Source: Alphaproteobacteria bacterium (GTDB lineage Bacteria; Pseudomonadota; Alphaproteobacteria; GCA-2731375). From it: 64,000 bases of DNA. The stretch covers positions 10,741 through 74,740 of the forward strand of contig JAPYUH010000001.1 in the NCBI GenBank assembly GCA_029936195.1, read 5' to 3'. The position numbers and the translations under genes are program-made. A model generated the notes under the pieces. It was not told where the DNA came from. It was given only the letters and a program-made list of their open reading frames with translations, and ran no database searches. Positions 1-64,000 of this stretch are shown here, in pieces (position 1 is the stretch's first letter; each line of letters opens with the position of its first letter).

Positions 1-2221
1 CCAGGTGAAGTTTGCCATCATGCATGACTGCCAGGCGGCTGGCGATGGATAGCCCCAGGCCAACGCCCTCGTGTTCGCGAGTGATATTGGTCTCCAGTTG
101 GCTGAATGGCTGCAAGGCCCGTTCGATATCGCCCGCCGCCATGCCGACGCCGCTCTCTTTTACCGATAGCACGAACCAACCTTGCCGGTTCAACCTGCTT
201 TCAACCTTAATGGAGCCGCCGGCCGGCGTGAATTTCATGGAATTGCCGATTAGATTGACCAAGATCTGCTTGATCCGCCGGCCATCGACATTGATCGTCC
301 TTGCCCCGCCTTGCAGATCAACGGAAAGTTCAATAGCCGCTTCGCCGGCGCGGCTCTCAAAGAGCCGGGTGCAATCGGCAACCAATGCAGCGACATCCTC
401 TACCCCCTCCTTCAGAGTCATTTCCTCGGCATCGATCTGACTTAAATCCAAAATATCGCTGATCAGGCCCAACAGAAATTGGCCGCTACCTTGGATATCC
501 TTGCCGTACTGCACATAGGATGGGTTTTCGATGGAGCCGAACATTTCGGACCCGATGATCTCTGAAAAACTGATGATTGCATTCAACGGCGTTCGCAATT
601 CGTGGCTGACATTGGCCAAAAATCGCGACTTGGCGAGATTGGCGCTTTCGGCCCGGTCCTTGGCGTCGCGCAATTCGGCCTCGGTTTTCTTCCGCTCGGT
701 GATATCGACGCCAAGGATGATGGTGCCGCCATCGGACAGACGCCGATCCACAACCTGATACCAGCGGCCATTGGGATGGACCAGTTCGTAGGGCTGGCTG
801 GCCGCGCGATGCCGGCGCACGCGGTCTTCAATGTCATACAGTCGTTTGCCGTCACCGGTATCGGCAAAGATATTGGCGACTTCTTGGAATGAAATGCCCG
901 GATGTAGTTTATCGGCAAACCCAGGATGGAATCCGCGATAGGCGTCATTGCAAATGACCAGGAAATCGTCCGCATCATAAAGGGTCACGGGGTCGCCGGT
1001 GCCGCCGATCGCCCTGGCCAGATGCTCGCTGGCTGACCGCGCTTCCTGTCGGGCGGTGATTTCATCGGTGATGTCGGTGCTGACACCGAAATAGCCCTGA
1101 AAGACGCCGTTCTCGTCAAACACCGGCTTGCCGCTGCTTCTGATCCAAATAGTCCGGCCGCTTGGCAGAACGCGCCGGAATTGAAAGTTTTTGAAGGGCT
1201 TTTGTGCGTGCAGGCCGGCCATGTGCGGGTCCCAAAGTTCGGGGTCGGCACTACCCCTGCGTCGGTGCTTGCCGATAAAGTAGGAAGGCGGCAGCCCGGT
1301 GATTGTTTCAACTTTATCCGCCATCCAACTAAAACGCAGGTCCGCATCCATCTCCCATAGCCAATCCGACCCGATCTCGGCAAAATCACGAAATTCTTGC
1401 TCGCTCTGCCGTTGCGCCTCAAAGGCCCGCAATCTGTTCAATTCCGCCGCCGCGCGGGCGGCGAAAATCTCCATCACCGGCAGAACGGTGTAATCGTCCG
1501 GCAAGGGTGCCACGTCGAAGGCCGCCAGTACCCCCGAGGCAGCGCCATCGGCGTCAAACAAGGGTGCGCCCACGTAACTTTCGATCTTCAGCGCGGCCAG
1601 AATTTCGTTCTCCGGAAACAGCTTATAGGCCGCGGCGTGATGCACCACAACGGTTTGACCCATGATGCCGGTGCTGGGATCGGCTGGCATGGGGAAGCTC
1701 ATATCATCTATTTCAGCGCCGATTTCGCTCGCGGCCAGGGTTGTCAAATAGCCGCCATTCGCCATTTCCGGAGCCGCGATTATGACCCATTTCATCTCCA
1801 GCGACCGTGACAGGGCATTGGTCAGATTCTGCATGAATCCCTGGCCGACCAAATGGGAGACGGCCTCGGCGATGTTGGCGACGGCGGCTTCCAGGCGGCG
1901 CGATGCCGTGATGTCCGTGTAGGTGGAAATAAGTTCGCCGCGCGGTGTGATCTGCTGTCGAATATCCAGGATCAGCCCGCTGGGCGTTTCGCGCTGAAAT
2001 CGAAAGGCGCCGTCTCTGGCCAGAACCTTTTTTCGCTCCGCCGCGATCACCCGGTATTCGCCCGGACCCAGATCGCCCCGTTTGGCAATAAATTCAAATA
2101 CATCCGCTTGCCGCGCCCCGATAAAGGCGACATCTTCTGGTAATTCAGTGAAATCCAGAAACTGTTGGTTGAAATACTGGACAATCCCATCGGCCGAGCA
2201 GATGTAGATGGCCTGATCCAT
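1..2221 (-). CDS. Multi-PAS/GAF sensor histidine kinase; the ORF runs off the window start, so its 3' end is missing
   Basis: Hand translation of the minus strand from ATG at 2221 gives an uninterrupted frame to position 1. It contains several PAS-like segments, a HisKA motif (ANVSHELRTPLNAI) and HATPase_c G-boxes (HEGVGLGLSIA). The track omits it because no stop codon lies inside the window. Confidence 0.85.
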   Translation of the reverse strand, partial: MDQAIYICSADGIVQYFNQQFLDFTELPEDVAFIGARQADVFEFIAKRGDLGPGEYRVIAAERKKVLARDGAFRFQRETPSGLILDIRQQITPRGELISTYTDITASRRLEAAVANIAEAVSHLVGQGFMQNLTNALSRSLEMKWVIIAAPEMANGGYLTTLAASEIGAEIDDMSFPMPADPSTGIMGQTVVVHHAAAYKLFPENEILAALKIESYVGAPLFDADGAASGVLAAFDVAPLPDDYTVLPVMEIFAARAAAELNRLRAFEAQRQSEQEFRDFAEIGSDWLWEMDADLRFSWMADKVETITGLPPSYFIGKHRRRGSADPELWDPHMAGLHAQKPFKNFQFRRVLPSGRTIWIRSSGKPVFDENGVFQGYFGVSTDITDEITARQEARSASEHLARAIGGTGDPVTLYDADDFLVICNDAYRGFHPGFADKLHPGISFQEVANIFADTGDGKRLYDIEDRVRRHRAASQPYELVHPNGRWYQVVDRRLSDGGTIILGVDITERKKTEAELRDAKDRAESANLAKSRFLANVSHELRTPLNAIISFSEIIGSEMFGSIENPSYVQYGKDIQGSGQFLLGLISDILDLSQIDAEEMTLKEGVEDVAALVADCTRLFESRAGEAAIELSVDLQGGARTINVDGRRIKQILVNLIGNSMKFTPAGGSIKVESRLNRQGWFVLSVKESGVGMAAGDIERALQPFSQLETNITREHEGVGLGLSIASRLAVMHDGKLHL

Positions 2222-2406
2222 TTTTCCCGTCTCGGGATCAGTATCCAATTTCGACAATATGGTCCGGTACTCCGACAACGCCTACTCGCCTAATACCAAT
2301 TGATGCGCGGATCGCTAATTCCTAGTTATACCCTAATCGCAATAGATGAAGAGAATACTATAATTGCAAGACCTTTGAGTCGGAATCCGGCGCCGAAAAT
2401 AGCCAG

Positions 2407-2841
2407 CTATTTTTCGGATTTGACCAGTGCCGTGCGGCGGCTATCGAGCATTTTCAGGATGGCGCCCAAGGTGCGGTCCGATTTCAGGACTCCGCCGCGC
2501 CCCAACAATTGGTAGCCGGACGGCCGGCGGCCCTGTTTGCTCCGTTTAAGAATAGAATACATGGGCACCGCCGATACCTGCCCGTACACGGCAAATACCG
2601 CACCGCTTTCGTTCCAATCCATGGCGTAGTCCAGCCAATCTCCGGCGATGACGCCACGGCTGTATGATTGCAGGATTTCGCGCAATTCCTGGCGGTTGAA
2701 AAAATCAGGCTTTCCCCTGGGGTAGGAGCCGCCGGCCTTGGGGTGGTGCCGGCGACGGGCCTGGTCGAAAGTGACAACCTCGGTCATCAGTATTTTATTC
2801 TCCGCCCTGATGGCATCAACGTCCCCTATTGTGTCATGCAT
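2407..2841 (-). CDS. DUF2794-family conserved alphaproteobacterial protein
   Basis: The C-terminal 145 aa of track ORF 2407..3066 match the DUF2794 pattern (VVTFDQ...LREILQSYSRGVIAGDWLDYAMD...VFAVYGQVSAVPMYSI). The upstream extension overlaps the ABC ATPase gene in another frame, so I chose the internal ATG at 2841, which gives an ATGCATGA start/stop overlap. Confidence 0.6.
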   Translation of the reverse strand: MHDTIGDVDAIRAENKILMTEVVTFDQARRRHHPKAGGSYPRGKPDFFNRQELREILQSYSRGVIAGDWLDYAMDWNESGAVFAVYGQVSAVPMYSILKRSKQGRRPSGYQLLGRGGVLKSDRTLGAILKMLDSRRTALVKSEK

Positions 2842-3799
2842 AATGGCAAGACGCCATATGTCCGTTGTCGATTTTCCGTAAGCTGGGAATTTCCTCCCGG
2901 CAACGGGATTGCACATGGGTACAGCGGTCGGCGAAGGCGCAGCCCCCATGCCGTTGGGTCTGGCTGCCAATCTGGCCCCCCAGGGCCGGGCGTTTGCGGC
3001 GGCCGGCACCGATTTTGGGCACGGCATCGAACAGGGCCCGGGTGTAGGGATGGGCCGGCTTGGCAAATAACTGCGTTCGGCTGGCCTGTTCCACCACCCG
3101 GCCCAGGTACATCACCGCGACCTGATCGCAGACATAGTCCACGACACCGAGATCATGGCTGATCAACATATAGGTGACGCCATATTCCTGGGCCAGATCC
3201 TGCATCAGGTTTAGAACCTGAGCCTGAACCGAGACATCGAGGGCCGAGACCGGTTCGTCCGCGACGATCAGGCGGGGACGGGTGACCAGGGCGCGGGCGA
3301 TGGCAATGCGTTGGCGCTGACCGCCGGAAAATTCGTGGGGGTATTTGTCCAGATCGGCGGCGCGCAATCCGACAGCATCAATGGCCTTGGCGACGGCGTC
3401 GTCGCCGCCCGCCGCCCGCTCGCCGGCTGGCAGGGCATCCAAGGTTTCGCCCACGATGCGGCGCACCGTATGGCGTGGATCAAGTGAACCGTACGGATCC
3501 TGAAAGACCATTTGGAACCGGGCCCGGGCCCGGCGCAGTTCGCGGGCCGACAGTTTGTTCAGATCCTGGCCCAGGATCTCAATCCCGCCGGATGTGGGCC
3601 GGTCCAGGGCCATGCACAGCCGGGCCAAGGTGGATTTACCGCAACCCGATTCCCCGACCACGCCCAAACTGCGCCCCGCTTCAATCTCCAGATCGACGCC
3701 GTTCAGGGCGAAAACGGTTTCGGGCCGGCGAAACAGACTTTCCCGCGGCAGCACGAACTGGCGGTGAAGATCCCGGGTGCGCAGGACAATCTCGGCCAT
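2834..3799 (-). CDS. Oligopeptide/dipeptide ABC transporter ATP-binding protein (DppF/OppF-like)
   Basis: Walker A (GESGCGKST), ABC signature (LSGGQRQR), Walker B, and a C-terminal oligopeptide-ABC extension with Cys-rich tail. Confidence 0.85.
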   Translation of the reverse strand: MAEIVLRTRDLHRQFVLPRESLFRRPETVFALNGVDLEIEAGRSLGVVGESGCGKSTLARLCMALDRPTSGGIEILGQDLNKLSARELRRARARFQMVFQDPYGSLDPRHTVRRIVGETLDALPAGERAAGGDDAVAKAIDAVGLRAADLDKYPHEFSGGQRQRIAIARALVTRPRLIVADEPVSALDVSVQAQVLNLMQDLAQEYGVTYMLISHDLGVVDYVCDQVAVMYLGRVVEQASRTQLFAKPAHPYTRALFDAVPKIGAGRRKRPALGGQIGSQTQRHGGCAFADRCTHVQSRCREEIPSLRKIDNGHMASCHYA

Positions 3800-4776
3800 T
3801 AGCCCACCCCCTCCACATGGTGACAGGCCGTTTGGTGCACGGTCCCCCGGGGACCGATGGCGGCCATTTTAGGTACCTGGCGCCAGCAGATATCGGTGGC
3901 CATGGCACAGCGGTCGGCGAAGGTGCAGGCGGGCGGAAGGTCGGTCAGCTCTGGAACGGTTCCACGAATTGTTTGCAGACGGTCCGGCCGGGCCGCGCCG
4001 GGGCGGGGGACGGCGGCGAACAGGCCTTGGCTGTAGGGATGGGCGAGGTTGTTGAACAGGTTGTCGGTGTCGCCTTGTTCCACCACGGCGCCGCCATACA
4101 TCACCGCCACCTTGTCCACGGTTTCGCCAATTACCCCCAGATCATGACTGATCAGGATCAGGCCCATGCCGCTGTCTTCCACCAGTTCGTTGATCAGGCC
4201 CAGGATCTGACCTTGTATGGTGACATCCAGGGCGGTGGTTGGCTCGTCCGCCAGCAGGATATCCGGAGCGCAGCTTAAGGCGATGGCGATCATCACCCGC
4301 TGCCGCTGGCCGCCCGACAATTGGTGCGGATAGGCATTGATGCGCCGGGCCGGATCGGGCAGTCCGACCCTGTCCAACAGACGCAAAACCTCTTCCTGGG
4401 CGCCGGCGCCCCGCAGGCCGCGGTGGAGCCTCAGAGGTTCTACGATTTGCCGGCCGATCCGGTGCACCGGGTTCAGAGAGGTCATGGGCTCCTGAAATAT
4501 CATCGCGATGCGGTTGCCGCGAATGCGGCACAGGGCGGCTTCATCCAGGGACAGAAGATCGGTACCGTCCAGTTCGATCCGCCCCGTCGCGCGGGCGCCG
4601 TCGGGCAGCAGGCCCAACAGGGACAGGGCGGTGATGGATTTGCCGCAACCGGATTCGCCGACAATTCCCAGGGTGCCGCCCCGCTCCAACTCAAATGATA
4701 CGCCCCGCACGGCGGCAGCCATGCCCCGGCTGGTTTGCAGTTCGACCGTCAGATCCTCGACCGAGAGCAGCGCCAT
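3799..4776 (-). CDS. Oligopeptide/dipeptide ABC transporter ATP-binding protein (DppD/OppD-like)
   Basis: GESGCGKS Walker A and LSGGQRQRV signature. I chose the start at MALLSVEDL (ATG 4776) rather than the track's upstream extension, which would overlap the permease gene. Confidence 0.85.
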
Positions 4777-4781
4777 TGCCC

Positions 4782-5666
4782 CTACCTCCGCCGTGCCAGG
4801 CGCGGGTCGACCAGATCGCGCAGGCCGTCGCCGATCAGGTTCAGTCCCAGCACAGAGAGAACAATGGCCAAGCCCGGCCAGACCGCGATGACTGGTTTGA
4901 AAAAGATATACTTCTGGCTCTCGGCCAGCATACGGCCCCAACTTGGATCAGGTGGTTGCGAGCCGACGCCAAGATAGCTCAAGGCGGCCTCGGCCAGGAT
5001 GGCGATGGCAAAGGAAATCGTCGCCTGCACCACGATGACAGAGATGATGTTGGGCAGCACATGGCCAAATGTAATAGCCACGTCGCCCTTGCCGGCGGCG
5101 CGGGCGGCGAGGACGAATTCCCTCTCCCACATGCCGATGGCGGCACCGCGAACCTGCCGGGCAAAGACGGAAATATTGTAGATGCCCAGGGCCAGAATGG
5201 CGTTGGTGATGCCCGGCCCCCAGCCGGCGGTGAGCAGAATGGCGATCAGAATGACCGGAAAAGCCATGTTCAGATCGCTGACCCGCATGATTGCATCCTC
5301 GGTCCAACCGCGCCGGGCGGCGGCCCACAAACCGAGGCTGACGCCGATCACGGCGCCGAGACTAACGGCAATCAAACCCACGACGATGGACGTTTGCGCC
5401 CCGGCCATGATCATGGACAGGATATCCCGGCCAAATTGATCCGTGCCGAACCAATGGCTCATGCTAGGCGGCTTCAATTTCTGGGAAATGACGATTTCCG
5501 TCGGCGAATGGGGCGTCCAGAACAAAGACAACAGTGCCAGGAAGATCATCGTGCCGGTCAGGACAAGGCCGATCATGAAAGCCCGGTGGCGCAGGGCCCG
5601 ATGGATAAAATCTGGCTTCGTGGCGGCCACGGATGCTTCGGTTGTCACTGTTTCTGTTTGCGCCAT
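4782..5666 (-). CDS. ABC transporter permease (DppC/OppC-like)
   Basis: Multi-TM protein with the BPD_transp_1 EAA-like region. Start trimmed to MAQTETV (ATG 5666) so that it sits downstream of the preceding permease stop at 5675. Confidence 0.8.
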   Translation of the reverse strand: MAQTETVTTEASVAATKPDFIHRALRHRAFMIGLVLTGTMIFLALLSLFWTPHSPTEIVISQKLKPPSMSHWFGTDQFGRDILSMIMAGAQTSIVVGLIAVSLGAVIGVSLGLWAAARRGWTEDAIMRVSDLNMAFPVILIAILLTAGWGPGITNAILALGIYNISVFARQVRGAAIGMWEREFVLAARAAGKGDVAITFGHVLPNIISVIVVQATISFAIAILAEAALSYLGVGSQPPDPSWGRMLAESQKYIFFKPVIAVWPGLAIVLSVLGLNLIGDGLRDLVDPRLARRR

Positions 5667-5674
5667 CGCCCGCC

Positions 5675-6622
5675 TCAAGCCTGAATTCGAATGCGCGGGT
5701 CGACCAGGGCGTAAAGTATATCGACCACGAAATTGACCACCACGACGATGGCCGCGAACAACAACACGACGTTTTTCACCACCATCAGATCGCGGTTGGA
5801 GATCGCATCGAAAATCAATTTGCCCACGCCCGGCAGGGCGAACACATTCTCGATCACCAGGGTGCCGGTGACAACGGCGGAAACCAGGACCCCGCCGATG
5901 GTTAGAACCGGCACCAGGGCGTTGCGCAATACATGGCCCCACAGGGCGGCCCGGCGGCTCAACCCCTTGGCCCGCGCCGTACGCACAAAGTCTTCCCGCG
6001 CCACCTCCAAAATAGATGATCTTGTGACCCGGGTCATAATGGCCGTCAAACTCAAGGACAGGGTGAATACCGGCAGCATCAGGGACCGGACCCCGCGCCA
6101 GATGCCTTCCTCCCAGCCGGGAAAGCCCCCCGACGGCAGCCAGCGTAGGATTACCGCAAACAGAATGATCAGCAAAATTCCGAACCAGAAATCAGGGATC
6201 GCCAGGCCAAGTTGGGAAAATCCCATGACGCCGTAGTCGCCGACCCGGTTGTGATTGGTGGCGGCGAAAATGCCCAAAGACAAAGCGGCCAGGGTCGCCA
6301 CCACCATGGCCCCGATGGCGAGCGGCAGGGTGACGGCCAGGCGCTGGCCGATCAGCTCCGTCACCGGCACCTTGTAAACATAGGACAATCCCATCTCGCC
6401 CCGGAACAGGCCGGCGATCCAATCGGCGTATCGGATCGGGGCGGGGCGGTCCAGGCCCAATTCCAGGCGCAGCGCCTCAATGGCGCTGTCGGGGGCATCG
6501 ACCCCCAGCATGGTCAGGGCGGGATCGCCGGGCAGGACTTCCAACAGCAAAAAGATAATCACCGAGGCACCCGATACGGTGATCAGGAAGGTCAAAAAGC
6601 GCCGTGCCAGAAATACGGACAT
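5675..6622 (-). CDS. ABC transporter permease (DppB/OppB-like)
   Basis: Six-TM permease with a DppB-type N-terminus (MSVFLARRFL...) and conserved EAA loop. Confidence 0.85.
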   Translation of the reverse strand: MSVFLARRFLTFLITVSGASVIIFLLLEVLPGDPALTMLGVDAPDSAIEALRLELGLDRPAPIRYADWIAGLFRGEMGLSYVYKVPVTELIGQRLAVTLPLAIGAMVVATLAALSLGIFAATNHNRVGDYGVMGFSQLGLAIPDFWFGILLIILFAVILRWLPSGGFPGWEEGIWRGVRSLMLPVFTLSLSLTAIMTRVTRSSILEVAREDFVRTARAKGLSRRAALWGHVLRNALVPVLTIGGVLVSAVVTGTLVIENVFALPGVGKLIFDAISNRDLMVVKNVVLLFAAIVVVVNFVVDILYALVDPRIRIQA

Positions 6623-6753
6623 CCTTCCGCTTTAACCTTGAACCGCATCAAGGGCAAGTTGGATTGCCACAATATGGCCGCAATCCTGTCCTCAACCAGC
6701 CCCATTTTCCCATCAATCTGACAATGCGAAAGGGCGGGAAAGGGAGCTTCATC

Positions 6754-6912
6754 ATGATCCTTGGCGATCTTGATCTGGATTGGGCCGAACAGGACCCGGA
6801 CTATTTGGCCCGGGTCAAGGCGTTCCTCCAATCCACTGGCAAGTCGGATAATTCCATGCCGAACCACCTCCTTGCACCAGATAGCCACCTGGCCGAACTT
6901 GGTCTAAAATAG
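6754..6912 (+). CDS. Small hypothetical protein (52 aa)
   Basis: ATG preceded by a strong SD (AAAGGGAG, 7 nt upstream). GC3-rich codon usage typical of the host. Lies directly upstream of the TauD-like gene. No recognisable family. Confidence 0.25.
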   Translation: MILGDLDLDWAEQDPDYLARVKAFLQSTGKSDNSMPNHLLAPDSHLAELGLK

Positions 6913-6955
6913 CAGCTCTGGACGGCCGTTTTTGGTGAGGTTATGGAGGTGCGAC

Positions 6956-7891
6956 ATGGTCCTCGAAGTGACGCCATTGAATGAACCCCTGGGCGCGGTC
7001 GTGCATGGCTGGGAACCCCATGCGTCGCTATCGAACCGGGACGTGGACGTCATTCGCGGTGGCTTGCGGGCGCATGCGGTGCTGGTGTTTCGCGGCCACG
7101 CGCGGCCGACCGACGATCAGTTGGTGCGTTTCGCCGAAACCTTCGGTGATCTGGTCAAGGGCTCGGAATGGTTTGGCGATATCGCGCCGAAACCGGAAAT
7201 CCTCCGGGTCAATAATCTGATTGACGATGACGGCGTGGCCCAAGGGACGGGTGCCTCGGACAGTCTGGAATGGCATTCCGATTATTCCTATGTACATACC
7301 GTGGGCAAGGAGAGTTTTCTGGAAGCGGTAGAGGTCCCCAGCGTCAAACCGCCCAAGACCTATTTTTGCAGCCAATATGATGCCTTCGATCGTTTGCCCG
7401 CCGCCCTTGCCGATAAACTGCGCGGCCTGCGGGCACACCATTCCATTACCAATTATGCCGCGGGCGGAAAACGCAGGCCCCATGAGGGAACACGGAATGG
7501 CGAGGACTTCCGCGATGATTTCCAAGCCAAGCGGGCGCGAAACCGTGAACTGGGTATCGAGCGCCCCGATATTCCGGAAGCGGAACACCCGGTAATTTTG
7601 CAGCATCCCGATACGGGCCGGGACATCCTTTACGTCAGCCGGGGCATAACCCGCCGTATTGTCGGCATGACAAAGGACGAAAGCGATGATCTTCTGAAAG
7701 AGCTGGCGGCGCATTCGACGCCGCCTGAATGTGTGTACGGCCATGAATGGCGGGTCGGCGACATGATCATGTTCGATACCCTGGGCACTCTGCACCGCCG
7801 GGATGCCTGGGACCCATCGGAACGCCGTGTAATGCGGCAGATGAGCACCTTGTGGACGCCGCCCGCGGAAACCGGCGCCAGCCCGCAATGA
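6956..7891 (+). CDS. TauD/TfdA-family Fe(II)/2-oxoglutarate-dependent dioxygenase
   Basis: TauD-like motifs (HSDYSY..., ...TLHRRD). ATG at 6956 has a GGAGG SD. The track start at TTG 6932 is rejected. Confidence 0.8.
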   Translation: MVLEVTPLNEPLGAVVHGWEPHASLSNRDVDVIRGGLRAHAVLVFRGHARPTDDQLVRFAETFGDLVKGSEWFGDIAPKPEILRVNNLIDDDGVAQGTGASDSLEWHSDYSYVHTVGKESFLEAVEVPSVKPPKTYFCSQYDAFDRLPAALADKLRGLRAHHSITNYAAGGKRRPHEGTRNGEDFRDDFQAKRARNRELGIERPDIPEAEHPVILQHPDTGRDILYVSRGITRRIVGMTKDESDDLLKELAAHSTPPECVYGHEWRVGDMIMFDTLGTLHRRDAWDPSERRVMRQMSTLWTPPAETGASPQ

Positions 7892-7902
7892 GCCCGCAAT
7901 GA
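7881..7902. repeat. Exact 11-bp tandem duplication (GCCCGCAATGA x2) spanning the TauD stop and GST start
   Basis: Copy 1 carries the TauD stop codon (TGA). Copy 2 carries the GST ATG. Confidence 0.7.
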
Positions 7903-8588
7903 GTATTGTATTTTACGATCTGATGGGCCGAGACGGCCGTAATTTCAGCCCCTATTGCTGGCGCACGCGCCTGGCCCTGGCCCACAAAGGGTTGGCGATC
8001 GAGCATCGGGGCACGCCTTTCACGGCCATTCGTGATGTCGGCGACGGCGGTTTCAAAACCGTGCCGATCATCGAGGACGGCGGGAAAATTATGGCTGAAT
8101 CCTTCGCCATCGCGCAATATCTCGAGGGCGAGTATCCCGACGCACCGTCCCTGTTCGGCGGGGCGGCGGGCGAAGGGTTGTGCAAATTCCTCCACAGCTG
8201 GACCAATAGCGTCGTCCATCCCGGCATTGCCGACCTGGTCCTGCTGGATATCTACGATCATGTCTGTGACCAGGACCGCGACTACATCCGCGCCAGCCGG
8301 GAGAAGATTTTTGGCAAGCCGTTGGAGGACGTTCAAGCCGGCCGCGAGAACCGCGTGGCGGGCTTTCGCGCCGCGCTGCATCCTCTGCGCCTGACGGTGC
8401 GTGGCCAGACATTCCTAGGCGGCGGGCAGCCGAACTATGGCGACTACATCGTCTTCGGCGCCTTTCAATGGGCCCGCGCCATCAGCGATTTCCGCCTGCT
8501 GGAGGATGATGATCCAATTTTCGGCTGGTTTCAAAGGGTGGCCGGGCTGTACGATGGGCTCGGCCAAAATGCGCCGGGTTACTATTAA
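7899..8588 (+). CDS. Glutathione S-transferase family protein
   Basis: GST N-terminal thioredoxin-like fold motif (FYDLMG...SPYCWRTRLALAHKGL...TVPII). Confidence 0.8.
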   Translation: MSIVFYDLMGRDGRNFSPYCWRTRLALAHKGLAIEHRGTPFTAIRDVGDGGFKTVPIIEDGGKIMAESFAIAQYLEGEYPDAPSLFGGAAGEGLCKFLHSWTNSVVHPGIADLVLLDIYDHVCDQDRDYIRASREKIFGKPLEDVQAGRENRVAGFRAALHPLRLTVRGQTFLGGGQPNYGDYIVFGAFQWARAISDFRLLEDDDPIFGWFQRVAGLYDGLGQNAPGYY

Positions 8589-8612
8589 TTTTGCGAATAG
8601 GGAAAGACTGAA

Positions 8613-9845
8613 ATGACCGAACTATATACCGGCGGCCTGCTGTTTCGTGGTGCGGGCGACATTATCGAGGGCCAAGCGGTCTTGGTTGAAGGCGGCAAGG
8701 TGGCCAAGGTTGCCCCGGCCGGTGAATTCGACGGTTTTTCAGGTGCCGCCATCGACACATCCGGCGGCACCTTGATGCCGGGCCTGTTCGATTGCCATGT
8801 ACATTTGTGTCTCGGCGCGGAAGGCGATCCGGGCACGGCGGCCGACAAGCTGTTGCCGGGCCAGATCACCATGAAGGCATTGGAGCGGGCGCAACGGACC
8901 CTGGCGGGCGGCGTCACCGCAATCCGGGATTGCGGCGGCAAGGATTTTCTGGAATTCGCCGTGCGTGATGCGGTCAACGGTGGCCAGCAAATGGGCCCGA
9001 CCATCCGTGCCTCGGGCAAGGTGATCTGCATGACGGGGGGCCATGGCAGCCGAAATGGCCGCATCGCCGACGGCATCGACGAGGTGGTCCGCGCCGTGCG
9101 CGAGCAGATCCATGCGGGCAGCGACCTGATCAAAATCATGGCCACGGGCGGCGTCATGACGCCGGGCGTCAATCCGGAGGACGCCCATTACACGGCCGAG
9201 GAAATAGCCGCCGGCATTTCCGAGGGCCGGCGCTTCAACAAACGCTCCGCCTCCCATGCCCAGGGCCGGGACGGCATATTGAATGCCGTGCGCGGCGGCA
9301 TTTCTTCTATTGAACACGGCATTTTCATGGATGATACCTGTGTCCGGGAAATGCTGGCCCAGGGTACCTATCTGGTGCCCACCGTCGCGGCCCTGCGCAA
9401 TATTCTCGAAAACAAGGGCAACGGCATCCCCGATTACGTGATCGAAAAGACCGAGCGCATCTCCGAGAACCATCGCCGTTCGATCCAGATGTACTATGCA
9501 GCGGGCGGCAATATTGCCATGGGCACCGATGCGGGAACGCCGTTCAACAAACACGGAGCCAACGCCATGGAGCTCGAATTCATGGCCGACCTGGGCGTCA
9601 AGCCCATCGACGCGCTATGCTTTGGCACCTCCGCCAGCGCCGATCTTATGGGGCTGGATGATCAGGGCCAGGTGGCGGTGGGCATGGCCGCCGATTTCCT
9701 GATCGTGGAGGGCAATCCCGGCGCGGACATCAAAATGGCCTCGCGCCTGGAAAACCACCGCCTGGTGATCAAGGGCGGCGTGGTGGTTTCCGGTCAGAAC
9801 GCCAGTGCTGCCGGTCCGGCATTTGGACGCATGGCGGCGTTCTGA
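8613..9845 (+). CDS. Amidohydrolase-family metal-dependent hydrolase
   Basis: Metal-binding HxH (CHVHL) and a downstream H/D pattern typical of imidazolonepropionase-like amidohydrolases. Confidence 0.8.
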   Translation: MTELYTGGLLFRGAGDIIEGQAVLVEGGKVAKVAPAGEFDGFSGAAIDTSGGTLMPGLFDCHVHLCLGAEGDPGTAADKLLPGQITMKALERAQRTLAGGVTAIRDCGGKDFLEFAVRDAVNGGQQMGPTIRASGKVICMTGGHGSRNGRIADGIDEVVRAVREQIHAGSDLIKIMATGGVMTPGVNPEDAHYTAEEIAAGISEGRRFNKRSASHAQGRDGILNAVRGGISSIEHGIFMDDTCVREMLAQGTYLVPTVAALRNILENKGNGIPDYVIEKTERISENHRRSIQMYYAAGGNIAMGTDAGTPFNKHGANAMELEFMADLGVKPIDALCFGTSASADLMGLDDQGQVAVGMAADFLIVEGNPGADIKMASRLENHRLVIKGGVVVSGQNASAAGPAFGRMAAF

Positions 9846-9891
9846 GTATCCTTCAAGTTTGAAAGCAAGCGCCAAGCCGCCCGCTCCCCAA

Positions 9892-9930
9892 CCCGGCCAC
9901 CCAATAATTATTATTCCGCGGGTGGCCGGG
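9892..9930. repeat. 11-bp perfect inverted repeat (CCCGGCCACCC-N17-GGGTGGCCGGG) between convergent genes
   Basis: GC-rich stem with an AT-rich loop. No flanking U tract. Confidence 0.5.
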
Positions 9931-9955
9931 TGGCTCGGAACCATCTTGAACAGTG

Positions 9956-10324
9956 CTACTCGTCCCATTTTTCCAGGGGAAATGACGGCTCTTCGAAATT
10001 CGTCGGTTTGATGTAGATATCTTTCACGTGTTGAAAATCATAGGCGTGGCGACGGATTTTGTCGGCCCGGTCGTCGGCCCAGTCGTCATTGGCGGTCAGG
10101 CTGCGGACCAGGAGGAAATGCAGCGAAAAGACGATGTACCAAATCAGCAGCGGCCAAAACAGCGGCATCCAGTCCGCGAAGGTCGCCCGCGCCGTCACCA
10201 ACAGCGCCGCCACGCCGAAGAACAAAAGACCATGATGCCACACCGCCGTTACTGGTGGTTTGCGCCGGTAATAGGCAATGATGCGCCTGATGCGGTTCAT
10301 TTCGAGATCCTTAAAAATTCTCAA
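9956..10324 (-). CDS. Small two-TM membrane protein (2TM-domain-like)
   Basis: Two hydrophobic helices flanked by charged segments. No catalytic motif. Confidence 0.5.
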   Translation of the reverse strand: MRIFKDLEMNRIRRIIAYYRRKPPVTAVWHHGLLFFGVAALLVTARATFADWMPLFWPLLIWYIVFSLHFLLVRSLTANDDWADDRADKIRRHAYDFQHVKDIYIKPTNFEEPSFPLEKWDE

Positions 10325-11023
10325 TTAGAATTTCTCAACCCAGGGCCGTACTTCGATGGAATGGGACCAGGCGCTGGGGTGCTGCAGATGGGTTTGGAAG
10401 TAGGTTTCGGCAATGGCATCGGGACGCAGGCGTGACTCGCCCTCTCCGTCAACGCCGATGCCGCCATCAATATTGAAGTGGGCCACGTGCACGCCCTTGG
10501 GATGCATCTCCCGCGCCATGGATTCAGCCAACCCCCGCAAGGCGAATTTTCCCGCCGCGAAGGTCGATGAATGAGGGAACCCTTTCATGGAGGCGGTGGC
10601 GCCGGTAAATAGGATCGAGCCCGCACCTTTCGGCCCCAACCGCCGGGCTGCTTCCCGGCCCACCAAAAACCCGCCAAGGCAACACCGCTCCCACGCATCG
10701 GTGAATTCCGACACCGTTGTGTCCGCGATCGGTCCCCGGGCCCGGCCGGAAGCATTGTAGATGCCCACGTCCATGGCGCCGAGATCCCCCTCTGCCGCCG
10801 CGAACAGCGCCGCGACGTCTGTTTCCGATGTGCTGTCGCAGGCATAGGCCTTCGCCGTCCCGCCGCCGCCGGTAATCTGGTCCACAATATCGGCCAGCTT
10901 ATCCACGTTCCGCGCCGCCACCGCGACCGCATGGCCACCAGCGGCAAACCGCCGCGCCAACGACGCACCCAAACCGGGGCCGACGCCGACGATGATGCAA
11001 GTGCCTGGATTTTCGGTGCTCAT
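10325..11023 (-). CDS. SDR-family NAD(P)-dependent oxidoreductase
   Basis: N-terminal Rossmann motif (IIVGVGPGLGASLARRFA). Confidence 0.8.
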   Translation of the reverse strand: MSTENPGTCIIVGVGPGLGASLARRFAAGGHAVAVAARNVDKLADIVDQITGGGGTAKAYACDSTSETDVAALFAAAEGDLGAMDVGIYNASGRARGPIADTTVSEFTDAWERCCLGGFLVGREAARRLGPKGAGSILFTGATASMKGFPHSSTFAAGKFALRGLAESMAREMHPKGVHVAHFNIDGGIGVDGEGESRLRPDAIAETYFQTHLQHPSAWSHSIEVRPWVEKF

Positions 11024-11026
11024 GAT

Positions 11027-14000
11027 TTATTCCGCTGCTGTTGATCGGGTTTCGGGGTTGCGCCAGGTTGCCAGCAGGTGTGCCTGTTCCGCCGCCGCCG
11101 CTTTCTGGCTGCGTTCCTTGATGTGGCCGTAGCCGCGAATCTTGGCCGGCAGGGTGGCGATTTCCACCGCCAGGGCGTGGTTGTCGGGGTTCAGTCCGGC
11201 GAGGAGTTCCTCCACCACCGCGCGATAGCTGGGAATGGCGGCGCGTTCGGCGCGGCGTTCTTCCGTGCGGCCGAAGGGGTCCCAGCGGGTCCCGCGCAGG
11301 CCCTTGAATTTGGCCAGCAGCTTGAACGCCGGCATCATCCAGGGGCCGAATTCCCGTTTGATCAACTGGCCGGTTTCGGGGTCCTTGGCGGCGATCAGGG
11401 GCGGGGCCAGGTGGAAGGTCAGTTTCAAGTCGCCCTCGAACTGTTTCGCCAGATTGGCCTGAAAGCTGCCGTCGCTGTACAACCGCGCCACTTCGTACTC
11501 ATCCTTGTAAGCCATCAGCTTGAACAGGTTTCGCGCCACGGCCTCTCCCAAGCCGGTCAGGCCCTTGCCCCTATTCGTTTCGGTGTTTTCCACCTGGCGC
11601 ACGAAGGCTTGATATTGCCCGGCGTAATCGGCGTTCTGGTAGTCGGTCAGAATGCCGACACGGCGGGCGATAACCTCGTCCATTGTTTCTTCGCTGGCCG
11701 CGTCAAGGACTTGCGGCGGCGCCGCCGCCCGGGCGACCATGTCCAGGTCTTCCGCCGCCAAACGGCCCATGGCGAAGGCCTTGCGGTTCATGGCCACGGC
11801 GACGCCGTTCAATTCGATGGCCTTGTCGATGGCCTCGCCGCCGACCGGCAGGGCGCCGCGTTGATAGGCATGGCCCAGAAGGAACAGGTTGGCGGCGATG
11901 GCATCCCCCATCAGGGCCGTGGCCAGGCCCGTGGCGTCGATAAATTCGGTGCGGTTGTCGCCGGCGCCGTTCCGGATCAACTGGCGCAGTTCCTCGGCAT
12001 GAAAATCCGTGTCCGGGTTCAGGGTGAAATCCGCCGTGGGGGCGAGGTGGCTGTTGACAATGGCCTGGGTGCCGCCACGGGAAAATTTGCGCAGGGCATC
12101 GGGGGAGGCGGCCACCACCATGTCGGCGCCCAGCAGCAGGTCGGCGCCGCCGGCGGCGATGCGGACGGCGTGCAGATCCTCCGGCTTTGGCGCGATGCGG
12201 ATATGGCTCATCACGGCGCCGTTTTTCTGGGCGATGCCGGTGAAATCCAAGACCGTGACGCCCTTGCCCTCCATATGGGCGGCCATGCCCAACAGGGCGC
12301 CGACGGTAATCACGCCGGTGCCGCCGATGCCGGTGACCAGGATGTTGTAGCCGCCATCGGCGTCGGCTGTTTGGGGGCTGGGCAGGGCGGCGATGGCATC
12401 GTCCAGGCCTAGGGCGGCGGCGGCGGGCGCCCGACGCGGATTGGCGCCCGAGACGGTCACGAAACTGGGGCAGAAACCGTTGACGCAGGAGAAATCCTTG
12501 TTGCAGGCAGATTGATTGATCTTCCGCTTGCGCCCAAGGACCGTCTCCAACGGCTCTACGGAAACGCAGTTGGAGGCCACGGAGCAATCGCCGCAGCCCT
12601 CGCACACGGCCTCGTTGATGAAGGCCCGCTTGTCGGGGTCGGGATAAGTGCCGCGCTTTCGCCGGCGGCGTTTTTCGGCCGCGCAGGTCTGGTCATAGAT
12701 CAGAATCGATGTGCCCTTGGTCTCCCGCAATTCCTTTTGCACACGGTCCAGTTCGTCCCGGTGTCGGATGGTGACGCCCGGCGCCCAATCCGTTCCAACG
12801 GAATATTTGTCCGGCTCGTCACTGACCACGATAATCTTGGAGACGCCCTCGTGATGCACCTGCTGGCTGATTTGCCACGGCGAGAGCGGCCCGTCGTGGG
12901 GCTGGCCGCCGGTCATGGCGACGGCGTCGTTGAACAGGATCTTGTAGGTAATGTTGACGCCCGAGGCGACGGCCGCGCGGATGCCGGTGATGCCGGAATG
13001 ATAATATGTGCCGTCACCCAGGTTGGCGAAGATATGCTCTTCGCCCGTGAATGCCGCCTGTCCCAGCCATGGCACCCCTTCGCCGCCCATCTGGGTGAAA
13101 GTCTCGGTGGAGCGGTCCATGAACAGGGCCATGAAATGACAGCCGATGCCGCCCATGGCGCGGCTGCCCTCCGGCACCTTGGTGGATGTGTTGTGGGGGC
13201 AGCCGGAACAGAAATAGGCGGTCCGCTCAATCGGCGCCGAGGCTGCCTTGGCGGCCGCTTCCTTGCGGTCCAGCTGCGCCATGCGCTCCTCGATGGTGGG
13301 CGAGGTGACGTAGGAGCCGATGCGCGAGACGATGATGCGGGCAATTTGCCCCGGCGACAATTCGCCGTCGGAAGGACACAACAATTGTCCCGCCTCGTCG
13401 AATTTGCCCACGACCCGGGGGCGCACGTCGGCGCGCCAGTTGTAAAGCTGTTCCTTGAGCTGGTTTTCGATAACGGCGCGCTTTTCCTCGATCACCAAAA
13501 CTTCGTCCAAACCCTCGGCGAAGGCGCGGATGCCCTCCCGCTCAAGGGGCCAGGGCATGCCGACCTTGTACAAACGCAAGCCGATGTCGGCGGCCATTTT
13601 TTCGTCGATGCCCAGATCTTCCAGGGCCTGGCGGGTATCGAGGTAGGACTTGCCGGCGGCGACAATGCCGATGCGCGGTTGCGGGGCATCCCAGACCAGC
13701 CGGTCGATGCCGTTGGCCCGGGCGAAATCCAGGGCGGCATAGACTTTGTGGCGTTGCAGGCGTTCTTCCTGGCTCCACCGGTCATCGGGCCAGCGAATGT
13801 TCAGGCCGCCGGCGGGCATCTCGAAATCCGGATATTTGATTTCCAGGCGATGGGCATCCACATGAACCGAGGCGGAACTTTCCACCACCTCGGAGACGCA
13901 TTTAAAGCCAACCCAGACACCGGCAAAGCGCGACATGGCCCAGCCCAGCAAGCCGTAATCGAGATATTCCTGCACGCCGGCGGGATACAGCATGGGCACC

Positions 14001-14515
14001 ATCCAGGAGGCTAGGTTATGTTCGCTCTGTCCCGGCACGGTGGAGGAGACGGCGGCGTGATCGTCGCCGCACATCATCAGAACGCCGCCATTGGGGTCGG
14101 TGCCGGCGCTGTTGGCATGGCGGACCACATCGCCGCAACGGTCCACGCCCGGCGCCTTGCCGTACCAGATGCCGTAGACGCCGTCGTAGTTGGATTTCGG
14201 ACCCAGATTCAGTTGCTGGCTGCCCCACAGGGCGGTGGCGGCCATGTCCTCGTTGACGCCGGGCTGAAAGACAATGTGGTTTTTTTCCAGGAAGCGCTGG
14301 GCCTGCCACAGCTGTTGATCAAAACCGCCCAAGGGACTGCCGCGATAACCCGAGATATAACAACCCGTGTTCAGGCCCGCGGCCTGATCCCGCTGGCGCT
14401 GCAGCATGGGCAGGCGCACCAATGCCTGGGTGCCCGTGAGGAAGACCCGGCCCTGTTCCAAGGCATATTTATCGTCAAGAGACACATTAGCGAGCAGCGT
14501 CGTGGCAGTTGTCAT
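11027..14515 (-). CDS. Indolepyruvate:ferredoxin oxidoreductase family protein (fused IorA-IorB type)
   Basis: About 1160 aa. The N-terminal TPP/PFOR-like region (YISGYRGSPLGG) and the [4Fe-4S] Cys clusters (CSGCPHN, CEGCGDC) are characteristic. ATG at 14515 is preferred over the upstream TTG. Confidence 0.85.
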   Translation of the reverse strand: MTTATTLLANVSLDDKYALEQGRVFLTGTQALVRLPMLQRQRDQAAGLNTGCYISGYRGSPLGGFDQQLWQAQRFLEKNHIVFQPGVNEDMAATALWGSQQLNLGPKSNYDGVYGIWYGKAPGVDRCGDVVRHANSAGTDPNGGVLMMCGDDHAAVSSTVPGQSEHNLASWMVPMLYPAGVQEYLDYGLLGWAMSRFAGVWVGFKCVSEVVESSASVHVDAHRLEIKYPDFEMPAGGLNIRWPDDRWSQEERLQRHKVYAALDFARANGIDRLVWDAPQPRIGIVAAGKSYLDTRQALEDLGIDEKMAADIGLRLYKVGMPWPLEREGIRAFAEGLDEVLVIEEKRAVIENQLKEQLYNWRADVRPRVVGKFDEAGQLLCPSDGELSPGQIARIIVSRIGSYVTSPTIEERMAQLDRKEAAAKAASAPIERTAYFCSGCPHNTSTKVPEGSRAMGGIGCHFMALFMDRSTETFTQMGGEGVPWLGQAAFTGEEHIFANLGDGTYYHSGITGIRAAVASGVNITYKILFNDAVAMTGGQPHDGPLSPWQISQQVHHEGVSKIIVVSDEPDKYSVGTDWAPGVTIRHRDELDRVQKELRETKGTSILIYDQTCAAEKRRRRKRGTYPDPDKRAFINEAVCEGCGDCSVASNCVSVEPLETVLGRKRKINQSACNKDFSCVNGFCPSFVTVSGANPRRAPAAAALGLDDAIAALPSPQTADADGGYNILVTGIGGTGVITVGALLGMAAHMEGKGVTVLDFTGIAQKNGAVMSHIRIAPKPEDLHAVRIAAGGADLLLGADMVVAASPDALRKFSRGGTQAIVNSHLAPTADFTLNPDTDFHAEELRQLIRNGAGDNRTEFIDATGLATALMGDAIAANLFLLGHAYQRGALPVGGEAIDKAIELNGVAVAMNRKAFAMGRLAAEDLDMVARAAAPPQVLDAASEETMDEVIARRVGILTDYQNADYAGQYQAFVRQVENTETNRGKGLTGLGEAVARNLFKLMAYKDEYEVARLYSDGSFQANLAKQFEGDLKLTFHLAPPLIAAKDPETGQLIKREFGPWMMPAFKLLAKFKGLRGTRWDPFGRTEERRAERAAIPSYRAVVEELLAGLNPDNHALAVEIATLPAKIRGYGHIKERSQKAAAAEQAHLLATWRNPETRSTAAE

Positions 14516-14620
14516 GCCCAATCCTCAAAATTTAGATGGCCCCGATCTTTCGGCACCATATAGGTAAGTATGAATGACCTAATTTGCAACATTCTTACCG
14601 CCCCGCCTCACCAATTAGCC

Positions 14621-16027
14621 TCATCGGCCCGCATCAATGCCAAATTCGCTGACCTTGCGGTACAGGGTCGAGCGGCCAATGCCAAGACGGCGGGCAACTT
14701 CGGTCATTTGCCCTTCATACTTGTCGATGGCCAGTCTGATCATGTCCGCTTCCATGGCGTCGAGGGTGCGGATATCCCCCGCCGCGTTCAGCACCGGCAG
14801 GCCCCCGTTGGCCCCGCCGTTATGGGCCATGGGCGAAGCCATGCCCATGCTTTGGGCGATTTGAGGAAAATCCTCCAAGGTCAGTTCATCGCCGTCGCAC
14901 AATACCACGGCGCGGAAAATGGCATTCTCCAACTGGCGCACATTGCCGGGCCAATCGAAACCCATGAGCAGTTCCAGGGCGTCGCCCGACAGGCCGCGCA
15001 CCGCCTTGCCCTCGGTCGCCGCCAGTTTGGCGACGAAATGTGCCGACAGGGGCGGGATATCTTCCAGGCGGTCCCGCAAGGGCGGGATCTGAATGGGAAA
15101 AACGTTCAGGCGATAAAATAGATCCTCGCGAAATTTCCCTTCGCTGACCTGTTGCTGCAGTTCGCGGTTGGTGGCGGAGATCAGGCGGATGTCCACGTTC
15201 ACCGGCTTGGAAGAGCCGACCGGGTCAACCTCGCCTTCCTGCAGGGCGCGCAAGAGTTTGACCTGCATGTCCTGGCGCAGCTCGCCAATCTCGTCGAGGA
15301 AAAGCGTGCCGCCGTCGGCTTCCTGAAATTTGCCGGCATGGCGCTCGGTGGCACCGGTGAAGGCACCTTTTTCGTGGCCGAACAACATGCTTTCGACCAG
15401 ATTTTCCGGAATGGCGCCGCAGTTGACGGCGACAAAGGGTCTGCCGGCCCGCTCGGACGAGCCCTGTACCGCGCGCGCGACCATCTCCTTGCCGACGCCG
15501 CTTTCACCCTCGATCAAAATGGGGATGTTGGAGGATGCCGCCCGCCGCGCCAGATCCAGGGCCATGGTCATGGCGCCGCCGCCGGTGATCAGGTCGTCGA
15601 ACCGCATGCGCCCCTCGACCTGGCGGCTCAAGCGCGAGACCTGGCCGGTCAAGGCGTTCATCTTCAGGGCGTTTTCCATGGAGACCAACAGCCGTTCCGG
15701 GCTGGCCGGTTTGGGAATAAAATCGGCGGCGCCCGCCTGCATCACCTTGACGATGATCTCAATACCGCTTTGCGCCGTCAGTACGATGGCGGGCAGGTCC
15801 GGGCGCCGGGATTTGACTTGCTGGAGTACTTCGAACCCGTCCAGATCCGGCATCACCAGATCCAGCAGTATCAGGTCCACGGCGGCCGCCCTGTCCGACT
15901 GCATGAAGACTATCGCGTCCTCGCCGCCCTTGGCAATTTCCACATTATAACCGTGCCGGCTGACCACCGCTTCCAAAAGGCGTCGCTGGGTGGGATCATC
16001 ATCAACCACCAAGACGGTTTGCGCCAT
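14621..16027 (-). CDS. Sigma-54-dependent response regulator (NtrC family)
   Basis: REC domain (VLVVDDD), AAA+ sigma-54 activator motifs (GESGVGKE, GAFTGA) and a C-terminal Fis-type HTH. Confidence 0.9.
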   Translation of the reverse strand: MAQTVLVVDDDPTQRRLLEAVVSRHGYNVEIAKGGEDAIVFMQSDRAAAVDLILLDLVMPDLDGFEVLQQVKSRRPDLPAIVLTAQSGIEIIVKVMQAGAADFIPKPASPERLLVSMENALKMNALTGQVSRLSRQVEGRMRFDDLITGGGAMTMALDLARRAASSNIPILIEGESGVGKEMVARAVQGSSERAGRPFVAVNCGAIPENLVESMLFGHEKGAFTGATERHAGKFQEADGGTLFLDEIGELRQDMQVKLLRALQEGEVDPVGSSKPVNVDIRLISATNRELQQQVSEGKFREDLFYRLNVFPIQIPPLRDRLEDIPPLSAHFVAKLAATEGKAVRGLSGDALELLMGFDWPGNVRQLENAIFRAVVLCDGDELTLEDFPQIAQSMGMASPMAHNGGANGGLPVLNAAGDIRTLDAMEADMIRLAIDKYEGQMTEVARRLGIGRSTLYRKVSEFGIDAGR

Positions 16028-16118
16028 TGCTCTTGACCTAGTCCCTCATTATTTATCACCTGGATACTCTACAGCCTGTGCCATTTCGGGACAAGCGGTG
16101 TTTGAGGGAAAATATCAG

Positions 16119-17888
16119 ATGAATCTTGGAATCTTGCCGCAATGGGACTTGAGCGATTTCTATAGCGGTCCGGAGGCGCCCGAACTGGCCGCCGATCTGG
16201 ACCGGGCCGAGACGGCGGCGGATCGTTTCAACGGTGACTACGGCGGCAAGGTCGCGGGTCTGTCCGCCGCTGATCTGGCAGCCGCCATTCGCCGCTATGA
16301 GGCGGACGAGGATCTGTTGGGCCGCATCGCCAGCTATGCCCAACTTTACCATGCCGCGAAGGTGTCCGACCGGGACGTGGGCCGCTTCTATCAAACCACC
16401 GTGGAGCGGTTAAGCGCCATTACCACCAAGTTGATTTTTTTCACCTTGGAGCTGAACCGCATCGAAGACGCGGCGTTGGATGCGTTGTTGGCGGCGGACG
16501 ATGGCCTGGCCCATTATGCGCCCTGGCTACGCGATGTGCGCGCCAGCCGTCCGCACCAGTTGTCGGACGAGCAGGAGCAGTTGCTGCATGAAAAACAGGT
16601 GACGGGGCGGTCATCCTGGGTACGGTTGTTCGACGAAACCATGGCCGACATGCGGTTCTCGCTGGAAGGGAAGGAGCTATCCCTGGAGCAGACTTTGCAT
16701 CTGTTGTCCGAGCCAGACGGCGCCAAGCGCAAGGCGGCGGCAAAATCACTCGGCGCCGGGTTCGAAGAACAGAAGAGCCTGTTTGCCCTGATCACCAATA
16801 CCCTGGCCAAGGACAAGGAGATTGAGGACAAATGGCGCCGATTTGCCCGGCCCGACAGCGCCCGGCACCTCTCCAACCTGGTGGAGGACGAGGTGGTCGA
16901 TGCCCTGGCCGATGCGGTGAGGGGCGCCTATCCACGCCTCTCGCACCGCTATTATGCCCTGAAGGCGAAATGGTTCGGAACGGACATCCTGGATTATTGG
17001 GACCGCAACGCGCCCTTGCCCGATGACGACCAGCAGGGATTTACCTTTCAGGCGGCCCAGGCCCAGGTGCTGGATGCCTACCGCCGCTTCTCGCCGGCCA
17101 TGGCGGATGTGGGGCAGCGGTTTTTTGACAATGCCTGGATCGACGCGCCCGCCGCGCCCGGCAAGTCGTCCGGCGCTTTTTCCCACCCCACCGTACCCTC
17201 GGCCCATCCCTATTTGCTGTTGAACTATCAGGGCCGGACACGGGATGTGATGACCCTGGCTCACGAACTGGGCCATGGGGTGCATCAGGTCCTGGCCGCC
17301 GGTCAGGGCGCCTTGATGGCGGATACGCCGCTCACCTTGGCGGAAACCGCCAGCGTCTTTGGTGAACAATTGACCTTTCGGTCGCTGTTGGATCAGGAAA
17401 CCACGCCCAGCCGGCGCAAGGCCATGCTGGTGGGCAAGACCGAGGACATGCTGAACACCGTGGTGCGTCAGATCGCCTTCTATGAGTTCGAAAAGCGCCT
17501 GCATGACGAGCGGCGCCTTGGCGAGCTGTCGGTGGAGCGGATCGGCGAGATCTGGATGGCGGTGCAGGGGGAAAGCCTGGGCCCGGCCATTCGCCTGCAC
17601 GATGAATACGCCAATTTCTGGTGCTATATTCCCCACTTCATCCATTCGCCCTTCTATGTCTATGCCTACGCCTTCGGCGATTGCCTGGTGAACTCTCTCT
17701 ATGCGGTCTACCAGAACGCCAGGGAAGGCTTTGCCAAAAAGTATCTGGACATGCTGCGGGCGGGCGGTACCTTGCGTCACAAGGAATTGCTGGCGCCCTT
17801 CGGGCTGGATGCGACGGACCTGCGGTTCTGGCAACAGGGCCTGGGCGTGATCGAGGGTTTCGTGGACGAGTTGGAAGATCTCTCTTAA
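16119..17888 (+). CDS. pepF: Oligoendopeptidase F (M3B family)
   Basis: HELGHGVH zinc motif and M3B-family length and layout. ATG at 16119 with a GAGGGAA SD. Confidence 0.85.
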   Translation: MNLGILPQWDLSDFYSGPEAPELAADLDRAETAADRFNGDYGGKVAGLSAADLAAAIRRYEADEDLLGRIASYAQLYHAAKVSDRDVGRFYQTTVERLSAITTKLIFFTLELNRIEDAALDALLAADDGLAHYAPWLRDVRASRPHQLSDEQEQLLHEKQVTGRSSWVRLFDETMADMRFSLEGKELSLEQTLHLLSEPDGAKRKAAAKSLGAGFEEQKSLFALITNTLAKDKEIEDKWRRFARPDSARHLSNLVEDEVVDALADAVRGAYPRLSHRYYALKAKWFGTDILDYWDRNAPLPDDDQQGFTFQAAQAQVLDAYRRFSPAMADVGQRFFDNAWIDAPAAPGKSSGAFSHPTVPSAHPYLLLNYQGRTRDVMTLAHELGHGVHQVLAAGQGALMADTPLTLAETASVFGEQLTFRSLLDQETTPSRRKAMLVGKTEDMLNTVVRQIAFYEFEKRLHDERRLGELSVERIGEIWMAVQGESLGPAIRLHDEYANFWCYIPHFIHSPFYVYAYAFGDCLVNSLYAVYQNAREGFAKKYLDMLRAGGTLRHKELLAPFGLDATDLRFWQQGLGVIEGFVDELEDLS

Positions 17889-19240
17889 TGGCGGATGACA
17901 GCGAAGGCGACAGCCTCACCGGCCGGGTGAAGCGCTATGCCAAGGTGGGCACAGCAGTCGGCGGCCTGGCGGCCCGTCTGGCTGGCGACAAGGTTTTTGG
18001 CCTGAGCCTGGACAAGCCAGCCCATGCCAAGGATCTGAAGAATGCCCTGGGCGGTCTGAAGGGCCCATTGATGAAAGTGGCGCAGATCCTGGCCACCATC
18101 CCCGAGGCGCTGCCCCAGGAATATGTTCAGGAGTTGATCCAGCTGCAGGCCAACGCGCCGGCCATGGGCTGGCTATTCGTCAAGCGGCGCATGGCGGCGG
18201 AATTGGGCCCCGACTGGCAGGACCACTTTGATCAGTTCGAACACCGGGCCGCCGCGGCCGCCTCGTTGGGACAGGTGCACCGCGCCGAACTGGACGGCCG
18301 GGCACTGGCCTGCAAACTGCAATACCCCGACATGAACTCGGCCGTGGAAGCGGATCTGGCGCAACTGAAAATGATATTTTCCATTTACGGCCGCTATGAC
18401 CGCACCATCGACACCTCCAATGTCCATAAGGAGATCGGTGATCGCCTGCGCGAGGAACTGGACTATGACCGGGAAGCCCGGCACATGGCCCTGTTCGCCG
18501 AGGTCCACAAGGGCGAGAAGAATATCCACATTCCCGGCGTGCTGCCGGAATTGTCGACCCGCCGCCTGTTGACCATGAACTGGCTGGACGGCAGGCCCCT
18601 GCTGGATTTCCGCGACGCGGATCTGGAAACCCGCAACACCATCGCCTTGAATATGTTCCGCACCTGGTACGTGCCGTTTTATAATGCCGGGGTCATCCAC
18701 GGCGATCCGCACCTGGGCAATTATACCGTGCGGGACAATCTTGACATCAACCTGCTGGATTTCGGTTGTGTCCGGGTGTTCGACGCGAAATTCGTGCAAG
18801 GGGTGATCGATCTTTATTGCGCTATCCGTGATGACGACCAGGCCCTGGCGGTGCATGCCTACGAGACCTGGGGCTTCACGGAGCTGACGAAGGAAATGAT
18901 CGAAACCTTGAACTTGTGGGCTAATTTCGTTTACGGCCCGTTGCTGGAAGACCGCAGCCGGCGGATCAGGGAAGACAGCGAATCGGGTGTTTACGGCCGT
19001 GACGTGGCCGAAAAAGTGCACCGCGGCCTTCGCGAATTGGGCGGCGTGCGCCCGCCCCAGGAATTTGTCTTCATGGACCGTGCCGCCATCGGCCTTGGCG
19101 GCGTCTTCATGCACCTGAACGCGGAAGTGAATTGGTACCGCCATTTCCATGACCTAATTGATGGATTCGATGCCGCCAAGATGCGGGCCAAGCAAAAACG
19201 CTTGCTCAAAAAATTCGACCTGGACGTGCCCGCGCATTAG
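17888..19240 (+). CDS. ABC1/UbiB-family atypical protein kinase
   Basis: ABC1 kinase motifs (GPLMKVAQILAT, AAASLGQVH, HGDPHLGN). Its ATG overlaps the pepF stop (TAATG). Confidence 0.8.
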   Translation: MADDSEGDSLTGRVKRYAKVGTAVGGLAARLAGDKVFGLSLDKPAHAKDLKNALGGLKGPLMKVAQILATIPEALPQEYVQELIQLQANAPAMGWLFVKRRMAAELGPDWQDHFDQFEHRAAAAASLGQVHRAELDGRALACKLQYPDMNSAVEADLAQLKMIFSIYGRYDRTIDTSNVHKEIGDRLREELDYDREARHMALFAEVHKGEKNIHIPGVLPELSTRRLLTMNWLDGRPLLDFRDADLETRNTIALNMFRTWYVPFYNAGVIHGDPHLGNYTVRDNLDINLLDFGCVRVFDAKFVQGVIDLYCAIRDDDQALAVHAYETWGFTELTKEMIETLNLWANFVYGPLLEDRSRRIREDSESGVYGRDVAEKVHRGLRELGGVRPPQEFVFMDRAAIGLGGVFMHLNAEVNWYRHFHDLIDGFDAAKMRAKQKRLLKKFDLDVPAH

Positions 19241-19366
19241 CGCCCGCACAATTATTCGTCAGGTGAAAACGATGCGTTGATTGCCGTGGCGGAATGGTTA
19301 TATTCCGCCCATTCTCCCATGCGCGATAGCAGTTGACGATACCTATTCCCTATCAGGATTTCATTG

Positions 19367-20521
19367 ATGAAGATTGCCGTATTGAAAGAGCGGCGGGCCG
19401 ACGAACGGCGGGTCGCGGCAACGCCGGAGACCGTGAAGAAATTTGTCGGACTTGGCGTCGAGATCATGGTCGAGGCCGGGGCCGGCGCCGCCGTTCATTT
19501 TCCCGACGATGATTTTCAAGCCGCCGGTGCCGTCATCGCCGCCGATCCCGCCGCCGCCCTGTCGGGGGCCGGTGTTGTTCTCAAAGTCCGCCGGCCCATC
19601 ATGGATGACGAGGACGGCGAGAACGAGCTGGCCGCCATGTCCAAGGGGCAGGCCTTGATCGCCATGTTGAACCCGCTTATCCGCCGCGCCGACTGTGAGG
19701 CTTATGCCCAGGCCGGCGTCAATGCCTATGCCATGGAACTGATGCCGCGCATCACCCGGGCGCAAGGCATGGATGTGCTATCCAGCCAGGCCAATCTGGC
19801 GGGCTATAAATCGGTGCTTGATGCGACGGAGGAATACGGCCGGGCCATGCCCATGATGATGACCGCCGCCGGCACCATCGCGCCCGCCAAGGTATTTGTC
19901 ATGGGGGCCGGTGTCGCGGGTCTGCAGGCTATCGCCACGGCCCGGCGGCTGGGCGCCGTGGTCTCCGCCACCGATGTGCGCCCAGTGGCGAAGGAACAGG
20001 TGGAAAGCCTCGGCGCGAATTTCGTCATGGTGGAGGACGCCGAAAGCGCCCAGGCCGAAACCGAAGCCGGCTACGCCAAGGAAATGAGTGACGAATATAA
20101 AAAGAAGCAGGCCGCCTTGATCGCCGAAACCATTGCCAAACAGGACATTGTCATTTGCACCGCGCTTATCCCCGGACGCGCCGCGCCGATCCTGGTGGAC
20201 GAAGACATGGTCGCCTCCATGAAACCGGGTTCGGTCATTGTTGACCTGGCGGTGGAGAATGGCGGCAATTGCGCCCTATCGGAAATGGGTGCGGTCAGGG
20301 ACGTCAATGGCGTCAAGATCATCGGCCATTCCAATTTTCCGGCCCGACTGGCAGTGGACGCCTCCAATCTGTATGCGCGCAATCTGTTCAATTTTCTCTC
20401 ACCGCATATTGATGGCGAGAGCGGTAGTTTGTCTTTTGATATTGAGGACGAAACGGTTTCTGGTGTTTGCCTGACCAGGGACGGCGTCATCGTCCATCCC
20501 ATGCTGACCGTACAGGAGTGA
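19367..20521 (+). CDS. pntAA: NAD(P) transhydrogenase subunit alpha part 1
   Basis: AlaDh/PNT domain with an NAD-binding GxGxxG motif (VFVMGAGVAGLQA). Confidence 0.9.
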   Translation: MKIAVLKERRADERRVAATPETVKKFVGLGVEIMVEAGAGAAVHFPDDDFQAAGAVIAADPAAALSGAGVVLKVRRPIMDDEDGENELAAMSKGQALIAMLNPLIRRADCEAYAQAGVNAYAMELMPRITRAQGMDVLSSQANLAGYKSVLDATEEYGRAMPMMMTAAGTIAPAKVFVMGAGVAGLQAIATARRLGAVVSATDVRPVAKEQVESLGANFVMVEDAESAQAETEAGYAKEMSDEYKKKQAALIAETIAKQDIVICTALIPGRAAPILVDEDMVASMKPGSVIVDLAVENGGNCALSEMGAVRDVNGVKIIGHSNFPARLAVDASNLYARNLFNFLSPHIDGESGSLSFDIEDETVSGVCLTRDGVIVHPMLTVQE

Positions 20522-20527
20522 TCGCCA

Positions 20528-20827
20528 ATGGACGTGGCGAATAGCATTGACCCCTTCATTTATCGCCTGGCGATATTCGTGCTGGCGATTTTTGTCGGCT
20601 ACTACGTGGTCTGGTCCGTGACCGCCGCCTTGCATACGCCGCTGATGAGTGTGACCAACGCCATCTCATCGGTCATCATCGTCGGCGCCCTGATCGCCGC
20701 CGGACCGATGGAAATGTCGTTTTCCAAGATCCTTGGCATCGTTGCCATCGGTTTGGCGGCGGTGAATATTTTCGGCGGCTTTCTGGTCACCCAGCGCATG
20801 CTGTCCATGTACAAGAAAAAACAGTAG
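20528..20827 (+). CDS. pntAB: NAD(P) transhydrogenase subunit alpha part 2 (membrane)
   Basis: 99-aa, three-TM protein lying between pntAA and pntB. Confidence 0.85.
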   Translation: MDVANSIDPFIYRLAIFVLAIFVGYYVVWSVTAALHTPLMSVTNAISSVIIVGALIAAGPMEMSFSKILGIVAIGLAAVNIFGGFLVTQRMLSMYKKKQ

Positions 20828-20839
20828 GGGCTCCGAAGA

Positions 20840-22222
20840 ATGTCCGCGAATCTGACGGCCCTGGCCTATTTGATTGCTTCCGTGCTGTTCATCATGGCCC
20901 TGCGCGGTCTGTCGTCACCGGAATCGGCCCGCAGCGGCAACGTCTACGGCATGATCGGCATGGCCATCGCCGTCGTGACCACGGTGATCAACCCCAATGT
21001 GGTTTCTTACGAATGGATTCTCGGCGCCCTGGTAATCGGCGGTGGCATTGGCGCCTTTATTGCCCGGCGTATCGCCATGACCGACATGCCGGAACTGGTC
21101 GCCGCTTTTCACAGCCTGGTCGGTTTGGCGGCCGTGTTGGTTGCCGCCGCCGCTTATTATAATCCCGGCGCCTACGGTATCGCCGATGCGGACGGTTTGC
21201 TGAAACTGGCCAGCCGCATCGAAATGGGTATCGGCGTGGTGATCGGCGCCATAACTTTTTCGGGCTCCATCATCGCCTTTGGTAAATTGAAGGGTCTGGT
21301 GACCGGCAACCCCATCACCTTTCCCGGCCAACACGCCCTGAACGCCGCCATGGGCGCGGTGATCGTCGTGCTGGTGATTTTGTTCACCATTGGTCCCGAC
21401 CCGCAATGGTTCTGGGCCATGGCCGTGCTGGCCTTTGTCCTGGGTTTTCTGCTGATCATTCCCATTGGCGGCGCCGACATGCCGGTCATCGTTTCGATGC
21501 TGAACAGCTATTCCGGCTGGGCCGCCGCCGGCATCGGGTTCACCTTGGAAAATACCGCGCTAATCATCACCGGCGCCTTGGTGGGATCATCGGGGGCCAT
21601 TTTGTCCTACATCATGTGCAAGGCCATGAACCGCTCCTTCATCTCGGTTCTGCTGGGCGGCTTCGGCGGCGACACCGTTGTGGCGGGCACCCGCAGCGAC
21701 AAGCCGGTGAAGGCGGGCAGTGCCGACGATGCGGCCTTTATCATGAAGAACGCCTCCTCCGTGATTATCGTCCCCGGATACGGCATGGCCGTGGCCCAGG
21801 CCCAGCATTCGGTACGCGAAATGGGCGATATGCTGAAGCAACATGGGGTCAAGGTCACGTATGCCATTCATCCCGTGGCCGGCCGCATGCCGGGCCACAT
21901 GAACGTGCTGCTGGCCGAAGCGAACGTCTCCTATGATGAAGTGTTCGAGCTGGAGGGGATCAATTCCGATTTCTCCAACACCGATGTAGCTTTTGTCATT
22001 GGCGCCAACGATGTCACCAACCCCGCCGCCCACGAACCCGGCTCCCCCATCGCCGGCATGCCGATCCTGGACGTGGACCGGGCCCGGACCTGCCTGTTCG
22101 TCAAGCGCAGCCTTTCGCCCGGCTATGCGGGCATCGACAACGAATTGTTTTACGCCGACAGCACCATGATGTTGTTCGCGGATGCAAAAAAAATGGTCGA
22201 GGATATCGTCAAGGCCCTATAG
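20840..22222 (+). CDS. pntB: NAD(P) transhydrogenase subunit beta
   Basis: Multi-TM N-terminus followed by the C-terminal NADP(H)-binding domain (YGMAVAQAQH, AGRMPGHMNVLLAEA). Confidence 0.9.
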   Translation: MSANLTALAYLIASVLFIMALRGLSSPESARSGNVYGMIGMAIAVVTTVINPNVVSYEWILGALVIGGGIGAFIARRIAMTDMPELVAAFHSLVGLAAVLVAAAAYYNPGAYGIADADGLLKLASRIEMGIGVVIGAITFSGSIIAFGKLKGLVTGNPITFPGQHALNAAMGAVIVVLVILFTIGPDPQWFWAMAVLAFVLGFLLIIPIGGADMPVIVSMLNSYSGWAAAGIGFTLENTALIITGALVGSSGAILSYIMCKAMNRSFISVLLGGFGGDTVVAGTRSDKPVKAGSADDAAFIMKNASSVIIVPGYGMAVAQAQHSVREMGDMLKQHGVKVTYAIHPVAGRMPGHMNVLLAEANVSYDEVFELEGINSDFSNTDVAFVIGANDVTNPAAHEPGSPIAGMPILDVDRARTCLFVKRSLSPGYAGIDNELFYADSTMMLFADAKKMVEDIVKAL

Positions 22223-22233
22223 AGTTCAGCCGC

Positions 22234-22881
22234 ATGTATCGATTTTTCAAACTCATTTGTATCCTGCTCCTATTTCACTTGGGCGCTGCATCCGCCACCG
22301 GGTTAAAGGACTTCGAATTCGCCAAAGTGCTGATTGAGGAGGAGGAATGGGCCGCCGCCATGAATTTCTTCGGCCTGGCTCTGGGCGAAGGCGTGCTCAA
22401 CAAACAGCAGACGGCGGAGGCCTATCATCTGCGTGGTGTCAGCCGCGGCAGATTGAGCAAACACCGCCTGGCCCTGCGGGACCACCAACGGGCGGTCAAG
22501 CTGGTGCCCGACTACGTTTCCGCCTGGTCTTCCATTTGCTATCAGCATGCCGCCAACACCAAGCAGCTTGAGACCGCCATGGAGGCCTGCGATCTTGCCC
22601 TGACCCTGGACCCCAATCACGCCCCCAGCTATGCCCTGCGGGCCGAGGTCTGGCACGGCAAGGGCGACGACCAGCGGGCCGAAGTCGATTTCGCCCGGTC
22701 ATTGCAATTGGACCCGAAAAACTGGGGGGTCTATTTCAACCGGGGCATTTTCTATCACAATCTGAAACGCCCCGACGACGCCAGGACCAACCTGGCCCGC
22801 GCCTATCGCCTGGCCCCGGTCTGGGAGCAGATGAAAATGGTCAACATGGACATCATCCGACAGTACGGTGTCGTGAATTAG
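22234..22881 (+). CDS. Secreted TPR-repeat protein
   Basis: Signal-peptide-like N-terminus followed by tandem TPR motifs. Confidence 0.7.
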   Translation: MYRFFKLICILLLFHLGAASATGLKDFEFAKVLIEEEEWAAAMNFFGLALGEGVLNKQQTAEAYHLRGVSRGRLSKHRLALRDHQRAVKLVPDYVSAWSSICYQHAANTKQLETAMEACDLALTLDPNHAPSYALRAEVWHGKGDDQRAEVDFARSLQLDPKNWGVYFNRGIFYHNLKRPDDARTNLARAYRLAPVWEQMKMVNMDIIRQYGVVN

Positions 22882-22893
22882 GCTGTATTTCCT

Positions 22894-24900
22894 CTAACTT
22901 TCCGCCGCTTCCAGAACCACCAGCAATTCGCCGTTGTCGACCTGATCGCCGACCGAGACGCGCATTTGTTTGATCGTGCCCGCGACGGGTGCGGTGATGC
23001 GGTGTTCCATTTTCATGGCTTCCAGTATCAACAACAGTTGGCCCAGTTCCACCACCGCGCCTTCCTCCACGTGGGTTGCGGTGACGTTGCCGGGCATGGG
23101 TGCGACCAGGCCGCCCGTGAATTCCGCCTGGGCGCTAGCGGGGAATCGGGGCAATTCACGCAATTCCATCCCGCCGCCCGCGCCATGTAGAAGCCACAGA
23201 TCACCGTCCCGGGTGACCAACAGGTTGACCCTGCGGCCATTGATCTCCAGATCGACGCTGTCCGGGTTGATCGCCTGGACCGTGACCGAATAGTCATGCT
23301 CGTCCACCACCGCCGTGAAGCTGCCGTCTCGTTGTGCCCGGTAGCTGACGGCGAGTTCCCCGTCGCCATGGCGAAAACCAACCCGCTCCGGCGGCATGAT
23401 GGAATTCCGCCAACCGCTTGCAATGCTGCCCAGTACCCGCGCCCCGGCGCGCCGCCCCGCCTGGGCGTGGATCGCGGCGGCGATGGCGCCATGGTGCAAA
23501 GCCAATGGATCAACCCCTCGGGTCCGGTCCGGTTTGATCCGTTCGATGAAATCCGTTGTGGTGTCACCGGCCATGAAGGCGGGCGTGCGCAAGGTGGCGA
23601 CCAGGAAATCGCGGTTGTTGGTGATGCCCTGCAGGCGGGTGTTCTCCAACACCCGGGCCAGCCTCCGCGCCGCCTCCGCGCGGCTTTGGGCATGCACGAT
23701 GACCTTGGCGATCATGGGGTCGAAGGCCACGCCGATCTCGCTGCCCGCCTCGATACCGTCGTCAATACGGGCGTTGGTGGTGGTATCGGGCTGCCAGGCG
23801 ATGACGGTGCCGGGGCTGGGCAGAAAATCATTGGCGGGATCTTCGGCATAGATCCGCGCTTCGATGGCATGGCCATTGATCGACAGATCCTCCTGGCCGT
23901 AGCCAAGCGCCTCGCCCTCGGCAATCCGCAGCTGCTCGCGCACCAGATCCAGGCCGGTAATCTCTTCCGTGACGGGATGTTCCACTTGCAGGCGGGTGTT
24001 GACCTCCAGAAACCAGAAATCGTCGCCATCCAGCAGGAATTCAACGGTGCCGGCGGAGGCATAGGCCAGCTTCCGCGCCGCCGATAGCGCCGCCTCGCCC
24101 ATGCGGGCACGAATATCCGCGTTCACCGCCGGCGAGGGCGCCTCCTCGATAATTTTCTGATGCCGCCGCTGAATGGAACATTCCCGTTCAAACAAATGCA
24201 CCAGATTGCCGTGCAGATCGCCCAAGATCTGGATTTCCACATGGCGTGACGAGGTCAGCCAGCGTTCCAGAAACAAGGTGTCATCCCCGAACGCCGCGCC
24301 GGCCTCGCGCCGGGCACCCTCGACGGCGTCCGCCAGTTCGGCCTCCGTCTCGACCACGCGCATGCCGCGTCCGCCGCCTCCAGCGGAAGCCTTGACCAGG
24401 ACGGGATAGCCGATCTCGTCAGCGGCGGCGATGGCGGCGGCACTATCGTCGCCTTCGCTTAATTCGCGGGCCGGCAGGGTCGGCACGCCGGCTTCCTCCA
24501 TCAGACGCTTGGCGGACAGCTTGTCGCCCATGGCGCTGATCGCCTCGGCCGATGGTCCAACCCAGGCCATGCCGGCGGCGGTGACGGCCGCGGCGAAGGC
24601 GGCGTTCTCGGACAGAAAACCATAGCCAGGATGCACCCCGTCGGCGCCCGTGCGCCGGCAGGCATCCAGCACCTTGTCCATGTCCAGATATGTCTGGGCG
24701 GATGTCGTCCCGCCCAGGGCCATCGCCTCGTCCGCCTCGCGAACGAACGGTGCGCCGGCATCGCCGTCGGCATAGACGGCGACGGTAGCGATACCCATTT
24801 CATGGGCGGTCCGGATGATGCGCCGGGCAATCTCGCCCCGGTTGGCGATCAACAGCTTGGTGATCGGCCCCCGGTTCAATCCTGTTGCTACATCCGCCAT
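22894..24900 (-). CDS. Biotin-dependent acyl-CoA carboxylase alpha subunit (biotin carboxylase + BCCP); methylcrotonyl-/geranyl-CoA carboxylase-like
   Basis: ATP-grasp biotin carboxylase motifs and a C-terminal biotinyl AMKM motif. Start trimmed to MADVATG (ATG 24900). Confidence 0.85.
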   Translation of the reverse strand: MADVATGLNRGPITKLLIANRGEIARRIIRTAHEMGIATVAVYADGDAGAPFVREADEAMALGGTTSAQTYLDMDKVLDACRRTGADGVHPGYGFLSENAAFAAAVTAAGMAWVGPSAEAISAMGDKLSAKRLMEEAGVPTLPARELSEGDDSAAAIAAADEIGYPVLVKASAGGGGRGMRVVETEAELADAVEGARREAGAAFGDDTLFLERWLTSSRHVEIQILGDLHGNLVHLFERECSIQRRHQKIIEEAPSPAVNADIRARMGEAALSAARKLAYASAGTVEFLLDGDDFWFLEVNTRLQVEHPVTEEITGLDLVREQLRIAEGEALGYGQEDLSINGHAIEARIYAEDPANDFLPSPGTVIAWQPDTTTNARIDDGIEAGSEIGVAFDPMIAKVIVHAQSRAEAARRLARVLENTRLQGITNNRDFLVATLRTPAFMAGDTTTDFIERIKPDRTRGVDPLALHHGAIAAAIHAQAGRRAGARVLGSIASGWRNSIMPPERVGFRHGDGELAVSYRAQRDGSFTAVVDEHDYSVTVQAINPDSVDLEINGRRVNLLVTRDGDLWLLHGAGGGMELRELPRFPASAQAEFTGGLVAPMPGNVTATHVEEGAVVELGQLLLILEAMKMEHRITAPVAGTIKQMRVSVGDQVDNGELLVVLEAAES

Positions 24901-26519
24901 GTGCCGAACTCCTTGGTACCCTTGATATTCTGGTTGTGGCAGATGGACAGCGCGATGGCGATGGAGGTGCGGGTATCGCGCGGATCGATCATGCCGTCGT
25001 CGGATACGCGGGATGTGGCAAAGAGGCCTTTCGAGCGCTCCTCCGCCCAATGTTCCACCACGGCGGCGCGTTTCCCATCGGCCTCCTCGTCGAATTCGAT
25101 GCTGCGCCGTTCCGAGGCCCTGCGCTGTACGATGGACATCACGCCGGCCATCTGTTTCGGCCCCATGACGGCGATCTTGGCGGTGGGCCAGATGAAGGTG
25201 AAGCGCGTGCCATAGGCCCGCCCGCTCATGCCGTAATTGCCGGCGCCATAGGATGCCCCGACGATGATGGAGATGTGCGGCACGGTGGAGTTGGCCACCG
25301 CGTTGATCATTTTCGAGCCGTTCTTGGTAATGCCGCCCTGCTCGAAATCCGTGCCGACGATGTAGCCGGTGATGTTGTGCAGAAACAGCAGGGGCACGTC
25401 GATCTGATTACATAGCTGGATAAACTGCGCCGCCTTTTCCGAAGATTCCGACATCAGCGGCCCATTGTTGGCGACAATACCCATGGGATAGCCATGCACC
25501 GAGGCCCAGCCGGTGACCAGCGTGGGGCCGTACAGCGGCTTGAACTCCTCAAAGCGGGAGCCGTCCACGACCCGGGCGATGACGTCGCGGATATCAAAGG
25601 GCACGCGCAGGTCTTCGTTGACGATACCCAGCAGCTCTTCTTCGTCGAACAGCGGTGCATCGTTGGGCAGGCTGGGGCCGGGGCCCTGTTTGCGCCAGTT
25701 CAGGTGCGAAACCACTTCGCGGCAAATGCGGATGCCGTCGATCTCGTCCTCCGCCAGGTAATCCCCCAGGCCGGAGGTGCGGGTATGCATCTCGGCCCCG
25801 CCCAGGCTTTCCTCGTCCGCGTCTTCGCCCGTGGCCATTTTCACCAGGGGCGGGCCGCCCAAAAAGACCTTGGACTGTTTTTTGATGAAGATGTTGTAGT
25901 CGCTCATGCCCGGCTGATAGGCCCCGCCGGCGGTGGAGGCGCCGAACACCACGGAAATGGTCGGGATGCGCATTTTCGACAATTCGGTGATCTCGTAAAA
26001 CAACCGTCCGGATTCGGCGAAATGGCCGCCTTCCCGCCGGATCGCCGCCTCCGGATCGCCGCCGTCTTCGCCCCGAAGATCAGCGCCGGCGGATTCGACG
26101 AATTGCACATAGGGCAGGCGGTTCACCCGGGCGATTTCCAGGCCCCGCATCAGCTTCTTGGCGTTGAACTGGTTAAAGGCACCGGCCCGGACCGAGGGGT
26201 CATGGCCCAGGATCAGGCATTCCGTGCCCTCGATTACACCCAGGCCAACAACGAAGCCAGAGCCGACGTTGAAGTTGGAGCGCCAGGCCGCCAGCGGGCT
26301 GATTTCCATGAACGGGCTGTCGCGGTCCAGCACCAGGGCAATACGCTCCCGGATCGGCATCTTGTCACGGGCGGCCAGGCGGGCCATGGCCTCTTCGCCG
26401 CCGCCCTGGGCGACCTCTTCGTGCAGCTCGTCCAAAATGGTGAGCATTTCCAGCATCTTGTCGCGGTTGTCCCGGTATTCGTCCGAGCGCACGTCAAGGG
26501 TCGAGTCCAAAATGGGCAT
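24888..26519 (-). CDS. Acyl-CoA carboxylase carboxyltransferase (beta) subunit
   Basis: About 540-aa carboxyl-transferase typical of MCCase/GCCase beta subunits. Overlaps the alpha-subunit start. Confidence 0.85.
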   Translation of the reverse strand: MPILDSTLDVRSDEYRDNRDKMLEMLTILDELHEEVAQGGGEEAMARLAARDKMPIRERIALVLDRDSPFMEISPLAAWRSNFNVGSGFVVGLGVIEGTECLILGHDPSVRAGAFNQFNAKKLMRGLEIARVNRLPYVQFVESAGADLRGEDGGDPEAAIRREGGHFAESGRLFYEITELSKMRIPTISVVFGASTAGGAYQPGMSDYNIFIKKQSKVFLGGPPLVKMATGEDADEESLGGAEMHTRTSGLGDYLAEDEIDGIRICREVVSHLNWRKQGPGPSLPNDAPLFDEEELLGIVNEDLRVPFDIRDVIARVVDGSRFEEFKPLYGPTLVTGWASVHGYPMGIVANNGPLMSESSEKAAQFIQLCNQIDVPLLFLHNITGYIVGTDFEQGGITKNGSKMINAVANSTVPHISIIVGASYGAGNYGMSGRAYGTRFTFIWPTAKIAVMGPKQMAGVMSIVQRRASERRSIEFDEEADGKRAAVVEHWAEERSKGLFATSRVSDDGMIDPRDTRTSIAIALSICHNQNIKGTKEFGTWRM

Positions 26520-26550
26520 GAAGATACTCCAGAACTATGAACTGATTAAG

Positions 26551-27636
26551 TCAGCGGCTGAACGCGTCGCCGTCCCGCCAGGGAGACAGCTGGCCGGCGT
26601 AAACTTCCGGCCCCTTGCGGAAATGCGCGGCTTCCTCCAGGGTTTCGACGAACGGCATGTTGGCGGGGTAGAGCCTGTCGCCCCTGGGCCGGGCGCCGGA
26701 TTTCGAGACGTGACCCCACAGGGGATGGCCGACAACTTCCTCGGCGATGGCGGCGGCCTCGATCAATTTGTCCAGATCATAGCCGGTTTCGATGCCCATT
26801 TCGTGACACAGATTGACGAAATCCTCGGTCGGCACGTGACCCGCCGCCCGGCCATTGCCGCAATAGGGGCAACCGCCCATGCCGCCGATGGAGGTGTCAA
26901 ATTCACGCACGCCCAGTTGCAGGGCTTCATAATAGCTGGTCAGGGTGGAGCCGCGGCTGTCATGCAGGTGCATGTGAAAATCGGTGATCTCGGGATATTT
27001 GTCCTTGATCGCCGTCAAGGTCTCGCGCACCTCGTGGGGCATATTCCAGCCCATGGCGTCCAGGAATGACAATCTGTTCACTTTGATCCCGGCGCCGTGC
27101 CATTTCCCAATCATCAGGTCGAGCAATTCCATGCGCTGGGCCAGAGTGAATGGTCCTTCAAAGTTGGAGCCGAAGGGATTGCCCAGGCCCACGGCGCCGA
27201 ATTCGGCGTCCGCCTCCTTGGCGGCGGCGACGGCGGCATCCAGCCCGGCGATCTGTTCGGCCTGGGTGCGATTGTAGTTGCGCCGCGCGAAGGTGTCGCA
27301 CAGTTCCACGTTGGTGCCGAATTTCCGCCCCCGCACATCGATTTTTGGATAGTACTGATCGGCCCGCTCGAAACCGCGCTTGTTGAAGATTGCGGCGGTG
27401 TACTTGATGCCCGGCTTGGGTACGAAACGCTCGGCAATCTCGTCAATGCAGGCCATCGACGGCGTCCATTTGGGTGAGGCGAAGGAGCCGATGGAGATAA
27501 CCTTGGCGCCGGTCTCGCCCAAGGCGTCCAGCAGGCGCAGCTTTTCATCCACGGAAATATCGGCGCTTTCGATCTGCAGACCTTCGCGCATGGTGTCGTC
27601 GGTGATCATCACGGATTTCGGCAGCATGGACATCAT
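26551..27636 (-). CDS. HMGL-like (pyruvate carboxyltransferase-domain) lyase, hydroxymethylglutaryl-CoA lyase family; unusually long C-terminus
   Basis: N-terminal DDTMREGLQIE motif resembles the HMGL RDGLQ motif. A TIM-barrel metal-binding H..H pattern is present. At 361 aa it is longer than canonical HMG-CoA lyase. Confidence 0.65.
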   Translation of the reverse strand: MMSMLPKSVMITDDTMREGLQIESADISVDEKLRLLDALGETGAKVISIGSFASPKWTPSMACIDEIAERFVPKPGIKYTAAIFNKRGFERADQYYPKIDVRGRKFGTNVELCDTFARRNYNRTQAEQIAGLDAAVAAAKEADAEFGAVGLGNPFGSNFEGPFTLAQRMELLDLMIGKWHGAGIKVNRLSFLDAMGWNMPHEVRETLTAIKDKYPEITDFHMHLHDSRGSTLTSYYEALQLGVREFDTSIGGMGGCPYCGNGRAAGHVPTEDFVNLCHEMGIETGYDLDKLIEAAAIAEEVVGHPLWGHVSKSGARPRGDRLYPANMPFVETLEEAAHFRKGPEVYAGQLSPWRDGDAFSR

Positions 27637-27685
27637 GGTTCCTTCCAGAAATTGGGTTCCGTCTTTCTAGCAAGTGACGGCGTTG

Positions 27686-29188
27686 TTATTCAAGGTAGTC
27701 CGCCACGGCCTGGCATTGCGCGGGACCGAGGTGCAGGCCGCATTTGCTGCGCCGCCACAAAATGTCCTCCGCCGTCACCGCCCATTCGTTGGCCACCATA
27801 TAGTCGATTTCCCGCGCCGTCAGGCCGGCTCCGAAGTCATAACCCAGATCGGCGGCGGTTCGGGCCTTGCCAAGGATTTCCTTGGCCAAGGTGCCGTGCC
27901 GCGCTACCAATTGCCGGATCAGGTTGGCGGAGATATTCGGATAGTCCGCGGGTAGGTCGGACAAGTCGGACAGGCCGCCTTCGCCACCTGGCAAGGGTGA
28001 CGTGGCCGTCCAGTTCGGACTCAAATTGGGAAAATATGCGCTAAGGCGATCCATCGCGGCTTCCGCCAGACGACGATATGTGGTGATTTTGCCGCCGTAT
28101 ATGGAGAGTAAGGGCGCGCCGCCGCCATCCAATTCCAGAACATAATCTCGTGTGACCGCCGAAGGGTCTTCATCACCATCACCGAACAGGGGTCGGACGC
28201 CGGCGAAAGACCAGCAGACCTGTTCGGGCATGACGCGGCGGTCAAAATAGGCGTTCACCGCGTGACACAGATATTCGATTTCCGCCGTGGAAATTTGCAC
28301 CGTGCCCGGGTCGCCATCGAAGGGGACGTCGGTGGTTCCGATCAGGGAATAGGCGTCCTGGTAAGGCATGACGAATATCACCCTGCCGTCGGTGTGTTGC
28401 AGAATATAAGCATGCGCGCCGCCGAACAGCCGCGGGACGATAATGTGGCTGCCCTTGATCAGGACCGTCCGTCCCTTATGGCTTGATCGGGAGATGACCC
28501 CGAGGCGCGGCAGCACCTCTTCCACCCAGGGTCCGGCGGCATTGACCAGCACCTTGGCCTGAATTTCAATTCCCCGGCCATTGCCGTCAAGCAAGCTGGC
28601 ATGCCAGATGCCATTCTCCCATCGGGCGGAAACCAGCTCCGTGCGGGTCATGATGCGGGCGCCGCGATGGGCCGCATCCAGAGCATTCAGCACCACTAGG
28701 CGGGCATCGTCGACCCAGCAGTCGTAATAGGCAAACCCCTTGCGCATGTGGCCGCGCAGCGGTTCGCCAACGGCCTCCCGGCGCAGGTTCAGGGACGAGG
28801 AATTGGGCAGCGAGGGATGCGGGCCCAGATGGTCGTAAATGAACAGGCCCAGGCGCACCATCCAGGCCGGCCGGATGGTGTTGACCAGGGGCAGGACAAA
28901 GCGCAACGGCCTGACCAGATGCGGCGCGATGTGGAGCAGGACTTCACGTTCCGCCAAGGCTTCGCGCACCAGGCGGAATTCGAAATACTCCAGATAACGC
29001 AAGCCGCCGTGGATCAGCTTGCTGCTGGCCGAGGACGTGGCGCCCGCCAGATCGCCCCTTTCACACAAGGCGACGCGCAGACCCCGCCCGGCGGCGTCCC
29101 TGGCCATGCCGGCGCCGTTGATGCCGCCGCCGACGATCAGCAGGTCATGCAGCAGGTCCTTCGGCGGGTCGGGGATCTGGGTTGCCAT
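27686..29188 (-). CDS. FAD-dependent glycerol-3-phosphate dehydrogenase-like oxidoreductase (GlpD family)
   Basis: DLLIVGGGINGAGMARDAAGRGL followed by SSASSKLIHGGLRYLE. ATG at 29188 is preferred to the upstream TTG (29266). Confidence 0.8.
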   Translation of the reverse strand: MATQIPDPPKDLLHDLLIVGGGINGAGMARDAAGRGLRVALCERGDLAGATSSASSKLIHGGLRYLEYFEFRLVREALAEREVLLHIAPHLVRPLRFVLPLVNTIRPAWMVRLGLFIYDHLGPHPSLPNSSSLNLRREAVGEPLRGHMRKGFAYYDCWVDDARLVVLNALDAAHRGARIMTRTELVSARWENGIWHASLLDGNGRGIEIQAKVLVNAAGPWVEEVLPRLGVISRSSHKGRTVLIKGSHIIVPRLFGGAHAYILQHTDGRVIFVMPYQDAYSLIGTTDVPFDGDPGTVQISTAEIEYLCHAVNAYFDRRVMPEQVCWSFAGVRPLFGDGDEDPSAVTRDYVLELDGGGAPLLSIYGGKITTYRRLAEAAMDRLSAYFPNLSPNWTATSPLPGGEGGLSDLSDLPADYPNISANLIRQLVARHGTLAKEILGKARTAADLGYDFGAGLTAREIDYMVANEWAVTAEDILWRRSKCGLHLGPAQCQAVADYLE

Positions 29189-29314
29189 GGCCCCAGGGTG
29201 CCACCTATTGGCCGCGCCGTCGCCCCACTTGAGACTCTTTGACAAAGTGGTGGTAGGCTTGGCCAACCGCGTTCGCGGCGTAATTCAGCGAAACATTGTA
29301 GAGAGGAAATCCCC

Positions 29315-29737
29315 TTGGAACCCGAATTGCTACGGCCCCTGCCGAAACCCATGACCCCCGAAGCCAAACCATATTGGGATGGTCTGCGGGAAGGAAAATT
29401 GATGTTGCCTGAATGCAACGATTGCGGCAAAGCGTTCTTTTATCCGCGCATCGCCTGCCCAAATTGCCATTCCCGCAACGTCGGCTGGGTCCAGGCCAGC
29501 GGCAAGGGCAAGCTGTATTCCTTTCAGATCGCCTACCGTGCCCTGAACCCGGCCTTCAAGATCCCGCCGCCTTATGTGTTGGCCATGGTCGAGTTGGAGG
29601 AGGGCCCGCGCCTGATGTCAAACCTGATTAATGTCGAGGCCGACCCGGATGTGATCAAGTGCGACATGGCGGTCGAGGTCGTGTTCGAAAAACAGACCGA
29701 CGAGGTCACCATCCCCCTGTTTCAGCCCGCATCGTGA
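29315..29737 (+). CDS. Zn-ribbon/OB-fold protein (DUF35 family), partner of SCP-x-type thiolases
   Basis: CxxC...CxxC rubredoxin-like zinc ribbon (CNDCG...CPNCHS) followed by an OB fold. Confidence 0.75.
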   Translation: MEPELLRPLPKPMTPEAKPYWDGLREGKLMLPECNDCGKAFFYPRIACPNCHSRNVGWVQASGKGKLYSFQIAYRALNPAFKIPPPYVLAMVELEEGPRLMSNLINVEADPDVIKCDMAVEVVFEKQTDEVTIPLFQPAS

Positions 29738-29785
29738 AACGCGTGGCCCGAACCAACGTGACAATTGAATTTATGGAAGCGTAGA

Positions 29786-30931
29786 ATGAAAGACTTATCC
29801 AACTCCGTCGCCATTGTGGGCGTCGATGAATCCGATGAAATCGGCAAGTTGCCGGACGTCAGCCTGACCAGCCTGCATCTGCAGGCGGTCCACAATGCCG
29901 TGGCCGACGCCGGTCTGAAAATTTCCGATATTGATGGCGTCTTCACGGCCGGGCAGCATTCCCCGGCCATGTTGGGCGAGGCCCTGGGCATTACCCCGCG
30001 TTATGTGGACGGCACCTCCGTGGGCGGTTGCTCTTTTATCATGATGGTCGGCCACGCCGTGGCGGCGCTGCATCATGGGCTGTGTGACGTGGCGGTGATC
30101 TCGCACGGTGAAAGCGGTCGGTCGGGCACCGGCGTCACCCGTGCCCGCGACACCTCGTTGAGCGGGCAATATGAAATGCCCTATGGCTTTGGCGGCGCGC
30201 CGACATACTTCGGCATGATCACCAACCGGCATATGCATGAATACGGCACCACGTTGGAAGATTGGGCCCGGGTCGCCGTCTCCACCCGCGCATGGGCTGG
30301 CTTGAACCCCAAGGCCATGTTCCGCGATCCCATCACGGTCGAGGACGTGCTGAATTCACCGAAACTGTTCTATCCCTTCAATTTGCTGAACATCTGCCTG
30401 GTCACCGACGCGGGCGGCGCCGTTGTTTTGACCCGGGCCGAACGGGCCAAGGACTGCGCCAAAAAGCCCGTCTATGTGCGTGGCGCGGGCGAGGGCACGG
30501 AGCATACCCTGGTCACCAATATGACAGACATGCCCATGAGCAAGGCAACCGCCATTTCCGGCAACAAGGCGTTCGAGATGGCCGGTGTCACGCACGGCGA
30601 TTTCGATCACATCATGCTGTACGACGCATTTTCCTCCGGCCCGCCGATGATGCTGGAATCCCTTGGCTTTGCCGAGCCCGGTGAAGGTGTGCGGTTCTTC
30701 GACGAGGGCCGCTCGGACCCGGGCGGCTCCCTGCCCATCAACACCAACGGCGGCGGGCTGTCCTACACCCATTCGGGTATGTACGGCATCTTCCCCATTA
30801 TCGAGGCGGTGCGCCAACAGCGCGGCGAATGCGGTGACCGTCAGGTGCCAGGGGTCAAATGCTCGTTGGTCAACGGCATGGGCGGCATGCTCTCGGCGGC
30901 GGGCACCATTGTGCTCTCACACGAGACCTAG
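29786..30931 (+). CDS. Thiolase-like protein (SCP-x/non-specific lipid-transfer thiolase family)
   Basis: Thiolase-fold N-terminus (VAIVGVDESDEIG) and C-terminal active-site region (GGGLSYTHSGMYG...NGMGGM). Adjacent to the DUF35 gene. Confidence 0.8.
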   Translation: MKDLSNSVAIVGVDESDEIGKLPDVSLTSLHLQAVHNAVADAGLKISDIDGVFTAGQHSPAMLGEALGITPRYVDGTSVGGCSFIMMVGHAVAALHHGLCDVAVISHGESGRSGTGVTRARDTSLSGQYEMPYGFGGAPTYFGMITNRHMHEYGTTLEDWARVAVSTRAWAGLNPKAMFRDPITVEDVLNSPKLFYPFNLLNICLVTDAGGAVVLTRAERAKDCAKKPVYVRGAGEGTEHTLVTNMTDMPMSKATAISGNKAFEMAGVTHGDFDHIMLYDAFSSGPPMMLESLGFAEPGEGVRFFDEGRSDPGGSLPINTNGGGLSYTHSGMYGIFPIIEAVRQQRGECGDRQVPGVKCSLVNGMGGMLSAAGTIVLSHET

Positions 30932-30953
30932 GGGAGCGGAGGAGAATCATCTG

Positions 30954-32015
30954 ATGGATTTCGGGGTCAGTTGCGCCAAGATTGACGAAGTCGGCTTTGT
31001 CCGGCATGCGGAAAATCTGGGCTATGACTTTTGCTGGGTAACCGACAGCCAAATGATCCGCTCCAACCCCTGGGCCGTTCTGGCGCTCATTGCGCAGCAG
31101 ACCCAGACCATTCGCATCGGCACCGGCGTCGCCGTGCCGGGCCTGCGCCTGGCGCCGGTGGCGGCGAACGGCATCGCCACCACCGCCCGCCTGGCGCCGG
31201 GGCGCACCTTCATGGGGATCGGCACCGGCAACACGGCTATGCGGACCATGGGGCAGCGGCCGACCACCATCAAGGCCTTCGGCGAATATATTCGTGTCGT
31301 CCGCGCCTTGCTGGATGGCGAGGAGGTCGACTACACCCTGAACGGCGTCACCCAGCCCATTCGATTTCAAAATACCGAACTGCGCTATCTGGATCTGGAT
31401 CACCACATTCCCATCCACGTGGCGGGTTTCGGACCCAAGGCGCAGGCCCTGGCGGGGGAATTGGGCGACGGCCTGATCACCGGCATCCCGCGCGGCGGCG
31501 CCATTCCCTGGGCGCTCGGCAATGTGAAATCCGGCGCCGACCGGGCCGGGCGCGATCTGGATGGTTTTTTCACAACGGCCCTGGTCAACATGTTGCTGTT
31601 GATGCCCGGTGAAACCTTGGAATCTGAACGGGTGGTCGCTGAATGCGGTTCTTCCATCATGGCGAACGTGCATTTCATGGTGGATTGGGTGAAGGAAACG
31701 GGGGGCGATCCGCCGGACTTCATCAAGCCGATCTGGAATGACTACATGGCGTTCCACAACGCCCGCGACGCCGAGACCCAGCATCAAAAACTGCATGAAA
31801 GCCACTACAGCTATCTCGACCCGGAGGAGGCGCGCTTTATCACGCCGGAAGTGATCCGCAATTTCTGCATCGCCGGACAGCCGGAAGAAATCGTTGATCA
31901 GTTGCTGGACCTGGAACGCCAGGGCCTGAACGCCATCAACTTCATCGCGCCCCTGGAGCAGCAATACCGCATGGCCGAGGACTTCGCGGACAAGGTCATA
32001 TCCCGCATGAAATAA
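30954..32015 (+). CDS. LLM-class (luciferase-like) flavin-dependent oxidoreductase
   Basis: Bacterial luciferase-like TIM-barrel signature. ATG at 30954 has a GGAGGAGAA SD. The track's upstream extension is rejected. Confidence 0.8.
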   Translation: MDFGVSCAKIDEVGFVRHAENLGYDFCWVTDSQMIRSNPWAVLALIAQQTQTIRIGTGVAVPGLRLAPVAANGIATTARLAPGRTFMGIGTGNTAMRTMGQRPTTIKAFGEYIRVVRALLDGEEVDYTLNGVTQPIRFQNTELRYLDLDHHIPIHVAGFGPKAQALAGELGDGLITGIPRGGAIPWALGNVKSGADRAGRDLDGFFTTALVNMLLLMPGETLESERVVAECGSSIMANVHFMVDWVKETGGDPPDFIKPIWNDYMAFHNARDAETQHQKLHESHYSYLDPEEARFITPEVIRNFCIAGQPEEIVDQLLDLERQGLNAINFIAPLEQQYRMAEDFADKVISRMK

Positions 32016-32027
32016 GGAGACCGCGCA

Positions 32028-32423
32028 ATGGCATTGACATTGGAAGAGGCCAACCGCATCGCCCAAGGCGCCCTCGCCAAGGCGGCGGCATTGAATATCA
32101 AGATCAATGTCGCGGTCTGCGACGTGGGCGGACGACTGCTGGTTTTCCAGCGCATGGACGGGGCCATGTGGGCCGGGGTTTACGGCAGTCAGGGCAAGGC
32201 CGTCGCCTCCGCGTCTTTTGGACGGCCCAGTGGTGATATGACGGAACGGGCCGGACATCCGACCTTCCGGGCCATCGTGGCCCATTCCGGCGGCGCCATG
32301 ATCATGGGCCAGGGCGCCGTGCCGGTGATCCGCGACGGCGAGGTGCTGGGCGCCTGCGGCGTTGGCGGCGGCACGGGCCAGGAGGACGAGGATTGCGCCC
32401 AGGCGGGCGTTGATCTGCTATAG
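32028..32423 (+). CDS. GlcG/HbpS-like heme-binding protein (DUF336)
   Basis: 131 aa with the DUF336 pattern (AVCDVGGRLL...GGAMIMGQGAVPV...GACGVGGG). Confidence 0.7.
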   Translation: MALTLEEANRIAQGALAKAAALNIKINVAVCDVGGRLLVFQRMDGAMWAGVYGSQGKAVASASFGRPSGDMTERAGHPTFRAIVAHSGGAMIMGQGAVPVIRDGEVLGACGVGGGTGQEDEDCAQAGVDLL

Positions 32424-32435
32424 GGGCGACGGCAT

Positions 32436-33221
32436 ATGGCCATTGTCAAGAATGCCGTCATGGAGCGACTGGGCGCCGGCAAGATCGCGGCCAGTTTTAA
32501 TGTCAGCCGCCTGCGCACCGTGGAAATTCCCCAAATCGCCAAGGCCTGCGGTTTTCATTGGATCTTCATCGATCTAGAGCATTCCACCATGGACCTGGAC
32601 ATGGCCGGCCAAATCTGTGCCGCCGCCTTGCCCACGGCCGTTACGCCCATCGTTCGCGTGCCCGAGGGGGATGTGAACCGGGCCGCCCGCATCCTGGACG
32701 CCGGCGCCCAGGGCGTTATCTTCCCCCATGTGCAAAACGCGGTTGAGGCGCGCGCTTTCACCGCTGCCTGCCGCTTTCCCCCCATCGGTACGCGCTCGCT
32801 GATCTATGGCGGACCGCAGCTTGAATATGAAAACCTGCCCCCCGGCGAGGTCATGGCCGGGATCAACGGCGAAACTCTTGTGGTCATGATGATTGAAACG
32901 CCCGAGGCCGTGGCCAACGCCGCTGAAATTGCGGCCGTGGACGGCGTCGATCTGCTGTTGGTGGGCGGCTCGGACCTGTCGGCGACCATGGGTATTGCCG
33001 GGCAGTTCAGCCATCCCGATTTCCTTGCCGCCATCGACACGGTGATCGCGGCCGCCAAGGGCGCGGGCAAATGGCCTGGTCTGGGCGGGATCTATGACGA
33101 GGCGATCCTGCCGGACTTTGCCGATCGCGGCATGCGCTTTTTCCTGGGCGGGGCGGATATGTCGTTCATCCTGGCGGGCGGCAAATCCCGCGGCGCCTTT
33201 TTCAATGGGTTGTCGGTTTGA
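32436..33221 (+). CDS. HpcH/HpaI-family class II (2-keto-3-deoxy-acid/pyruvate) aldolase
   Basis: Family pattern G..W...IDLEH...R.E (CGFHWIFIDLEHS...VRVPEG), comparable to RhmA/HpaI. Confidence 0.8.
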   Translation: MAIVKNAVMERLGAGKIAASFNVSRLRTVEIPQIAKACGFHWIFIDLEHSTMDLDMAGQICAAALPTAVTPIVRVPEGDVNRAARILDAGAQGVIFPHVQNAVEARAFTAACRFPPIGTRSLIYGGPQLEYENLPPGEVMAGINGETLVVMMIETPEAVANAAEIAAVDGVDLLLVGGSDLSATMGIAGQFSHPDFLAAIDTVIAAAKGAGKWPGLGGIYDEAILPDFADRGMRFFLGGADMSFILAGGKSRGAFFNGLSV

Positions 33222-33328
33222 CGTCAAACCCATTCCCAAACAGCCTGGTTTTGGCTACCATTTAGATCCTACCTCAATCTGGCCGCTTGGATTATCGCGG
33301 CCCCCGCCACGCATCAACAGGACCGATC

Positions 33329-35608
33329 ATGCCCGCAATTCTGGATGGGATTACCATCCTCGACCTCAGTACAGGCCCCGCCGCCGCCCTTGCCACCATG
33401 TTGTTGGGCGATCAAGGCGCGCGCGTCATCCGCCTTGTCGAGCCCGACGCGCCTGTTTTTCGGGACGGCGGCTTTGTCATTTGGGATCGCGGCAAGGAAC
33501 GCATGGCACTGGATATTGAGCAAGACAATGGCCAATTCCATGCCTTGGTCGCGGGCGCCGATGTTTTGGTGGAGGATTTCGCGCCAAGCTCGGCCCGCCA
33601 GGAATTGGTCAAAGCTGAAACGTTGGCCCGGATCAATTCCCGCTTGACCGCCTGTTCCCTGACCGCCTATGGCAAGCGCGGCGCGCTGAAGGATGAACCG
33701 CCGATCGAGGATCTGGTGCTGGCCCGCATGGGTGTTTTGGGCGGCATGCCGGGCTTCCGCCCGCCGCCCGTGCATGTGGTCCATCCCCTGCCCACCGTGG
33801 GCGCCGCCATACTGGCCTGCCTGGGCATTGCCGCCGCCTTGCTGGCCCGCGAAGGGACCGGGCGCGGACGCACGGTGGAGACTTCGTTGATGGCCGGCGC
33901 CTTGTTGTATCACCCCAAGGTCATTGGCGAGAATTTGGACGCGCATGTCTTTCAGACCCACCCATCTGGCAGCGCGCCTTTTTACAGTGTCTATGAATGC
34001 GGCGACGGCAACTGGGTGCAATTGGGTTGCGTGCATGTGCGCTTCATCGCCATCGCCGCCAACCTCATGGGCATCGGCGATCTGGTGGCCGAGCCGCGCT
34101 TCAATGGCGGCGGCGGAGGCATGACGGCCGGGGACGAGGCGGAATTGCGCGCCGTTCTTACCCGCGTGGTTGCCACGAAGCCCCTGGCGGAATGGGCCGA
34201 GGCGTTCGAGGCGGCGGATGTGCCCTTCGCGCCCGTGCGCCCGACCGAGGACGGCATGACCGATCCTCAGGTCATCCATAACGACATGGTGGTCACCCTG
34301 GATGATCCCGAACGTGGGCCCGTGACGCAAATGGGCGTGCCGCTTGGGTTTAGCCAAACGCCCGGCGCCGTTCAGGGGCCGAGGGCGGGCGGGAATTCCG
34401 AGATTACCCTTGATGCCATTCAGGCGGGCACTGCCGTCGCGGGCGCGATGGATCCGCCGCCCCTGGCCGGCATCCGCATTCTGGAAATCACCAACCTGAT
34501 CGCCGGCCCCACGGGCGGGCGCCTGCTGGCCGATCTGGGCGCCGATGTGATCAAGCTGGAACCGCACACGGGCGATCTGTCCCGGCCCATCGGGCGGTCA
34601 TATTTCTATAATCTGAATTTCAACAAACGCTCGGTCTCCGTCGATACCAGCACGGACAAGGGGCGGGAAGTGGTGCAGCGCATCGCCGCCCGGTCGGACG
34701 CCCTGATGGCGAACCTGCGTCCCGGCGCCACGGCCCGCATGGGTATCGGGCCGGAGAACCATCCCCAACTGATCGAAACCCACCTGACCGGCTATGGCCC
34801 CACCGGGCCTTACGCCAAACGCCCCGGCATTGACCCCCTGGCCCAGGCCCTCATGGGCATGTCCCGGGCCCAGGGCGGCTTGGACAATCCACCCGTGTTC
34901 CCGGCCCAACTGGCGCCCACCGATTTCACCACGGGCGCCATGGGTGCCTTTGGCACCGTATTGGCAATCTATGCCCGGACCCGTCACGGCATTGTGCAAC
35001 GGGTTGACAGCAACCTGCTGAATGGCGCGGTGCTGCTGTCGTCGGCCTGGTTTTCGGCCTATGAAGGGCGGCCCGTCAGGCCCTTGGCGGACACGGACCA
35101 ATATGGCCTGAACCCCTACCATCGGCTCTATCGTCTGAATGACGGCTGGATCTATGTCACCGCCGGGAATGCGGAACACCGCAATGCCATCTGTCAGGTC
35201 TCGGGCGTTGCCGCCGGGGGCAGCGCGGAAGGCCGCCACCCCAACCTATCCCCGCTGGCCCAATCCCTCGCCGAGGGGTTCGCCGGCCGGGGATTGGCCG
35301 ATACCCTTGCCGCGTTGCGAAAGGCCGGCGTGCCGGTGGCCGAGGCGCAAAAGGGTGGCAGCGAGCTGTTCCTCGACCACCCGCATACCCAGGAGAACGA
35401 TATGGTGGCGACCCTGAGCCACCCCATTGCGGGCCGGTTGCGGGTGGCCCATCGCTACATTCAATTCGGCAATACCGAACCGGCCAATCACCTTCCCACG
35501 CCGCTGTTGGGCGAGCAGACCGACGAGGCCCTGCGCGAGGCCGGATATAACGAAGATGAGATCCGCGCCCTGCATGATGACGGCATTGTCCTGACCGAAA
35601 CGGCGTAA
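33329..35608 (+). CDS. Tandem-fused family III CoA-transferase (two CaiB/BaiF domains in one 759-aa polypeptide)
   Basis: The N-terminal half (ILDLSTGPAAALATMLLGDQGARVIRLVEP) and the C-terminal half (ILEITNLIAGPTGGRLLADLGADVIKLEPH) each carry the family III CoA-transferase N-terminal signature. ATG at 33329. Confidence 0.8.
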   Translation: MPAILDGITILDLSTGPAAALATMLLGDQGARVIRLVEPDAPVFRDGGFVIWDRGKERMALDIEQDNGQFHALVAGADVLVEDFAPSSARQELVKAETLARINSRLTACSLTAYGKRGALKDEPPIEDLVLARMGVLGGMPGFRPPPVHVVHPLPTVGAAILACLGIAAALLAREGTGRGRTVETSLMAGALLYHPKVIGENLDAHVFQTHPSGSAPFYSVYECGDGNWVQLGCVHVRFIAIAANLMGIGDLVAEPRFNGGGGGMTAGDEAELRAVLTRVVATKPLAEWAEAFEAADVPFAPVRPTEDGMTDPQVIHNDMVVTLDDPERGPVTQMGVPLGFSQTPGAVQGPRAGGNSEITLDAIQAGTAVAGAMDPPPLAGIRILEITNLIAGPTGGRLLADLGADVIKLEPHTGDLSRPIGRSYFYNLNFNKRSVSVDTSTDKGREVVQRIAARSDALMANLRPGATARMGIGPENHPQLIETHLTGYGPTGPYAKRPGIDPLAQALMGMSRAQGGLDNPPVFPAQLAPTDFTTGAMGAFGTVLAIYARTRHGIVQRVDSNLLNGAVLLSSAWFSAYEGRPVRPLADTDQYGLNPYHRLYRLNDGWIYVTAGNAEHRNAICQVSGVAAGGSAEGRHPNLSPLAQSLAEGFAGRGLADTLAALRKAGVPVAEAQKGGSELFLDHPHTQENDMVATLSHPIAGRLRVAHRYIQFGNTEPANHLPTPLLGEQTDEALREAGYNEDEIRALHDDGIVLTETA

Positions 35609-35767
35609 ACGAAATCTCCAGCGGCCGCCTTTGTTGCGGTCGCTTCCAGGGTCATAGCGGAAATGGCCTCCGCGCCGTTTGATGTTCGAGATGCGCGAGG
35701 AGCGAGCATGGAGCGCCCGCAACAATCACGCATGGATTAGCTGAACACCTGCCGGTACACTCTCGCC

Positions 35768-36541
35768 ATGTCCGAAAGAACAAAACGCAGGCTAACGACT
35801 ATCGTGGCCGCAGACATCGCCGGTTTTTCACGCTTGGTTGGGAACGACGAAGAAGCCACTCTTGCGGCCCAACGTGGCCATCGTACCAAACTAATTGAAC
35901 CACTGCTTGCCGAACACCAAGGCCGGATCGCCAATACAGCCGATGATAGCTTCCTGTTTGAATTTCAGAGCGCGGTAGAGGCGGTGCGTTGTTCGATTGC
36001 CGTGCAGGATGGTATGGCCGAGAGAAACCTTGGCGTCGCCTCTGATCGACGCATAGAGTACCGCATTGGCGTCAACGTTGGTGACGTGGTGCCCGATGGC
36101 GATGACCTATTGGGCGACGGCGTCAACATTGCGGCGCGTCTCGAAAGCCTTTGTTCGCCAGGCGGCATTATTCTGTCCGATGACGCCTATAGGCAGGTGC
36201 GTGACCGCCTTGAGATTACTTGGGAGGATGGCGGCGAGCACAAGGTCAAAAACATCTTACGGCCAGTGCAGGTTTGGCGGTGGTCAACAGTAAATTCACA
36301 AAAAACCGCCGTAGTAGAAATCACGGATCATGATGCGCGACCGCTACACGATAAGCCTTCTATTGCCGTCCTGCCATTCGACAACATGTCCGGCGACCCG
36401 GAGCAAGAATATTTCTCAGACGGTATTGCCGAAGATATTATCACTGACCTTTCCAGATTTTCCATGGCAAGTAAGCCTGCATCAATTTCGAGTTGCCGAA
36501 TGTCCCAAATGGGTCGAGAGCAGCTAGTAGGAAATCACTGA
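35768..36541 (+). CDS. Class III adenylate/guanylate cyclase catalytic-domain protein, C-terminally truncated relative to its family (possible gene remnant)
   Basis: CHD cyclase domain (TIVAADIAGFSRL...GDGVNIAARLES). The ORF stops 18 aa after the conserved linker motif (SIAVLPFDNMSGDPEQEYFSDGIAEDIITDLSRF) that in homologs precedes a long TPR region. GC3 is lower than in neighbouring genes. Confidence 0.6.
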   Translation: MSERTKRRLTTIVAADIAGFSRLVGNDEEATLAAQRGHRTKLIEPLLAEHQGRIANTADDSFLFEFQSAVEAVRCSIAVQDGMAERNLGVASDRRIEYRIGVNVGDVVPDGDDLLGDGVNIAARLESLCSPGGIILSDDAYRQVRDRLEITWEDGGEHKVKNILRPVQVWRWSTVNSQKTAVVEITDHDARPLHDKPSIAVLPFDNMSGDPEQEYFSDGIAEDIITDLSRFSMASKPASISSCRMSQMGREQLVGNH

Positions 36542-36600
36542 TATCATGCTCGAGGCTGGGGGCATGGCCGACATCGACCATCACTGCTCTGGCGGCTTGC

Positions 36601-38457
36601 TTAGTGAATATTGAACTGCAGCGCGGCCAATCGGGCGTAGAGGCCGTTTTGTTCCACCAGTTCGTCGTGGCGGCCCATTTCGATCACCGTGCCGTTTTCC
36701 ATCACCACGATCCGGTCGGCTTTCAACACCGTGGCCAGTCGATGGGCGATGACGATGGTCGTGCGGTCGGCCATCAGGCTTTCCAGGGCATCCTGCACGG
36801 CGCGTTCGGACTCCGCGTCCAGGGACGATGTTGCCTCGTCCAGCAACAGGACCGGCGGGTTGGCCAGGATCGCCCGGGCGATGGACAGACGCTGACGCTG
36901 GCCGCCCGACAGGCGCACGCCCTTCTGGCCCAGAAAGCTGTCGTATTTTTCCGGCAAGGCGTCGATAAAATCGGCGGCATGGGCAGCCTCGGCGGCGGCG
37001 CGCAAGTCCGCCTCGCTGGCGTCGGGCCGGCTGTAGAGAATGTTTTCCCGTGTATTGGCGGCAAAGATAACCGGGTCCTGGGGCACCAGGGAAATGCGGC
37101 CGCGGGCCTCGGCCGGGTCGGCCTGGCGCAGATCGACGCCGTCCAAGGAAACCGTGCCGGCCTGGGGGTCATAAAACCGCAGCAATAACTGAAAGACCGT
37201 GGTCTTGCCCGCCCCCGACGGCCCCACGAGGGCGACGGTTTCGCCGGGCGCGACCTCCAGATCAAAGTTTTTCAGGGCCGGCAGATCGGGCCGCGAGGGG
37301 TATTCAAAGGTCACGTCGCGGAAACTGATGGCGCAACTGCTCAAGCTGGGCAGCGGCGTCGTCGGGTCGGCCACCTCGATGCTGGGTTGCACCGCCAACA
37401 GCTCCATCAGGCGTTCGGCGGCACCGGCGGCGCGCTGCAGCTCGCCATACACTTCCGCCAAGGCGCCCACGGCGCCGGCTACGAGGATGGCGTAGAAGAC
37501 AAACGCGGCGAGCTGCCCGCCGCTCATCTCTCCCGCGATCACGTCCTTGGCGCCGATCCAGACCACCAGATCAATGGCGCCAAAGATCAATAGCATGACC
37601 AGGGCGGTCAGCCATGCCCGCGCCCTGGTCCGCCGCACGGCAACGGCAAAAGCCTCGTCGGTGACCTTGCCGAATTTCAGCCGGTCGATGGCCTCATGGC
37701 AAAAGGCCTGCACCACCTGGATGGCGCTCAGACTTTCCTCGGCATAGCTGGAAATATCGGCAATGCGATCCTGGCTGTCACGGGACAGCCGCCGCACCTT
37801 CCTGCCGAAAATCAAAATCGGCAGAATAACCACCGGCAACAGGGCGAAGACCAAACCAGTCAGCTTGGCGGAGGAAATGACCAGCAGCACGCTGCCGCCC
37901 ATGAACATCAAGATATTGCGCAGGGCAATGGAGGCGGTGGATCCCACCACGGTCTGGATCAACGTGGTGTCGGCGGTCAGGCGCGAGAGCACCTCGCCGG
38001 TGCGCATGGTTTCGAAGAACGCCGGGCTCAATCCGATGACGTGGCTATATACCGCGCCGCGAATGTCGGCGATGATCCGTTCCCCCAGCCAGGTCACCAG
38101 GTAATACCGGGCAAAGGTTGCGGCGGCCAATACGCAGACAATACCGAGCAGAGCCAGAAAATATTGATCGATCAGGATCTGATCCTGGCCAAAGCCATGA
38201 TCGATGACCCGGCGGATGGCCTGGCCAATGGCCAGCACGGATCCGGCCGATATGATCAAGGCGATGCCGGCGGCCACGGCGGACCATTTATAGGGGGCCA
38301 GATAGGGCAGGATACGGCGCAGGCCGGCGACGCTCTTGCGTTCCTCCCGTTCCCGATCAGGGACTTTATTTCGCAATCTGTATCGCCCTTTTCCTGCCCT
38401 GGCGGCCGCACCGACATTTCGCTGGGGTATAACAATTGTACCCCGACCACACAACAT
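36601..38457 (-). CDS. Fused ABC exporter permease/ATP-binding protein (MsbA/ABCB type)
   Basis: Six-TM domain followed by an NBD ([34 protein letters not shown]). Start uncertain: ATG 38457, or an internal TTG at 38373 with an AGGAAAAGGG SD. Confidence 0.8.
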
Positions 38458-38518
38458 AGCGCCTTGCGCATGGCCTCGGCTTTGGTTATACACCCATCGC
38501 AGTTTACGGAGCAGCCGA

Positions 38519-38740
38519 ATGAAAAAAGATATCCACCCCGATTACCATGAGATCACCGTGGTTCTGACCGATGGGCAGACCTTTACCACCCGCTCGACCT
38601 ATGGCGAGGCGGGCGGAGAATTGAAACTGGATATCGATCCTTCCACCCATCCGGCCTGGACCGGCGGGCCCACGCGGGTGCTGGATACTGGCCGGGTGGC
38701 CAAGTTCCGTAATAAGTTCAAGGGTTTCGGCCTGGACTAG
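38519..38740 (+). CDS. rpmE: 50S ribosomal protein L31 (Cys-free form)
   Basis: [29 protein letters not shown]...HPAWTGG is the L31 signature. GGAG SD. No CxxC motifs. Confidence 0.9.
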
Positions 38741-38781
38741 ACGGTCGGTCAGTTTGACTTGGTTTGAGCCCGCGAAATAAA

Positions 38782-39213
38782 TTAGACCGCTTCGTTGGCG
38801 ACCATGCTGTCCAGGCGGGCAATGCGCCGGTAGAGGCGTTCACTGCGCCGTAGTAGATCACAGAGATAGGGCGGCAAGAGTTCGGGATCCAGCTCGCTCT
38901 CGTCCAGGCAAACCGTCGCCCCGCCAAGACGCCAATTGTCTTCACGTACTTCTTCCCGGCTCAATTCGCCTTGATGCACGGCCCGTTGGACCAACAGCCA
39001 GGCCATCATATTTGTCAGGCGGGAAGTCAGGCGCATGGTCTCGACCGAAAAATGCGCGGCGATCTCAAGGGCTAAATCCTGCGAATCCTCTTCGCCATAG
39101 TCGCGCAAATAGTCACGCGCCTCACGCGTCAGCGCCAAGGCTTCGTCAAAGGTCCGGCCAAAAAAGGCAGCCGGGGCCACAACCGTCGCGGAACTCTTGT
39201 CCTTACTATCCAT
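38782..39213 (-). CDS. DUF1465-family protein (RcdA-like)
   Basis: Alphaproteobacteria-restricted DUF1465 pattern (FDEALALTREARDYL...MMAWLLVQRAV). Start ambiguous: ATG 39213 or the upstream TTG 39249. Confidence 0.55.
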   Translation of the reverse strand: MDSKDKSSATVVAPAAFFGRTFDEALALTREARDYLRDYGEEDSQDLALEIAAHFSVETMRLTSRLTNMMAWLLVQRAVHQGELSREEVREDNWRLGGATVCLDESELDPELLPPYLCDLLRRSERLYRRIARLDSMVANEAV

Positions 39214-39407
39214 CAGGTCAGTATGGCCCGAAAGGATTAACAAATACAAATACGCCGCACCGATCGACGGCCTTGATTTTGTTTTTGGACTTCCTACATC
39301 AGGGTAGTCCGGATGCCCAACGCGGGTCCGGATTTACACGCGGACCTGGCCAATACCGGCGGGTCTCAGGAACCGAAGATATTGCTTCGAAAGGAGGGTA
39401 TCGCGCC

Positions 39408-39836
39408 ATGCGTAGATACGATTTAGCACCATTGTTACGTTCATCCATCGGCTTCGACCGTTTTGACCAGCTGTTTGATGCAGCCAGGCAAAGCGATGGA
39501 GCCGCCAGCCCCTATCCCCCCTATAACATCGAAAAACGGGACGACAACTACCGTATTTCCCTTGCAGTGGCCGGCTTCAGCGAAGCCGATGTCGAGATCA
39601 CCGTGAAGGAAAATTTCCTGGTGGTCGAAGGCAAGACCAAGGCCGATCACGAAGGCCTCACCTACCTGCATCATGGCATCGCGGGACGGGGGTTTGAGCG
39701 GCGCTTTCAGTTGGCCGACAATGTTCAGGTCACCGGCGCCCAACTGGAAAACGGCCTTCTTCACATCGAATTGGAGCGCCACACGCCGGAGCATTTGAAA
39801 CCACGGCGGATCGAAATCCAAAAGATCGCCGCTTAG
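39408..39836 (+). CDS. Hsp20/alpha-crystallin family small heat-shock protein
   Basis: IbpA-like sequence (PYNIEKRDDNYRISLAVAGF...LHIEL). AGGAGGG SD upstream. Confidence 0.85.
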   Translation: MRRYDLAPLLRSSIGFDRFDQLFDAARQSDGAASPYPPYNIEKRDDNYRISLAVAGFSEADVEITVKENFLVVEGKTKADHEGLTYLHHGIAGRGFERRFQLADNVQVTGAQLENGLLHIELERHTPEHLKPRRIEIQKIAA

Positions 39837-39895
39837 ATCAAACAGCAAAAAATTGAAATCAATTTTCGGCTGAGAAATTGAACTAATTCAATGCG

Positions 39896-39939
39896 TTAGC
39901 GCAACCGATCTGCGTTCGAAAGAAAGCAGATTGCGCTAA
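39896..39939. repeat. Nested inverted repeat (TTAGCGCAA...ATCTGC-N12-GCAGAT-TGCGCTAA) downstream of hsp20
   Basis: Seen in sequence. Forms a long imperfect hairpin upstream of the canonical terminator. Confidence 0.45.
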
Positions 39940-39967
39940 GTCGCACACAGCCAACTACTGGCAGCTA

Positions 39968-40004
39968 CCGGGCCCGTCATCTCGCGATGGCGGGCCCTTT
40001 TTGC
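39968..40004 (+). terminator. Rho-independent terminator downstream of hsp20
   Basis: GGGCCCG-N12-CGGGCCC stem followed by TTTTT. Confidence 0.6.
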
Positions 40005-40025
40005 GCCCTTTACATTGTGTTAATA

Positions 40026-40069
40026 ATCTATATATATAAAAATATCTTTATGTAGAGAATTATATAGAT
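40026..40069. promoter_or_regulatory. AT-rich 9-bp perfect inverted repeat (ATCTATATA-N26-TATATAGAT) in the sahR-metF-metH promoter region; candidate operator
   Basis: A perfect palindrome in an ~80% AT stretch immediately upstream of the ArsR-type regulator gene. ArsR/SmtB regulators typically autoregulate through AT-rich palindromes. Confidence 0.4.
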
Positions 40070-40092
40070 CGCGGCGGGCTTGGAAATTGGGC

Positions 40093-41034
40093 ATGGAAAT
40101 TCTACTGCAAGGATTGCGCGCGGCGGCCGAACCGACCCGCCTTCGATTGCTGGCACTATGCGCCCATGGCGAACTGACGGTGACGGAACTGACCCAGATC
40201 CTGGGCCAAAGTCAGCCCCGCGTGTCACGGCATTTGAAGCTGCTGTGCGAGGCGGGGCTGTTGGAACGGCATAGGGAGGGGACCTGGGCCTACTACCGGC
40301 TGGCCGATAGCTCCGATGGCGCCCATTTGGCCCGCACATTGGTGGATCTGGTGCCCAATTGCGACAATAGCCTGGCCCGCGACCTGAACCGTCTGGCCGC
40401 CATCAAACAGACCAGGGCCGACGCGGCGGCGGCCTACTTTCGCGCCAATGCCGAACAATGGGATGAAATCCGCTCTCTCTATGTGCCCGAGAGAGAGGTT
40501 GAGGCGGCACTGCAAAGCGCTATTGGCGAGCGTCCCATTGATGATTTCCTCGATATCGGTACCGGCACGGGGCGTATTCTCGAGGTTTTCGCACCCCGCA
40601 TCAAACGCGGCACTGGGATCGATCTGTCCCACGAGATGCTGCAAGTGGCCCGGGCCAAATTGGAACAGGCCGGCCATCGCCATTGCCAGGTGCGTCACGG
40701 CGATATGTATAATTTGCAACTGCCGGCCGGTGAATTCGACGTGGTGGTGCTGCATCAGGTGCTGCATTACGCCGAGGTGCCCAGCGCGGTTATTGCCGAG
40801 GCGGCGCAGACACTGCGCCCCGGCGGGCGTCTTCTGCTGGTGGATTTCGCGACCCACGACCAGGCTTTCCTGCGCGAGGAACATAAACACCGCTGGCTTG
40901 GCTTCGCGCCGGACCAGATCAACGACTGGTGCGGGGCGGCGGATATGCGGGCCGCGGCGCCTATTGAATTGGCCGGCAGTCAGCTGACCGTGCTGATCTG
41001 GCAGGCCGTACGGGACGGGGAGGGGGTATCGTGA
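40093..41034 (+). CDS. sahR: ArsR-family HTH plus SAM-dependent methyltransferase-like domain regulator (SahR-type methionine-cycle regulator)
   Basis: N-terminal ArsR wHTH (LRLLALCAHGELTVTELTQILGQSQPRVSRHLKLLCEAGLL) fused to a class I MTase fold (DIGTGTGRILEVFAP). Located immediately upstream of metF-metH, as described for SahR. Confidence 0.7.
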   Translation: MEILLQGLRAAAEPTRLRLLALCAHGELTVTELTQILGQSQPRVSRHLKLLCEAGLLERHREGTWAYYRLADSSDGAHLARTLVDLVPNCDNSLARDLNRLAAIKQTRADAAAAYFRANAEQWDEIRSLYVPEREVEAALQSAIGERPIDDFLDIGTGTGRILEVFAPRIKRGTGIDLSHEMLQVARAKLEQAGHRHCQVRHGDMYNLQLPAGEFDVVVLHQVLHYAEVPSAVIAEAAQTLRPGGRLLLVDFATHDQAFLREEHKHRWLGFAPDQINDWCGAADMRAAAPIELAGSQLTVLIWQAVRDGEGVS

Positions 41035-41951
41035 CGACCAATTTGACGGATACACGGCTGATGTCGTCCAATGCCATGGGGCCGCTATCGGTTTCATTCG
41101 AGTTTTTTCCCCCAAAAACCCAGAAAATGGCGGAAAATTTGTGGGCCGCCATGGAGCGTTTGCGCCCCCTCCGGCCAAACTTCGTTTCCGTCACCTATGG
41201 GGCGGCCGGCAGCACCCGCCAACGCACCCATGACACGGTGACCCGTATCCAGAACGAGGGCGGGCTGCCCTGCGCCGCCCATTTGACCTGCGTCGGGGCT
41301 GCCCGGGAAGAGGTCAACGAAGTGGCGCGGAGTTATTGGCAGGCTGGCGTGCGCCACCTGGTGGCCCTGCGCGGCGATCCGCCCGAAGGCGAAGAGAACT
41401 TCCAGAACCATCCCGACGGCTACCACAATGCCGCCGAACTGGTGGCCGGGCTTCGCACGGTCGCGGATTTTGAAATATCCGTCGCCGCCTACCCCGAGAT
41501 GCACCCCAACAGCCCCTCCAGCCAGGCCGATCTGGATAATCTGAAGCGCAAGATCGACGCCGGCGCCAATCGCGCCATCACGCAATTCTTCTTTGATGCC
41601 GATACCTATATGCGTTTCCTCGAACGCGCCAGGGCAGCGGGCATCTGGGTGCCCATCGTGCCGGGCATCCTGCCGGTCAGCAACTTCGTGCGGGCCGCCC
41701 GCATCGCCAAGGCGTGTGGTGCCGCCATGCCGGCCTGGATGGCGCATGTGTTCGAGGGCCTGGAAGAGGATGCGGAAACCCGGCGCATGGTGGCGGTCAC
41801 CGTCGCGGCCGAGCAGTGCCGCAAGCTGCAGTCGGCCGGGGTAACTGATTTTCATTTTTATACTTTAAACCGGGCCGATCTGACCTACGCGATCTGCCAC
41901 ATCATGGGCCTGCGTCCGCAAACGGCGGCGGTGGAAGGAACGCCCGCATGA
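41031..41951 (+). CDS. metF: 5,10-methylenetetrahydrofolate reductase
   Basis: MetF signature (FEFFPPKT...VSVTYGAGGSTR). GTG start overlaps the sahR stop. An alternative ATG lies at 41061. Confidence 0.9.
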   Translation: MTTNLTDTRLMSSNAMGPLSVSFEFFPPKTQKMAENLWAAMERLRPLRPNFVSVTYGAAGSTRQRTHDTVTRIQNEGGLPCAAHLTCVGAAREEVNEVARSYWQAGVRHLVALRGDPPEGEENFQNHPDGYHNAAELVAGLRTVADFEISVAAYPEMHPNSPSSQADLDNLKRKIDAGANRAITQFFFDADTYMRFLERARAAGIWVPIVPGILPVSNFVRAARIAKACGAAMPAWMAHVFEGLEEDAETRRMVAVTVAAEQCRKLQSAGVTDFHFYTLNRADLTYAICHIMGLRPQTAAVEGTPA

Positions 41952-44900
41952 CCAATATTCTGGAGCATCTGCGCCAAGAGGTGCTGTTGTGTGATGGTGC
42001 CATGGGCAGCCGCCTGCAACAGGCTGATCTGGATATCGAGGTCGATTATTGGGGTCAGGAAAACTGCTCCGAAATCCTTAATCTCAGCCGTCCTGATATT
42101 ATCCGCGAGATCCAGCAGGGCTTTGTCGCCGCCGGTTCGGACATTCTGTTGACCAACACTTTTGGCGGTTCGTCCATCACCTTGGCGGAATTCGACCTCC
42201 AGGACCGGACCCACGAAATCAACAAACGGGCCGCCGAACTGGCTCGCGAGGCCTTGGGTGAATTCGGCCGTGACGGTATCCAGCGTTATGTCCTGGGCGA
42301 TATCGGGCCCGGCACCAAGCTGCCCAGCCTGGGCCAGGTCGACTATGACGAATTGGAGGCCGCCCTGGCGGCGCAATCCGCCGGTCTGCTGGCGGGTGGC
42401 GTTGACGGCATCATGATCGAGACGGTGCAGGATATCCTGCAGCTCAAGGCGGCGGTCAACGGCGCCCGCATGGCCATGGCCGAGGCCGGCCGCGAAGTGC
42501 CCATATTGACCCAAGTGACCGTGGAAACCACGGGTACCCTGTTGGTCGGCACCGATATCGCCGGCGCCGCCACGGTCATCCATGCCCTGGGCGTGGAGGC
42601 CATGGGCCTGAATTGCGCCACCGGCCCCCGGGAAATGGCCGAACATGTACGCTGGCTGTCGGAACAATGGCCCGGCATTATCTCGATCCAGCCCAACGCC
42701 GGGCTGCCCGAACTGGTGGACGGCCAGCCCAGCTATCCGCTTTCGCCGGAAGAACTCGCCGATTGGGCCAAACGCTTCGTGGTCGAAGACGGGGTAAATC
42801 TGGTGGGCGGTTGTTGCGGTACGGTAACGACCCACATCAAGGCCTTGAACGACATGCTTGAAGGTTTGAGTGAAGGCCGCCGTCCGAAGCCCAAGTCCCG
42901 GCAGTCCGAATGGGTGCCGGGCATTGCGTCACTTTATGGCCAGATCCCCTATCGCCAGGAAAACGCCTATCTCTCCATCGGCGAGCGCTGCAACGCCAAC
43001 GGCAGCAGAAAATTTCGCGAGTTGCAGGAGGCCGAGGACTGGGACGGCTGTATTGCCATGGGCCGGGAGCAGGCCAAGGAAGGCTCCCACGCCCTGGATA
43101 TTTGCACCGCTTTCGTGGGCCGGAACGAACTGGTGGATATGAGCGCCATGGTCACCCGCATGCGCGGCGCCGTGCATGCGCCCCTGGTCATCGATTCAAC
43201 CGAGTTTCCCGTCTTGGAAGGCGCCCTGAAGCTGTATGGCGGCAAGGCTCTGATTAACTCCATCAATTTCGAGGATGGCGAGGAACCGGCCGCCAAGCGC
43301 CTTGGGCTGGCGCGGAAGTTCGGCTGCGGCGTCATTGCCTTGACCATTGATGAAGAGGGCATGGCCAAAACCGCGGACGAAAAGGTCAAGCTGGCCCACC
43401 GCTTGCACGATTATGCGGTTAATCAGCATGGCATGGCGTCCTCTGATCTGTTGTTTGACCCCCTGACCTTCACAATTTGCACCGGCAATCCCGACGACCG
43501 CCTGCTGGGACTGGAAACCCTGAACGCGATTGAGCGGATCGCCAAGGAACTGCCCGATTGTCAGATTGTTCTGGGCCTTTCAAATATTTCCTTCGGTCTG
43601 AAACCCGCCGCCCGCCATGTTCTGAACTCTGTCTATCTGCAACATGCGCTGGACCGGGGCATGACCGGTGCCATCGTGCACCTGTCGAAAATCCTGCCCC
43701 TGCATTCCATTCCGGAAGAGGAGGTCAAGGCGGCCGAGGATCTGATCTATGACCGCCGGGCGGAAGGCTATGATCCCCTGCATGCATTCATCGCCCTGTT
43801 CGAGGACCGCACGACGGCAAAGGTAGAAAAGGAGCGCCCGGCCGAGGTCGGAGAGCGCCTGAAACTGCGCATCATCGATGGCGACCGTCCCGGTTTGGAG
43901 GAGGACCTGGACGAGGCCATGGAACAGCACGCGCCGTTGGAGATCGTCAACGACATACTGTTGGGCGGCATGAAGGTGGTGGGCGAATTGTTCGGATCGG
44001 GCCAGATGCAGCTGCCGTTCGTGTTGCAATCGGCCGAGACAATGAAGGCCTCCGTGGCTTATCTGGAACCCCATATGGAACGCAGCGCGGACAGCGAAAA
44101 GGGCACCATCGTGTTGGCCACGGTGCGCGGCGATGTTCATGATATCGGCAAGAATCTGGTTGACATTATCCTGACCAACAACGGCTACCGGGTGATTAAT
44201 CTCGGCATCAAGCAGCCCATCGGCGCCATCATGGATGCGGTCAAGGAACATGACGCCGATGCCGTGGGCATGTCGGGACTTTTGGTCAAGTCGACCACGA
44301 TCATGCGGGAAAATTTGGAGGAGATGTCCCGCCAGCAGATCAATCTGCCGGTCATGCTGGGCGGTGCCGCACTGACCCGCGGCTTTGTCGAGGAGGATTG
44401 CGCCAAGGCATACGCCACCGCGTCCGGCCGGGTGGCCTATGCCCGCGACGCCTTCGACGGCCTGGATATCATGGGCAAGGTGGTGGACGGCGTCTTTGAC
44501 GACTATATCGCCGAGCGTGACAAAAAACGCGAGGGCCGGCCCACCAACCAACGGCGTAAACTGGGCCAGCCAACCCTGCTGCCCCGGCCCCTGGATTTGG
44601 AGGAAGTCCGCACCCGGCGCGAGGAACTGCACAAGGGCGTCGCGGTGCCCGAGGCGCCGTTCCTGGGCCATCGCATCATCGAAGAGGTGGGGATCAAGGC
44701 GCTGCTGCCCTATTTGAATGAGCGCATGCTGTATCAATTCCATTGGGGCTATCGCAAGCGGGGCCGGGCCCTGGCGGACTACATGAAATGGGCCCGGGGC
44801 GAGATCAAGCCGATCCTGCTGGATCTGGTGGAACGCTGCGAGGCCGAGAATATTCTGCAACCGCAAGCCGTCTATGGCTATTTCCCCGCCGCCAGTGATG

Positions 44901-45436
44901 GCGACGATCTGGTCCTGTTCGGCCCCGGCGGTGGTGATGAAATTGCCCGCTTTTCGCTGCCCCGCCAGGATCGGGCGGGGGGGCTGTGCATCGCCGATTT
45001 TTTCCGCGAGGCAGACACGGGCGAGCGGGACATCATCGCCTTGCAGGCGGTTACCGTGGGCCAGCACGCCTCGGAAGTGGCGCGGCAGTGGTTCGACGAA
45101 GATCGCTATCAGGACTATCTGTATCTCCACGGCCTGGGCGTGGAAATGGCCGAGGCCATGGCCGAATACGTGCACAAACGGGTGCGCGGCGAACTTGGTT
45201 TCGGTGATCTCGATGCCCGCGACAATGATGCCCTTTTGAACCAGGGTTATCGCGGCTCCCGCTATTCCTTCGGCTATCCCGCCTGCCCGACCATGTCCGA
45301 TCAGCGCAAGATTCTCGATCTGTTGCAGGCCGGCCGCATCGGCCTGGTGATGGGCGACGAGGATCAATTGCACCCGGAACAATCAACCTCGGCCATCGTC
45401 GTGCATCATCCCCAGGCGAAGTATTTCAGCGTTTAA
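41948..45436 (+). CDS. metH: Cobalamin-dependent methionine synthase
   Basis: 1162 aa comprising the Hcy S-methyltransferase domain, pterin-binding domain, B12-binding domain (DVHDIGKN) and AdoMet activation domain. ATGA overlap with metF. Confidence 0.95.
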   Translation: MTNILEHLRQEVLLCDGAMGSRLQQADLDIEVDYWGQENCSEILNLSRPDIIREIQQGFVAAGSDILLTNTFGGSSITLAEFDLQDRTHEINKRAAELAREALGEFGRDGIQRYVLGDIGPGTKLPSLGQVDYDELEAALAAQSAGLLAGGVDGIMIETVQDILQLKAAVNGARMAMAEAGREVPILTQVTVETTGTLLVGTDIAGAATVIHALGVEAMGLNCATGPREMAEHVRWLSEQWPGIISIQPNAGLPELVDGQPSYPLSPEELADWAKRFVVEDGVNLVGGCCGTVTTHIKALNDMLEGLSEGRRPKPKSRQSEWVPGIASLYGQIPYRQENAYLSIGERCNANGSRKFRELQEAEDWDGCIAMGREQAKEGSHALDICTAFVGRNELVDMSAMVTRMRGAVHAPLVIDSTEFPVLEGALKLYGGKALINSINFEDGEEPAAKRLGLARKFGCGVIALTIDEEGMAKTADEKVKLAHRLHDYAVNQHGMASSDLLFDPLTFTICTGNPDDRLLGLETLNAIERIAKELPDCQIVLGLSNISFGLKPAARHVLNSVYLQHALDRGMTGAIVHLSKILPLHSIPEEEVKAAEDLIYDRRAEGYDPLHAFIALFEDRTTAKVEKERPAEVGERLKLRIIDGDRPGLEEDLDEAMEQHAPLEIVNDILLGGMKVVGELFGSGQMQLPFVLQSAETMKASVAYLEPHMERSADSEKGTIVLATVRGDVHDIGKNLVDIILTNNGYRVINLGIKQPIGAIMDAVKEHDADAVGMSGLLVKSTTIMRENLEEMSRQQINLPVMLGGAALTRGFVEEDCAKAYATASGRVAYARDAFDGLDIMGKVVDGVFDDYIAERDKKREGRPTNQRRKLGQPTLLPRPLDLEEVRTRREELHKGVAVPEAPFLGHRIIEEVGIKALLPYLNERMLYQFHWGYRKRGRALADYMKWARGEIKPILLDLVERCEAENILQPQAVYGYFPAASDGDDLVLFGPGGGDEIARFSLPRQDRAGGLCIADFFREADTGERDIIALQAVTVGQHASEVARQWFDEDRYQDYLYLHGLGVEMAEAMAEYVHKRVRGELGFGDLDARDNDALLNQGYRGSRYSFGYPACPTMSDQRKILDLLQAGRIGLVMGDEDQLHPEQSTSAIVVHHPQAKYFSV

Positions 45437-46629
45437 TTGGTTTGCCCGGCCATGCGGGCCACCGGTTGGTCGCTGATGGGCCAGTGCAGGGCGGCGGCCG
45501 CCAGCCCCAGGGCGACGGAGATACCCCACATCAGATCGTAGGATCCGGTCAGGTCATAGATATATCCACCCAGCCAGGCGCCGGTGAAACCGCCGATCTG
45601 GTGGCTCATGAAAACCACGCCATAGAGCATGGAAAAATGCCGCGGCCCAAATACCTGGGCGACAATGCCGGAGGTCAAGGGCACGGTGGCGAGCCAGATA
45701 ATACCCAATGCCGCGCCGAAAATGATCCCGGTCACGTCATTGATGGGTATTATCAAAATCAACACCATCACCACGGCGCGGAGGCCGTAGATCAGGGTCA
45801 GAACGTTCTTTTTCCGAAACCGGTCGCCCAGAACCCCGAATAGATAGGCGCCGATGACATTGAACAAGCCGATAACGCCAAGGGCATAAGCCGCCGCCGT
45901 CAGGGACACGCCATTGTCGGCTAAATAGGCCGGGAAATGGGTGGCGATGAAGGTGACGTGGAAGCCGCAAACAAAAAACCCCACCGTCAGCAGCAAATAT
46001 CCCGAATGCCCCCTGGCCTCCTCTATGGCCTGGCGCAGGGACTGCTTGGGGCCAGCGTCCACCACCATTGGGCCGGATCGCAATCCGATAGATAACAAGG
46101 GGATTACAACCATGATGGCGGCCATCATGGCCAGGGTCTCGCGCCAGCCGAAGACATCCAGCATGCCTTGCAAGCCGGGGACCAGAAAAAACATGCCCAG
46201 GGAGCCGGCGGCAATCACCGTGCCGAACACCATGCCCCGTCGTTCGTTGGGAACAATTTTTCCCACGGCGCCTAGAACGATCACTTGCGAGGCGCCGCTG
46301 AGCCCGAGGCCGATCAGCAGGCCGAGGGATATCTGCAGATCGAGGGCATTGGCACTGACGCTCAACAGCCATAGGCCCAGGGCGTAGAGCAGGGTGCCTC
46401 CGATGATCAACTTCACTGCCCCGTAGCGGTCGGCAAGCATGCCCGCGACGGGTTGCGTCAGGCCGGACAGAAGGGTCTGAAAGGCAATGACGAAACCGAA
46501 CATCTGCCGGCTGATATCCAGATCCAGGGCGATGGGGCGCAGGAAGATGCCGAAGGTTTGGCGCAAACCGTTGGTGGCCAATACGATCAGCACGCCGCAC
46601 AGCAGCATGATCCAAATTTGTCTTGTCAT
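45433..46629 (-). CDS. MFS transporter
   Basis: 12-TM MFS topology with the conserved G(x)3D(R/K)xGR-like loop (GMLADRYG). Confidence 0.8.
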   Translation of the reverse strand: MTRQIWIMLLCGVLIVLATNGLRQTFGIFLRPIALDLDISRQMFGFVIAFQTLLSGLTQPVAGMLADRYGAVKLIIGGTLLYALGLWLLSVSANALDLQISLGLLIGLGLSGASQVIVLGAVGKIVPNERRGMVFGTVIAAGSLGMFFLVPGLQGMLDVFGWRETLAMMAAIMVVIPLLSIGLRSGPMVVDAGPKQSLRQAIEEARGHSGYLLLTVGFFVCGFHVTFIATHFPAYLADNGVSLTAAAYALGVIGLFNVIGAYLFGVLGDRFRKKNVLTLIYGLRAVVMVLILIIPINDVTGIIFGAALGIIWLATVPLTSGIVAQVFGPRHFSMLYGVVFMSHQIGGFTGAWLGGYIYDLTGSYDLMWGISVALGLAAAALHWPISDQPVARMAGQTN

Positions 46630-46635
46630 ATGGCT

Positions 46636-47190
46636 TCAGATCGCGTCGGCGTCGATCAGGATGCCGGCCAGGACGGCGGGTTCATTGCCCCGGTTGACCC
46701 AAGCATGGTTGGTGCCCCGCTGGATCACAACGTCCAGGGGTTCCATGTCCACCTCGCCGTCGTCCAGGATCATGCTGACCCGGCCCGACAGCAAGATGAT
46801 ATAGTCGACGGTATCGGTCTTGTGCATGCCCGGTTGGCCCGAGGCGCTGTCATGGGCTCCGCCGGCGCCCATTTTGGCGAAATTCTCGGCATCCCGCCGG
46901 GCCCGCTCCTCGGCCGGAATATCCGCGTCCCAGGCGGCGGGGCGGACCTGGAAAAAGCGGAAAACGCTGCCATTGGCGGGCGGGGCCAGGGTGACCTGGG
47001 TATCGGCGGCGTCCGTGCCGCCGCCGCCGCCATTGTCCGCCGGTGCGCTAAAGGTACGCCACAAATCCGTCAGGCCGCGGCCCTCCTGGTCAGGGTTTTC
47101 CAATACATGGGGCGAGGGGCCATCTTCCAAAATGATGGATTTACCGTTCTCGTCATGGCCGGTGATGATCCGGCGTACCGCTCGCAACAT
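46636..47190 (-). CDS. Cupin-domain protein
   Basis: Cupin beta-barrel motifs with conserved His (IQRGTNHAWVN). Confidence 0.65.
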   Translation of the reverse strand: MLRAVRRIITGHDENGKSIILEDGPSPHVLENPDQEGRGLTDLWRTFSAPADNGGGGGTDAADTQVTLAPPANGSVFRFFQVRPAAWDADIPAEERARRDAENFAKMGAGGAHDSASGQPGMHKTDTVDYIILLSGRVSMILDDGEVDMEPLDVVIQRGTNHAWVNRGNEPAVLAGILIDADAI

Positions 47191-47249
47191 GGCTCAAGTC
47201 CTCCAATTTCGTTTGGAGCAAGTTCGCATGGATTTAGGATTCGGAGAAT

Positions 47250-47292
47250 GAAAAAAAGCCCCGGCTGCAATCTAGCGGCGCGGGGCTTTTTC
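47250..47292. terminator. Bidirectional rho-independent terminator (A-run / GC stem / T-run)
   Basis: AAAAAAA-GCCCCGGC...GCGCGGGGC-TTTTT. The minus-strand reading has a 7-U tract and would terminate the SDR gene transcript. Confidence 0.6.
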
Positions 47293-47352
47293 ATTTCTGT
47301 CTAGTGGGGCTCGGTCACAGCACGGTTTTAAAGTCTGTCGATCCATCCCCAC

Positions 47353-47380
47353 CTCTCGAACACGAGTTCGAGTTTTTGTT
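47353..47380 (+). terminator. Plus-strand hairpin plus T-tract with no upstream plus-strand gene (candidate sRNA 3' end)
   Basis: CTCGAAC-ACGA-GTTCGAG followed by TTTTTGTT. Confidence 0.4.
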
Positions 47381-47498
47381 CGTTCCAAATGGTTAGGTGG
47401 CGTTGCGTTCAATCGCCTCTCCCATAAGTTTTCGATAAAAAATGCTAGCGTATTATGTAAAATATGGCAAGCGACATTATGGAAAATCTATCCCAAAT

Positions 47499-48194
47499 TC
47501 ACCATTGAATGACGGTGCCGTCGTAATTTCGGAAGCCGCCGTTATCGGCGTCGCCTAATCCCGCGATAACCTGGCGAATGCCGCCGGCGCTCTGCTCGGC
47601 CGAGATATCGGCGGCCGAGCCGCCCATGTCGGTACGCACCCAGCCGGGATGGAACGAGGTGACGATGACGCCCTGGGCGCCCAGGTCATTGGCTAGGACT
47701 TTCATCACCATGTTCACGGCGGCCTTGGAGGATCGGTAGACAATGGAGTTGGTCGCCTGGGTCTCGCCGATCGAGCCCATTTTGGATGAAATCGTGATCA
47801 ATTTTTTCTGCTTTGAGGCGGCGACATTGTCGGCGAAAACTTCGGATACGCGCATGGGTCCGAACACATTGGTGACGATGCAGTCCTGCCAGGCCTCGTA
47901 GTCAACACCGCCCCGGCCCGAATCACGCTGACCGATGATGCCGGCGTTGTTCAACAGCACGTCCATGGGCTGGTCGCCCAGCTCGAACTTCAGGGCGGCG
48001 ACGGAGGCGCCGTCGTCCACGTCCAATTGATGTAGGGTGACACGGCCAGCCGATTGGCTGGCGATGTCGGCTAATTCGTCCGCTTGCCCAGGTGTGCGGC
48101 AGCAGGCGAAGACGCGCCAGCCGTCGGCATTGTATTGGGAGACGAACTCCAGTCCAATGCCGCGCGAGGCGCCCGTAATCATGACAGTTTGCAT
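47499..48194 (-). CDS. SDR-family oxidoreductase
   Basis: TGASRGIG cofactor-binding motif and a YxxxK-type catalytic region. Confidence 0.8.
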   Translation of the reverse strand: MQTVMITGASRGIGLEFVSQYNADGWRVFACCRTPGQADELADIASQSAGRVTLHQLDVDDGASVAALKFELGDQPMDVLLNNAGIIGQRDSGRGGVDYEAWQDCIVTNVFGPMRVSEVFADNVAASKQKKLITISSKMGSIGETQATNSIVYRSSKAAVNMVMKVLANDLGAQGVIVTSFHPGWVRTDMGGSAADISAEQSAGGIRQVIAGLGDADNGGFRNYDGTVIQW

Positions 48195-48234
48195 GCGCGG
48201 AACTTAGAACATTTCAAGATTGATTGAAATCGCC

Positions 48235-48289
48235 GAGCCACCCACGCCCCCACCCGGCCAACCATTCATGATGATTACGTGGGTGGCTC
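48235..48289. repeat. 12-bp perfect inverted repeat (GAGCCACCCACG-N31-CGTGGGTGGCTC)
   Basis: Seen directly in sequence, in the intergenic space between the membrane-transporter stop and the SDR start. Confidence 0.5.
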
Positions 48290-48316
48290 GGATCAAGCTT
48301 GAAAAGCCTTTGCGGA

Positions 48317-49261
48317 TCAAAGCAAGCGGCGATAGATACGAGTTGCCACGATGGGCAGCATGTACATGGGTAATTGCGCCAGGGCGAAAAAAATCACCAC
48401 TTCCGTCTGCGCCTTGTCCGCCAGCACGGCGAGGATCAAGGCCATGTTGCAATTGCCCGCCATGTGCCCGGCGGTGAAGGCCAGCTTCCGGCCGGCGGGC
48501 AGGAATATCAACGCGCCCGCCGCTTGCAGCCCGGCGTTGGCGATGAAGGCCGCGGCGACGGTGAGAAGGGCAAAGGTGGGCCGGGCCAGGAAAAATTCCG
48601 TCACGCCGGCCATGATGGAAATTGCGATAACCACCAGGCAGATCACCATCAGGCCGTCGACATGGGCGGAATGCCGGGCTAATTGTTGCGGCGTGATGAT
48701 CCATCGCTTGATGATGATGGCGAGGGCAAATCCGCCGCCGATCATGAACCCCAGGCGGCCCATGAATGCCCCTAAACTTATTTGAAGATCCAGGCCCAAG
48801 AGCCACAAGGCCATGACGGGCAGGGTGAAGGGCAACAGGATATGGTTCAACACCACCACGGCGATGGTGAAGGCGGCATCCAGTCCCAGCATCAGCGCAA
48901 AGGCCGGCGCCGACATGATGGGAGCCGAGGCAGCCATGAGCACAAGCCCGGCGCCAAGGCCCACGGGCAGGCCGAGGGCGGCGACCAGGACCGCCATGCC
49001 CACGGGACAAATGAACAGACCGAAGGTGGTAAATAGCGCCAACCGCAAGGGATGTCGCAACTGCCCGACAATATCACTGAAATTCATCCGCAACAGAGCC
49101 AGGACCAGGGATGCAAAGATCGCCGGCGCCAAGGCCGGACGCATGAAATCCGCCAGGGGCGGCAGCAATAATCCGGTCAGGACGCCAAAAGCGAGGAACT
49201 TCGGTGCGTGCCGGGCCAGGAATATTAGCAGTTGCGGCAAGGCGTTCACCAGCGCGCCCAT
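48317..49261 (-). CDS. Integral membrane transporter, about 10 TM (AEC/BASS-like fold); family uncertain
   Basis: Highly hydrophobic 314-aa protein. No soluble domain. Confidence 0.5.
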   Translation of the reverse strand: MGALVNALPQLLIFLARHAPKFLAFGVLTGLLLPPLADFMRPALAPAIFASLVLALLRMNFSDIVGQLRHPLRLALFTTFGLFICPVGMAVLVAALGLPVGLGAGLVLMAASAPIMSAPAFALMLGLDAAFTIAVVVLNHILLPFTLPVMALWLLGLDLQISLGAFMGRLGFMIGGGFALAIIIKRWIITPQQLARHSAHVDGLMVICLVVIAISIMAGVTEFFLARPTFALLTVAAAFIANAGLQAAGALIFLPAGRKLAFTAGHMAGNCNMALILAVLADKAQTEVVIFFALAQLPMYMLPIVATRIYRRLL

Positions 49262-50166
49262 TAGCGACCCAGCGCGATCATGACGACGCCGGGCACAACG
49301 AGGAATACCGCCATCAGGCTGCCGGGGGTAATGCTCTCGCGGCGGATCAGGAACACGCTTAACAATAGGGTGATGAAGGGCGAGGCGGAGACAATGGGGA
49401 TCACCACGATCAGATCACCCAATTGCAGGGCTAAATTCAGGCAATAGACGGAAACGGCGTTGATGGTTCCGGCCAGGGCGAACCAACCGGTGCCGTGGCG
49501 GCGCCCCAGCTTCGGCAGGCTGCGGCGGCGGGCGCCGAAGACAATGGAGGCGACGATCAGCGAGACCGAGAAACTGACCAGGCCGGCAAAATGCGGGCTG
49601 GGCAGATCGAGCATGGCGAATTTTGTCACCCCGTCCCCCGTTGCCCGGACAAACGCGGCCAGCAGCGGCAAGCCCAGGGCCCAAAGGGGCCAATTACCCC
49701 GGCGTGCGCCGCTGCCCCGTTGGGCCAGGGCAATGGAGCCGGCCATGATCGCCATGGTGCCCACGACAATGGGAACGGTCAGGCGCTCATCCAGAAACAG
49801 GACCGCGAAGGCGGCCGCGAACAGCGGCGAGGTCGCGGCAAGGGTGGATGTCGGCGTCGGCCCCAGATAATGCACCCCTAAAAGGGAGGCATTGGCCGAG
49901 ACCGCCGGCTTGAACAGGCCGACGATGACAAACAACAAGGCGGCGGGTGTCAGCCAATACCAGCTTTCCACCAGCCAGGGCGCGAACAGCCAATAACAAA
50001 TGGTCGTGGTGCCGATCTGCACCAGGGAGCCGGATTCCGAATCCGTGTGGCGCAATCCCTGATGCAGTATCTGAATGGAAATCGCGAACAGCGTGGCCGA
50101 TGCCAAGGACAGCAGAATAGGCGCCAGTTGGCTCAAATTGACAATGTCAGCCATGAATGCGGACAA
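49261..50166 (-). CDS. DMT-superfamily (EamA-like) transporter
   Basis: Ten-TM protein with two EamA-like halves. Confidence 0.7.
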   Translation of the reverse strand: MSAFMADIVNLSQLAPILLSLASATLFAISIQILHQGLRHTDSESGSLVQIGTTTICYWLFAPWLVESWYWLTPAALLFVIVGLFKPAVSANASLLGVHYLGPTPTSTLAATSPLFAAAFAVLFLDERLTVPIVVGTMAIMAGSIALAQRGSGARRGNWPLWALGLPLLAAFVRATGDGVTKFAMLDLPSPHFAGLVSFSVSLIVASIVFGARRRSLPKLGRRHGTGWFALAGTINAVSVYCLNLALQLGDLIVVIPIVSASPFITLLLSVFLIRRESITPGSLMAVFLVVPGVVMIALGR

Positions 50167-50169
50167 ACA

Positions 50170-50676
50170 CTAAAGCGACGCCGCGGCGCGTGCCGCCTGA
50201 TCGTAAAGCCCTGAAAGTACGCGCAGCATCCGCGCCGCCTCGCCGATTTCCGCGTTACCCTCGCCCAGGGCGCCGTGGCTGGAGATCAGACAGGATTCGC
50301 GAATTTCCCGGTAGCGCCCGCACAGCGCCTCGCCAGCCGCCGAGATGGCATAGAAGGTTTCCTTGCCTCGCCGGTCCGTCGCGACCAGATCCAGTTTGGA
50401 CAGCTTTTTCAGGGAATAATTCACCACATGGCTGTCTTCGATATTCAATAGGAAGCATAGATCCGACAGCCGCTTCTCCCGCTCCCGGTGATTGACCAGA
50501 TGCAGAACCAAAACGTCAAGGGCGCCCAGGCCGTCCTGCCCGGCGGCGGCGGTGCAGCGCACGATCCAACGGTGATAGGCATTTATGGCCATGTTCAAGC
50601 CAAATTCGAATTCACTCAATTCCGCCGCGTCTTCCGATACCAGATGGGCGGAGGAAACAATGGGCCGGCTGCTCAT
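50170..50676 (-). CDS. MarR-like winged-helix transcriptional regulator
   Basis: wHTH-like central region (LDVLVLHLVNHREREKRLSDLCFLLNIEDSHVVNYSLKKLSKLDLV). Confidence 0.6.
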   Translation of the reverse strand: MSSRPIVSSAHLVSEDAAELSEFEFGLNMAINAYHRWIVRCTAAAGQDGLGALDVLVLHLVNHREREKRLSDLCFLLNIEDSHVVNYSLKKLSKLDLVATDRRGKETFYAISAAGEALCGRYREIRESCLISSHGALGEGNAEIGEAARMLRVLSGLYDQAARAAASL

Positions 50677-53600
50677 GCCCCGTTCCCTTCACTGGTCCCG
50701 CCAACGATCTCTCCAACGACTTCTCCAAAGGCCCCGCTGGTGGGCGTCTGGATGACGAAGATATCCTCGGCCTCCATTTCGGTGCTGTCGCAGCCGCCTA
50801 GTTCCTCGTGGCCGCCGCCCACCCGTTCGACCCAGCAGCGGCCCGCCTCGCCGTCGCCACCGCCCGCCAGGCCATGGGGGGGGATCTTCCGCCGGGAAGA
50901 CAGGATGGAGGCGGTCATGGGGCGCAGGAAACGGATTCGCCGCAGGGTGCCCGCACCGCCATTGAACTGCCCCTTGCCGCCCGAACCGGGACGAATGGCA
51001 AAGCTGTCCAGCAGTACCGGGAACCGCCATTCCAGGATTTCCGGGTCGGTCAGGCGGGAATTGGTCATATGGGCGTGCACCGCGTCGGTGCCGTCAAAGC
51101 CCGGGCCGGCCGGCGTGCCGCTGCAAATGGTCTCGTAATATTGCAGCTCGTTGTCGCCGAAGGTGAAGTTATTCATGGTGCCTTGACAACCGGCCAATTG
51201 ACCCAGGGCGCCGAACAGACAATCGACGATGTTTTGCGAGGTTTCCACATTGCCGGCAACCACGGCGGCCGGAAACTTCGGGTTCAACATGCAATCGTCG
51301 GGAATATGCAGCTCGATCGGCTTCAGGCAACCTGAATTAAGCGGGATGTCATCCTCCACCAGGGAGCGGAAGACATACAATACGGCGGCCCGGCTGACGG
51401 CGGTCGGCGCATTGAAATTCGTGCCAAGCTGAACTGAAGTGCCGGAAAAATCGATCTTGGCGGTGCGGTCGCTGTGATTGATGGAGACCCGCACCTTGAT
51501 TTTGGAGCCGTCGTCCATGGGACATTCAAAGCTGCCTGTATTCAGGATATCGATGACCCGGCGCACGGATTCCTCAGCATTGTCCTGAACGTGCCCCATA
51601 TAGGCATGCACCACGTCCAGGCTAAAATGTTCCACCACCCGGCGCAATTCCTGCACGCCTTTTTCACAGGCCGCGATCTGCGCCTTCAGGTCGGCGATAT
51701 TGCTGTCCGGGTTACGGGAGGGGTACTTTCCCGAGGCCAAGACGGCGCGGATTTCGGCTTCCAGGAAATGCCCCCGATCGACCAGCTTGATATTGTCGAT
51801 CAGAACGCCTTCTTCCTCCACATTGCGGCTGTAGGGGGGCATGGAGCCGGGGCTGATGCCGCCGATTTCCGCGTGGTGGCCGCGGGAGGCGACATAGAAC
51901 AGCACCTTGGCCCGATCGCCCGCGTCGTCGTAGTCGAACACCGGCGTAATGACGGTGACATCGGGCAAATGGGTGCCGCCGTTATAGGGCGCGTTCAGGA
52001 CGAACACATCGCCGGGACGCATGGCGCCCGAATGCTCCCGGATCACCGCCCTGATGGATTCATCCATGCTGCCCAGATGCACCGGCATGTGCGGTGCATT
52101 GGCGATCAGCTCGCCGTTTTGGTCGAACACCGCGCAGGAGAAATCCAGCCGCTCCTTGATGTTGACCGAGTTCGTGGTTTTTTCCAGTACCAGGCCCATC
52201 TGTTCGGCGATGGACATGAACAGATTGTTGAAAATTTCCAACATCACCGGGTCCGCGTCCGTCCCCACCGCTACCCGTTTCGGCAACGGCTGGATGCGGG
52301 TGAGCACCAGATGACCCACATCGGTCAGGGCCGCCTGCCAGCCCGGTTCGATGACCGTGGTGGCGGTGTCTTCCCGCAGGATGGCGGGGCCGCTGACCTT
52401 GTCGCCAGGGCGTAGGTGATTGCGGTCGATCACTGGGGCGTCATGATAGCCCCCGCTCATATAGACCTGGACGTTGGCCAGGGGGGGAATGGTGTCGACG
52501 CGGCCGCCATTCGTGGCATCAAGGGGCAAGTCCACCGCCGGTTCGCCGGCGCCAATGGCCTCGATCGAGACGGCTTCGACCACGTGCGCCTTGGACATAT
52601 CAATAAATCCGAACTGCTGGCGGTGGGCCTCTTCAAAAGCGGCAATGATGCCCCCCTTATGGGTAAAATCCACCACCAGCGCCGTGTCCGTGCCTTGGTA
52701 GCGAAGATGCACTTTACGCAGGACCGAAATTCGGTCCCGGGATATGTCCTGTCCGTCCAGCTCCGCCAGGCCGTCGGCGGCCAATTCATCCAGCTCCGCC
52801 GAAAGCTGCGCCATCAAGGCATCGTCGAGAACCGCTTCCACCGCCCGTTCCCGCATGGCGCTGACATCGGCCAGGCCCATGCCGTAGGCCGACAGGACGC
52901 CCGCCAGGGGGTGGAGGAAAACTTGTTTCATGCCCAGTGCGTCGGCCACCAGACAGGCATGCTGTCCGCCGGCCCCGCCAAAACTGCTGAGCACGTATTC
53001 GGAAACGTCATAGCCGCGCTGGATGGAGATTTTTTTGATGGCGTTGGCCATGTTTTCCACGGCGATGGTCAGATAGCCCTCGGCAATGGCCTCCACCGGC
53101 ATGGGTTCGCGGCCCGAGCCGGCGATGTCGGCGGCCAGGGCGGTGAATTTCTCCACCACGGCGTCCCGGTTCAGGGGCTCGTCGCCATTGGGGCCGAACA
53201 CCTTGGGGAAGAAATCCGGGTTCAACTTGCCCAGCATGACATTGCAATCGGTCACCGCCAGAGGACCGCCGCGCCGGTAACAGGCGGGACCGGGATTGGC
53301 GCCGGCCGAATCGGGGCCCACGGAAAAGCGCGCGCCGTCGAAATGCAGGATCGAACCGCCGCCCGCCGCAACGGTATGGATGTGCATCATCGGCGCGCGC
53401 ACGCGCACGCCGGCGACTTCGCTCTCAAAGGCCCGTTCAAAATCGCCGGCATAATGGGAGACGTCCGTCGATGTGCCGCCCATATCAAACCCGATGATCT
53501 TTTCGAACCCGGCCATGGCGGTGGTGCGTACCGCGCCGACCACGCCGCCGGCGGGGCCGGAGAGGATGCAATCCTTGCCCTGGAACAGGCTGGCGTCGGT

Positions 53601-54332
53601 CAGGCCGCCGTTGGATTGCATGAACATCAGGCGGGCGTCGCCCAACTCTGCGGCCACCCGGTCCACATAACGGCGCAGAATGGGCGAGAGATAGGCGTCG
53701 ACCACGGTGGTGTCCCCGCGCCCGACCATTTTCATCAATGGACTGACCTGGTGGGACGTTGAAATCTGCGTGAAACCAATCTCCCCGGCAACCTCCGCCA
53801 CTGCCTTTTCGTGGGCGGTGTAGCGGTAGCCGTGAACGAAAACGATGGCGCAGGCGCGAATCCCGTCATCATAGGCCGCCTGCAGGCCAAGGCGGGCTTC
53901 TTCCAGGTCCACGGGTGCGCGCTCGTCTCCCTGGGCGGTATAGCGTCCCGTCACCTCCACCACCTGTTCGTACAGCATTTCGGGCAGTTTGACGTCGAGA
54001 TCGAACAGGCGGGGGCGGTTTTGGTAGCCGATGCGCAGGGCGTCACGGAAGCCTTTGTTGGTCACCAACAAGGTGCGGTCGCCCTTGCGTTCCAGCAAGG
54101 CATTGGTGCCCACCGTGGTGCCCATCTTGACGGAGGCGATGCGCTCCGTGGGGATCGGATCGGTCTTTGCCACGCCAAGCAGGTCCCTGATGCCCTGCAA
54201 GGCGGCGTCCGGGTATTGTTCGGGATTTTCCGACAGCAGTTTGTGGCTGAGGTAACCTGCCCCGGGCCGCCGCGCCACCACATCCGTGAAGGTGCCACCA
54301 CGGTCAATCCAGAAATCCCACTTTTCGGGCAT
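50673..54332 (-). CDS. Fused hydantoinase/oxoprolinase (HyuA-HyuB; ATP-dependent 5-oxoprolinase / N-methylhydantoinase family)
   Basis: About 1220 aa. Hydantoinase_A N-terminus (FWIDRGGTFTDVV) and a Hydantoinase_B C-terminal half. ATG at 54332 is chosen over the TTG at 54407, which lies in the AT-rich leader. Confidence 0.85.
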   Translation of the reverse strand: MPEKWDFWIDRGGTFTDVVARRPGAGYLSHKLLSENPEQYPDAALQGIRDLLGVAKTDPIPTERIASVKMGTTVGTNALLERKGDRTLLVTNKGFRDALRIGYQNRPRLFDLDVKLPEMLYEQVVEVTGRYTAQGDERAPVDLEEARLGLQAAYDDGIRACAIVFVHGYRYTAHEKAVAEVAGEIGFTQISTSHQVSPLMKMVGRGDTTVVDAYLSPILRRYVDRVAAELGDARLMFMQSNGGLTDASLFQGKDCILSGPAGGVVGAVRTTAMAGFEKIIGFDMGGTSTDVSHYAGDFERAFESEVAGVRVRAPMMHIHTVAAGGGSILHFDGARFSVGPDSAGANPGPACYRRGGPLAVTDCNVMLGKLNPDFFPKVFGPNGDEPLNRDAVVEKFTALAADIAGSGREPMPVEAIAEGYLTIAVENMANAIKKISIQRGYDVSEYVLSSFGGAGGQHACLVADALGMKQVFLHPLAGVLSAYGMGLADVSAMRERAVEAVLDDALMAQLSAELDELAADGLAELDGQDISRDRISVLRKVHLRYQGTDTALVVDFTHKGGIIAAFEEAHRQQFGFIDMSKAHVVEAVSIEAIGAGEPAVDLPLDATNGGRVDTIPPLANVQVYMSGGYHDAPVIDRNHLRPGDKVSGPAILREDTATTVIEPGWQAALTDVGHLVLTRIQPLPKRVAVGTDADPVMLEIFNNLFMSIAEQMGLVLEKTTNSVNIKERLDFSCAVFDQNGELIANAPHMPVHLGSMDESIRAVIREHSGAMRPGDVFVLNAPYNGGTHLPDVTVITPVFDYDDAGDRAKVLFYVASRGHHAEIGGISPGSMPPYSRNVEEEGVLIDNIKLVDRGHFLEAEIRAVLASGKYPSRNPDSNIADLKAQIAACEKGVQELRRVVEHFSLDVVHAYMGHVQDNAEESVRRVIDILNTGSFECPMDDGSKIKVRVSINHSDRTAKIDFSGTSVQLGTNFNAPTAVSRAAVLYVFRSLVEDDIPLNSGCLKPIELHIPDDCMLNPKFPAAVVAGNVETSQNIVDCLFGALGQLAGCQGTMNNFTFGDNELQYYETICSGTPAGPGFDGTDAVHAHMTNSRLTDPEILEWRFPVLLDSFAIRPGSGGKGQFNGGAGTLRRIRFLRPMTASILSSRRKIPPHGLAGGGDGEAGRCWVERVGGGHEELGGCDSTEMEAEDIFVIQTPTSGAFGEVVGEIVGGTSEGNGA

Positions 54333-54462
54333 GGTACCATTCCTTATGTAAATTATTTGTCGATAAAATATCAATAATTTATCTGTTAAGCAACAGTCGC
54401 TTGCCAATTGTCCGTGGGCGTCCTAAAGGGTAACGGACCGCGTTTGAGGGATAGATAGCGGC
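54333..54462. promoter_or_regulatory. AT-rich divergent promoter region between the hydantoinase operon and the djlA-like gene
   Basis: About 130 bp with local AT >65%, containing imperfect repeats (TCGATAAAATATC / AATAATTTATC). Confidence 0.4.
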
Positions 54463-55188
54463 ATGAGCATATGGAATAGAGTTGTTCGCGGCGTGGGCGG
54501 CGCCTTGGATGGACCGTTGGGCGCCCTGCTTGGCGGGCTGGCCGAGCAGGCGGCGGATACCTTGCGCCAGATCACCGGCGAGCCGGCGGAGGGCACCCAA
54601 CAGGTTGCTTTCACCATCGGCGTCATTGCCCTTGGCGCCAAGATGGCCAAGGCGGATGGCCAAGTGACCCGTGACGAGGTGGAAGCCTTCAAACAGGTCT
54701 TCAAGATTTCGCCCGAGGATATGAAGGATGTCTCCCGCGTCTTCAATCTGGCGCGCAAGGATGTCGCCGGGTTCGAGGCCTATGCTGGCCAGATTGCCGG
54801 CTTGTTCGAGCCTGGGTCGCAAACCCTGGAAGATCTGCTGCACGGCCTGTTTCACATCGCCAAGGCGGACCAGGTGGTGCTTCCCGCGGAACTGGATTAT
54901 CTCGGCAAGGTGGCGGAAATTTTTGGTTTTGATGCCGCCGATTTTTCCCGAATCCGGGCCTATCATCTGGGTCCCGACCTGGCCGACCCCTACACTATTC
55001 TGGGCATCGAGGCCGATCTCGATGAAGATGGGGTGAAGCAGGCCTGGCGCGCCTTGATCCGGGAGAACCATCCCGACCGGGCCATCGCCCGCGGCTTGCC
55101 CCAGGAATTTATCGATCTGGCGACCGAGAAGCTGGCCACCATCAATGACGCCTATGACCGGATCAGCCGGCAGCGTGGCTTTAAGTAA
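54463..55188 (+). CDS. DjlA-like co-chaperone (TerB-like domain + C-terminal J domain)
   Basis: C-terminal J domain with HPD (PYTILGIEADLDEDGVKQAWRALIRENHPDR). Central TerB-like region. No obvious N-terminal TM helix. Confidence 0.7.
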   Translation: MSIWNRVVRGVGGALDGPLGALLGGLAEQAADTLRQITGEPAEGTQQVAFTIGVIALGAKMAKADGQVTRDEVEAFKQVFKISPEDMKDVSRVFNLARKDVAGFEAYAGQIAGLFEPGSQTLEDLLHGLFHIAKADQVVLPAELDYLGKVAEIFGFDAADFSRIRAYHLGPDLADPYTILGIEADLDEDGVKQAWRALIRENHPDRAIARGLPQEFIDLATEKLATINDAYDRISRQRGFK

Positions 55189-55211
55189 GCCGTTTCAAAT
55201 AGGAGTGCGAC

Positions 55212-55424
55212 ATGAAAATCGATATCGAATATTGCATGCAATGAAACTACGAACCCAATGCCCTCCGTGCGAGGGACCGGATCATGGCAAGGCATGGCGC
55301 AGAGGTAAGTTTAACCGCATCTGGCGGCGGTAAGTTCGAAATCACCGTCGATGGCGTCCTGGCCTACTCCAAGAAAGCCGTTGGGCGCTTCCCAACCGAT
55401 GCAGAACTGGATGCGCTGGTCTAG
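55212..55424 (+). CDS. SelW/Rdx-family selenoprotein with in-frame UGA (Sec) in a CxxU motif
   Basis: AGGAG SD 6 nt upstream of the ATG. Translation is MKIDIEYCMQ-[TGA]-NYEPNALRARDRIMARHGAEVSLTASGGGKFEITVDGVLAYSKKAVGRFPTDAELDALV. The IEYCxxU and GG.FE(I/V)TVDG...SKK..GRFP blocks match the Rdx/SelW family. The TGA at 55242-55244 sits exactly at the redox-motif Sec position. Confidence 0.6.
55261..55275 (+). promoter_or_regulatory. Candidate SECIS-like hairpin downstream of the in-frame UGA
   Basis: CCCTC-CGTGC-GAGGG stem-loop beginning 17 nt after the TGA. The full structure is not verified. Confidence 0.3.
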
Positions 55425-55475
55425 ATTACGAGCACACGGCAGCTTGCAGCATGGGGCGGGGTCGCCACGCGGTCT

Positions 55476-57281
55476 TCACATTGGCGGGGCCGGGTCCAGA
55501 ATGCCTTCTTCGCAGGCCTTGATCTGCAAGGCCAGGAACTTTGAATATATGCGTATATGGGGCAGGCCGCCGGCGGTGAACCACAGGCCGGGCTGTGCCG
55601 TGCGGCGCCACATATTGCGCAATTCGCCTTCCCCATCAAAGCCCCAGACGGGCCCGATCTTCTCGGCCACCGCGTCACCCAAGGTGGCGCGGACGACCTC
55701 TTGCTGGTTCTCGTAGCCGGTCGCCGTCACCAAAAGATCGGCCGCCACGATGGTGCCGTCTTTCAAGCGGACACCTTCGGGCACGAATCTTTCGATCTGG
55801 TCATAGTGCATCAGGCCCACCTGACCATCTATGATCAGTTCCGAACAGCCCACGTTCAGACAATAGCCGCCGCCGCGGCGCAGATACTTCATCTGCAGGC
55901 CGGTATTGTCGGGCGGCCCGAGGTCGAGGCGGAAACCACGCGCCGTCAGGCCGTCGAGCAAGTCCTTGTCCGCCGCCTGCATGGCGCGGGCCATCATTTG
56001 GTAACCCTGAACCAGAACCGGGTAGGGCGACGCGGCGGCGAGGAGGTCGCAATCCTCGGTCGGCGGCCCTTCATCATACAGGGCATAGATCTTTTGCGCC
56101 TCGTCAATACTGGCGATCAGGGTGGTGCCCCGTTGGATGACGGTGACATCAACGCCGCTGGCGTGCAGATCCTGGGCCACGTCATGGCCGCTATTGCCGG
56201 TGCCCAAGACCAGGGCCTTGCGCCCCGCCCACTGATGGCCGGAAAGATAGGCGCCGGAATGCATGACGTCGCCCGCGAAGTCATCCAGGCCCGGCAGATC
56301 CGGGTGAATGGGAATGCCGCTGACCCCGGTGGCGAAGACCACGTGACGGGGATGGACAACGCGGTCACGACCATCCGCGCCGTCCAACGTGATGTCCCAC
56401 CGACCGGCGGCCTGGTCATAGGCGCCGCCGCCGAGCGAGGTGGCGGTCCATACGTTCAATTCCATGCTCTCGGCATAGGTCTCGAACCAGTTGGCCAGTT
56501 TATCCTTGGGGATATAGAGAGGCCAGTTAGGTGGAAACGGCATGTAGGGCAGATGGTTGACATGGGTCTGATTGTGCAGCGCCAGGGCGTGGTAACGCAG
56601 GCGCCAGGAATCGCCGATCCGCTCGGTCCGGTCGATGACCAGGGTATCGACGCCAAGCTGGCCCAGACAGGCGGCGATACCAAGGCCCGCTTGGGCGCCG
56701 CCAACCACCAGAACGTCCGGCTCATGCCCGGCGTAGGCTTGTGCCGTGTTCCGCAGGTCGAGCCAATTGTCGCCGCCGAATTCCCGGGAATAACCTTCCC
56801 CGTCCGGTCGGTGGGCGCCAATGCGTTCTTCATGGCCGGTGATTTGTTCCAGGGCCGTCGCCAGCACCCAGGCGCGCCAATCGTTTCCATCCCCTTCTTC
56901 ACCGTCCAAGACCAGGCGGAGGACACCATTGGCCGGTCCCGTCGCGGTCTCGAAGGCAAAAATAGCCTCGATGGTCTCGGTCCCGGCCCGGGATACCAGG
57001 CGCGGCGGCGTGCGGTGGGGGGCGATTTGAAACCCCTTGGCCTGGGTGCCGGGCTGGGTTTGCCGCAGCCTGGCCGCGATATCGTGCCGGCCGTTCATGG
57101 TCCGGATATGCCCGGTGAAGGCGACCAGGTCACGCCAGTGCCCATCGCCTAGGAATAGCCCCGCCGCGCCGTCCGCGTCTCCCGACCCCTGGGCCGTGTC
57201 GAAGGCGTCCAGCCAATCGCTGACGATTTCTGCTAATCGTTCCCCGGGCGTTGCCCCGGGTAATTCCTCGGCCAATGCCAT
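55476..57281 (-). CDS. Flavin-containing monooxygenase (FMO/Baeyer-Villiger type, FAD/NAD(P)-binding)
   Basis: Two Rossmann dinucleotide motifs (VLVVGGAQAGLG, ALVLGTGNSGHD) in a 601-aa protein with the FMO-like motif arrangement. Confidence 0.8.
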   Translation of the reverse strand: MALAEELPGATPGERLAEIVSDWLDAFDTAQGSGDADGAAGLFLGDGHWRDLVAFTGHIRTMNGRHDIAARLRQTQPGTQAKGFQIAPHRTPPRLVSRAGTETIEAIFAFETATGPANGVLRLVLDGEEGDGNDWRAWVLATALEQITGHEERIGAHRPDGEGYSREFGGDNWLDLRNTAQAYAGHEPDVLVVGGAQAGLGIAACLGQLGVDTLVIDRTERIGDSWRLRYHALALHNQTHVNHLPYMPFPPNWPLYIPKDKLANWFETYAESMELNVWTATSLGGGAYDQAAGRWDITLDGADGRDRVVHPRHVVFATGVSGIPIHPDLPGLDDFAGDVMHSGAYLSGHQWAGRKALVLGTGNSGHDVAQDLHASGVDVTVIQRGTTLIASIDEAQKIYALYDEGPPTEDCDLLAAASPYPVLVQGYQMMARAMQAADKDLLDGLTARGFRLDLGPPDNTGLQMKYLRRGGGYCLNVGCSELIIDGQVGLMHYDQIERFVPEGVRLKDGTIVAADLLVTATGYENQQEVVRATLGDAVAEKIGPVWGFDGEGELRNMWRRTAQPGLWFTAGGLPHIRIYSKFLALQIKACEEGILDPAPPM

Positions 57282-57358
57282 GATCGTCTCCTCGGCGCTA
57301 CATTTGCAAAATTATATCCAGGCCGGAAGGGATGTCCAACATCCGTCCTGGGAGGACA

Positions 57359-57811
57359 TCAATGATAGTCGCCGCCGGGATTGAAACTTTCGTCTTTCGC
57401 CAATACACCTTGGCCGGGGACGAAGTTCACCTCGACGCGAATGCCGTCGGGATCTTCACACAGAACATAATAATATCCGGGCGCCCAGGGGCCTTCCTTG
57501 GCCGGGCTGACAATATGGGCATCCATCTCCACCAGCAATGCCGCGACTGCGTCCACGTCCTCGCGGGACCGGGCGCGGAAACAGATGTGGTGCAGCCCAA
57601 CCCGGCCCTGCACGAACCGCTCGCCCGCATGTTCGGCTAGGCAGGGCTGAATGCCCAGGGCCGTGCGCGCACCCACGAAATAGCACATTTCAGACCCGTC
57701 AAAGACGCATTTCATCCCCAGGGCCGGCATCAGCGTTGCGTAAAAGGCCTTGGCCTTGTCGAACTGGCTGACGGTCAGTATGACGTGGGCCATGCCGTTG
57801 ACGGTGATCAT
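57359..57811 (-). CDS. VOC-family (glyoxalase/bleomycin-resistance/extradiol dioxygenase) protein
   Basis: 150 aa with a VOC beta-alpha-beta-beta-beta module (HVILTVSQFDKAKAFY...HICFRA). ATGA overlap with the upstream transporter gene. Confidence 0.7.
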   Translation of the reverse strand: MITVNGMAHVILTVSQFDKAKAFYATLMPALGMKCVFDGSEMCYFVGARTALGIQPCLAEHAGERFVQGRVGLHHICFRARSREDVDAVAALLVEMDAHIVSPAKEGPWAPGYYYVLCEDPDGIRVEVNFVPGQGVLAKDESFNPGGDYH

Positions 57812-58953
57812 CTTGTCCCCCCCTCGTGTTGTCGCAATAACAAGCTTACACCATAGCCGAACACCAGGCCCCAGAATGGGGCGCCCACGTTCAGGAAGGC
57901 GATGCCGGACAGGGTAACCAGAAAACTGACCAGGGCGCCCAGGGCGTGCGGCCCGCCGAACGCAGTGGTGAAGGCGCCCCGCAGCACCGCCAACATGGCC
58001 AGACCGCCGAGCAGATTAATGAAGACCGCCGGCAGGACCAGGCCCAAACCGGTGGTAAAGGGCGCAAACAAGCCGAACAAGATGGCCAGCAGGCCGAATA
58101 TGACACCCGCCATGTAGCGCTGCTCCTTCACGCCGGAGGTATTCAGAATGGCATTGGCGGGTCCCGTGACGCATGTGGGGACGGAGCCGAAGGCGCCGAA
58201 CAACAGGCTGCCCAGGCCGCAGGCCACGGTCAGATTATTTTCCGGCGGCGCAAACCCCGCCTGGCGCAGAATGACAAAACCCTGTGCATTCTGGGCCGCG
58301 ATCACCGTCACGGCCAAGGGCACCACCAGTTCGCCCAGCGCCCGCAGGGTGAACTCCGGCGTATAAATAATGGGTTGAACCAGCGTCAGCGCCGGTATCT
58401 CCACACCCGCCATCTGACCCGAGGCGACAATGACAATCGTGCCTGCGGCCAGGGCGCACAAAACGGGGGGCAACACGCGGCCCAGGCGGCGGATGGCCGT
58501 GGGAATGGCGAAGGCGGCCACCATTGCCCCGGCCATCACCGTCGCCTCGCCAAAGGCGGTGATGATGTTCAGGCCAAAGGGCAGGAAAACGGCGGCCACC
58601 ATGGCCATGACAATGGGCATGGGAATGGCCGCCATGATGCGGGTCACCAGACCACTGACGCCCAGAACGGTGAGCAGCAGGCCGCAGACCAGGCAGGCGC
58701 CCAGCACCTCGGCAAAGCTGAGATGCTGCAGGGCGCCGCCGACCAGTACGGCGCCGGGAATGGTCCACATCAAGGCGATGGGCTGGCGGAAAACATAGCT
58801 GAACACCATGGTCAGCAAGCCGCCGAAGGCAAAGGCGGCAAAGACCCAGGAGCTGATATCCTCGGGCCGCAATCCACCCTGGCGGCCCACGGCCAGGATG
58901 ATCACCACCGGGCCGGATATAGCGAACAGCCAGGCCACCAGGGCATTGACCAT
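57808..58953 (-). CDS. BenE-family (benzoate:H+ symporter-like) membrane transporter
   Basis: About 380-aa, 12-TM protein with Gly/Ala-rich helices typical of BenE. Confidence 0.55.
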   Translation of the reverse strand: MVNALVAWLFAISGPVVIILAVGRQGGLRPEDISSWVFAAFAFGGLLTMVFSYVFRQPIALMWTIPGAVLVGGALQHLSFAEVLGACLVCGLLLTVLGVSGLVTRIMAAIPMPIVMAMVAAVFLPFGLNIITAFGEATVMAGAMVAAFAIPTAIRRLGRVLPPVLCALAAGTIVIVASGQMAGVEIPALTLVQPIIYTPEFTLRALGELVVPLAVTVIAAQNAQGFVILRQAGFAPPENNLTVACGLGSLLFGAFGSVPTCVTGPANAILNTSGVKEQRYMAGVIFGLLAILFGLFAPFTTGLGLVLPAVFINLLGGLAMLAVLRGAFTTAFGGPHALGALVSFLVTLSGIAFLNVGAPFWGLVFGYGVSLLLRQHEGGTR

Positions 58954-59031
58954 TGTGTGGCGGTCAATGCCCCGGAGGCAGTCCCTTAGTCCTGGCAGGG
59001 GCCGGGGTGGTGGTTCCAGAATTGCCAGTGG

Positions 59032-59889
59032 TTACTCCGCGACGATCGGGTTGGAGAGGACACCGATGCCTTCGATCTCGATCTCGCAGACATCGCCGTC
59101 CTTCATCCAAACCTGTGGTGTTCGCGCCGCACCCACGCCGGGCGGCGTGCCCATGATGATGACGTCGCCCGGACAGAGCGTCATGGCCTCGGTCAAGGTT
59201 TCGATCACCGTTTCCACGTCAAAGATATGCTGGCCGGTATTGGAATCTTGCATGCTCTCGCCGTTCAGGCGGCATTGGATGCGCAGATCGTTGACCGGCT
59301 TGGGCAATTCGTCGGGCGTCACCAGCTCCGGTCCGAAACCGCCCGAGGCGTCGAAGTTCTTGCCCATGGTCCATTGCGGCGCCTTGAACTGATAGCTGCG
59401 GATGGAGCCGTCATTGAAGCAGGAATAGCCCGCGACGTGCGACAGGGCGTCGGCCTTGGCAATGTGCCGCCCAGCCTTGCCGATGATCACCGCCAATTCG
59501 GCTTCCCAGTCATAGTCCGAGGCCGCTTTCGGCAGGATCATGGGTGTGTTATGCGCCGCCATGGTCGTCGGCGTGCGCATGAAGATGATGGGATAGTCGG
59601 GGATATCGGCGCCGGTTTCGATGGCATGGTCGCGGTAATTCAGGCCGCAGCACAAAATTTTCGGCGGCTTGGTAACCACGGGCAGATAATTGGCGCCCGC
59701 CGCCGGGATCAACGCGTCATCATGGGCGGAAGCGGCGGCCTGACCGGCTTTATCAAGCGCGTTGGCCTCCAAAAGCGCCGTCATGTCGTTGGGCAGATCC
59801 GGCGCGGCCTTGGACAGATCCACATAGTTGTCGTCCCGGCGGACGCCGAGAATTTGCTGGCCGTTGTGTTGAAGGGTCGCGATACGCAT
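59032..59889 (-). CDS. Fumarylacetoacetate hydrolase (FAH) family protein
   Basis: FAH-fold motifs (ILCCGLNYRDHA, GTPPGVG). Confidence 0.85.
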   Translation of the reverse strand: MRIATLQHNGQQILGVRRDDNYVDLSKAAPDLPNDMTALLEANALDKAGQAAASAHDDALIPAAGANYLPVVTKPPKILCCGLNYRDHAIETGADIPDYPIIFMRTPTTMAAHNTPMILPKAASDYDWEAELAVIIGKAGRHIAKADALSHVAGYSCFNDGSIRSYQFKAPQWTMGKNFDASGGFGPELVTPDELPKPVNDLRIQCRLNGESMQDSNTGQHIFDVETVIETLTEAMTLCPGDVIIMGTPPGVGAARTPQVWMKDGDVCEIEIEGIGVLSNPIVAE

Positions 59890-59997
59890 GATGTCGGTCC
59901 GTCCTGTTTTTGCGAAGATGATTTGGCAACGTTGGGGCGCAATTTACGCCGTTGCCGGGGCAATGCATAGTGGCCAGGCAGGCGAGGAGTGGTGAAT

Positions 59998-61158
59998 ATG
60001 AATAAAGAGGACCAATTTTCCGGTGTCGGGCTGCCGGCCGAGACTAGTTTGGATACGGTTCTGACGGGGCGGCGGTTCGAGGCGTTGGAGAATTTTTTTC
60101 GCACCTTCGCTATCCGCCCAGGCGACCGCATGGTCTTTCTGGCCGACCGCAAACTGGACCCTCGGGTCATTCACGCTATTTGCGGGTTGGCCCGCGCGCG
60201 CGGCGTGGACCCTTGGGTGGTCATGAACGAGAGCTCCCAGCATACCGAAGTTCCGCCCGAAGTCCGGCCCATGCTGGAGCAGGCGACCTTTGTCGTTTCC
60301 ACCTGGTTTTGCTCCATCATTGATCCGTTCTGTATTGCGCAGCGCGCCAAGGGTCAGCGCTGGGTGAAAATTACCTACTTCCGCGATCTTGACCTGCTCG
60401 ACACCCCCCAGGCGCGCTTCCCCATCGATTTGGTGGGCGAGATTATCCGCCAGACGGCGGCGCAATATCCGTCTTCGGGAGATTTCGATCTGCATTTCAC
60501 CTGCCCCCGGGGCACCGACCTGACGATCAAGTTTACCGGCGCCATGGGCGCCAATTTGTTGGGCTCCAACCGCTGGCGCGGACAAATGACGGCCGATGAA
60601 CCCGGCGCTTATGTGCATTATCTGCCCACCCACGGCCCAAATCTTTACGACCGCACTTCGGTCAATAACAATGATGACATGGCGGTCTCCTTGAACGGCG
60701 TCGTGGTGCCCAACTGGGCGGTTGGCTTTGAGCGGCCATTCGAGGAAGCGATTCGCGTGCAGTTTCAGGATGACAGCGTCACCGGCGTCGAAGGCAACAG
60801 CGAGACCGCCGCGATCCTGCGCGAGATGCTGATGGGCGGTCAGATCATCGAACTGGGCTGCGGCTTCAACCCCAAGGCGCCCCGGCACACCATTTACCCG
60901 GCCGGCTCTAATTCGCCGGGCGCCTTGCACTACGGAATAGATCTTGCCCAACCATCCGACTACATCCGCCGCACCATGCCCGATTGGGAGGAACCGCCCG
61001 TACACATGGATCTGATCGCCTTCGACGCCACGGTAACCGCGGGCGACGGGACGTTGATCGACGGCGGCCTGCTGACCGCCCTGCGGTCGCCGTCCGTGGT
61101 CGAAAAGGCGCGGCAATATGGCGATCCGGTCGATCTGTTGGAGAACTGGCCGGAATAG
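59998..61158 (+). CDS. Conserved hypothetical protein, possibly aminopeptidase T (M29)/NicX-like fold
   Basis: 386 aa. ATG with a GAGGAG SD. Only weak architectural resemblance to M29/NicX proteins, so the function is not assigned. Confidence 0.4.
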   Translation: MNKEDQFSGVGLPAETSLDTVLTGRRFEALENFFRTFAIRPGDRMVFLADRKLDPRVIHAICGLARARGVDPWVVMNESSQHTEVPPEVRPMLEQATFVVSTWFCSIIDPFCIAQRAKGQRWVKITYFRDLDLLDTPQARFPIDLVGEIIRQTAAQYPSSGDFDLHFTCPRGTDLTIKFTGAMGANLLGSNRWRGQMTADEPGAYVHYLPTHGPNLYDRTSVNNNDDMAVSLNGVVVPNWAVGFERPFEEAIRVQFQDDSVTGVEGNSETAAILREMLMGGQIIELGCGFNPKAPRHTIYPAGSNSPGALHYGIDLAQPSDYIRRTMPDWEEPPVHMDLIAFDATVTAGDGTLIDGGLLTALRSPSVVEKARQYGDPVDLLENWPE

Positions 61159-61208
61159 TCGGGAAGTGTTCTAATGCCCGGCAAATCATGCATCCAGGAG
61201 GAACCACC

Positions 61209-62045
61209 ATGCACATCGGCGCCATGATCTTCGCCACGGACTATTCCATTCGCACGGACGAATTGGCAATCGCCATGGAGGAGCGGGGCTTTGAATCCCT
61301 GTTTCTGCCCGAACATACCCATATCCCCACGTCGCGGAAGTCGGCCTGGGCGGGTGGTCCCGATCTGCCCAAGGATTATTGGCATACCCATGATCCGTTC
61401 GTGGGCCTGGCTTACGCCGCCGCCGTGACCAAGAAATTGAAGCTCGGCACGGGCATCTGTTTGCTGGCCCAGCGGGAACCCATTGTCACCGCCAAATCCG
61501 TGGCCAGCCTGGACATGATGTCCGGCGGCCGCTTCATCTTCGGCATCGGCGGCGGCTGGAATGTGGAAGAGATGGAAGATCACGGCGTCCAATACAAAAC
61601 CCGTTTCGCCCGGATGCGGGAAAATGTCCTGGCCATGAAGGCCCTATGGACCCAGGAGGAAGCCGCCTTCCATGGCGACTTCGTCAATTTCGATGATTGC
61701 TGGGCCTACCCCAAACCGGCCCAGGACCCTCATCCCCCGATTATCCTGGGCGGCGAGACCGATTATACCCTGCGCCGCATCGTCGAATACGGCGACGGCT
61801 GGCTGCCCCGCGCCCGGCACGGTTTTGATGCGGCGGAGAACATGGCGCGCCTGGCCCGCATGGCCGAGGCGGGTGGGCGCGATGCCTCCGAGTTTTCCGT
61901 CAGCGTCTTTGGCGCGCCCGATGACAAGGCCATGCTGGACGGCTGGGCCGAGGCGGGCGTCACCCGGGCCCTGTTGACCCTGCCGTCCGAACCCCGCGAC
62001 GATGCCCTGCGCCGCCTGGACCGTTACGCGGCGGTCTTGAGCTAG
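61209..62045 (+). CDS. LLM-class flavin-dependent oxidoreductase (short ~280-aa subgroup)
   Basis: Luciferase-like monooxygenase TIM-barrel signature. GGAGGAA SD. Confidence 0.8.
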   Translation: MHIGAMIFATDYSIRTDELAIAMEERGFESLFLPEHTHIPTSRKSAWAGGPDLPKDYWHTHDPFVGLAYAAAVTKKLKLGTGICLLAQREPIVTAKSVASLDMMSGGRFIFGIGGGWNVEEMEDHGVQYKTRFARMRENVLAMKALWTQEEAAFHGDFVNFDDCWAYPKPAQDPHPPIILGGETDYTLRRIVEYGDGWLPRARHGFDAAENMARLARMAEAGGRDASEFSVSVFGAPDDKAMLDGWAEAGVTRALLTLPSEPRDDALRRLDRYAAVLS

Positions 62046-62058
62046 GCAGGGTTGCGGC

Positions 62059-62472
62059 ATGGCGCCTTCAGCCCCGATGGAGCTGTTGGATTGCGTCGCC
62101 TTCCTGCTGGTGGACGGTGAACGCTTTCTGGTGGAGCGGCGGCGGGAGGACAAGGTGGTGGACCCGGGCGCCGTCGCCATTCCCGGCGGTCACCTGGAGC
62201 CGGGGGAAAGTCCACTGGAGGCCTTGCATCGTGAATTGCACGAGGAATTAGGCGTCACTACGGCCAATCCGCAATTCATTTGTACCTTGCTGAACCCATC
62301 CGAGGAATTCCGGAAGCTCGAATATTACGCCATTCACGAATGGACGGGTGAAATTGAGAACAACGAAGCGGAAGCGCTGCTGTGGCTGTCCCTGGATAAT
62401 TTCGACGGTCTGGACCTGGCAGTGGACCGGGTGGCCCTGGCGGAATACATCCGGGTTATTGGGAACCGGTAG
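62059..62472 (+). CDS. NUDIX hydrolase
   Basis: Nudix box GGHLEPGESPLEALHRELHEELGV. Confidence 0.8.
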   Translation: MAPSAPMELLDCVAFLLVDGERFLVERRREDKVVDPGAVAIPGGHLEPGESPLEALHRELHEELGVTTANPQFICTLLNPSEEFRKLEYYAIHEWTGEIENNEAEALLWLSLDNFDGLDLAVDRVALAEYIRVIGNR

Positions 62473-62639
62473 CCGCCTCCCCCTGTTTGCCAACTTTGCA
62501 ACTGTAGAGCCATCAACGGCCTTTGCGATGCCCGCGCATTGAATCCAGAAAACCTGGATCATTCGCGTTGGAGAAGTTTTGGGTATTGCCGGTAGTATCC
62601 ACGCACGCGCGTCAAACACCGCGTTACTGGGTTCTCTAA

Positions 62640-62796
62640 ACACGAAATTCCATATTTAATGAATAGAATTATTTATTAATATTATACGATAGTAATATAA
62701 AAATTTATACTATCAATTTTAAGCTAGTGATTTATTATGTCCATTCGGCATACTCTATTTGGTTTAGTATACTGGCATCATTAGGAGTATTTTCCT
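62640..62796. promoter_or_regulatory. Strongly AT-rich (~25% GC) island upstream of the GAF-PAS sensor gene
   Basis: About 150 bp of AT-rich sequence in a ~64% GC background. AGGAG SD lies 7 nt before the TTG at 62797. Confidence 0.5.
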
Positions 62797-64000
62797 TGTC
62801 GTCGGATTGTTCACAGCGTGCGCCTGGCGCAAGTCAGACCCCCGTCGGGAAAATGTTTAACTCGACCGACGCTACGGGGACCGGTGCAAGCCTGCTGTCG
62901 CGGCAACTGGAACTGGTGGGCAAACTGGCGGCCAGCACGGTCCTCATAGATGAGGGTTTGCAACCGGCCCTGCGGGAAATCGCGGAAATTGCCGGGGAAG
63001 TGCTGGACGTGGACCGCGTGGCGATTTGGAGAATTGGGCGGGACGAGACGGAGATCACTTGCGGCGATGCCTTCCAACGAAGCGACGGCAGTCATGTTCA
63101 TGGCCAAACGACAAAAATTTCGGAGCATCGGGAACATATCGAATTTTTGCGGCAGCAGCATGTGGTCGCGGTGGCCGATCTGAACGAAGTGAACGCGTTA
63201 CCGCGGTCAGGTTCTGATTTATTGAAATCACTGGGTGATACCGCACTGCTTGAGGCGACTGTTTGGCGCGAAGGCCGATTTATCGGGACGATGGCCTTCG
63301 CGATGCTTGGTACGCCACGTATCTGGAGTGAGGAAGAACAGGCCTTGGCTGGCGTGTTTGTTGAATTCTTTTCCCGTATTTTTGCAACCCACGAGCGGCG
63401 GGAGCTGGAAGCCGTGCTCCGGGATTACGCCGAATCCGCATCGGATTGGTTTTGGGAGATGGATGCTGATGGCCGTTTTACCTATATCTCGGACCGGATT
63501 TTCGGAGCGACCGGTGATCGTCCGACATCGATTTATGGGAATACTTTTGAGCAGATGGGCCATGAAGTATCTTCCGAGGACCAGCGCAGTCTCAACAGCG
63601 CCCTTGCCAACCGGCAACCATTTCAAAATCTCGTTAGTTGGCGGCAACTGCGAGACGGCAGGGTCACATGGACACGATCAGGTGGCGTGCCGATATTTGA
63701 TGATGAAGGACAATTCGCCGGATATCGAGGCTCGAGTGCTGATATCACCGACACCAAGATGCTTGAACTGGAGAAAACTGAACAAGCAGAATTATTAGAG
63801 GCAATTTTGGAAAATATGCCAACAATTGTCTCGTTTTGTGACCGCGAGTTGCAGTTAGTATTTGTGAACAATGCACACGCAAAATATCATGGACTTGAAA
63901 AATCTGAAATAGTTGGCAAGACTTTGTTAGAAGTTTTGGGGCCGTCGACGGGGGCAAAATCTGAAGATTTTATCCATGAAGTCATCCGGACCGGCGAGCC
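62797..64000 (+). CDS. GAF-PAS signal-transduction protein; the ORF runs off the window end
   Basis: Hand translation gives an open frame to position 64000, with a GAF-like segment followed by PAS-like segments (WFWEMDADGRFTYISDRI...). Start is TTG 62797 with SD, or ATG 62854. The last ~400 nt have strikingly low GC3. Confidence 0.7.

What the first reader, a model, noticed from the sequence alone, without database searches (positions are those of the whole stretch)
29315..35608. Candidate uncharacterised CoA-ester catabolic module: DUF35 Zn-ribbon + SCP-x thiolase-like protein, LLM oxidoreductase, GlcG-like protein, HpcH/HpaI aldolase and a fused double CoA-transferase
Known DUF35/thiolase-like pairs carry out C-C cleavage of unusual acyl-CoAs (BbsAB in benzylsuccinate beta-oxidation; Ltp2/DUF35 retro-aldolase in steroid side-chain degradation). 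Those pathways use heterodimeric family III CoA-transferases (BbsEF). Here the CoA-transferase is a single fused two-domain protein. Together with a flavin-dependent LLM oxidoreductase, a pyruvate-type class II aldolase and a GlcG-like protein, all co-oriented with gaps of at most 65 bp from 29786 onward, this looks like a compact pathway for an unidentified carboxylic acid or CoA ester. The first step would be CoA activation, the second retro-aldol or thiolytic cleavage.
Basis: partly seen in the sequence, partly recalled or inferred. Interest (0 to 1): 0.65.

Follow-up and report, generated by a model that had tools for sequence, protein, structure and literature searches.

The report
Accreted CoA-transferase / thiolase-fold lyase operon
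The six genes are real and tightly packed, but they are a lineage-specific assembly built around a very widespread, extremely conserved two-gene unit (a zinc-ribbon protein plus a thiolase-shaped enzyme that lacks the thiolase cysteine), so this is an uncharacterised variant of known CoA-dependent carbon-carbon cleavage systems rather than a conserved new pathway.

Summary
All six genes and their domains are confirmed. The CoA-transferase starts at ATG 33329, so its upstream gap is 107 bp, not 65 bp.

Comparative genomics shows accretion, not one conserved module:
- The DUF35 + thiolase-fold pair is autonomous. It is 77-99% identical in more than 550 marine and soil contigs, usually without the other window genes.
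- LLM + GlcG lie between the pair and the CoA-transferase only in the window's clade.
- The HpcH aldolase occurs only in the window's own species.
- The CoA-transferase is often solitary and carries its own conserved upstream DNA motif.

Two links do recur independently:
- The pair sits next to a double class III CoA-transferase, either fused or split.
- The pair is directly followed by an LLM, of two unrelated types.

The "thiolase" has Gly/Ser at the nucleophile position, and YDAF where thiolases have HDCF/HDAF. These are features of the Sal/Ltp2 aldolases. The fused transferase keeps one catalytic Asp, in the C-terminal half. Tandem fusion itself is not new (DddD and many plasmid homologues).

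Best reading: CoA transfer, then retro-aldol cleavage, then handling of the aldehyde product. The substrate is unknown. I found no characterised orthologous cluster. Interest is moderate.

The parts
29315..29737 (+). DUF35 protein (140 aa): rubredoxin-like C4 zinc ribbon plus OB fold. Predicted partner subunit of the thiolase-fold enzyme.
   Evidence: Pfam zf-ChsH2 2.3e-15 and OB_ChsH2_C 4.7e-21. A DUF35 gene lies directly upstream of the thiolase-fold gene in every related locus that has upstream sequence. BbsA equivalog scores 43 bits against a cutoff of 250.
29786..30931 (+). Thiolase-fold protein (381 aa), SCP2-thiolase/Sal/Ltp2 branch, without a canonical nucleophilic Cys. Motifs: G80-G81-C82, Y279-D-A-F282, H329. 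Predicted C-C lyase (retro-aldolase).
   Evidence: - Pfam Thiolase_C_1 1.2e-55. NCBIfam PRK06158 scores 409.9 bits against a cutoff of 421.
- PDB sequence hits: 4u4e 7e-121, CtSal 9myr 2e-52, TcLtp2 6ok1 3e-44, BbsB 7pxp_C 2e-33.
- Motif conservation in 102 representatives.
- 77-99% identical in more than 550 metagenome stretches.
30954..32015 (+). LLM-class (luciferase-like) flavin/deazaflavin oxidoreductase (353 aa). Cofactor undetermined.
   Evidence: - Pfam Bac_luciferase 1.8e-48.
- Best NCBIfam hit TIGR03842 scores 144 bits against a cutoff of 295.
- Nearest solved relatives are F420-dependent: Mer 2e-25, hydroxymycolate dehydrogenase, FGD, Adf.
- It lies between the pair and the CoA-transferase only in the window's clade.
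- Orthologues at 70-83% identity are solitary elsewhere.
32028..32423 (+). GlcG/HbpS-like DUF336 protein (131 aa).
   Evidence: Pfam HbpS-like 3e-31. PDB hits: NahX 3e-16 and the formaldehyde sensor EfgA 2e-15. Present only in the window's clade.
32436..33221 (+). HpcH/HpaI-family class II (metal-dependent) pyruvate aldolase (261 aa). A recent insertion found only in the window's species.
   Evidence: - Pfam HpcH_HpaI 2.9e-31. The HpaI equivalog scores 130 bits against a cutoff of 369.
- In the alignment to HpaI 4b5s, His45, Arg70, Glu149 and Asp175 are all conserved.
- Present in the window's species (L001, L054). Absent from L002-L005 and L037, and not found in any other fetched locus compared.
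33229..33263 (+). Conserved non-coding block CCATTCC-N13-TTTTGGCTACCATT, ending 65 nt before the CoA-transferase ATG. Candidate promoter or operator belonging to the CoA-transferase gene.
   Evidence: Invariant in alignment A1 of 8 loci. GGCTACCATT occurs upstream of the CoA-transferase in L001-L004, L037, L054 and L062, and also in L006 and L035, where the gene is solitary. No Rfam family matches.
33329..35608 (+). Tandem (fused) class III CoA-transferase, 759 aa. The N-terminal half lacks the catalytic Asp (H152-P-L-P-T156). The C-terminal half keeps it (T531-D532).
   Evidence: - Pfam CoA_transf_3 x2, 8.5e-145.
- Alignments of each half to MCR and SUGCT.
- D532 is invariant, and no Asp occurs in the N-half, in 118 family members.
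- AF2 model: pLDDT 86, pTM 0.92. Each solved class III chain covers about half of it.
22894..27636 (-). Divergent neighbour operon: MCC-alpha-like biotin carboxylase (22894-24900), carboxyltransferase (24888-26519) and HMGL-like lyase (26551-27636). Conserved next to the cluster within the window's clade only. A functional link is unproven.
   Evidence: Pfam and NCBIfam hits. Synteny in L001-L005, L037 and L060. Absent from the DUF35-Thl-CoAT2 locus L059 and from other loci that carry the pair.
27686..29188 (-). glpD (aerobic glycerol-3-phosphate dehydrogenase), a variable insert between the two divergent operons. Probably unrelated.
   Evidence: NCBIfam PRK12266 scores 700 bits against a cutoff of 360. 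Present in the window and L001-L003. Absent from L004, L005, L037 and L060.

Best explanation
This is a lineage-specific operon built by accretion around a ubiquitous two-gene unit. That unit is a DUF35 zinc-ribbon/OB protein plus a thiolase-fold enzyme that has lost the thiolase nucleophile.

The most likely function is ATP-independent catabolism of a small carboxylic acid. Every step below is inferred.
1. The tandem class III CoA-transferase has a single active site, at Asp532 in the C-terminal half. The N-terminal half is a catalytically dead scaffold. It moves CoA from a donor acyl-CoA onto the acid. The donor is plausibly the acetyl-CoA or succinyl-CoA released later, as in BbsEF/BbsAB.
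2. The resulting, or derived, 3-hydroxyacyl-CoA is cleaved by the DUF35/thiolase-fold complex through a retro-aldol reaction. Tyr279 of the YDAF motif acts as base. His329 is the candidate acid. Products are acetyl-CoA and an aldehyde or ketone.
3. The LLM oxidoreductase and the DUF336 protein act on, or buffer, the carbonyl product.
4. In this species only, the class II pyruvate aldolase also handles that carbonyl product.

Shown by the data: gene content, the active-site motifs, the single catalytic Asp, and the pattern of recurrence and accretion.

Inferred: the chemistry, the order of steps, co-transcription and the substrate. The substrate is unknown.
For: Tight same-strand packing with gaps of 48, 22, 12 and 12 bp.

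The pair is linked to a double class III CoA-transferase in several separate arrangements:
- DUF35-Thl-LLM-GlcG-(HpcH)-CoAT2: window, L001-L005, L037, L060.
- DUF35-Thl-CoAT2: L007, L009, L012, L059.
- These two sets form separate clades of the CoA-transferase tree, with solitary-gene clades between them.
- CoAT-CoAT-x-DUF35-Thl with split genes in marine L072. There subunit 1 has Gln and subunit 2 has Asp at the catalytic position.
- Sphingomonas sp. MM-1 plasmid pISP0: fused CoAT, ALDH, SDR, DUF35, then a thiolase that is 46% identical with the same GGCSF/YDAF/SYTHSGMYG motifs.
- Sulfitobacter plasmid: split pair next to OB-fold + thiolase.

An LLM lies directly downstream of the pair in 9 other marine loci. 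That LLM has no BLASTP similarity to the window's LLM and is followed by TRAP DctQ/DctM carboxylate-transporter genes.

Aldolase-like active site:
- The canonical Cys position is Ser78 in the HMMER alignment, or Gly81 by spacing and by correspondence with Sal Gly89.
- The motif is YDAF, against HDCF/HDAF in thiolases.
- Tyr279 is kept in 87 of 102 representatives and Gly81 in 93 of 102. Position 82 is Ala 46, Ser 18, Cys 11.
- The Tyr of YDxF is the catalytic base in Sal and Ltp2 (PMC12329534).

Aldehyde theme:
- Aldehyde dehydrogenases lie next to the homologous Rhodococcus and Sphingomonas clusters.
- DUF336 proteins recur in aldehyde-producing pathways, and EfgA binds formaldehyde (PMC8153426).
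- The window's HpcH keeps all HpaI catalytic residues.
Against: - In about 80 of 84 thiolase-anchored loci the pair has none of the other window genes nearby. In Entotheonella it sits among housekeeping genes.
- CoA-transferase orthologues at 57-76% identity, and LLM orthologues at 70-83%, are mostly solitary in unrelated contexts.
- HpcH is unique to one species, and GlcG to one clade.
- The cluster has no enoyl-CoA hydratase, acyl-CoA dehydrogenase or aldehyde dehydrogenase. The characterised Sal, Ltp2 and Bbs systems have these.
- The second catalytic residue of the known aldolases is absent: Cys304 of Sal and Tyr344 of Ltp2 correspond to Ala281 and His329 here. The chemistry is therefore extrapolated.
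- A conserved motif in the 107-bp gap suggests the CoA-transferase may be transcribed on its own.
- There are no expression or biochemical data.
Confidence: 0.35

Rival explanations
1. There is no single pathway. The cluster is a chance or neutral juxtaposition of individually mobile catabolic units: the DUF35/Thl pair, an LLM, a DUF336 protein, an aldolase and a CoA-transferase. Each works in its own context. The genome belongs to a group rich in LLM and CaiB-type paralogues.
For: - Each unit occurs alone in most related genomes.
- HpcH is found only in the window's species.
- The CoA-transferase has its own conserved upstream motif, also present where the gene is solitary.
- Transposases flank the DUF35-Thl-CoAT2 locus L059.
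- Large paralogous expansions of LLM-type (FMN/F420-dependent monooxygenase) and CaiB/BaiF-type CoA-transferase genes are documented in dark-ocean SAR202 bacteria (PMC5395668).
Against: - The pair sits next to a double class III CoA-transferase, fused or split, upstream or downstream, in at least four arrangements and in distant taxa.
- Non-orthologous LLMs sit directly downstream of the pair in two lineages.
- Gaps of 12-48 bp are typical of co-transcribed genes.
- The five-gene block is retained in the window's clade while the downstream flank and glpD vary.
Confidence: 0.3
2. It is a Bbs-like beta-oxidation end module. The thiolase-fold protein would be a genuine thiolase, with Cys82 serving as the acyl-accepting nucleophile. 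It would cleave a 3-oxoacyl-CoA, and its acyl-CoA product would be recycled by the CoA-transferase.
For: - The protein is homologous to BbsB (2e-33) and to archaeal-type thiolases. His329 is retained at the GHP position.
- Cys82 lies one residue after the canonical nucleophile position. It is conserved within the closest subfamily, including the Sphingomonas homologue.
- The general logic of heteromeric or fused class III CoA-transferase plus DUF35/thiolase matches BbsEF + BbsAB.
Against: - Cys82 is replaced by Ser or Ala in relatives at 45-51% identity, including 4u4e. Across 102 representatives this position is Ala 46, Ser 18, Cys 11.
- The motif is YDAF, not the HDAF of BbsB and 7yvy.
- BbsA and BbsB equivalog scores are far below cutoff: 43 against 250, and 118 against 750.
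- The cluster has no dehydrogenase to make a 3-oxoacyl-CoA, unless the LLM does this.
Confidence: 0.12
3. The cluster is the terminal part of leucine or isoprenoid catabolism, working together with the divergent MCC-like carboxylase and HMGL-like lyase. Acetoacetate released by the lyase would be activated by the CoA-transferase. The resulting acetoacetyl-CoA would be split by the DUF35/thiolase pair, as done by the archaeal DUF35-associated acetoacetyl-CoA thiolase.
For: - The BC-CT-HMGL operon lies next to the cluster in every member of the window's clade.
- The alpha subunit has the BT_MCC_alpha domain.
- The thiolase-fold protein hits the Methanothermococcus acetyl-CoA acetyltransferase model at 1.5e-51.
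Against: - The protein has no thiolase nucleophile.
- The locus has no isovaleryl-CoA dehydrogenase and no methylglutaconyl-CoA hydratase.
- The HMGL-like protein is below the family cutoff, 184 bits against 246.
- The adjacency is absent outside the window's clade.
- This reading does not explain the LLM, GlcG or HpcH genes.
Confidence: 0.08
4. The tandem CoA-transferase is a DddD-like transferase/lyase. It would both load and eliminate a leaving group from an onium or substituted propionate, giving 3-hydroxypropionyl-CoA or a similar product. The neighbouring enzymes would then process that product.
For: - It shares the tandem CaiB-CaiB architecture of DddD (PMC7174347; PMC5395668).
- It comes from a marine alphaproteobacterial setting.
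Against: - Orthology to DddD could not be tested, because no DddD sequence was available to the tools.
- None of the loci examined has a BCCT-type transporter, a 3-hydroxypropionate dehydrogenase or a malonate-semialdehyde dehydrogenase beside the gene.
- The protein is 759 aa, against about 820 aa for DddD.
- Tandem class III transferases occur in many unrelated catabolic clusters.
Confidence: 0.04

Closest known systems
Steroid side-chain aldolases CtSal-ShyDUF35 (PDB 9myr) and TcLtp2-ChsH2DUF35 (PDB 6ok1)
   Same: They share the thiolase fold of the SCP2 branch and a DUF35 zinc-ribbon/OB partner. None has a nucleophilic Cys. All have Tyr at the first position of the YDxF motif, which is the catalytic base in Sal and Ltp2. 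After the uncharacterised 4u4e, these are the best solved sequence relatives (2e-52 and 3e-44).
   Different: - The second catalytic residue differs: Ala281/His329 here, Cys304/Gln352 in Sal, His296/Tyr344 in Ltp2.
- The DUF35 protein is free-standing, not fused to a MaoC hydratase.
- There is no hydratase, aldehyde dehydrogenase or steroid gene nearby.
- The pair is 77-99% conserved across phyla and usually stands alone.
Benzylsuccinate beta-oxidation: BbsEF CoA-transferase + BbsAB thiolase
   Same: A two-subunit class III CoA-transferase is combined with a DUF35/thiolase-fold C-C cleaving enzyme. The acyl-CoA product can be recycled as the CoA donor. There is structural similarity to BbsEF (9fn0, Foldseek 8e-20) and sequence similarity to BbsB (2e-33).
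   Different: - The transferase here is one polypeptide with one catalytic Asp.
- BbsB has HDAF, and in the published description (own knowledge) a catalytic Cys. The window protein has YDAF and no canonical Cys.
- The BbsA and BbsB equivalog models are far below cutoff.
- There are no bbsCDGH-type dehydrogenase or hydratase genes.
DddD (DMSP CoA-transferase/lyase)
   Same: It is the characterised example of a single polypeptide with two tandem CaiB-type class III CoA-transferase domains (PMC7174347).
   Different: Orthology was not tested. The size differs (759 aa against about 820 aa). No ddd-type transporter or 3-hydroxypropionate-pathway neighbours are present. The window family has its own conserved upstream motif and variable contexts.
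Uncharacterised cluster on Sphingomonas sp. MM-1 plasmid pISP0 (also Sphingobium sp. MI1205): P450-ferredoxin-ADH-MaoC-MaoC-fused CoA-transferase-ALDH-SDR-DUF35-thiolase
   Same: The fused class III CoA-transferase has the same dead-N/live-C pattern (29% identity). The DUF35 + thiolase-fold protein is 46% identical and has the same GGCSF/YDAF/SYTHSGMYG motifs. It is the closest analogue in a cultured organism.
   Different: It has the hydratase, SDR and aldehyde dehydrogenase genes that the window cluster lacks. It has no LLM, DUF336 or HpcH gene. It is itself uncharacterised.
HpaI/HpcH, YfaU and GarL class II pyruvate aldolases
   Same: Same Pfam family. His45, Arg70, Glu149 and Asp175 of HpaI are all conserved.
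   Different: It scores far below every equivalog cutoff (130 bits against 369 for HpaI). It has no hpa- or gar-type neighbours. It is present in only one species of the clade.
DUF336 proteins: GlcG, EfgA, NahX, PduO C-terminal domain
   Same: Same fold family (Pfam 3e-31; NahX 3e-16, EfgA 2e-15). Members recur in pathways that generate aldehydes, and EfgA binds formaldehyde (PMC8153426).
   Different: No equivalog assignment (48 bits against a cutoff of 246). Ligand and role are unknown. The formaldehyde-binding residues were not examined.

Membership tests
True thiolases (SCP2-type / DUF35-associated, e.g. BbsB, archaeal acetoacetyl-CoA thiolase) | Nucleophilic Cys at the N-terminus of helix N-alpha-3 | tested here: not met
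   HMMER aligns the Cys of 7yvy (aaCasg) with Ser78. Spacing to the conserved G-x-x-D, and correspondence with Sal Gly89, place it at Gly81. Gly81 is kept in 93 of 102 representatives. The neighbouring Cys82 position is Ala 46, Ser 18, Cys 11.
True thiolases (SCP2-type / DUF35-associated) | His at the first position of the HDCF/HDAF motif | tested here: not met
   The window has Y279-D-A-F. BbsB and 7yvy have HDAF, and SCP2 thiolases have HDCF. Tyr occupies this position in 87 of 102 representatives.
True thiolases (SCP2-type / DUF35-associated) | Catalytic His of the GHP loop | tested here: met
   His329 in SYTHSG aligns with the His of 7yvy and BbsB. His occupies this position in 76 of 102 representatives.
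Thiolase-fold retro-aldolases (Sal / Ltp2) | Tyr of the YDxF/Y motif (catalytic base) | tested here: met
   Tyr279 aligns with Sal Tyr302 and Ltp2 Tyr294.
Thiolase-fold retro-aldolases (Sal / Ltp2) | Catalytic acid: Cys304 of YDCY (Sal) or Tyr344 (Ltp2) | tested here: not met
   The window has Ala281 at the Cys304 position and His329 at the Tyr344/Gln352 position. His could substitute as the acid, but this is untested.
Thiolase-fold retro-aldolases (Sal / Ltp2) | Obligate DUF35 partner | tested here: met
   A DUF35 gene lies directly upstream in the window and in all related loci that have upstream sequence. Physical complex formation was not tested.
Thiolase-fold retro-aldolases (Sal / Ltp2) | Retro-aldol activity on a 3-hydroxyacyl-CoA, with an adjacent MaoC hydratase supplying the substrate | not testable with these tools
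   The activity needs biochemistry. The window cluster has no hydratase gene. A MaoC pair is present in the Sphingomonas analogue.
BbsAB / BbsEF system | NCBIfam equivalog scores for BbsA and BbsB | tested here: not met
   BbsA scores 43.3 bits against a cutoff of 250. BbsB scores 118.5 bits against 750.
Class III CoA-transferase (active enzyme) | Catalytic Asp (Frc Asp169 equivalent) in the domain | tested here: met
   - C-terminal half: A-P-T-D532 aligns with the SUGCT motif AMTD and is invariant in 118 homologues.
- N-terminal half: H-P-L-P-T/S at the position of MCR Asp156, with no Asp in any homologue.
- So one of the two domains qualifies.
DddD | Two tandem CaiB-type domains in one polypeptide | tested here: met
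   Two CoA_transf_3 stretches. The single-chain model has pTM 0.92. The DddD architecture is described in PMC7174347.
DddD | Orthology to DddD, and a ddd-type neighbourhood (BCCT transporter, 3-hydroxypropionate and malonate-semialdehyde dehydrogenases) | tested here: inconclusive
   None of 6 examined contexts has this neighbourhood. Sequence orthology could not be tested because no DddD sequence was available.
HpaI/HpcH class II pyruvate aldolase | Catalytic His45 and Arg70, and metal ligands Glu149 and Asp175 | tested here: met
   All four are conserved in the phmmer alignment to 4b5s and 2v5j.
HpaI/HpcH class II pyruvate aldolase | Equivalog-level score for a named enzyme (HpaI, GarL, RhmA) | tested here: not met
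   Scores of 130, 112/108 and 92 bits against cutoffs of 369, 393/407 and 441.
F420-dependent LLM oxidoreductases (TIGR03842, Mer) | Score above the family cutoff, and use of F420 | tested here: inconclusive
   The best hit, TIGR03842, scores 144 bits against a cutoff of 295. Mer scores 124 bits against 276. All nearest solved relatives are F420 enzymes. The cofactor cannot be read from sequence here, and F420 biosynthesis genes of the genome were not available.
EfgA-type formaldehyde sensor (DUF336) | Membership of the EfgA clade, and formaldehyde-binding residues | not tested
   Only family-level similarity was established (EfgA 2e-15, NahX 3e-16).

The most novel reading that the evidence does not exclude
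The ultra-conserved DUF35/thiolase-fold pair is a third catalytic solution among thiolase-fold aldolases: a Tyr279/His329 dyad with no Cys. It would act on a small, ubiquitous 3-hydroxyacyl-CoA. Together with a half-dead tandem CoA-transferase, it would form an ATP-free CoA-recycling lyase cycle.

In the most extreme version the substrate is 3-hydroxypropionyl-CoA, cleaved to acetyl-CoA plus formaldehyde. That would fit three neighbours:
- a DUF336 protein related to the formaldehyde sensor EfgA;
- an LLM whose nearest solved relatives are methylene-H4MPT reductases;
- a class II pyruvate aldolase able to capture small aldehydes.
Probability: 0.1. Interest if true: 0.8.

Novelty: new variant of a known kind. 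Interest (0 to 1): 0.45.

Why it matters
The DUF35/thiolase-fold pair found here is one of the most conserved uncharacterised enzyme pairs I have seen in these data. It is 77-99% identical across marine Alphaproteobacteria, Entotheonella, Nitrospinota and soil metagenomes. It lacks the residue that defines thiolases. Assigning its reaction would annotate thousands of genes now labelled 'acetyl-CoA acetyltransferase'.

The window operon offers three functional handles: a single-site tandem CoA-transferase, an LLM, and aldehyde-related proteins. So do its relatives, namely the version with a TRAP transporter and the Sphingomonas plasmid version with P450, hydratase and aldehyde dehydrogenase genes.

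It also bears on how deep-ocean heterotrophs activate organic acids without ATP.

Tried and rejected
- Leucine / HMG-CoA reading with the divergent MCC/HMGL operon. Rejected as the main explanation: the protein has no thiolase Cys, the locus has no hydratase or isovaleryl-CoA dehydrogenase, and the adjacency is limited to one clade.
- DddD orthology. No DddD sequence could be obtained. Plasmid tblastn hits are annotated only as 'CoA transferase'. The Sinorhizobium hit that looked promising lies in a lactonase/aconitase-type hydratase/ETF/CitE-like lyase cluster, not a ddd cluster.
- Sigma-70 promoter and terminator scans of 28800-36800 gave counts no higher than shuffled sequence.
- Rfam (gathering threshold) on the whole window found nothing. 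Tandem Repeats Finder found nothing.
- The conserved motif does not fit a sigma-54 GG-N10-GC spacing in the window (manual reading).
- One literature search on fused class III CoA-transferases returned only irrelevant papers. Searches for NahX and for the BbsEF structure found no usable paper.
- I considered predicting the thiolase-fold structure. I dropped it because the tools give no residue-level superposition.
- The first alignment put the canonical Cys at Ser78. I re-examined this by spacing and by Sal Gly89, and concluded that Gly81 is more likely. Neither residue is Cys.

Full report
**1. Observation**

ORF listing, Pfam and NCBIfam scans confirm six co-oriented + strand genes:
- DUF35, 29315-29737
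- SCP2-type thiolase-fold protein, 29786-30931
- LLM oxidoreductase, 30954-32015
- GlcG/HbpS-like DUF336 protein, 32028-32423
- HpcH/HpaI aldolase, 32436-33221
- a protein with two class III CoA-transferase domains

Gene calls on a public contig that carries the identical CoA-transferase agree.

The CoA-transferase starts at ATG 33329 and is 759 aa. The start is preceded by a conserved AGGA and is shared by all homologues. The gaps are therefore 48, 22, 12, 12 and 107 bp.

Downstream lie a short cyclase-domain ORF, an ABC transporter, L31, HSP20, metF and metH. Upstream and divergent lie glpD, an HMGL-like lyase, a carboxyltransferase and an MCC-alpha-like biotin carboxylase, and beyond them a TPR-repeat gene and pntAB.

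The closest relatives are all marine, mostly deep-water, Alphaproteobacteria/Rhodospirillaceae MAGs.

**2. Is it one conserved module?**

*Anchoring on the CoA-transferase (48 loci from species-representative genomes)*
- The full six-gene arrangement occurs only in L001, which is 93-99% identical and so the same species.
- L002-L005 and L037 have DUF35-Thl-LLM-GlcG-CoAT2 without HpcH.
- L007, L009 and L012 have DUF35-Thl-CoAT2.
- The remaining orthologues, at 57-76% identity, have none of these neighbours.
- Annotated contexts confirm this:
  - P0043 lies next to Amidohydro_2 genes and transposases.
  - P0009 lies between a cupin and a DUF2189 gene.
  - P0024 has DUF35-Thl-CoAT2 flanked by transposases.
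  - P0007 has the five-gene version with different downstream genes.
- On a neighbour-joining tree of the CoA-transferase, the pair-linked loci form two clades. Clades in which the gene is solitary separate them.

*Anchoring on the thiolase-fold protein*
- It is extraordinarily conserved. The top 120 database clusters are 81-97% identical. They include Candidatus Entotheonella and Nitrospinota.
- More than 550 metagenome stretches match. The best 80 are 77-99% identical and come from marine and soil samples.
- A DUF35 gene lies directly upstream wherever upstream sequence exists.
- The window's LLM and GlcG occur only in two close relatives (L061 also shares the HMGL-like and glpD genes, L062 the LLM and GlcG). 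HpcH occurs in none.
- A class III CoA-transferase of any type occurs in 4 of 84 loci.
- In Entotheonella the pair lies among housekeeping genes: NAD synthase, LepA and an NA37 nucleoid-associated-family gene.

*The LLM*
- Orthologues at 70-83% identity are solitary in three unrelated contexts.

*Conclusion*
The cluster grew by accretion around an autonomous DUF35/Thl unit. HpcH is the most recent addition.

**3. Evidence that some links are nevertheless functional**

The pair and a double class III CoA-transferase meet in several different arrangements:
- fused and downstream, in the window's clade and in the L007/L059 clade;
- split into two genes and upstream, in marine L072: CitMHS-HAD-CoAT-CoAT-x-DUF35-Thl, with the thiolase-fold protein 85% identical;
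- around distant homologues (27-32% identity) of the fused protein on plasmids:
  - Sphingomonas sp. MM-1 pISP0: P450-ferredoxin-ADH-MaoC-MaoC-fused CoAT-ALDH-SDR-DUF35-thiolase;
  - Rhodococcus sp. BH4;
  - Sulfitobacter, with split genes.

Four other plasmid contexts lack the pair, but all are beta-oxidation-like catabolic islands.

The pISP0 thiolase-fold protein is 46% identical to the window's and shares its active-site motifs.

Separately, an LLM lies directly downstream of the pair in nine other marine loci. That LLM is a different subfamily, with no BLASTP similarity to the window's (E = 2.4). It is followed by TRAP DctQ/DctM genes, that is, a carboxylate uptake system.

Non-orthologous LLMs recruited to the same position, and double CoA-transferases recruited in different orientations, argue for functional coupling of pair + CoA-transferase + LLM. 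I found no such support for GlcG or HpcH.

**4. The thiolase-fold protein is probably not a thiolase**

The best solved relatives are, in order:

| PDB entry | Protein | E-value |
|---|---|---|
| 4u4e | uncharacterised 'thiolase' | 7e-121 |
| 9myr | bile-acid aldolase CtSal | 2e-52 |
| 6ok1 | steroid aldolase TcLtp2 | 3e-44 |
| 7yvy | thiolase | 6e-39 |
| 7pxp_C | BbsB | 2e-33 |

Nucleophile position:
- In the residue-level alignments, the canonical nucleophile Cys of 7yvy aligns with Ser78.
- Counting from the conserved G-x-x-D, and using the correspondence with Sal Gly89 (chain index 113, tag offset 24), places it at Gly81.
- Either way the residue is not Cys.
- The neighbouring Cys82 becomes Ser in 4u4e. 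Across 102 full-length cluster representatives this position is Ala 46, Ser 18, Cys 11.

Motif:
- The HDCF/HDAF motif of thiolases is Y279-D-A-F here. Tyr is kept in 87 of 102 representatives.
- PMC12329534 shows that this Tyr is the catalytic base of Sal (YDCY) and Ltp2 (YDHF). The acid is Cys304 in Sal and Tyr344 in Ltp2.
- The window protein has Ala and His329 at those two positions. If it is an aldolase, it uses a third arrangement.

It belongs to a very large clade: 10,128 representatives at E <= 1e-3 and 910 at E <= 1e-30.

**5. The tandem CoA-transferase has one active site**

- The C-terminal half aligns its A-P-T-D532 with the catalytic-Asp motif of SUGCT.
- The N-terminal half is most similar to alpha-methylacyl-CoA racemase. 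It has H-P-L-P-T where MCR has Asp156, and Ile where MCR has His126.
- Across 118 full-length family members D532 is invariant, and the N-half never has Asp.
- The same dead-N/live-C pattern holds in the Rhodococcus and Sphingomonas fused homologues. In the split pair of L072, subunit 1 has Gln and subunit 2 has Asp. Both Sulfitobacter subunits keep Asp.
- An AlphaFold2 model built on 53 sequences is confident as one body: pLDDT 86, pTM 0.92. Each solved class III chain (SUGCT, Frc, BbsEF, CaiB, MCR) covers about half of it, with TM 0.43 by query length and about 0.8 by target length.
- Tandem fusion as such is known. DddD has two CaiB domains (PMC7174347; see also PMC5395668). Forty-eight plasmid records hold full-length two-domain homologues, fused or as adjacent split genes.

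**6. The other genes**

- HpcH keeps His45, Arg70, Glu149 and Asp175 of HpaI. It is therefore a competent class II pyruvate aldolase, but it matches no named equivalog.
- The LLM's nearest solved relatives are all F420 enzymes: Mer, hydroxymycolate dehydrogenase, FGD and Adf. All NCBIfam scores are below cutoff, and the cofactor is open.
- The DUF336 protein resembles NahX and the formaldehyde sensor EfgA. DUF336 proteins recur in aldehyde-generating pathways (PMC8153426).
- Together with the aldehyde dehydrogenases in the Rhodococcus and Sphingomonas analogues, this gives an aldehyde theme. The theme fits a retro-aldol product but is only circumstantial.

**7. Transcription**

The 107-bp gap before the CoA-transferase contains CCATTCC-N13-TTTTGGCTACCATT at 33229-33263.
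- The block is invariant across eight loci.
- It is also present upstream of solitary CoA-transferase genes in L006 and L035.
- It is absent from L005, where the gap is 50 bp.

The CoA-transferase therefore probably carries its own promoter or operator. It may be an independent, or additionally regulated, unit. Consensus promoter and terminator scans and Rfam were uninformative.

**8. Verdict**

The core logic, CoA-transferase plus DUF35/thiolase-fold C-C lyase with an LLM, is backed by independent recurrences. The cleavage is more likely retro-aldol than thiolytic.
- The cluster is not a conserved compact pathway, the fused transferase is not a new architecture, and the aldolase and DUF336 genes are lineage-specific passengers or add-ons.
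- I found no characterised orthologous cluster in the literature searches or annotated collections.
- I rate it a new variant of a known kind, of moderate interest.
- The most valuable element is the ultra-conserved pair that lacks the thiolase cysteine, whose reaction is unknown.

Noticed in passing
window 33229-33263: Conserved non-coding block CCATTCC-N13-TTTTGGCTACCATT, containing a TGG-N3-CCA mini-palindrome, ending 65 nt before the CoA-transferase ATG. It is also present upstream of solitary orthologues (L006, L035). It is a candidate promoter or operator that travels with the gene.
   Followed up: partly
window 29786-30931; loci L055-L140: The thiolase-fold protein is 77-99% identical across marine Alphaproteobacteria, Candidatus Entotheonella, Nitrospinota and many soil metagenome contigs. 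This is unusually high conservation across phyla. It implies strong constraint, recent horizontal spread, or both. Databases label it 'acetyl-CoA acetyltransferase' although it lacks the nucleophilic Cys.
   Followed up: partly
L068 3403-6613; L074 7564-12097: A different marine lineage has DUF35-Thl followed by an unrelated LLM (343 aa, TIGR03619-like) and TRAP transporter DctQ/DctM genes. This suggests an uptake-linked operon for a carboxylic acid.
   Followed up: partly
window 22894-27636 (- strand): MCC-alpha-like biotin carboxylase, carboxyltransferase and a 360-aa HMGL-like lyase form a divergent operon. The lyase is below the HMG-CoA lyase cutoff. The operon has no isovaleryl-CoA dehydrogenase and no hydratase. 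It is conserved next to the cluster in the window's clade only.
   Followed up: partly
window 27686-29188 (- strand): glpD lies between the two divergent operons in the window and in L001-L003. It is absent from L004, L005, L037 and L060. It is a variable insertion at the same junction.
   Followed up: partly
window 35768-36541: A short ORF (257 aa) has an adenylate/guanylate cyclase domain followed by a SIAVLPFDNMSGD-type segment. Cyclase proteins near related loci are 707-735 aa, with CHASE2 or TPR parts (L060, L144). This one may be truncated.
   Followed up: no
L152 5276-14604 (Sinorhizobium mexicanum plasmid pEmeITTGR7c): Another tandem class III CoA-transferase (736 aa) lies in an unannotated cluster. 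Its neighbours are an SMP-30/gluconolactonase-like protein, aconitase-family large and small subunits, ETF alpha/beta and a CitE-like HpcH-family lyase.
   Followed up: no
L072 3813-6277: A split class III CoA-transferase pair upstream of the DUF35/Thl pair. The first subunit has Gln and the second has Asp at the catalytic position. This is the same dead-then-live order as in the fused proteins, and is consistent with fusion of a heterodimer.
   Followed up: partly
window 48001-50000 and 62001-64000: Composition outliers. AT skew is 0.284 at 48-50 kb. G+C drops to 0.527, with GC skew 0.114, in the last 2 kb. No tandem repeats or Rfam families were found anywhere in the window.
   Followed up: no
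window 11027-14521 (- strand): A 1164-aa protein with TPP_enzyme_C, POR and DUF6537 domains. From my own knowledge of the family, this looks like a fused 2-oxoacid (indolepyruvate-type):ferredoxin oxidoreductase. It lies next to an SDR gene and near a sigma-54-dependent response regulator.
   Followed up: no

Follow-up and report, generated by a model that had tools for sequence, protein, structure and literature searches.

The window that we analyzed is a 64,000-nucleotide stretch of DNA from a marine alphaproteobacterial MAG, and the genomes closest to this host were sampled at depths of 3000-4000 m. The window contains a gene that encodes both units of a two-domain CoA-transferase of family III (type III), and five genes lie upstream of it in the same direction (Table 1). 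The open reading frame call for the fused gene spans 33287..35608 on the + strand. Its ATG at 33329, which has AGGA 7 nt upstream (codon check), and its stop codon at 35606-35608 give a product of 759 amino acids. A database protein (P0001) has the same sequence and length as this product, and the GC content of the fused gene is that of the adjoining genes.

Table 1. The fused gene, its parts and predicted key residues, and the co-directional genes upstream of it
Feature	Position in the window	Strand	Basis or remark
DUF35 (zf-ChsH2/OB) gene, upstream	29315-29737	+	Pfam, NCBIfam
SCP-x-type thiolase-like protein gene, upstream	29786-30931	+	Pfam, NCBIfam
Luciferase-like (LLM) oxidoreductase gene, upstream	30954-32015	+	Annotation
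HbpS/GlcG-like protein gene, upstream	32028-32423	+	Annotation
HpaI/GarL-type aldolase-like (HpcH) gene, upstream	32436-33221	+	Annotation
Complete fused gene for the two-domain CoA-transferase of family III (type III), 759 aa	33329..35608	+	Stop included; ORF, two PF02515 stretches
N-terminal half (residues 1-340): full family III fold, catalytic Asp absent	33329..34348	+	Matches MCR, Frc, SUGCT, YfdE
Thr156, N-half residue at the catalytic Asp position, codon ACC	33794..33796	+	Gap-free alignment with the YfdE Asp
Inter-domain linker, residues 341-377	34349..34459	+	Poorly conserved, variable length
C-terminal half (residues 378-759): canonical family III domain with its catalytic equipment	34460..35605	+	PF02515 positions 1-366 of 366
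Asp532, predicted catalytic nucleophile, codon GAT	34922..34924	+	Aligns with the YfdE catalytic Asp

The genes for the DUF35 and thiolase-like proteins are found as a pair upstream of the fused gene in 10 distinct related loci (identified by tblastn: L004, L007-L010, L013, L015, L018, L043), and the pair has distant counterparts at L046, which is from Acidimicrobiia. Among homologs of 77-93% identity, the fused gene keeps the genes for the LLM oxidoreductase and the HbpS-like protein at its side. Apart from the window and its copy (L001), L007 is the only locus with the HpcH gene. A role for this neighbor as a CitE-type CoA-ester lyase can be ruled out: it is HpaI/GarL-like, and it is confined to the window and its closest relative. 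Other neighbors are a cyclase and an ABC exporter, and the neighbor labelled "DAO" is GlpD. Beyond about 73% identity to the fused gene, we found no conservation of the neighborhood, so the assignment of a pathway from these genes is weak. The cluster is probably catabolic, with its DUF35/thiolase-like pair, an LLM oxidoreductase of the flavin/F420 type, and a GlcG-like protein.

The preliminary description of this gene held that two family III CoA-transferase units are fused in a single chain of 759 amino acids, and this is what we found: PF02515 (CoA_transf_3) matches twice within one open reading frame (for the whole protein, E = 7.8e-145 and 483 bits, versus a gathering score of 23.3). The four N-terminal motifs that it quoted are all present in the halves to which it assigned them (ILDLSTGPAAA at residue 10, VIRLVEP at 33, ILEITNLIAGP at 384, and VIKLEPH at 407). 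Each half on its own also matches family III models from NCBIfam and solved family III enzymes. For the N-terminal half, the matches to MCR, Frc, SUGCT, and YfdE have E = 1e-22 to 1e-25, and the best solved match is an alpha-methylacyl-CoA racemase. The best solved relatives of the C-terminal half are YfdE and human SUGCT, and this half keeps the canonical motifs AGP, GAxVIKxE, NxRPG, and GYGxxGPY. The two halves are only 26% identical to each other, which rules out a recent tandem duplication.

Models for more specific functions did not match. None of the named equivalogs in NCBIfam (Frc, YfdE, SUGCT-like CaiB, mesaconate CoA-transferase, CaiB, and Mct) reaches its cut-off; all seven matches are far under the cut-offs, and the best score is 212 bits versus a cut-off of 442. 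The cluster names of diverse representatives of the fused protein are generic only (for example, "CaiB-like" or "CoA transferase").

The linker between the halves is the least conserved segment of the protein, with a column conservation of 0.34, as compared to 0.45 for the N-half and 0.47 for the C-half. Length varies as well: between positions 335 and 380, the fused homologs have 28 to 95 residues. In the AlphaFold model, the linker is mostly coil (pLDDT 76-89).

Contrary to what the preliminary description had implied, fused proteins of this kind are not rare; our survey of homologs shows that they form a very common and widespread class. We found 117 full-length homologs of 740-830 amino acids, at 63-100% identity, in independent assemblies from ENA, JGI, NCBI, and Logan. 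After clustering at 50%, fused proteins of 740-840 amino acids account for almost all of the top 150 representatives. Species genomes of GTDB contain the fused gene at 48 loci, some of them in long-read, chromosome-level MAGs, and a tblastn search of plasmids found fused genes in cultured strains, on replicons of Rhodococcus, Mycobacterium, Sphingomonas/Sphingopyxis, Massilia, and Halobellus. Rv1866 of M. tuberculosis may be another fused example, but a literature search turned up no support for it, and it is not counted here.

Which half carries the catalytic aspartate was a question raised by the preliminary description, and aligning the halves to solved enzymes answers it: only the C-half does. 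D532 aligns with the catalytic aspartate of YfdE (chain residue 193 of 4hl6), and it is invariant in both the 117 close homologs (117/117) and the 127 diverse fused homologs (127/127). The AlphaFold model places it in the first turn of helix 530-553, which is the position described for the catalytic aspartate of Mct. The corresponding residue of the N-half, Thr156, likewise occupies the first turn of helix 154-177. In alignments of the N-half to solved enzymes and to the C-half, its catalytic loop has neither Asp nor Glu. Among the close homologs, position 156 is Thr in 56, Ser in 55, Asn in 5, and Pro in 1, and it is acidic in none. Among the diverse homologs, the most frequent residues are Ser (76), Gly (13), Thr (9), and Ala (8); the only acidic residues are Glu (3) and Asp (1). 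A residue is present at this position in 126 of the diverse homologs, and in 122 of them it is not acidic. The claim that both domains are complete therefore stands for the fold, which is complete in both halves, and fails for the catalytic equipment, which the N-half lacks.

A racemase-type N-half can also be ruled out, as both of the catalytic residues of MCR are missing: the N-half has Ile126 in place of MCR's His126, and MCR's Asp156 falls on Pro153 in a gapped alignment. The loop around Thr156 (R144..P147-V-H149..H152-P-L-P155) is invariant in the close clade. Across the class, His149 and His152 are not conserved; the diverse fused homologs have Tyr/Phe or variable residues instead. Position 156 holds residues (S, G, T, A, or N) of the kind favored in a helix's first turn, and this points to a structural role.

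Relatives with two separate genes suggest how the fusion arose. At two uncharacterized loci (L055 and L056), a gene that resembles the N-half and lacks the aspartate is followed by a gene that resembles the C-half and bears it, and the stop codon of one overlaps the start codon of the other. The product of the first gene is 45% identical to the N-half versus 30% to the C-half, and it has Ser at the position of the aspartate. The product of the second gene is 37-39% identical to the C-half and keeps the aspartate. These split pairs share both gene order and asymmetry with the fusion, while their subunits are separate polypeptides. Also, the first subunit retains a C-terminal tail (the canonical "LGxHT...LG"), and in the fusion the linker takes its place. 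When the halves are compared by BLAST, every half has its best match to its own type (126/126 for each type), with overlapping score distributions for N and C. Judging from the sequences, the asymmetry in the aspartate likely had a single origin. Two neighboring genes with coupled translation, the first without the aspartate and the second with it, were probably joined to give the fusion. Because the split pairs share the order and the asymmetry of the fusion, the protein looks like a covalent heterodimer.

The predicted structure fits with this reading. In the AlphaFold (AF2) model, the whole chain forms one compact body (pLDDT 89.8, pTM 0.94). Foldseek matches this model to chains of SUGCT, Frc, YfdW, CaiB, BbsEF, and Mct, with E = 1e-18 to 1e-24. 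The TM scores are about 0.71-0.81 when normalized by the target chain and about 0.44 by the query, or in other words, each chain covers half of the model. The halves most likely pack within the chain like the interlocked subunits of dimeric Frc, CaiB, and YfdE, and a domain-swapped dimer of chains, instead of intramolecular interlocking, is possible. Searches by sequence and by fold found no structure of a two-domain family III enzyme in our copy of the PDB. If the halves are interlocked, then a single chain would thread through itself, which is a topology with no solved example in that copy, so the one-chain interlocked ring remains of interest. The suggestion that one chain behaves like a covalent heterodimer thus agrees with the low identity of the halves, with the split pairs in the same order, and with the compact model.

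We consider it most probable (roughly 80%) that the gene encodes an ordinary family III CoA-transferase of the known two-domain class, with a catalytic C-half and an N-half that serves as its partner. The domains, the conserved asymmetry in the aspartate, the split relatives, the confident compact model, and the recurring gene context are observed; from these we infer that the halves interlock within the chain, that there is one active site, that the chemistry is CoA transfer, and that the enzyme has a role in a pathway. The two halves would form a covalent pseudo-heterodimer within one chain. By analogy with Frc and Mct, an acyl-aspartyl anhydride would form when D532 attacks the donor acyl-CoA; the anhydride would be converted to a beta-aspartyl-CoA thioester, and the CoA would then be handed to the acceptor acid. 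Because it has Thr156 at the position of the aspartate, the N-half would be a non-catalytic partner that furnishes the second half of the cavity at the dimer interface. Each chain would then have one active site, versus two in a homodimer. The enzyme probably activates a carboxylic acid, without ATP, in a deep-ocean alphaproteobacterium. That it carries out plain CoA transfer is an assumption, since the chemistry of DddD (which includes a lyase step) and of PtmU4 (which transfers sulfur) goes beyond this. These two are the only members of the two-domain class with known functions, and their essential aspartate is located in the C-terminal domain.

An artefact of assembly, or a frameshift that joined two adjacent genes, could in principle mimic the fusion with just one indel, given that split versions with overlapping stop and start codons exist elsewhere. 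This is almost certainly not the explanation, because independent assemblies repeat the same continuous frame: it recurs in the 117 full-length homologs, at the 48 genome loci, and in cultured strains. (The preliminary description had also deemed a frameshift unlikely.) Also, the N-half lacks the C-terminal tail of the stand-alone subunits, which a simple frameshift would not delete. The N-half might be more than a scaffold, and this is possible because it is conserved almost as well as the C-half (0.45 vs. 0.47) and because the loop around Thr156 is invariant in the clade. In one form of this idea, the protein is bifunctional, as DddD is, with a second racemase-like, lyase, hydrolase, or ligand-sensing/regulatory site in the N-half that involves Thr/Ser156, His149, and His152. 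The strong purifying selection on the N-half, the near invariance of the loop in the close family, and the racemase as best solved match would fit with this, and both of the characterized two-domain enzymes do chemistry beyond plain transfer. But the N-half lacks both of the catalytic residues of MCR, and neither histidine is conserved across the class. The residues at position 156 are typical of the first turn of a helix, which hints at a structural role instead, and a pseudo-subunit is expected to be conserved anyway, as one half of the active-site cavity that remains is built from it. We consider a bifunctional protein to be unlikely. If it were bifunctional, then together with the LLM oxidoreductases and the DUF35/thiolase proteins, it could degrade refractory organic acids of the deep sea.

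The protein might also be a relative of one of the two characterized enzymes. DddD converts DMSP to dimethyl sulfide and 3-hydroxypropionate by CoA transfer and lysis; it is the classic marine enzyme with tandem CaiB-like domains, and our host is a marine alphaproteobacterium. However, DddD has about 820-830 amino acids, with domains at 1-416 and 439-821, as compared to 759 amino acids, an N-half of about 340 amino acids, and a 37-amino-acid linker for our protein. There is no gene for a BCCT-type transporter, a LysR regulator, or a ddd dehydrogenase nearby. DddD was reported to be an outgroup to the bulk of the two-domain enzymes, while our protein aligns over its full length with proteins of the bulk. 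And DMSP is considered unlikely to be present at 3000-4000 m (PMC5395668), which is the depth that the closest genomes come from. (These distinctions between DddD and our protein rely on published descriptions of length, domains, and context; none of the fused genes from the tblastn search of plasmids is annotated as dddD.) A DddD-type activity is highly improbable. A PtmU4-type activity, in which an acyl-CoA is converted to a thiocarboxylic acid using a sulfur-carrier protein, is very unlikely as well. Over 90% of the genes in the thioacid group are within two genes of a PtmA3-type acyl-CoA synthetase (PMC6006322), but there is no AMP-binding gene in the cluster or its flanks. The thioacid group, a cluster in a sequence-similarity network at E = 1e-80, is small (175 of 2,401 two-domain proteins; PMC6006322), and it was reported only from Actinobacteria and from Beta- and Gammaproteobacteria, while our host belongs to the Alphaproteobacteria. 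In short, the context of our protein fits neither enzyme.

Overall, the fusion is real but ordinary, as both the architecture and the location of the catalytic aspartate were already published, for a class of thousands of proteins. Our survey extends the asymmetry across a wide sample: the C-half has the aspartate in every one of the 127 diverse homologs, while just 4 of 127 have an acidic equivalent in the N-half. The split relatives, which show this asymmetry too, make it clear by which route a heterodimer could evolve into a fusion. The deep-ocean clades whose fused genes lie beside LLM oxidoreductases and DUF35/thiolase pairs are candidates for the ATP-free activation of unusual organic acids.

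Comparisons with better-known systems put the protein in perspective. Each half shares its fold, a large domain of the Rossmann type with a small domain, with Frc, YfdW, CaiB, YfdE, SUGCT, and Mct (TM of about 0.8 per chain). As in the C-half, enzymes of the Frc/CaiB type have their aspartate at the start of the last Rossmann helix, and the mechanism via an anhydride and aspartyl-CoA is presumably shared. Those enzymes are homodimers of two identical chains with two active sites, whereas our protein is one chain with diverged halves and probably one site. BbsEF (PDB 9fn0/9fol) likewise brings together two different family III subunits, but as separate polypeptides instead of a single reading frame. 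The preliminary description likened the fused protein to a BbsE/BbsF-type heterodimer; our case for a covalent heterodimer is built on the split pairs at L055 and L056. The BbsE and BbsF chains are distant matches only: sequence searches give E = 1e-17 to 1e-19, and the fold alignment shows 23-26% identity. The title of the BbsEF entry in PDB reads "D178-CoA adduct".

DddD (from Marinomonas and Endozoicomonas) has two CaiB-like domains in one chain and is marine, as here; its gene belongs to a DMSP operon that also codes for a transporter and a regulator, and this context is absent from our locus. PtmU4 from Streptomyces platensis is a two-domain protein that needs Asp430 of its C-terminal domain for activity; PtmU4, whose gene lies beside that for the acyl-CoA synthetase PtmA3, catalyzes the transfer of sulfur to an acyl-CoA, while our protein has no such neighbor and is from a different taxon. 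The closest comparison is with the two-domain class as a whole (about 750-830 amino acids), from which the architecture of our protein does not differ. Dong et al. 2018 (PMC6006322) described these CoA-transferases as having tandem domains, a poorly conserved linker, and an aspartate that is conserved in the C-terminal domain, and found them to be widespread in Proteobacteria and Actinobacteria. Within this class, our protein represents an uncharacterized sub-clade from deep-ocean Alphaproteobacteria, with a gene context of its own.

The + strand open reading frame for the fused protein spans 33287..35608. An ATG at 33329, 7 nt after an AGGA motif, gives a product of 759 amino acids (stop codon at 35606-35608). 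An identical 759-residue protein is in a public collection (P0001), and the base composition of the gene is uniform with that of its neighbors. As the preliminary description had it, the chain is a tandem of two family III CoA-transferase domains: PF02515 (CoA_transf_3) matches twice (E = 7.8e-145 for the whole protein), and the four signature motifs quoted there lie at residues 10, 33, 384, and 407. We will call residues 1-340 the N-half and residues 378-759 the C-half. The C-half spans the full 366-position PF02515 profile. Each half separately matches family III models in NCBIfam, with neither reaching an equivalog cut-off, and each half individually matches solved family III enzymes. Conservation is lowest in the linker (residues 341-377), at 0.34, compared with 0.45 in the N-half and 0.47 in the C-half, and across the two-domain class the linker region ranges from 28 to 95 residues in length.

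We aligned each half to solved enzymes, as had been proposed, and found the catalytic aspartate in the C-half, not the N-half. In HMMER alignments, D532 of the C-half (in LAPTDFTTG) falls on the catalytic Asp of E. coli YfdE (in SLADLCGG; chain residue 193 of 4hl6), and without any gaps, Thr156 of the N-half (in HPLPTVGAA) occupies that same position. When compared to MCR from M. tuberculosis, the N-half lacks equivalents of both Asp156 and His126. The two halves are 26% identical to each other (E = 8e-17, direct BLASTP), and in that alignment the loop of the N-half at the catalytic position has no acidic residues at all. D532 is conserved in 117/117 close homologs and in 127/127 diverse fused representatives. 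Position 156 is T, S, N, or P (56, 55, 5, and 1 cases) in the close homologs, and is most often S, G, T, or A (76, 13, 9, and 8 cases, with scattered others) in the diverse set. In the AlphaFold2 model, Thr156 and D532 each occupy the first turn of a long helix (residues 154-177 and 530-553, respectively), and the catalytic Asp of Mct is at the same position, on the last Rossmann helix (PMC9813914). The residues S, T, G, A, and N are all well suited to a helix's first turn, which points to a structural role for position 156.

Just 4 of the 127 diverse fused proteins have an acidic residue at position 156 (Asp in P0222; Glu in P0125, P0208, and P0228). All four also retain the Asp of the C-half, and they may have an active site in each half. 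Separately, the loop around Thr156, R-P-x-P-V-H-x-V-H-P-L-P-[TS]-V-G (residues 144-158), including His149 and His152, is almost invariant among homologs of at least 63% identity. Across the wider class, these two positions are Tyr/Phe and variable, which makes the loop a clade-specific trait of the pseudo-active site.

The fused architecture is not rare. When 5.8 billion clustered proteins were searched, 120 matches were listed at 63-100% identity, of which 117 were full length (740-830 amino acids). Searched exhaustively with phmmer, 1.84 billion representatives (clustered at 50% identity) yielded 45,455 matches with E <= 1e-3 and 3,087 with E <= 1e-30. Of the 150 best, almost all have 740-840 amino acids and align end-to-end with the fused protein, at 30-55% identity, so the proposed survey found the fused form to be abundant. 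Among GTDB species genomes, 48 loci have homologs of the fused gene. The close ones (58-93% identity) are all from metagenome-assembled genomes of uncultured marine Alphaproteobacteria/Rhodospirillaceae, and the top relative (93%) is from a sample taken at 3000 m. More distant loci are from Binatia, Acidimicrobiia, Dehalococcoidia/SAR202, and Chloroflexia. Replicons of cultured Rhodococcus, Mycobacterium, Massilia, and Sphingomonas/Sphingopyxis, and of the archaeon Halobellus, carry fused genes of about 2.2-2.4 kb that are annotated only as "CoA transferase." The breadth of these full-length homologs rules out a frameshift or assembly artifact as the origin of the fusion, and the continuous reading frame is real, as the preliminary description had expected.

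The deep search also found two proteins of about 390 amino acids, P0196 and P0251, that are complete stand-alone subunits resembling the N-half (45% identity, vs. 30% to the C-half). Both have Ser at the position of the catalytic Asp and retain the canonical C-terminal LGxHT...LG tail. The stop codon of each gene overlaps the start codon of another family III gene, whose product keeps the Asp and is more similar to the C-half (37-39% identity) than to the N-half (31-33%). In these two pairs, the N-half-like subunits have 392 or 387 amino acids and the C-half-like subunits have 428 or 386. The split subunits are about 40% identical to one another, vs. 26% between the fused halves. Because the split pairs show the same order and the same asymmetry of the Asp, the fused protein looks like the covalent form of an Asp-less/Asp-bearing heterodimer, which supports the earlier idea of a heterodimer in a single chain. 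Every half is most similar to its own type (126/126 N-halves and 126/126 C-halves by best BLAST match), and a single origin of the asymmetry is likely, rather than proven, because the score distributions of the two types overlap.

AlphaFold2, with an 81-sequence alignment, predicts that all 759 residues form one confidently packed body (mean pLDDT 89.8, pTM 0.94). The Foldseek matches in the PDB (SUGCT, Frc, YfdW, CaiB, BbsEF, Mct, Rv3272, and MCR) are all single-domain, with chains of about 355-430 residues. Their TM scores are about 0.8 when normalized by the target and about 0.44 when normalized by the query, so each chain spans half of the model. A sequence search of the PDB gave no match above 456 amino acids. 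Thus, the PDB copies that we searched hold no solved two-domain family III enzyme, which is a point of remaining interest, as are the role of the conserved N-half (including the His149/His152 loop) and the substrate. We propose that the fused chain forms a single pseudo-heterodimer, interlocked within one chain, with the N-half as a non-catalytic partner. A single active site would lie around D532, where the large domain of the C-half meets the N-half, and would carry out plain CoA transfer by the family III anhydride/aspartyl-CoA mechanism.

Genes near the fused gene, and related features
Feature	Location	Strand	Remark
HMG-CoA-lyase-like, acyl-CoA carboxyltransferase, and biotin carboxylase/BCCP (MCCase-alpha-like) genes	22894-27633	-	divergent
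GlpD	27686-29188		between the two gene sets in some loci only
DUF35 (zf-ChsH2/OB)	29315-29737	+	first gene of co-directional cluster
SCP-x-type thiolase-like protein	29786-30931	+	co-directional cluster
LLM oxidoreductase	30954-32015	+	co-directional cluster
HbpS/GlcG-like protein	32028-32423	+	co-directional cluster
HpaI/GarL-type aldolase-like protein (HpcH)	32436-33221	+	co-directional cluster, directly before fused gene
Fused CoA-transferase	33329-35608	+	last gene of co-directional cluster
Thr156 loop	33758-33802	+	within fused gene
Adenylate/guanylate cyclase domain protein	35768-36517		249 amino acids
Methionine-cycle cluster	40087-45436		
Split gene pair	L055 4633-7094		Asp-less N-half-like gene, then Asp-bearing C-half-like gene
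Split gene pair	L056 5001-7324		Asp-less N-half-like gene, then Asp-bearing C-half-like gene

Homologs with 77-93% identity retain the block from DUF35 through HbpS along with the CoA-transferase. In the 73-74% group, DUF35 and the thiolase alone are upstream of the fused gene, as they also are, distantly, in a locus from Acidimicrobiia. Apart from the window (and its copy, L001), only the 93% relative (L007) carries the HpcH gene. This gene looks like a recent insertion, because in the 77-82% relatives the CoA-transferase gene comes directly after the GlcG-like gene. In the 58-59% group (L026-L044), a different LLM-family oxidoreductase is encoded immediately downstream, in convergent orientation, so the pairing of CoA-transferase and LLM recurs with non-orthologous LLMs. 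These loci also have an additional single-domain family III gene about 1.4-4.8 kb upstream (31-32% identity to the C-half). Neighbors in other relatives are unrelated (among them Amidohydro_2, CMD, AidB-like dehydrogenase, and Amdase). Because the neighborhoods differ, they support no more than a general role, in the CoA-dependent breakdown of an acid. This role fits a proposal for SAR202, in which products of flavin monooxygenases are passed to CoA-transferases; membership of the fused protein in any one pathway is presumptive.

The fused CoA-transferase has diverged more quickly than the proteins encoded around it: across the cluster in L004, L007-L011, and L043, it is 77-93% identical, vs. 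mostly 88-99% for DUF35, thiolase, LLM, and HbpS. In the 77-93% relatives, the divergent carboxylase and lyase genes are kept beside the DUF35-thiolase-LLM cluster, and GlpD lies between them in only some loci. The 249-residue protein downstream has only a cyclase catalytic domain (Pfam, E = 2e-08), and may be truncated or minimal; in other loci, the cyclases encoded close to the fused gene have 567-707 amino acids and CHASE2 or Fer2 sensor domains. The methionine-cycle cluster (an ArsR/SAM-methyltransferase fusion, MTHFR, and a 1162-residue B12-dependent methionine synthase) is ordinary and unrelated to the fused gene.

Overall, the preliminary observation holds and its interpretation was essentially right, and the fused protein belongs to a known, abundant class. 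According to Dong et al. 2018 (PMC6006322), DddD was the sole characterized two-domain member until PtmU4, a database search in 2017 turned up 2,401 two-domain proteins, the C-terminal domain holds a conserved Asp, and mutating Asp430 of PtmU4 lowered activity by 125-400-fold. The two CaiB domains of DddD have been described as well (1-416 and 439-821; PMC7174347). So, both the architecture and the Asp-bearing half were already in the literature. The class is little studied, as a full-text search for its name found only Dong et al. 2018. Going by the published descriptions, the fused protein is probably neither a DddD-type nor a PtmU4-type (thioacid) enzyme. The length and domain spans of DddD differ from those of the fused protein, no DMSP-operon genes are among the annotated neighbors, DddD is reported to be an outgroup to the other two-domain enzymes (PMC6006322), and DMSP is considered improbable in the deep ocean (PMC5395668). 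As for PtmU4, over 90% of the thioacid group have an acyl-CoA synthetase encoded no more than two genes away, and all reported members come from Actinobacteria, Beta-, and Gammaproteobacteria (PMC6006322), but the fused gene has no acyl-CoA synthetase gene nearby and its host is an alphaproteobacterium.

Follow-up and report, generated by a model that had tools for sequence, protein, structure and literature searches.

In this study, we found that the open reading frame (ORF) at positions 35768-36541 (+ strand) of the window, by which we mean the whole 64,000-nucleotide stretch of DNA that was analyzed, is probably a pseudogene, the non-functional remainder of a class III nucleotidyl cyclase gene that was acquired horizontally. 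The ORF, which starts with ATG and encodes 257 amino acids (aa) including a junk tail, was truncated, atypical in composition, restricted to one species, located at a break in synteny and marked by a unique substitution (G59D). In a sister lineage, its counterpart had evolved neutrally and had lost its start codon, and was demonstrably dispensable. In public databases the ORF was represented by entries of 245 or 237 aa, annotated as 'adenylate/guanylate cyclase domain-containing protein' and also as 'hypothetical protein'; the identical protein was present as a 245-aa sequence called from a downstream GTG.

The truncation was examined with a database search that yielded approximately 8000 homologs, the best 119 of which were aligned. 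An earlier note on this DNA, made by a model from the letters alone, had described the gene as truncated relative to full-length homologs, and the alignment agreed with this view. Among the best 119 of the ~8000 homologs, the sequences past the motif PDKPSIAVLPFxNMSGDPEQEYFxDG..ITxLSR read 'xxLFVIARNSSFTYKG...LGVRYVLEGSVR...', and this continuation formed a TolB_N-like domain (PF04052 in P0028), followed by TPR repeats (P0059, L015). In contrast, the window ORF diverged completely, and its residues from position 233 on were essentially absent from the family (same best 119 homologs). In the ORF, the motif SIAVLPF...DLSRF was located at aa 198-231, within a segment composed of a variable linker and an orphan N-terminal piece of the TolB_N-like domain (PSIAVLPF...DLSRF; 36287-36460, + strand; aa 174-231; GC3 0.48). 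Alignment to the full-length homologs placed the breakpoint sharply after DLSRF (~nt 36460), beyond which the ORF ran for 26 further codons; the 18 codons counted in the earlier note corresponded instead to the form found in a sister lineage with a CGA to TGA change. The ORF kept 231 homologous residues, some 40% of the original gene from its front, compared with about 590 in full-length relatives (the closest of these, L015, reconstructed to about 590 aa). Only the first ~40 residues of the TolB_N-like domain were retained, and no TPR was found in the ORF by Pfam. The missing TPR-coding part, which might have been present elsewhere, was not recovered: tblastn with the absent TolB_N/TPR portion against the window and longer contigs of the same species gave nothing at E<0.1.

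The non-homologous junction (36461-36600, + strand) consisted of the 26-codon tail with its stop codon (36461-36541) and a 59-bp spacer. The previous remark that the 3' end abuts a convergent ABC exporter gene was correct, as the stop codon of the ORF and that of the exporter (36601) were 59 bp apart. No match in any frame, IS end, RNA family or terminator could be detected in the junction, and Rfam gave 0 matches at E<=1 for both the junction and the upstream spacer. Several candidate explanations for this DNA were rejected. First, a decayed and frameshifted continuation of the cyclase gene was suggested by eye ('ASISSC' for 'ARNSSF' and 'GCTCGAGG' for YVLEG), but Smith-Waterman comparison with the P0005 gene (p=0.54) and a profile HMM built from the 100 family positions that follow the break, run on all six frames of 36463-36600, were both negative. 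Thus, the break is sharp. Second, an IS remnant was rejected: the junction did not resemble the IS elements found interrupting the homologs, it occurred only once in the window, and terminal inverted repeats were absent. Third, a small RNA, terminator or promoter in either the junction or the upstream spacer was dismissed, with no Rfam match and with candidate sites occurring at the frequency of shuffled sequence. No mobile-element gene, tRNA or repeat scar was found at the stump locus, and no IS scar is left there to show how the deletion arose.

The upstream spacer (35609-35767, + strand; 159 bp) separates the stop codon of the CoA-transferase gene from the ATG of the cyclase ORF. Homology to the genomes of relatives ended at this stop codon, and homology to foreign cyclase loci started about 12-40 bp 5' of this ATG. 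No sigma-70-like promoter was found in these 159 bp, and promoter- or terminator-like matches in the spacer and junction were not commoner than in shuffled sequence, none of them being meaningfully placed. The ORF start was not preceded by a Shine-Dalgarno motif. We considered this as a possible sign of no expression and dropped it, because the homologs also lack such a motif and its absence is thus uninformative on expression.

With regard to the cyclase domain itself (35789-36286, + strand; aa 8-173), Guanylate_cyc (PF00211) was the sole Pfam domain in the ORF (aa 11-161; 34.5 bits, gathering threshold 21.9), and its score fell within the family-typical range of 34-43 bits. The domain had been described as intact. 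This was true for the metal-binding Asp residues (D16 and D60) and the transition-state residues (N120 and R124), all of which were present, at columns at least 90% conserved or invariant among the best 119 of the ~8000 homologs. However, it was not true for the near-invariant Gly of the 'GD' motif, directly before the second metal-binding Asp, which was absent from the ORF. The replacement, G59D (codon 35942-35944), was common to all stump copies, whereas position 59 was Gly in 99% and Asp in none of the best 119 of the ~8000 homologs. A further change in the TolB_N entry motif, P194H, was also present in all stump copies and in 0 of about 115-119 homologs (best of ~8000). Four positions ahead of the second metal-binding Asp, enzymes of the adenylate-cyclase type carry a Lys that specifies the substrate; in the ORF it was replaced by Asn56. 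The same Asn was found in the closest sub-clade (P0003/4/5/17/28/67) and is thus a trait of the clade, not a sign of decay. The overall number of violations at conserved sites (7 of 91) was slightly above the family mean of ~5% (best 119 of ~8000 homologs), and was rejected as a signal of decay since it was no outlier; only G59D and P194H were notable. The AlphaFold model showed a confident cyclase fold (beta-alpha-beta-beta-alpha-beta) for aa 8-173 (pLDDT >94), a poorly defined TolB_N stump for aa 174-231 (pLDDT 55-71) and a disordered tail for aa 234-257 (pLDDT <50).

Analysis of the distribution revealed that the stump was present in only one species-level lineage of deep-sea Alphaproteobacteria, with copies from several marine metagenomes and alphaproteobacterial MAGs. 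Three stump-bearing lineages were recognized: the window type (L001-L006), an earlier-stop type (L012-L014) and a divergent type (L007-L011 and L067). At least 6 independent contigs carried the window allele without a single difference. The junction from the CoA-transferase gene through the stump to the ABC gene was reproduced to the base in more than 12 contigs of the three diverged lineages, for which both samples and assemblers were independent (Logan, NCBI, ENA and JGI). In the L012 lineage, R258 was changed to a stop codon (CGA to TGA) eight codons before the window stop, giving the 18-codon tail. Had short single-domain cyclases ending in this C-terminus formed a conserved family, this would have argued against the reading of the earlier note. 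No such family was observed: the C-terminus was seen within one species only (at least 96% nucleotide identity). Other matches of roughly 230-260 aa on long contigs were IS-split or fragmented full-length genes; P0004 and P0005 are IS-split genes, and P0092 and P0106 are frameshift-fragmented full-length genes. Several independent homologs, P0002, P0092 and P0106 (L147 and L148), lost the reading frame at one shared spot, at most a few codons from the 'ITALSR' linker. The rest of the cyclase gene followed in L147 and L148 as separate small ORFs, and neighboring genes were fragmented too, so that frameshifts of long-read sequencing are the likely cause.

Comparison of the stump between the window and divergent (L008) lineages showed 22.5 nonsynonymous and 7.5 synonymous changes (dN/dS 0.82-0.93), whereas seven flanking genes in the same comparison showed 16 and 69, respectively (dN/dS 0-0.17), at equal synonymous divergence (Fisher p=1.3e-7 for the contrast). 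The ratio of the stump was compatible with neutrality (p=0.67) and rejected a flank-like constraint of omega=0.1 (p=2e-8). Its divergence over all sites (3.9%) was near the synonymous divergence of the flanks (3.5%). In the divergent lineage, which had identical synteny and flanks 98-99% identical to those of the window, the start codon was changed from ATG to ATT (polarized with outgroups). In addition, N103K, V104F and G105A converted the core motif GVNVGD into GIKF(A/V)D, most of the changes in this lineage were from G/C to A/T, and the Pfam score of this allele dropped to 16.9 bits, below the threshold of 21.9. On the other hand, apart from the truncation, the window allele carried only G59D and P194H, the start-loss and nonsense changes being found in sister lineages.

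The apparent conservation of the window allele was considered as a sign of constraint and rejected. Derived changes were distributed between the divergent and window lineages as 89:16 in the upstream flank, 21:2 in the ABC gene and about 22:2 in the cyclase (Fisher p=0.74 for flanks versus cyclase). This equal asymmetry in the flanks implies that the conservation reflects a short branch and not selection. Between the window allele and that of L012 there were 6 differences, 4 of them in the tail, too few for a selection test. Thus, the evidence for neutrality comes from sister lineages, since the window branch is too short to be tested. On the terminal branch of the window copy since its split from other cyclases, dN/dS was about 0.3, suggesting that most of that history was under constraint, although the ratio of nonsynonymous to synonymous changes against the closest homologs is an unclean control, the comparators being disrupted genes themselves. 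Along window positions 25804-38376, the divergent lineage (L007-L011 and L067) had the longer branch (89 versus 16 derived substitutions over 10 kb), and its flanks showed a GC>AT bias of 63:12.

These observations also bear on the alternative that the stump of the window sub-lineage is a working, deregulated or constitutive cyclase making cAMP or cGMP, and that only the sisters have lost the gene. The earlier note had left the choice between such a cyclase and a pseudogene undecided; the sister lineages favor the pseudogene, and the deregulated cyclase now appears rather unlikely. The ORF is open with an ATG, its catalytic residues align, its Pfam score is typical of the family, its predicted fold is confident (pLDDT >94) and its sequence is identical across several samples, all of which would be expected of a working enzyme; the missing Shine-Dalgarno motif, being shared with the homologs, does not count against it. 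However, G59D beside the second metal-binding Asp was seen in 0 of the best 119 of ~8000 homologs, a sister lineage whose flanks are 98-99% identical can do without the gene and lets it drift neutrally, and the identity of the window copies is explained by a genome-wide short branch (p=0.74). Moreover, there was no promoter-like site upstream, and both the TolB_N stump and the tail were unstructured in the model. A more specific version, that the window allele is kept as a minimal regulator-free cyclase providing a constitutive low-level source of cNMP after the loss of TolB_N and TPR, with the sisters secondarily losing the gene and with G59D and the Lys to Asn change tuning or altering the active-site chemistry, seems quite unlikely to us.

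With regard to the origin of the stump, its composition was clearly different from that of its surroundings. As had been noticed before, GC3 was lower than in the flanking genes: 0.535 for the whole ORF and 0.44 for the segment 36290-36541, compared with 0.77 for the three nearest genes. Against the 41 coding-like ORFs of the window (mean 0.73, sd 0.05), the GC3 of the ORF had a z-score of -3.8, and its codon usage (RSCU) a z-score of -3.6, so that the ORF ranked last in the window on both counts. At 76% aa identity, the nearest non-identical homologs belonged to other organisms, and two of the three were located in transposase-packed DNA. In one of these (P0004/L015), an IS3-family element interrupted the gene at DGITE|EDII, a point eight codons ahead of the window break, and the remaining TolB_N-TPR part resumed after the IS. 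In another (P0005; L016/L017), a different IS3 element cut the gene off after the TolB_N domain. Additional fragments of cyclases of the same clade, with 75-90% nucleotide identity to window 35732-36291, were observed in both orientations in an IS-dense region of metagenome ERZ21829562 (L016:5133-5566), next to phage-like genes (D5_N primase and terminase). It appears that this cyclase clade multiplies and breaks up within mobile DNA. The GC3 of the closest homologs (0.62-0.68) was below that of the host (0.77) and above that of the stump (0.54), and on the terminal branch of the window copy GC>AT changes outnumbered AT>GC changes by 27 to 10. Hence, the low GC3 reflects partly foreign inheritance and partly later AT-biased drift.

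The genomic context of the stump was constant: HpcH aldolase, CoA-transferase, stump, convergent ABC exporter, rpmE, DUF1465 and HSP20. The left native flank is a gene encoding a two-domain CoA_transf_3 protein (33329-35608, + strand), the last gene of a conserved catabolic operon. The right native flank is the ABC exporter gene (ABC_membrane and ABC_tran; 36601-38376, - strand), part of the block ABC-rpmE-DUF1465-HSP20. A scan with the CoA-transferase, using one genome per species, identified 38 related loci, all in MAGs, many of them marine or deep-sea and several labelled as Rhodospirillaceae-like; the closest relative was OC3_3000m_MAG_220, with 92% identical DNA. In all 38 loci, synteny with the window stopped at the CoA-transferase stop codon, and none had a cyclase, ABC gene or rpmE downstream of the CoA-transferase. 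The idea of a common ancestral gene at this position was rejected, as the downstream gene differed in each species and gives no guide to the state before the insertion on the CoA-transferase side. In a metagenome scan with the ABC exporter, relatives at 82-85% identity kept the order DUF1465-rpmE-ABC, and beyond the ABC stop most of them had a convergent OmpA/MotB-like gene where the window has the cyclase fragment; a cyclase beside the ABC gene was found in none of these relatives. The restriction to one species and the synteny breaks on both sides thus place the stump at the junction of two otherwise conserved blocks.

Some other features of the neighborhood are worth recording. The operon at window 29315-35608 (+ strand) contains zf-ChsH2/OB-fold (DUF35-like), thiolase_C (SCP-x type), luciferase-like monooxygenase, HbpS-like and HpcH/HpaI aldolase genes as well as the gene for the 759-aa double CoA_transf_3 protein, a gene set that recalls clusters for the degradation of steroids or branched side chains. 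The CoA-transferase could be traced to relatives with identities as low as about 58%; in the six closest species, the synteny upstream of it was examined as well. On the other side, a related contig (L071:7808-13499) carried, beyond the ABC gene, a MotA-like gene, a Pro/Ala-rich OmpA-family gene, suhB and efp; the OmpA/MotB-suhB-efp block was found nowhere in the 64 kb of the window, which implies that the window species has rearranged or lost a sizeable segment here. The start of the ABC exporter (window 36601-38493, - strand) was ambiguous, with 591, 616 or 618 aa called in different contigs; its longest ORF comprised 630 aa from a GTG, and rpmE was divergent, about 140 bp upstream. Finally, the end of the window (62500-64000), downstream of a NUDIX-like ORF (62059-62472), had a low GC content of 0.51-0.54 and a strong positive GC skew, and no convincing ORF, Rfam family or tRNA was found in it.

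The foreign origin proposed in the earlier note is thus supported by the atypical composition, by the absence of the gene from relatives on both flanks and by the location of the nearest homologs in IS- and phage-rich DNA. A native gene, that is, an old resident cyclase cut by a local deletion whose low GC3 arose wholly by AT-biased decay, seems very unlikely. Such a scenario could draw on the strong GC>AT bias, with ratios of 63:12 for the flanking genes in the long lineage and 27:10 for the cyclase branch, and on the lack of any mobile-element gene flanking the fragment in the window. However, relatives of neither flank had a cyclase here, and GC3 was already 0.62-0.68 in the closest homologs, which share 76% aa identity and lie in IS-dense DNA of other organisms. 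Furthermore, a net surplus of about 17 GC>AT changes over 657 nt would not suffice to lower GC3 from 0.77 to 0.54, and the protein is still 76-78% identical to its homologs, so any decay must have been short. An assembly artefact, in which a chimeric metagenome join produced the apparent truncation, might be suspected of a source known from MAGs and metagenome contigs only, but is excluded for practical purposes because more than 12 independent contigs from three lineages carry the same junction base for base.

The pseudogene reading suggests the following order of events, which we infer from the above comparisons. The original gene would have encoded a cyclase - TolB_N-like - TPR protein of about 590 aa, and a copy from a clade residing in IS-rich mobile DNA would have entered the common ancestor of the species-level lineage. 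A deletion or rearrangement may then have brought the terminus of the CoA-transferase operon next to the 3' end of the ABC-rpmE block. In the same event, the gene would have lost everything past codon ~231, and the stump would have come to run on into 140 bp of unrelated DNA that is by chance open for 26 codons. The habits of the family suggest that an IS may have been involved in this deletion. Since then, the stump would have been drifting under the GC to AT mutation bias of the genome with no detectable selection. One sub-lineage would have lost the start codon together with the Pfam-level cyclase signature, and another would have gained the earlier stop. In the window sub-lineage, whose allele is presumably inactive as well, the stump may still be open only because too little time has elapsed on a very short branch.

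Regarding annotation, the ORF should be flagged as a pseudogene fragment and left out of estimates of cNMP signalling capacity in these uncultured deep-sea Alphaproteobacteria. The locus would also be a clean example, if a small one, of an unsuccessful gene transfer, in which a single species displays three stages of decay and the flanking genes act as internal controls, and it draws attention to a cyclase - TolB_N - TPR clade that travels with IS-rich DNA and is repeatedly disrupted. Otherwise, it would be an ordinary outcome of gene flux, and the main practical value of the finding lies in the correction of annotation.

Among known proteins, the ORF most resembled alphaproteobacterial cyclases (COG2114) with a cyclase - TolB_N-like (COG5616/PF04052) - TPR (COG0457) architecture, such as P0028, P0059 and the IS-split gene of L015. 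It was 53-76% identical to these over aa 1-231 and shared with the multidomain cyclases the entry into the TolB_N-like domain (PDKPSIAVLPFxNMSGDPEQEYFxDG...LSR), but it lacked about 360 residues (the rest of the TolB_N-like domain and all TPR), in place of which there were 26 unrelated codons. The biological role of this architecture has, to our knowledge, not been characterized, and a literature search found nothing specific on it. The nearest solved structure was PDB 3mr7, a stand-alone cyclase domain with 149 bits to the ORF over aa 5-173, which shares both metal-binding Asp residues and the transition-state Asn and Arg with the ORF and whose fold is also predicted for it; the next nearest was Ma1120 (4wp8). 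Class III catalytic domains are often active in vitro when isolated. Both structures have the GD motif, and 3mr7 and most of the family read K-T-x-G-D where the window ORF reads NTADDS (Lys to Asn and Gly to Asp). Bacterial pseudogenes arising from failed or eroding horizontal transfers are a general concept, from which the stump locus differed in nothing notable, no IS scar being left there. It shared with such pseudogenes the foreign composition, one-species distribution, truncation, dN/dS near 1 (in the sister lineage), segregating start-loss and nonsense alleles (in sister lineages) and AT-biased drift. Taken together, the evidence makes it quite likely that the ORF is an ordinary pseudogene and not a new kind of cyclase.
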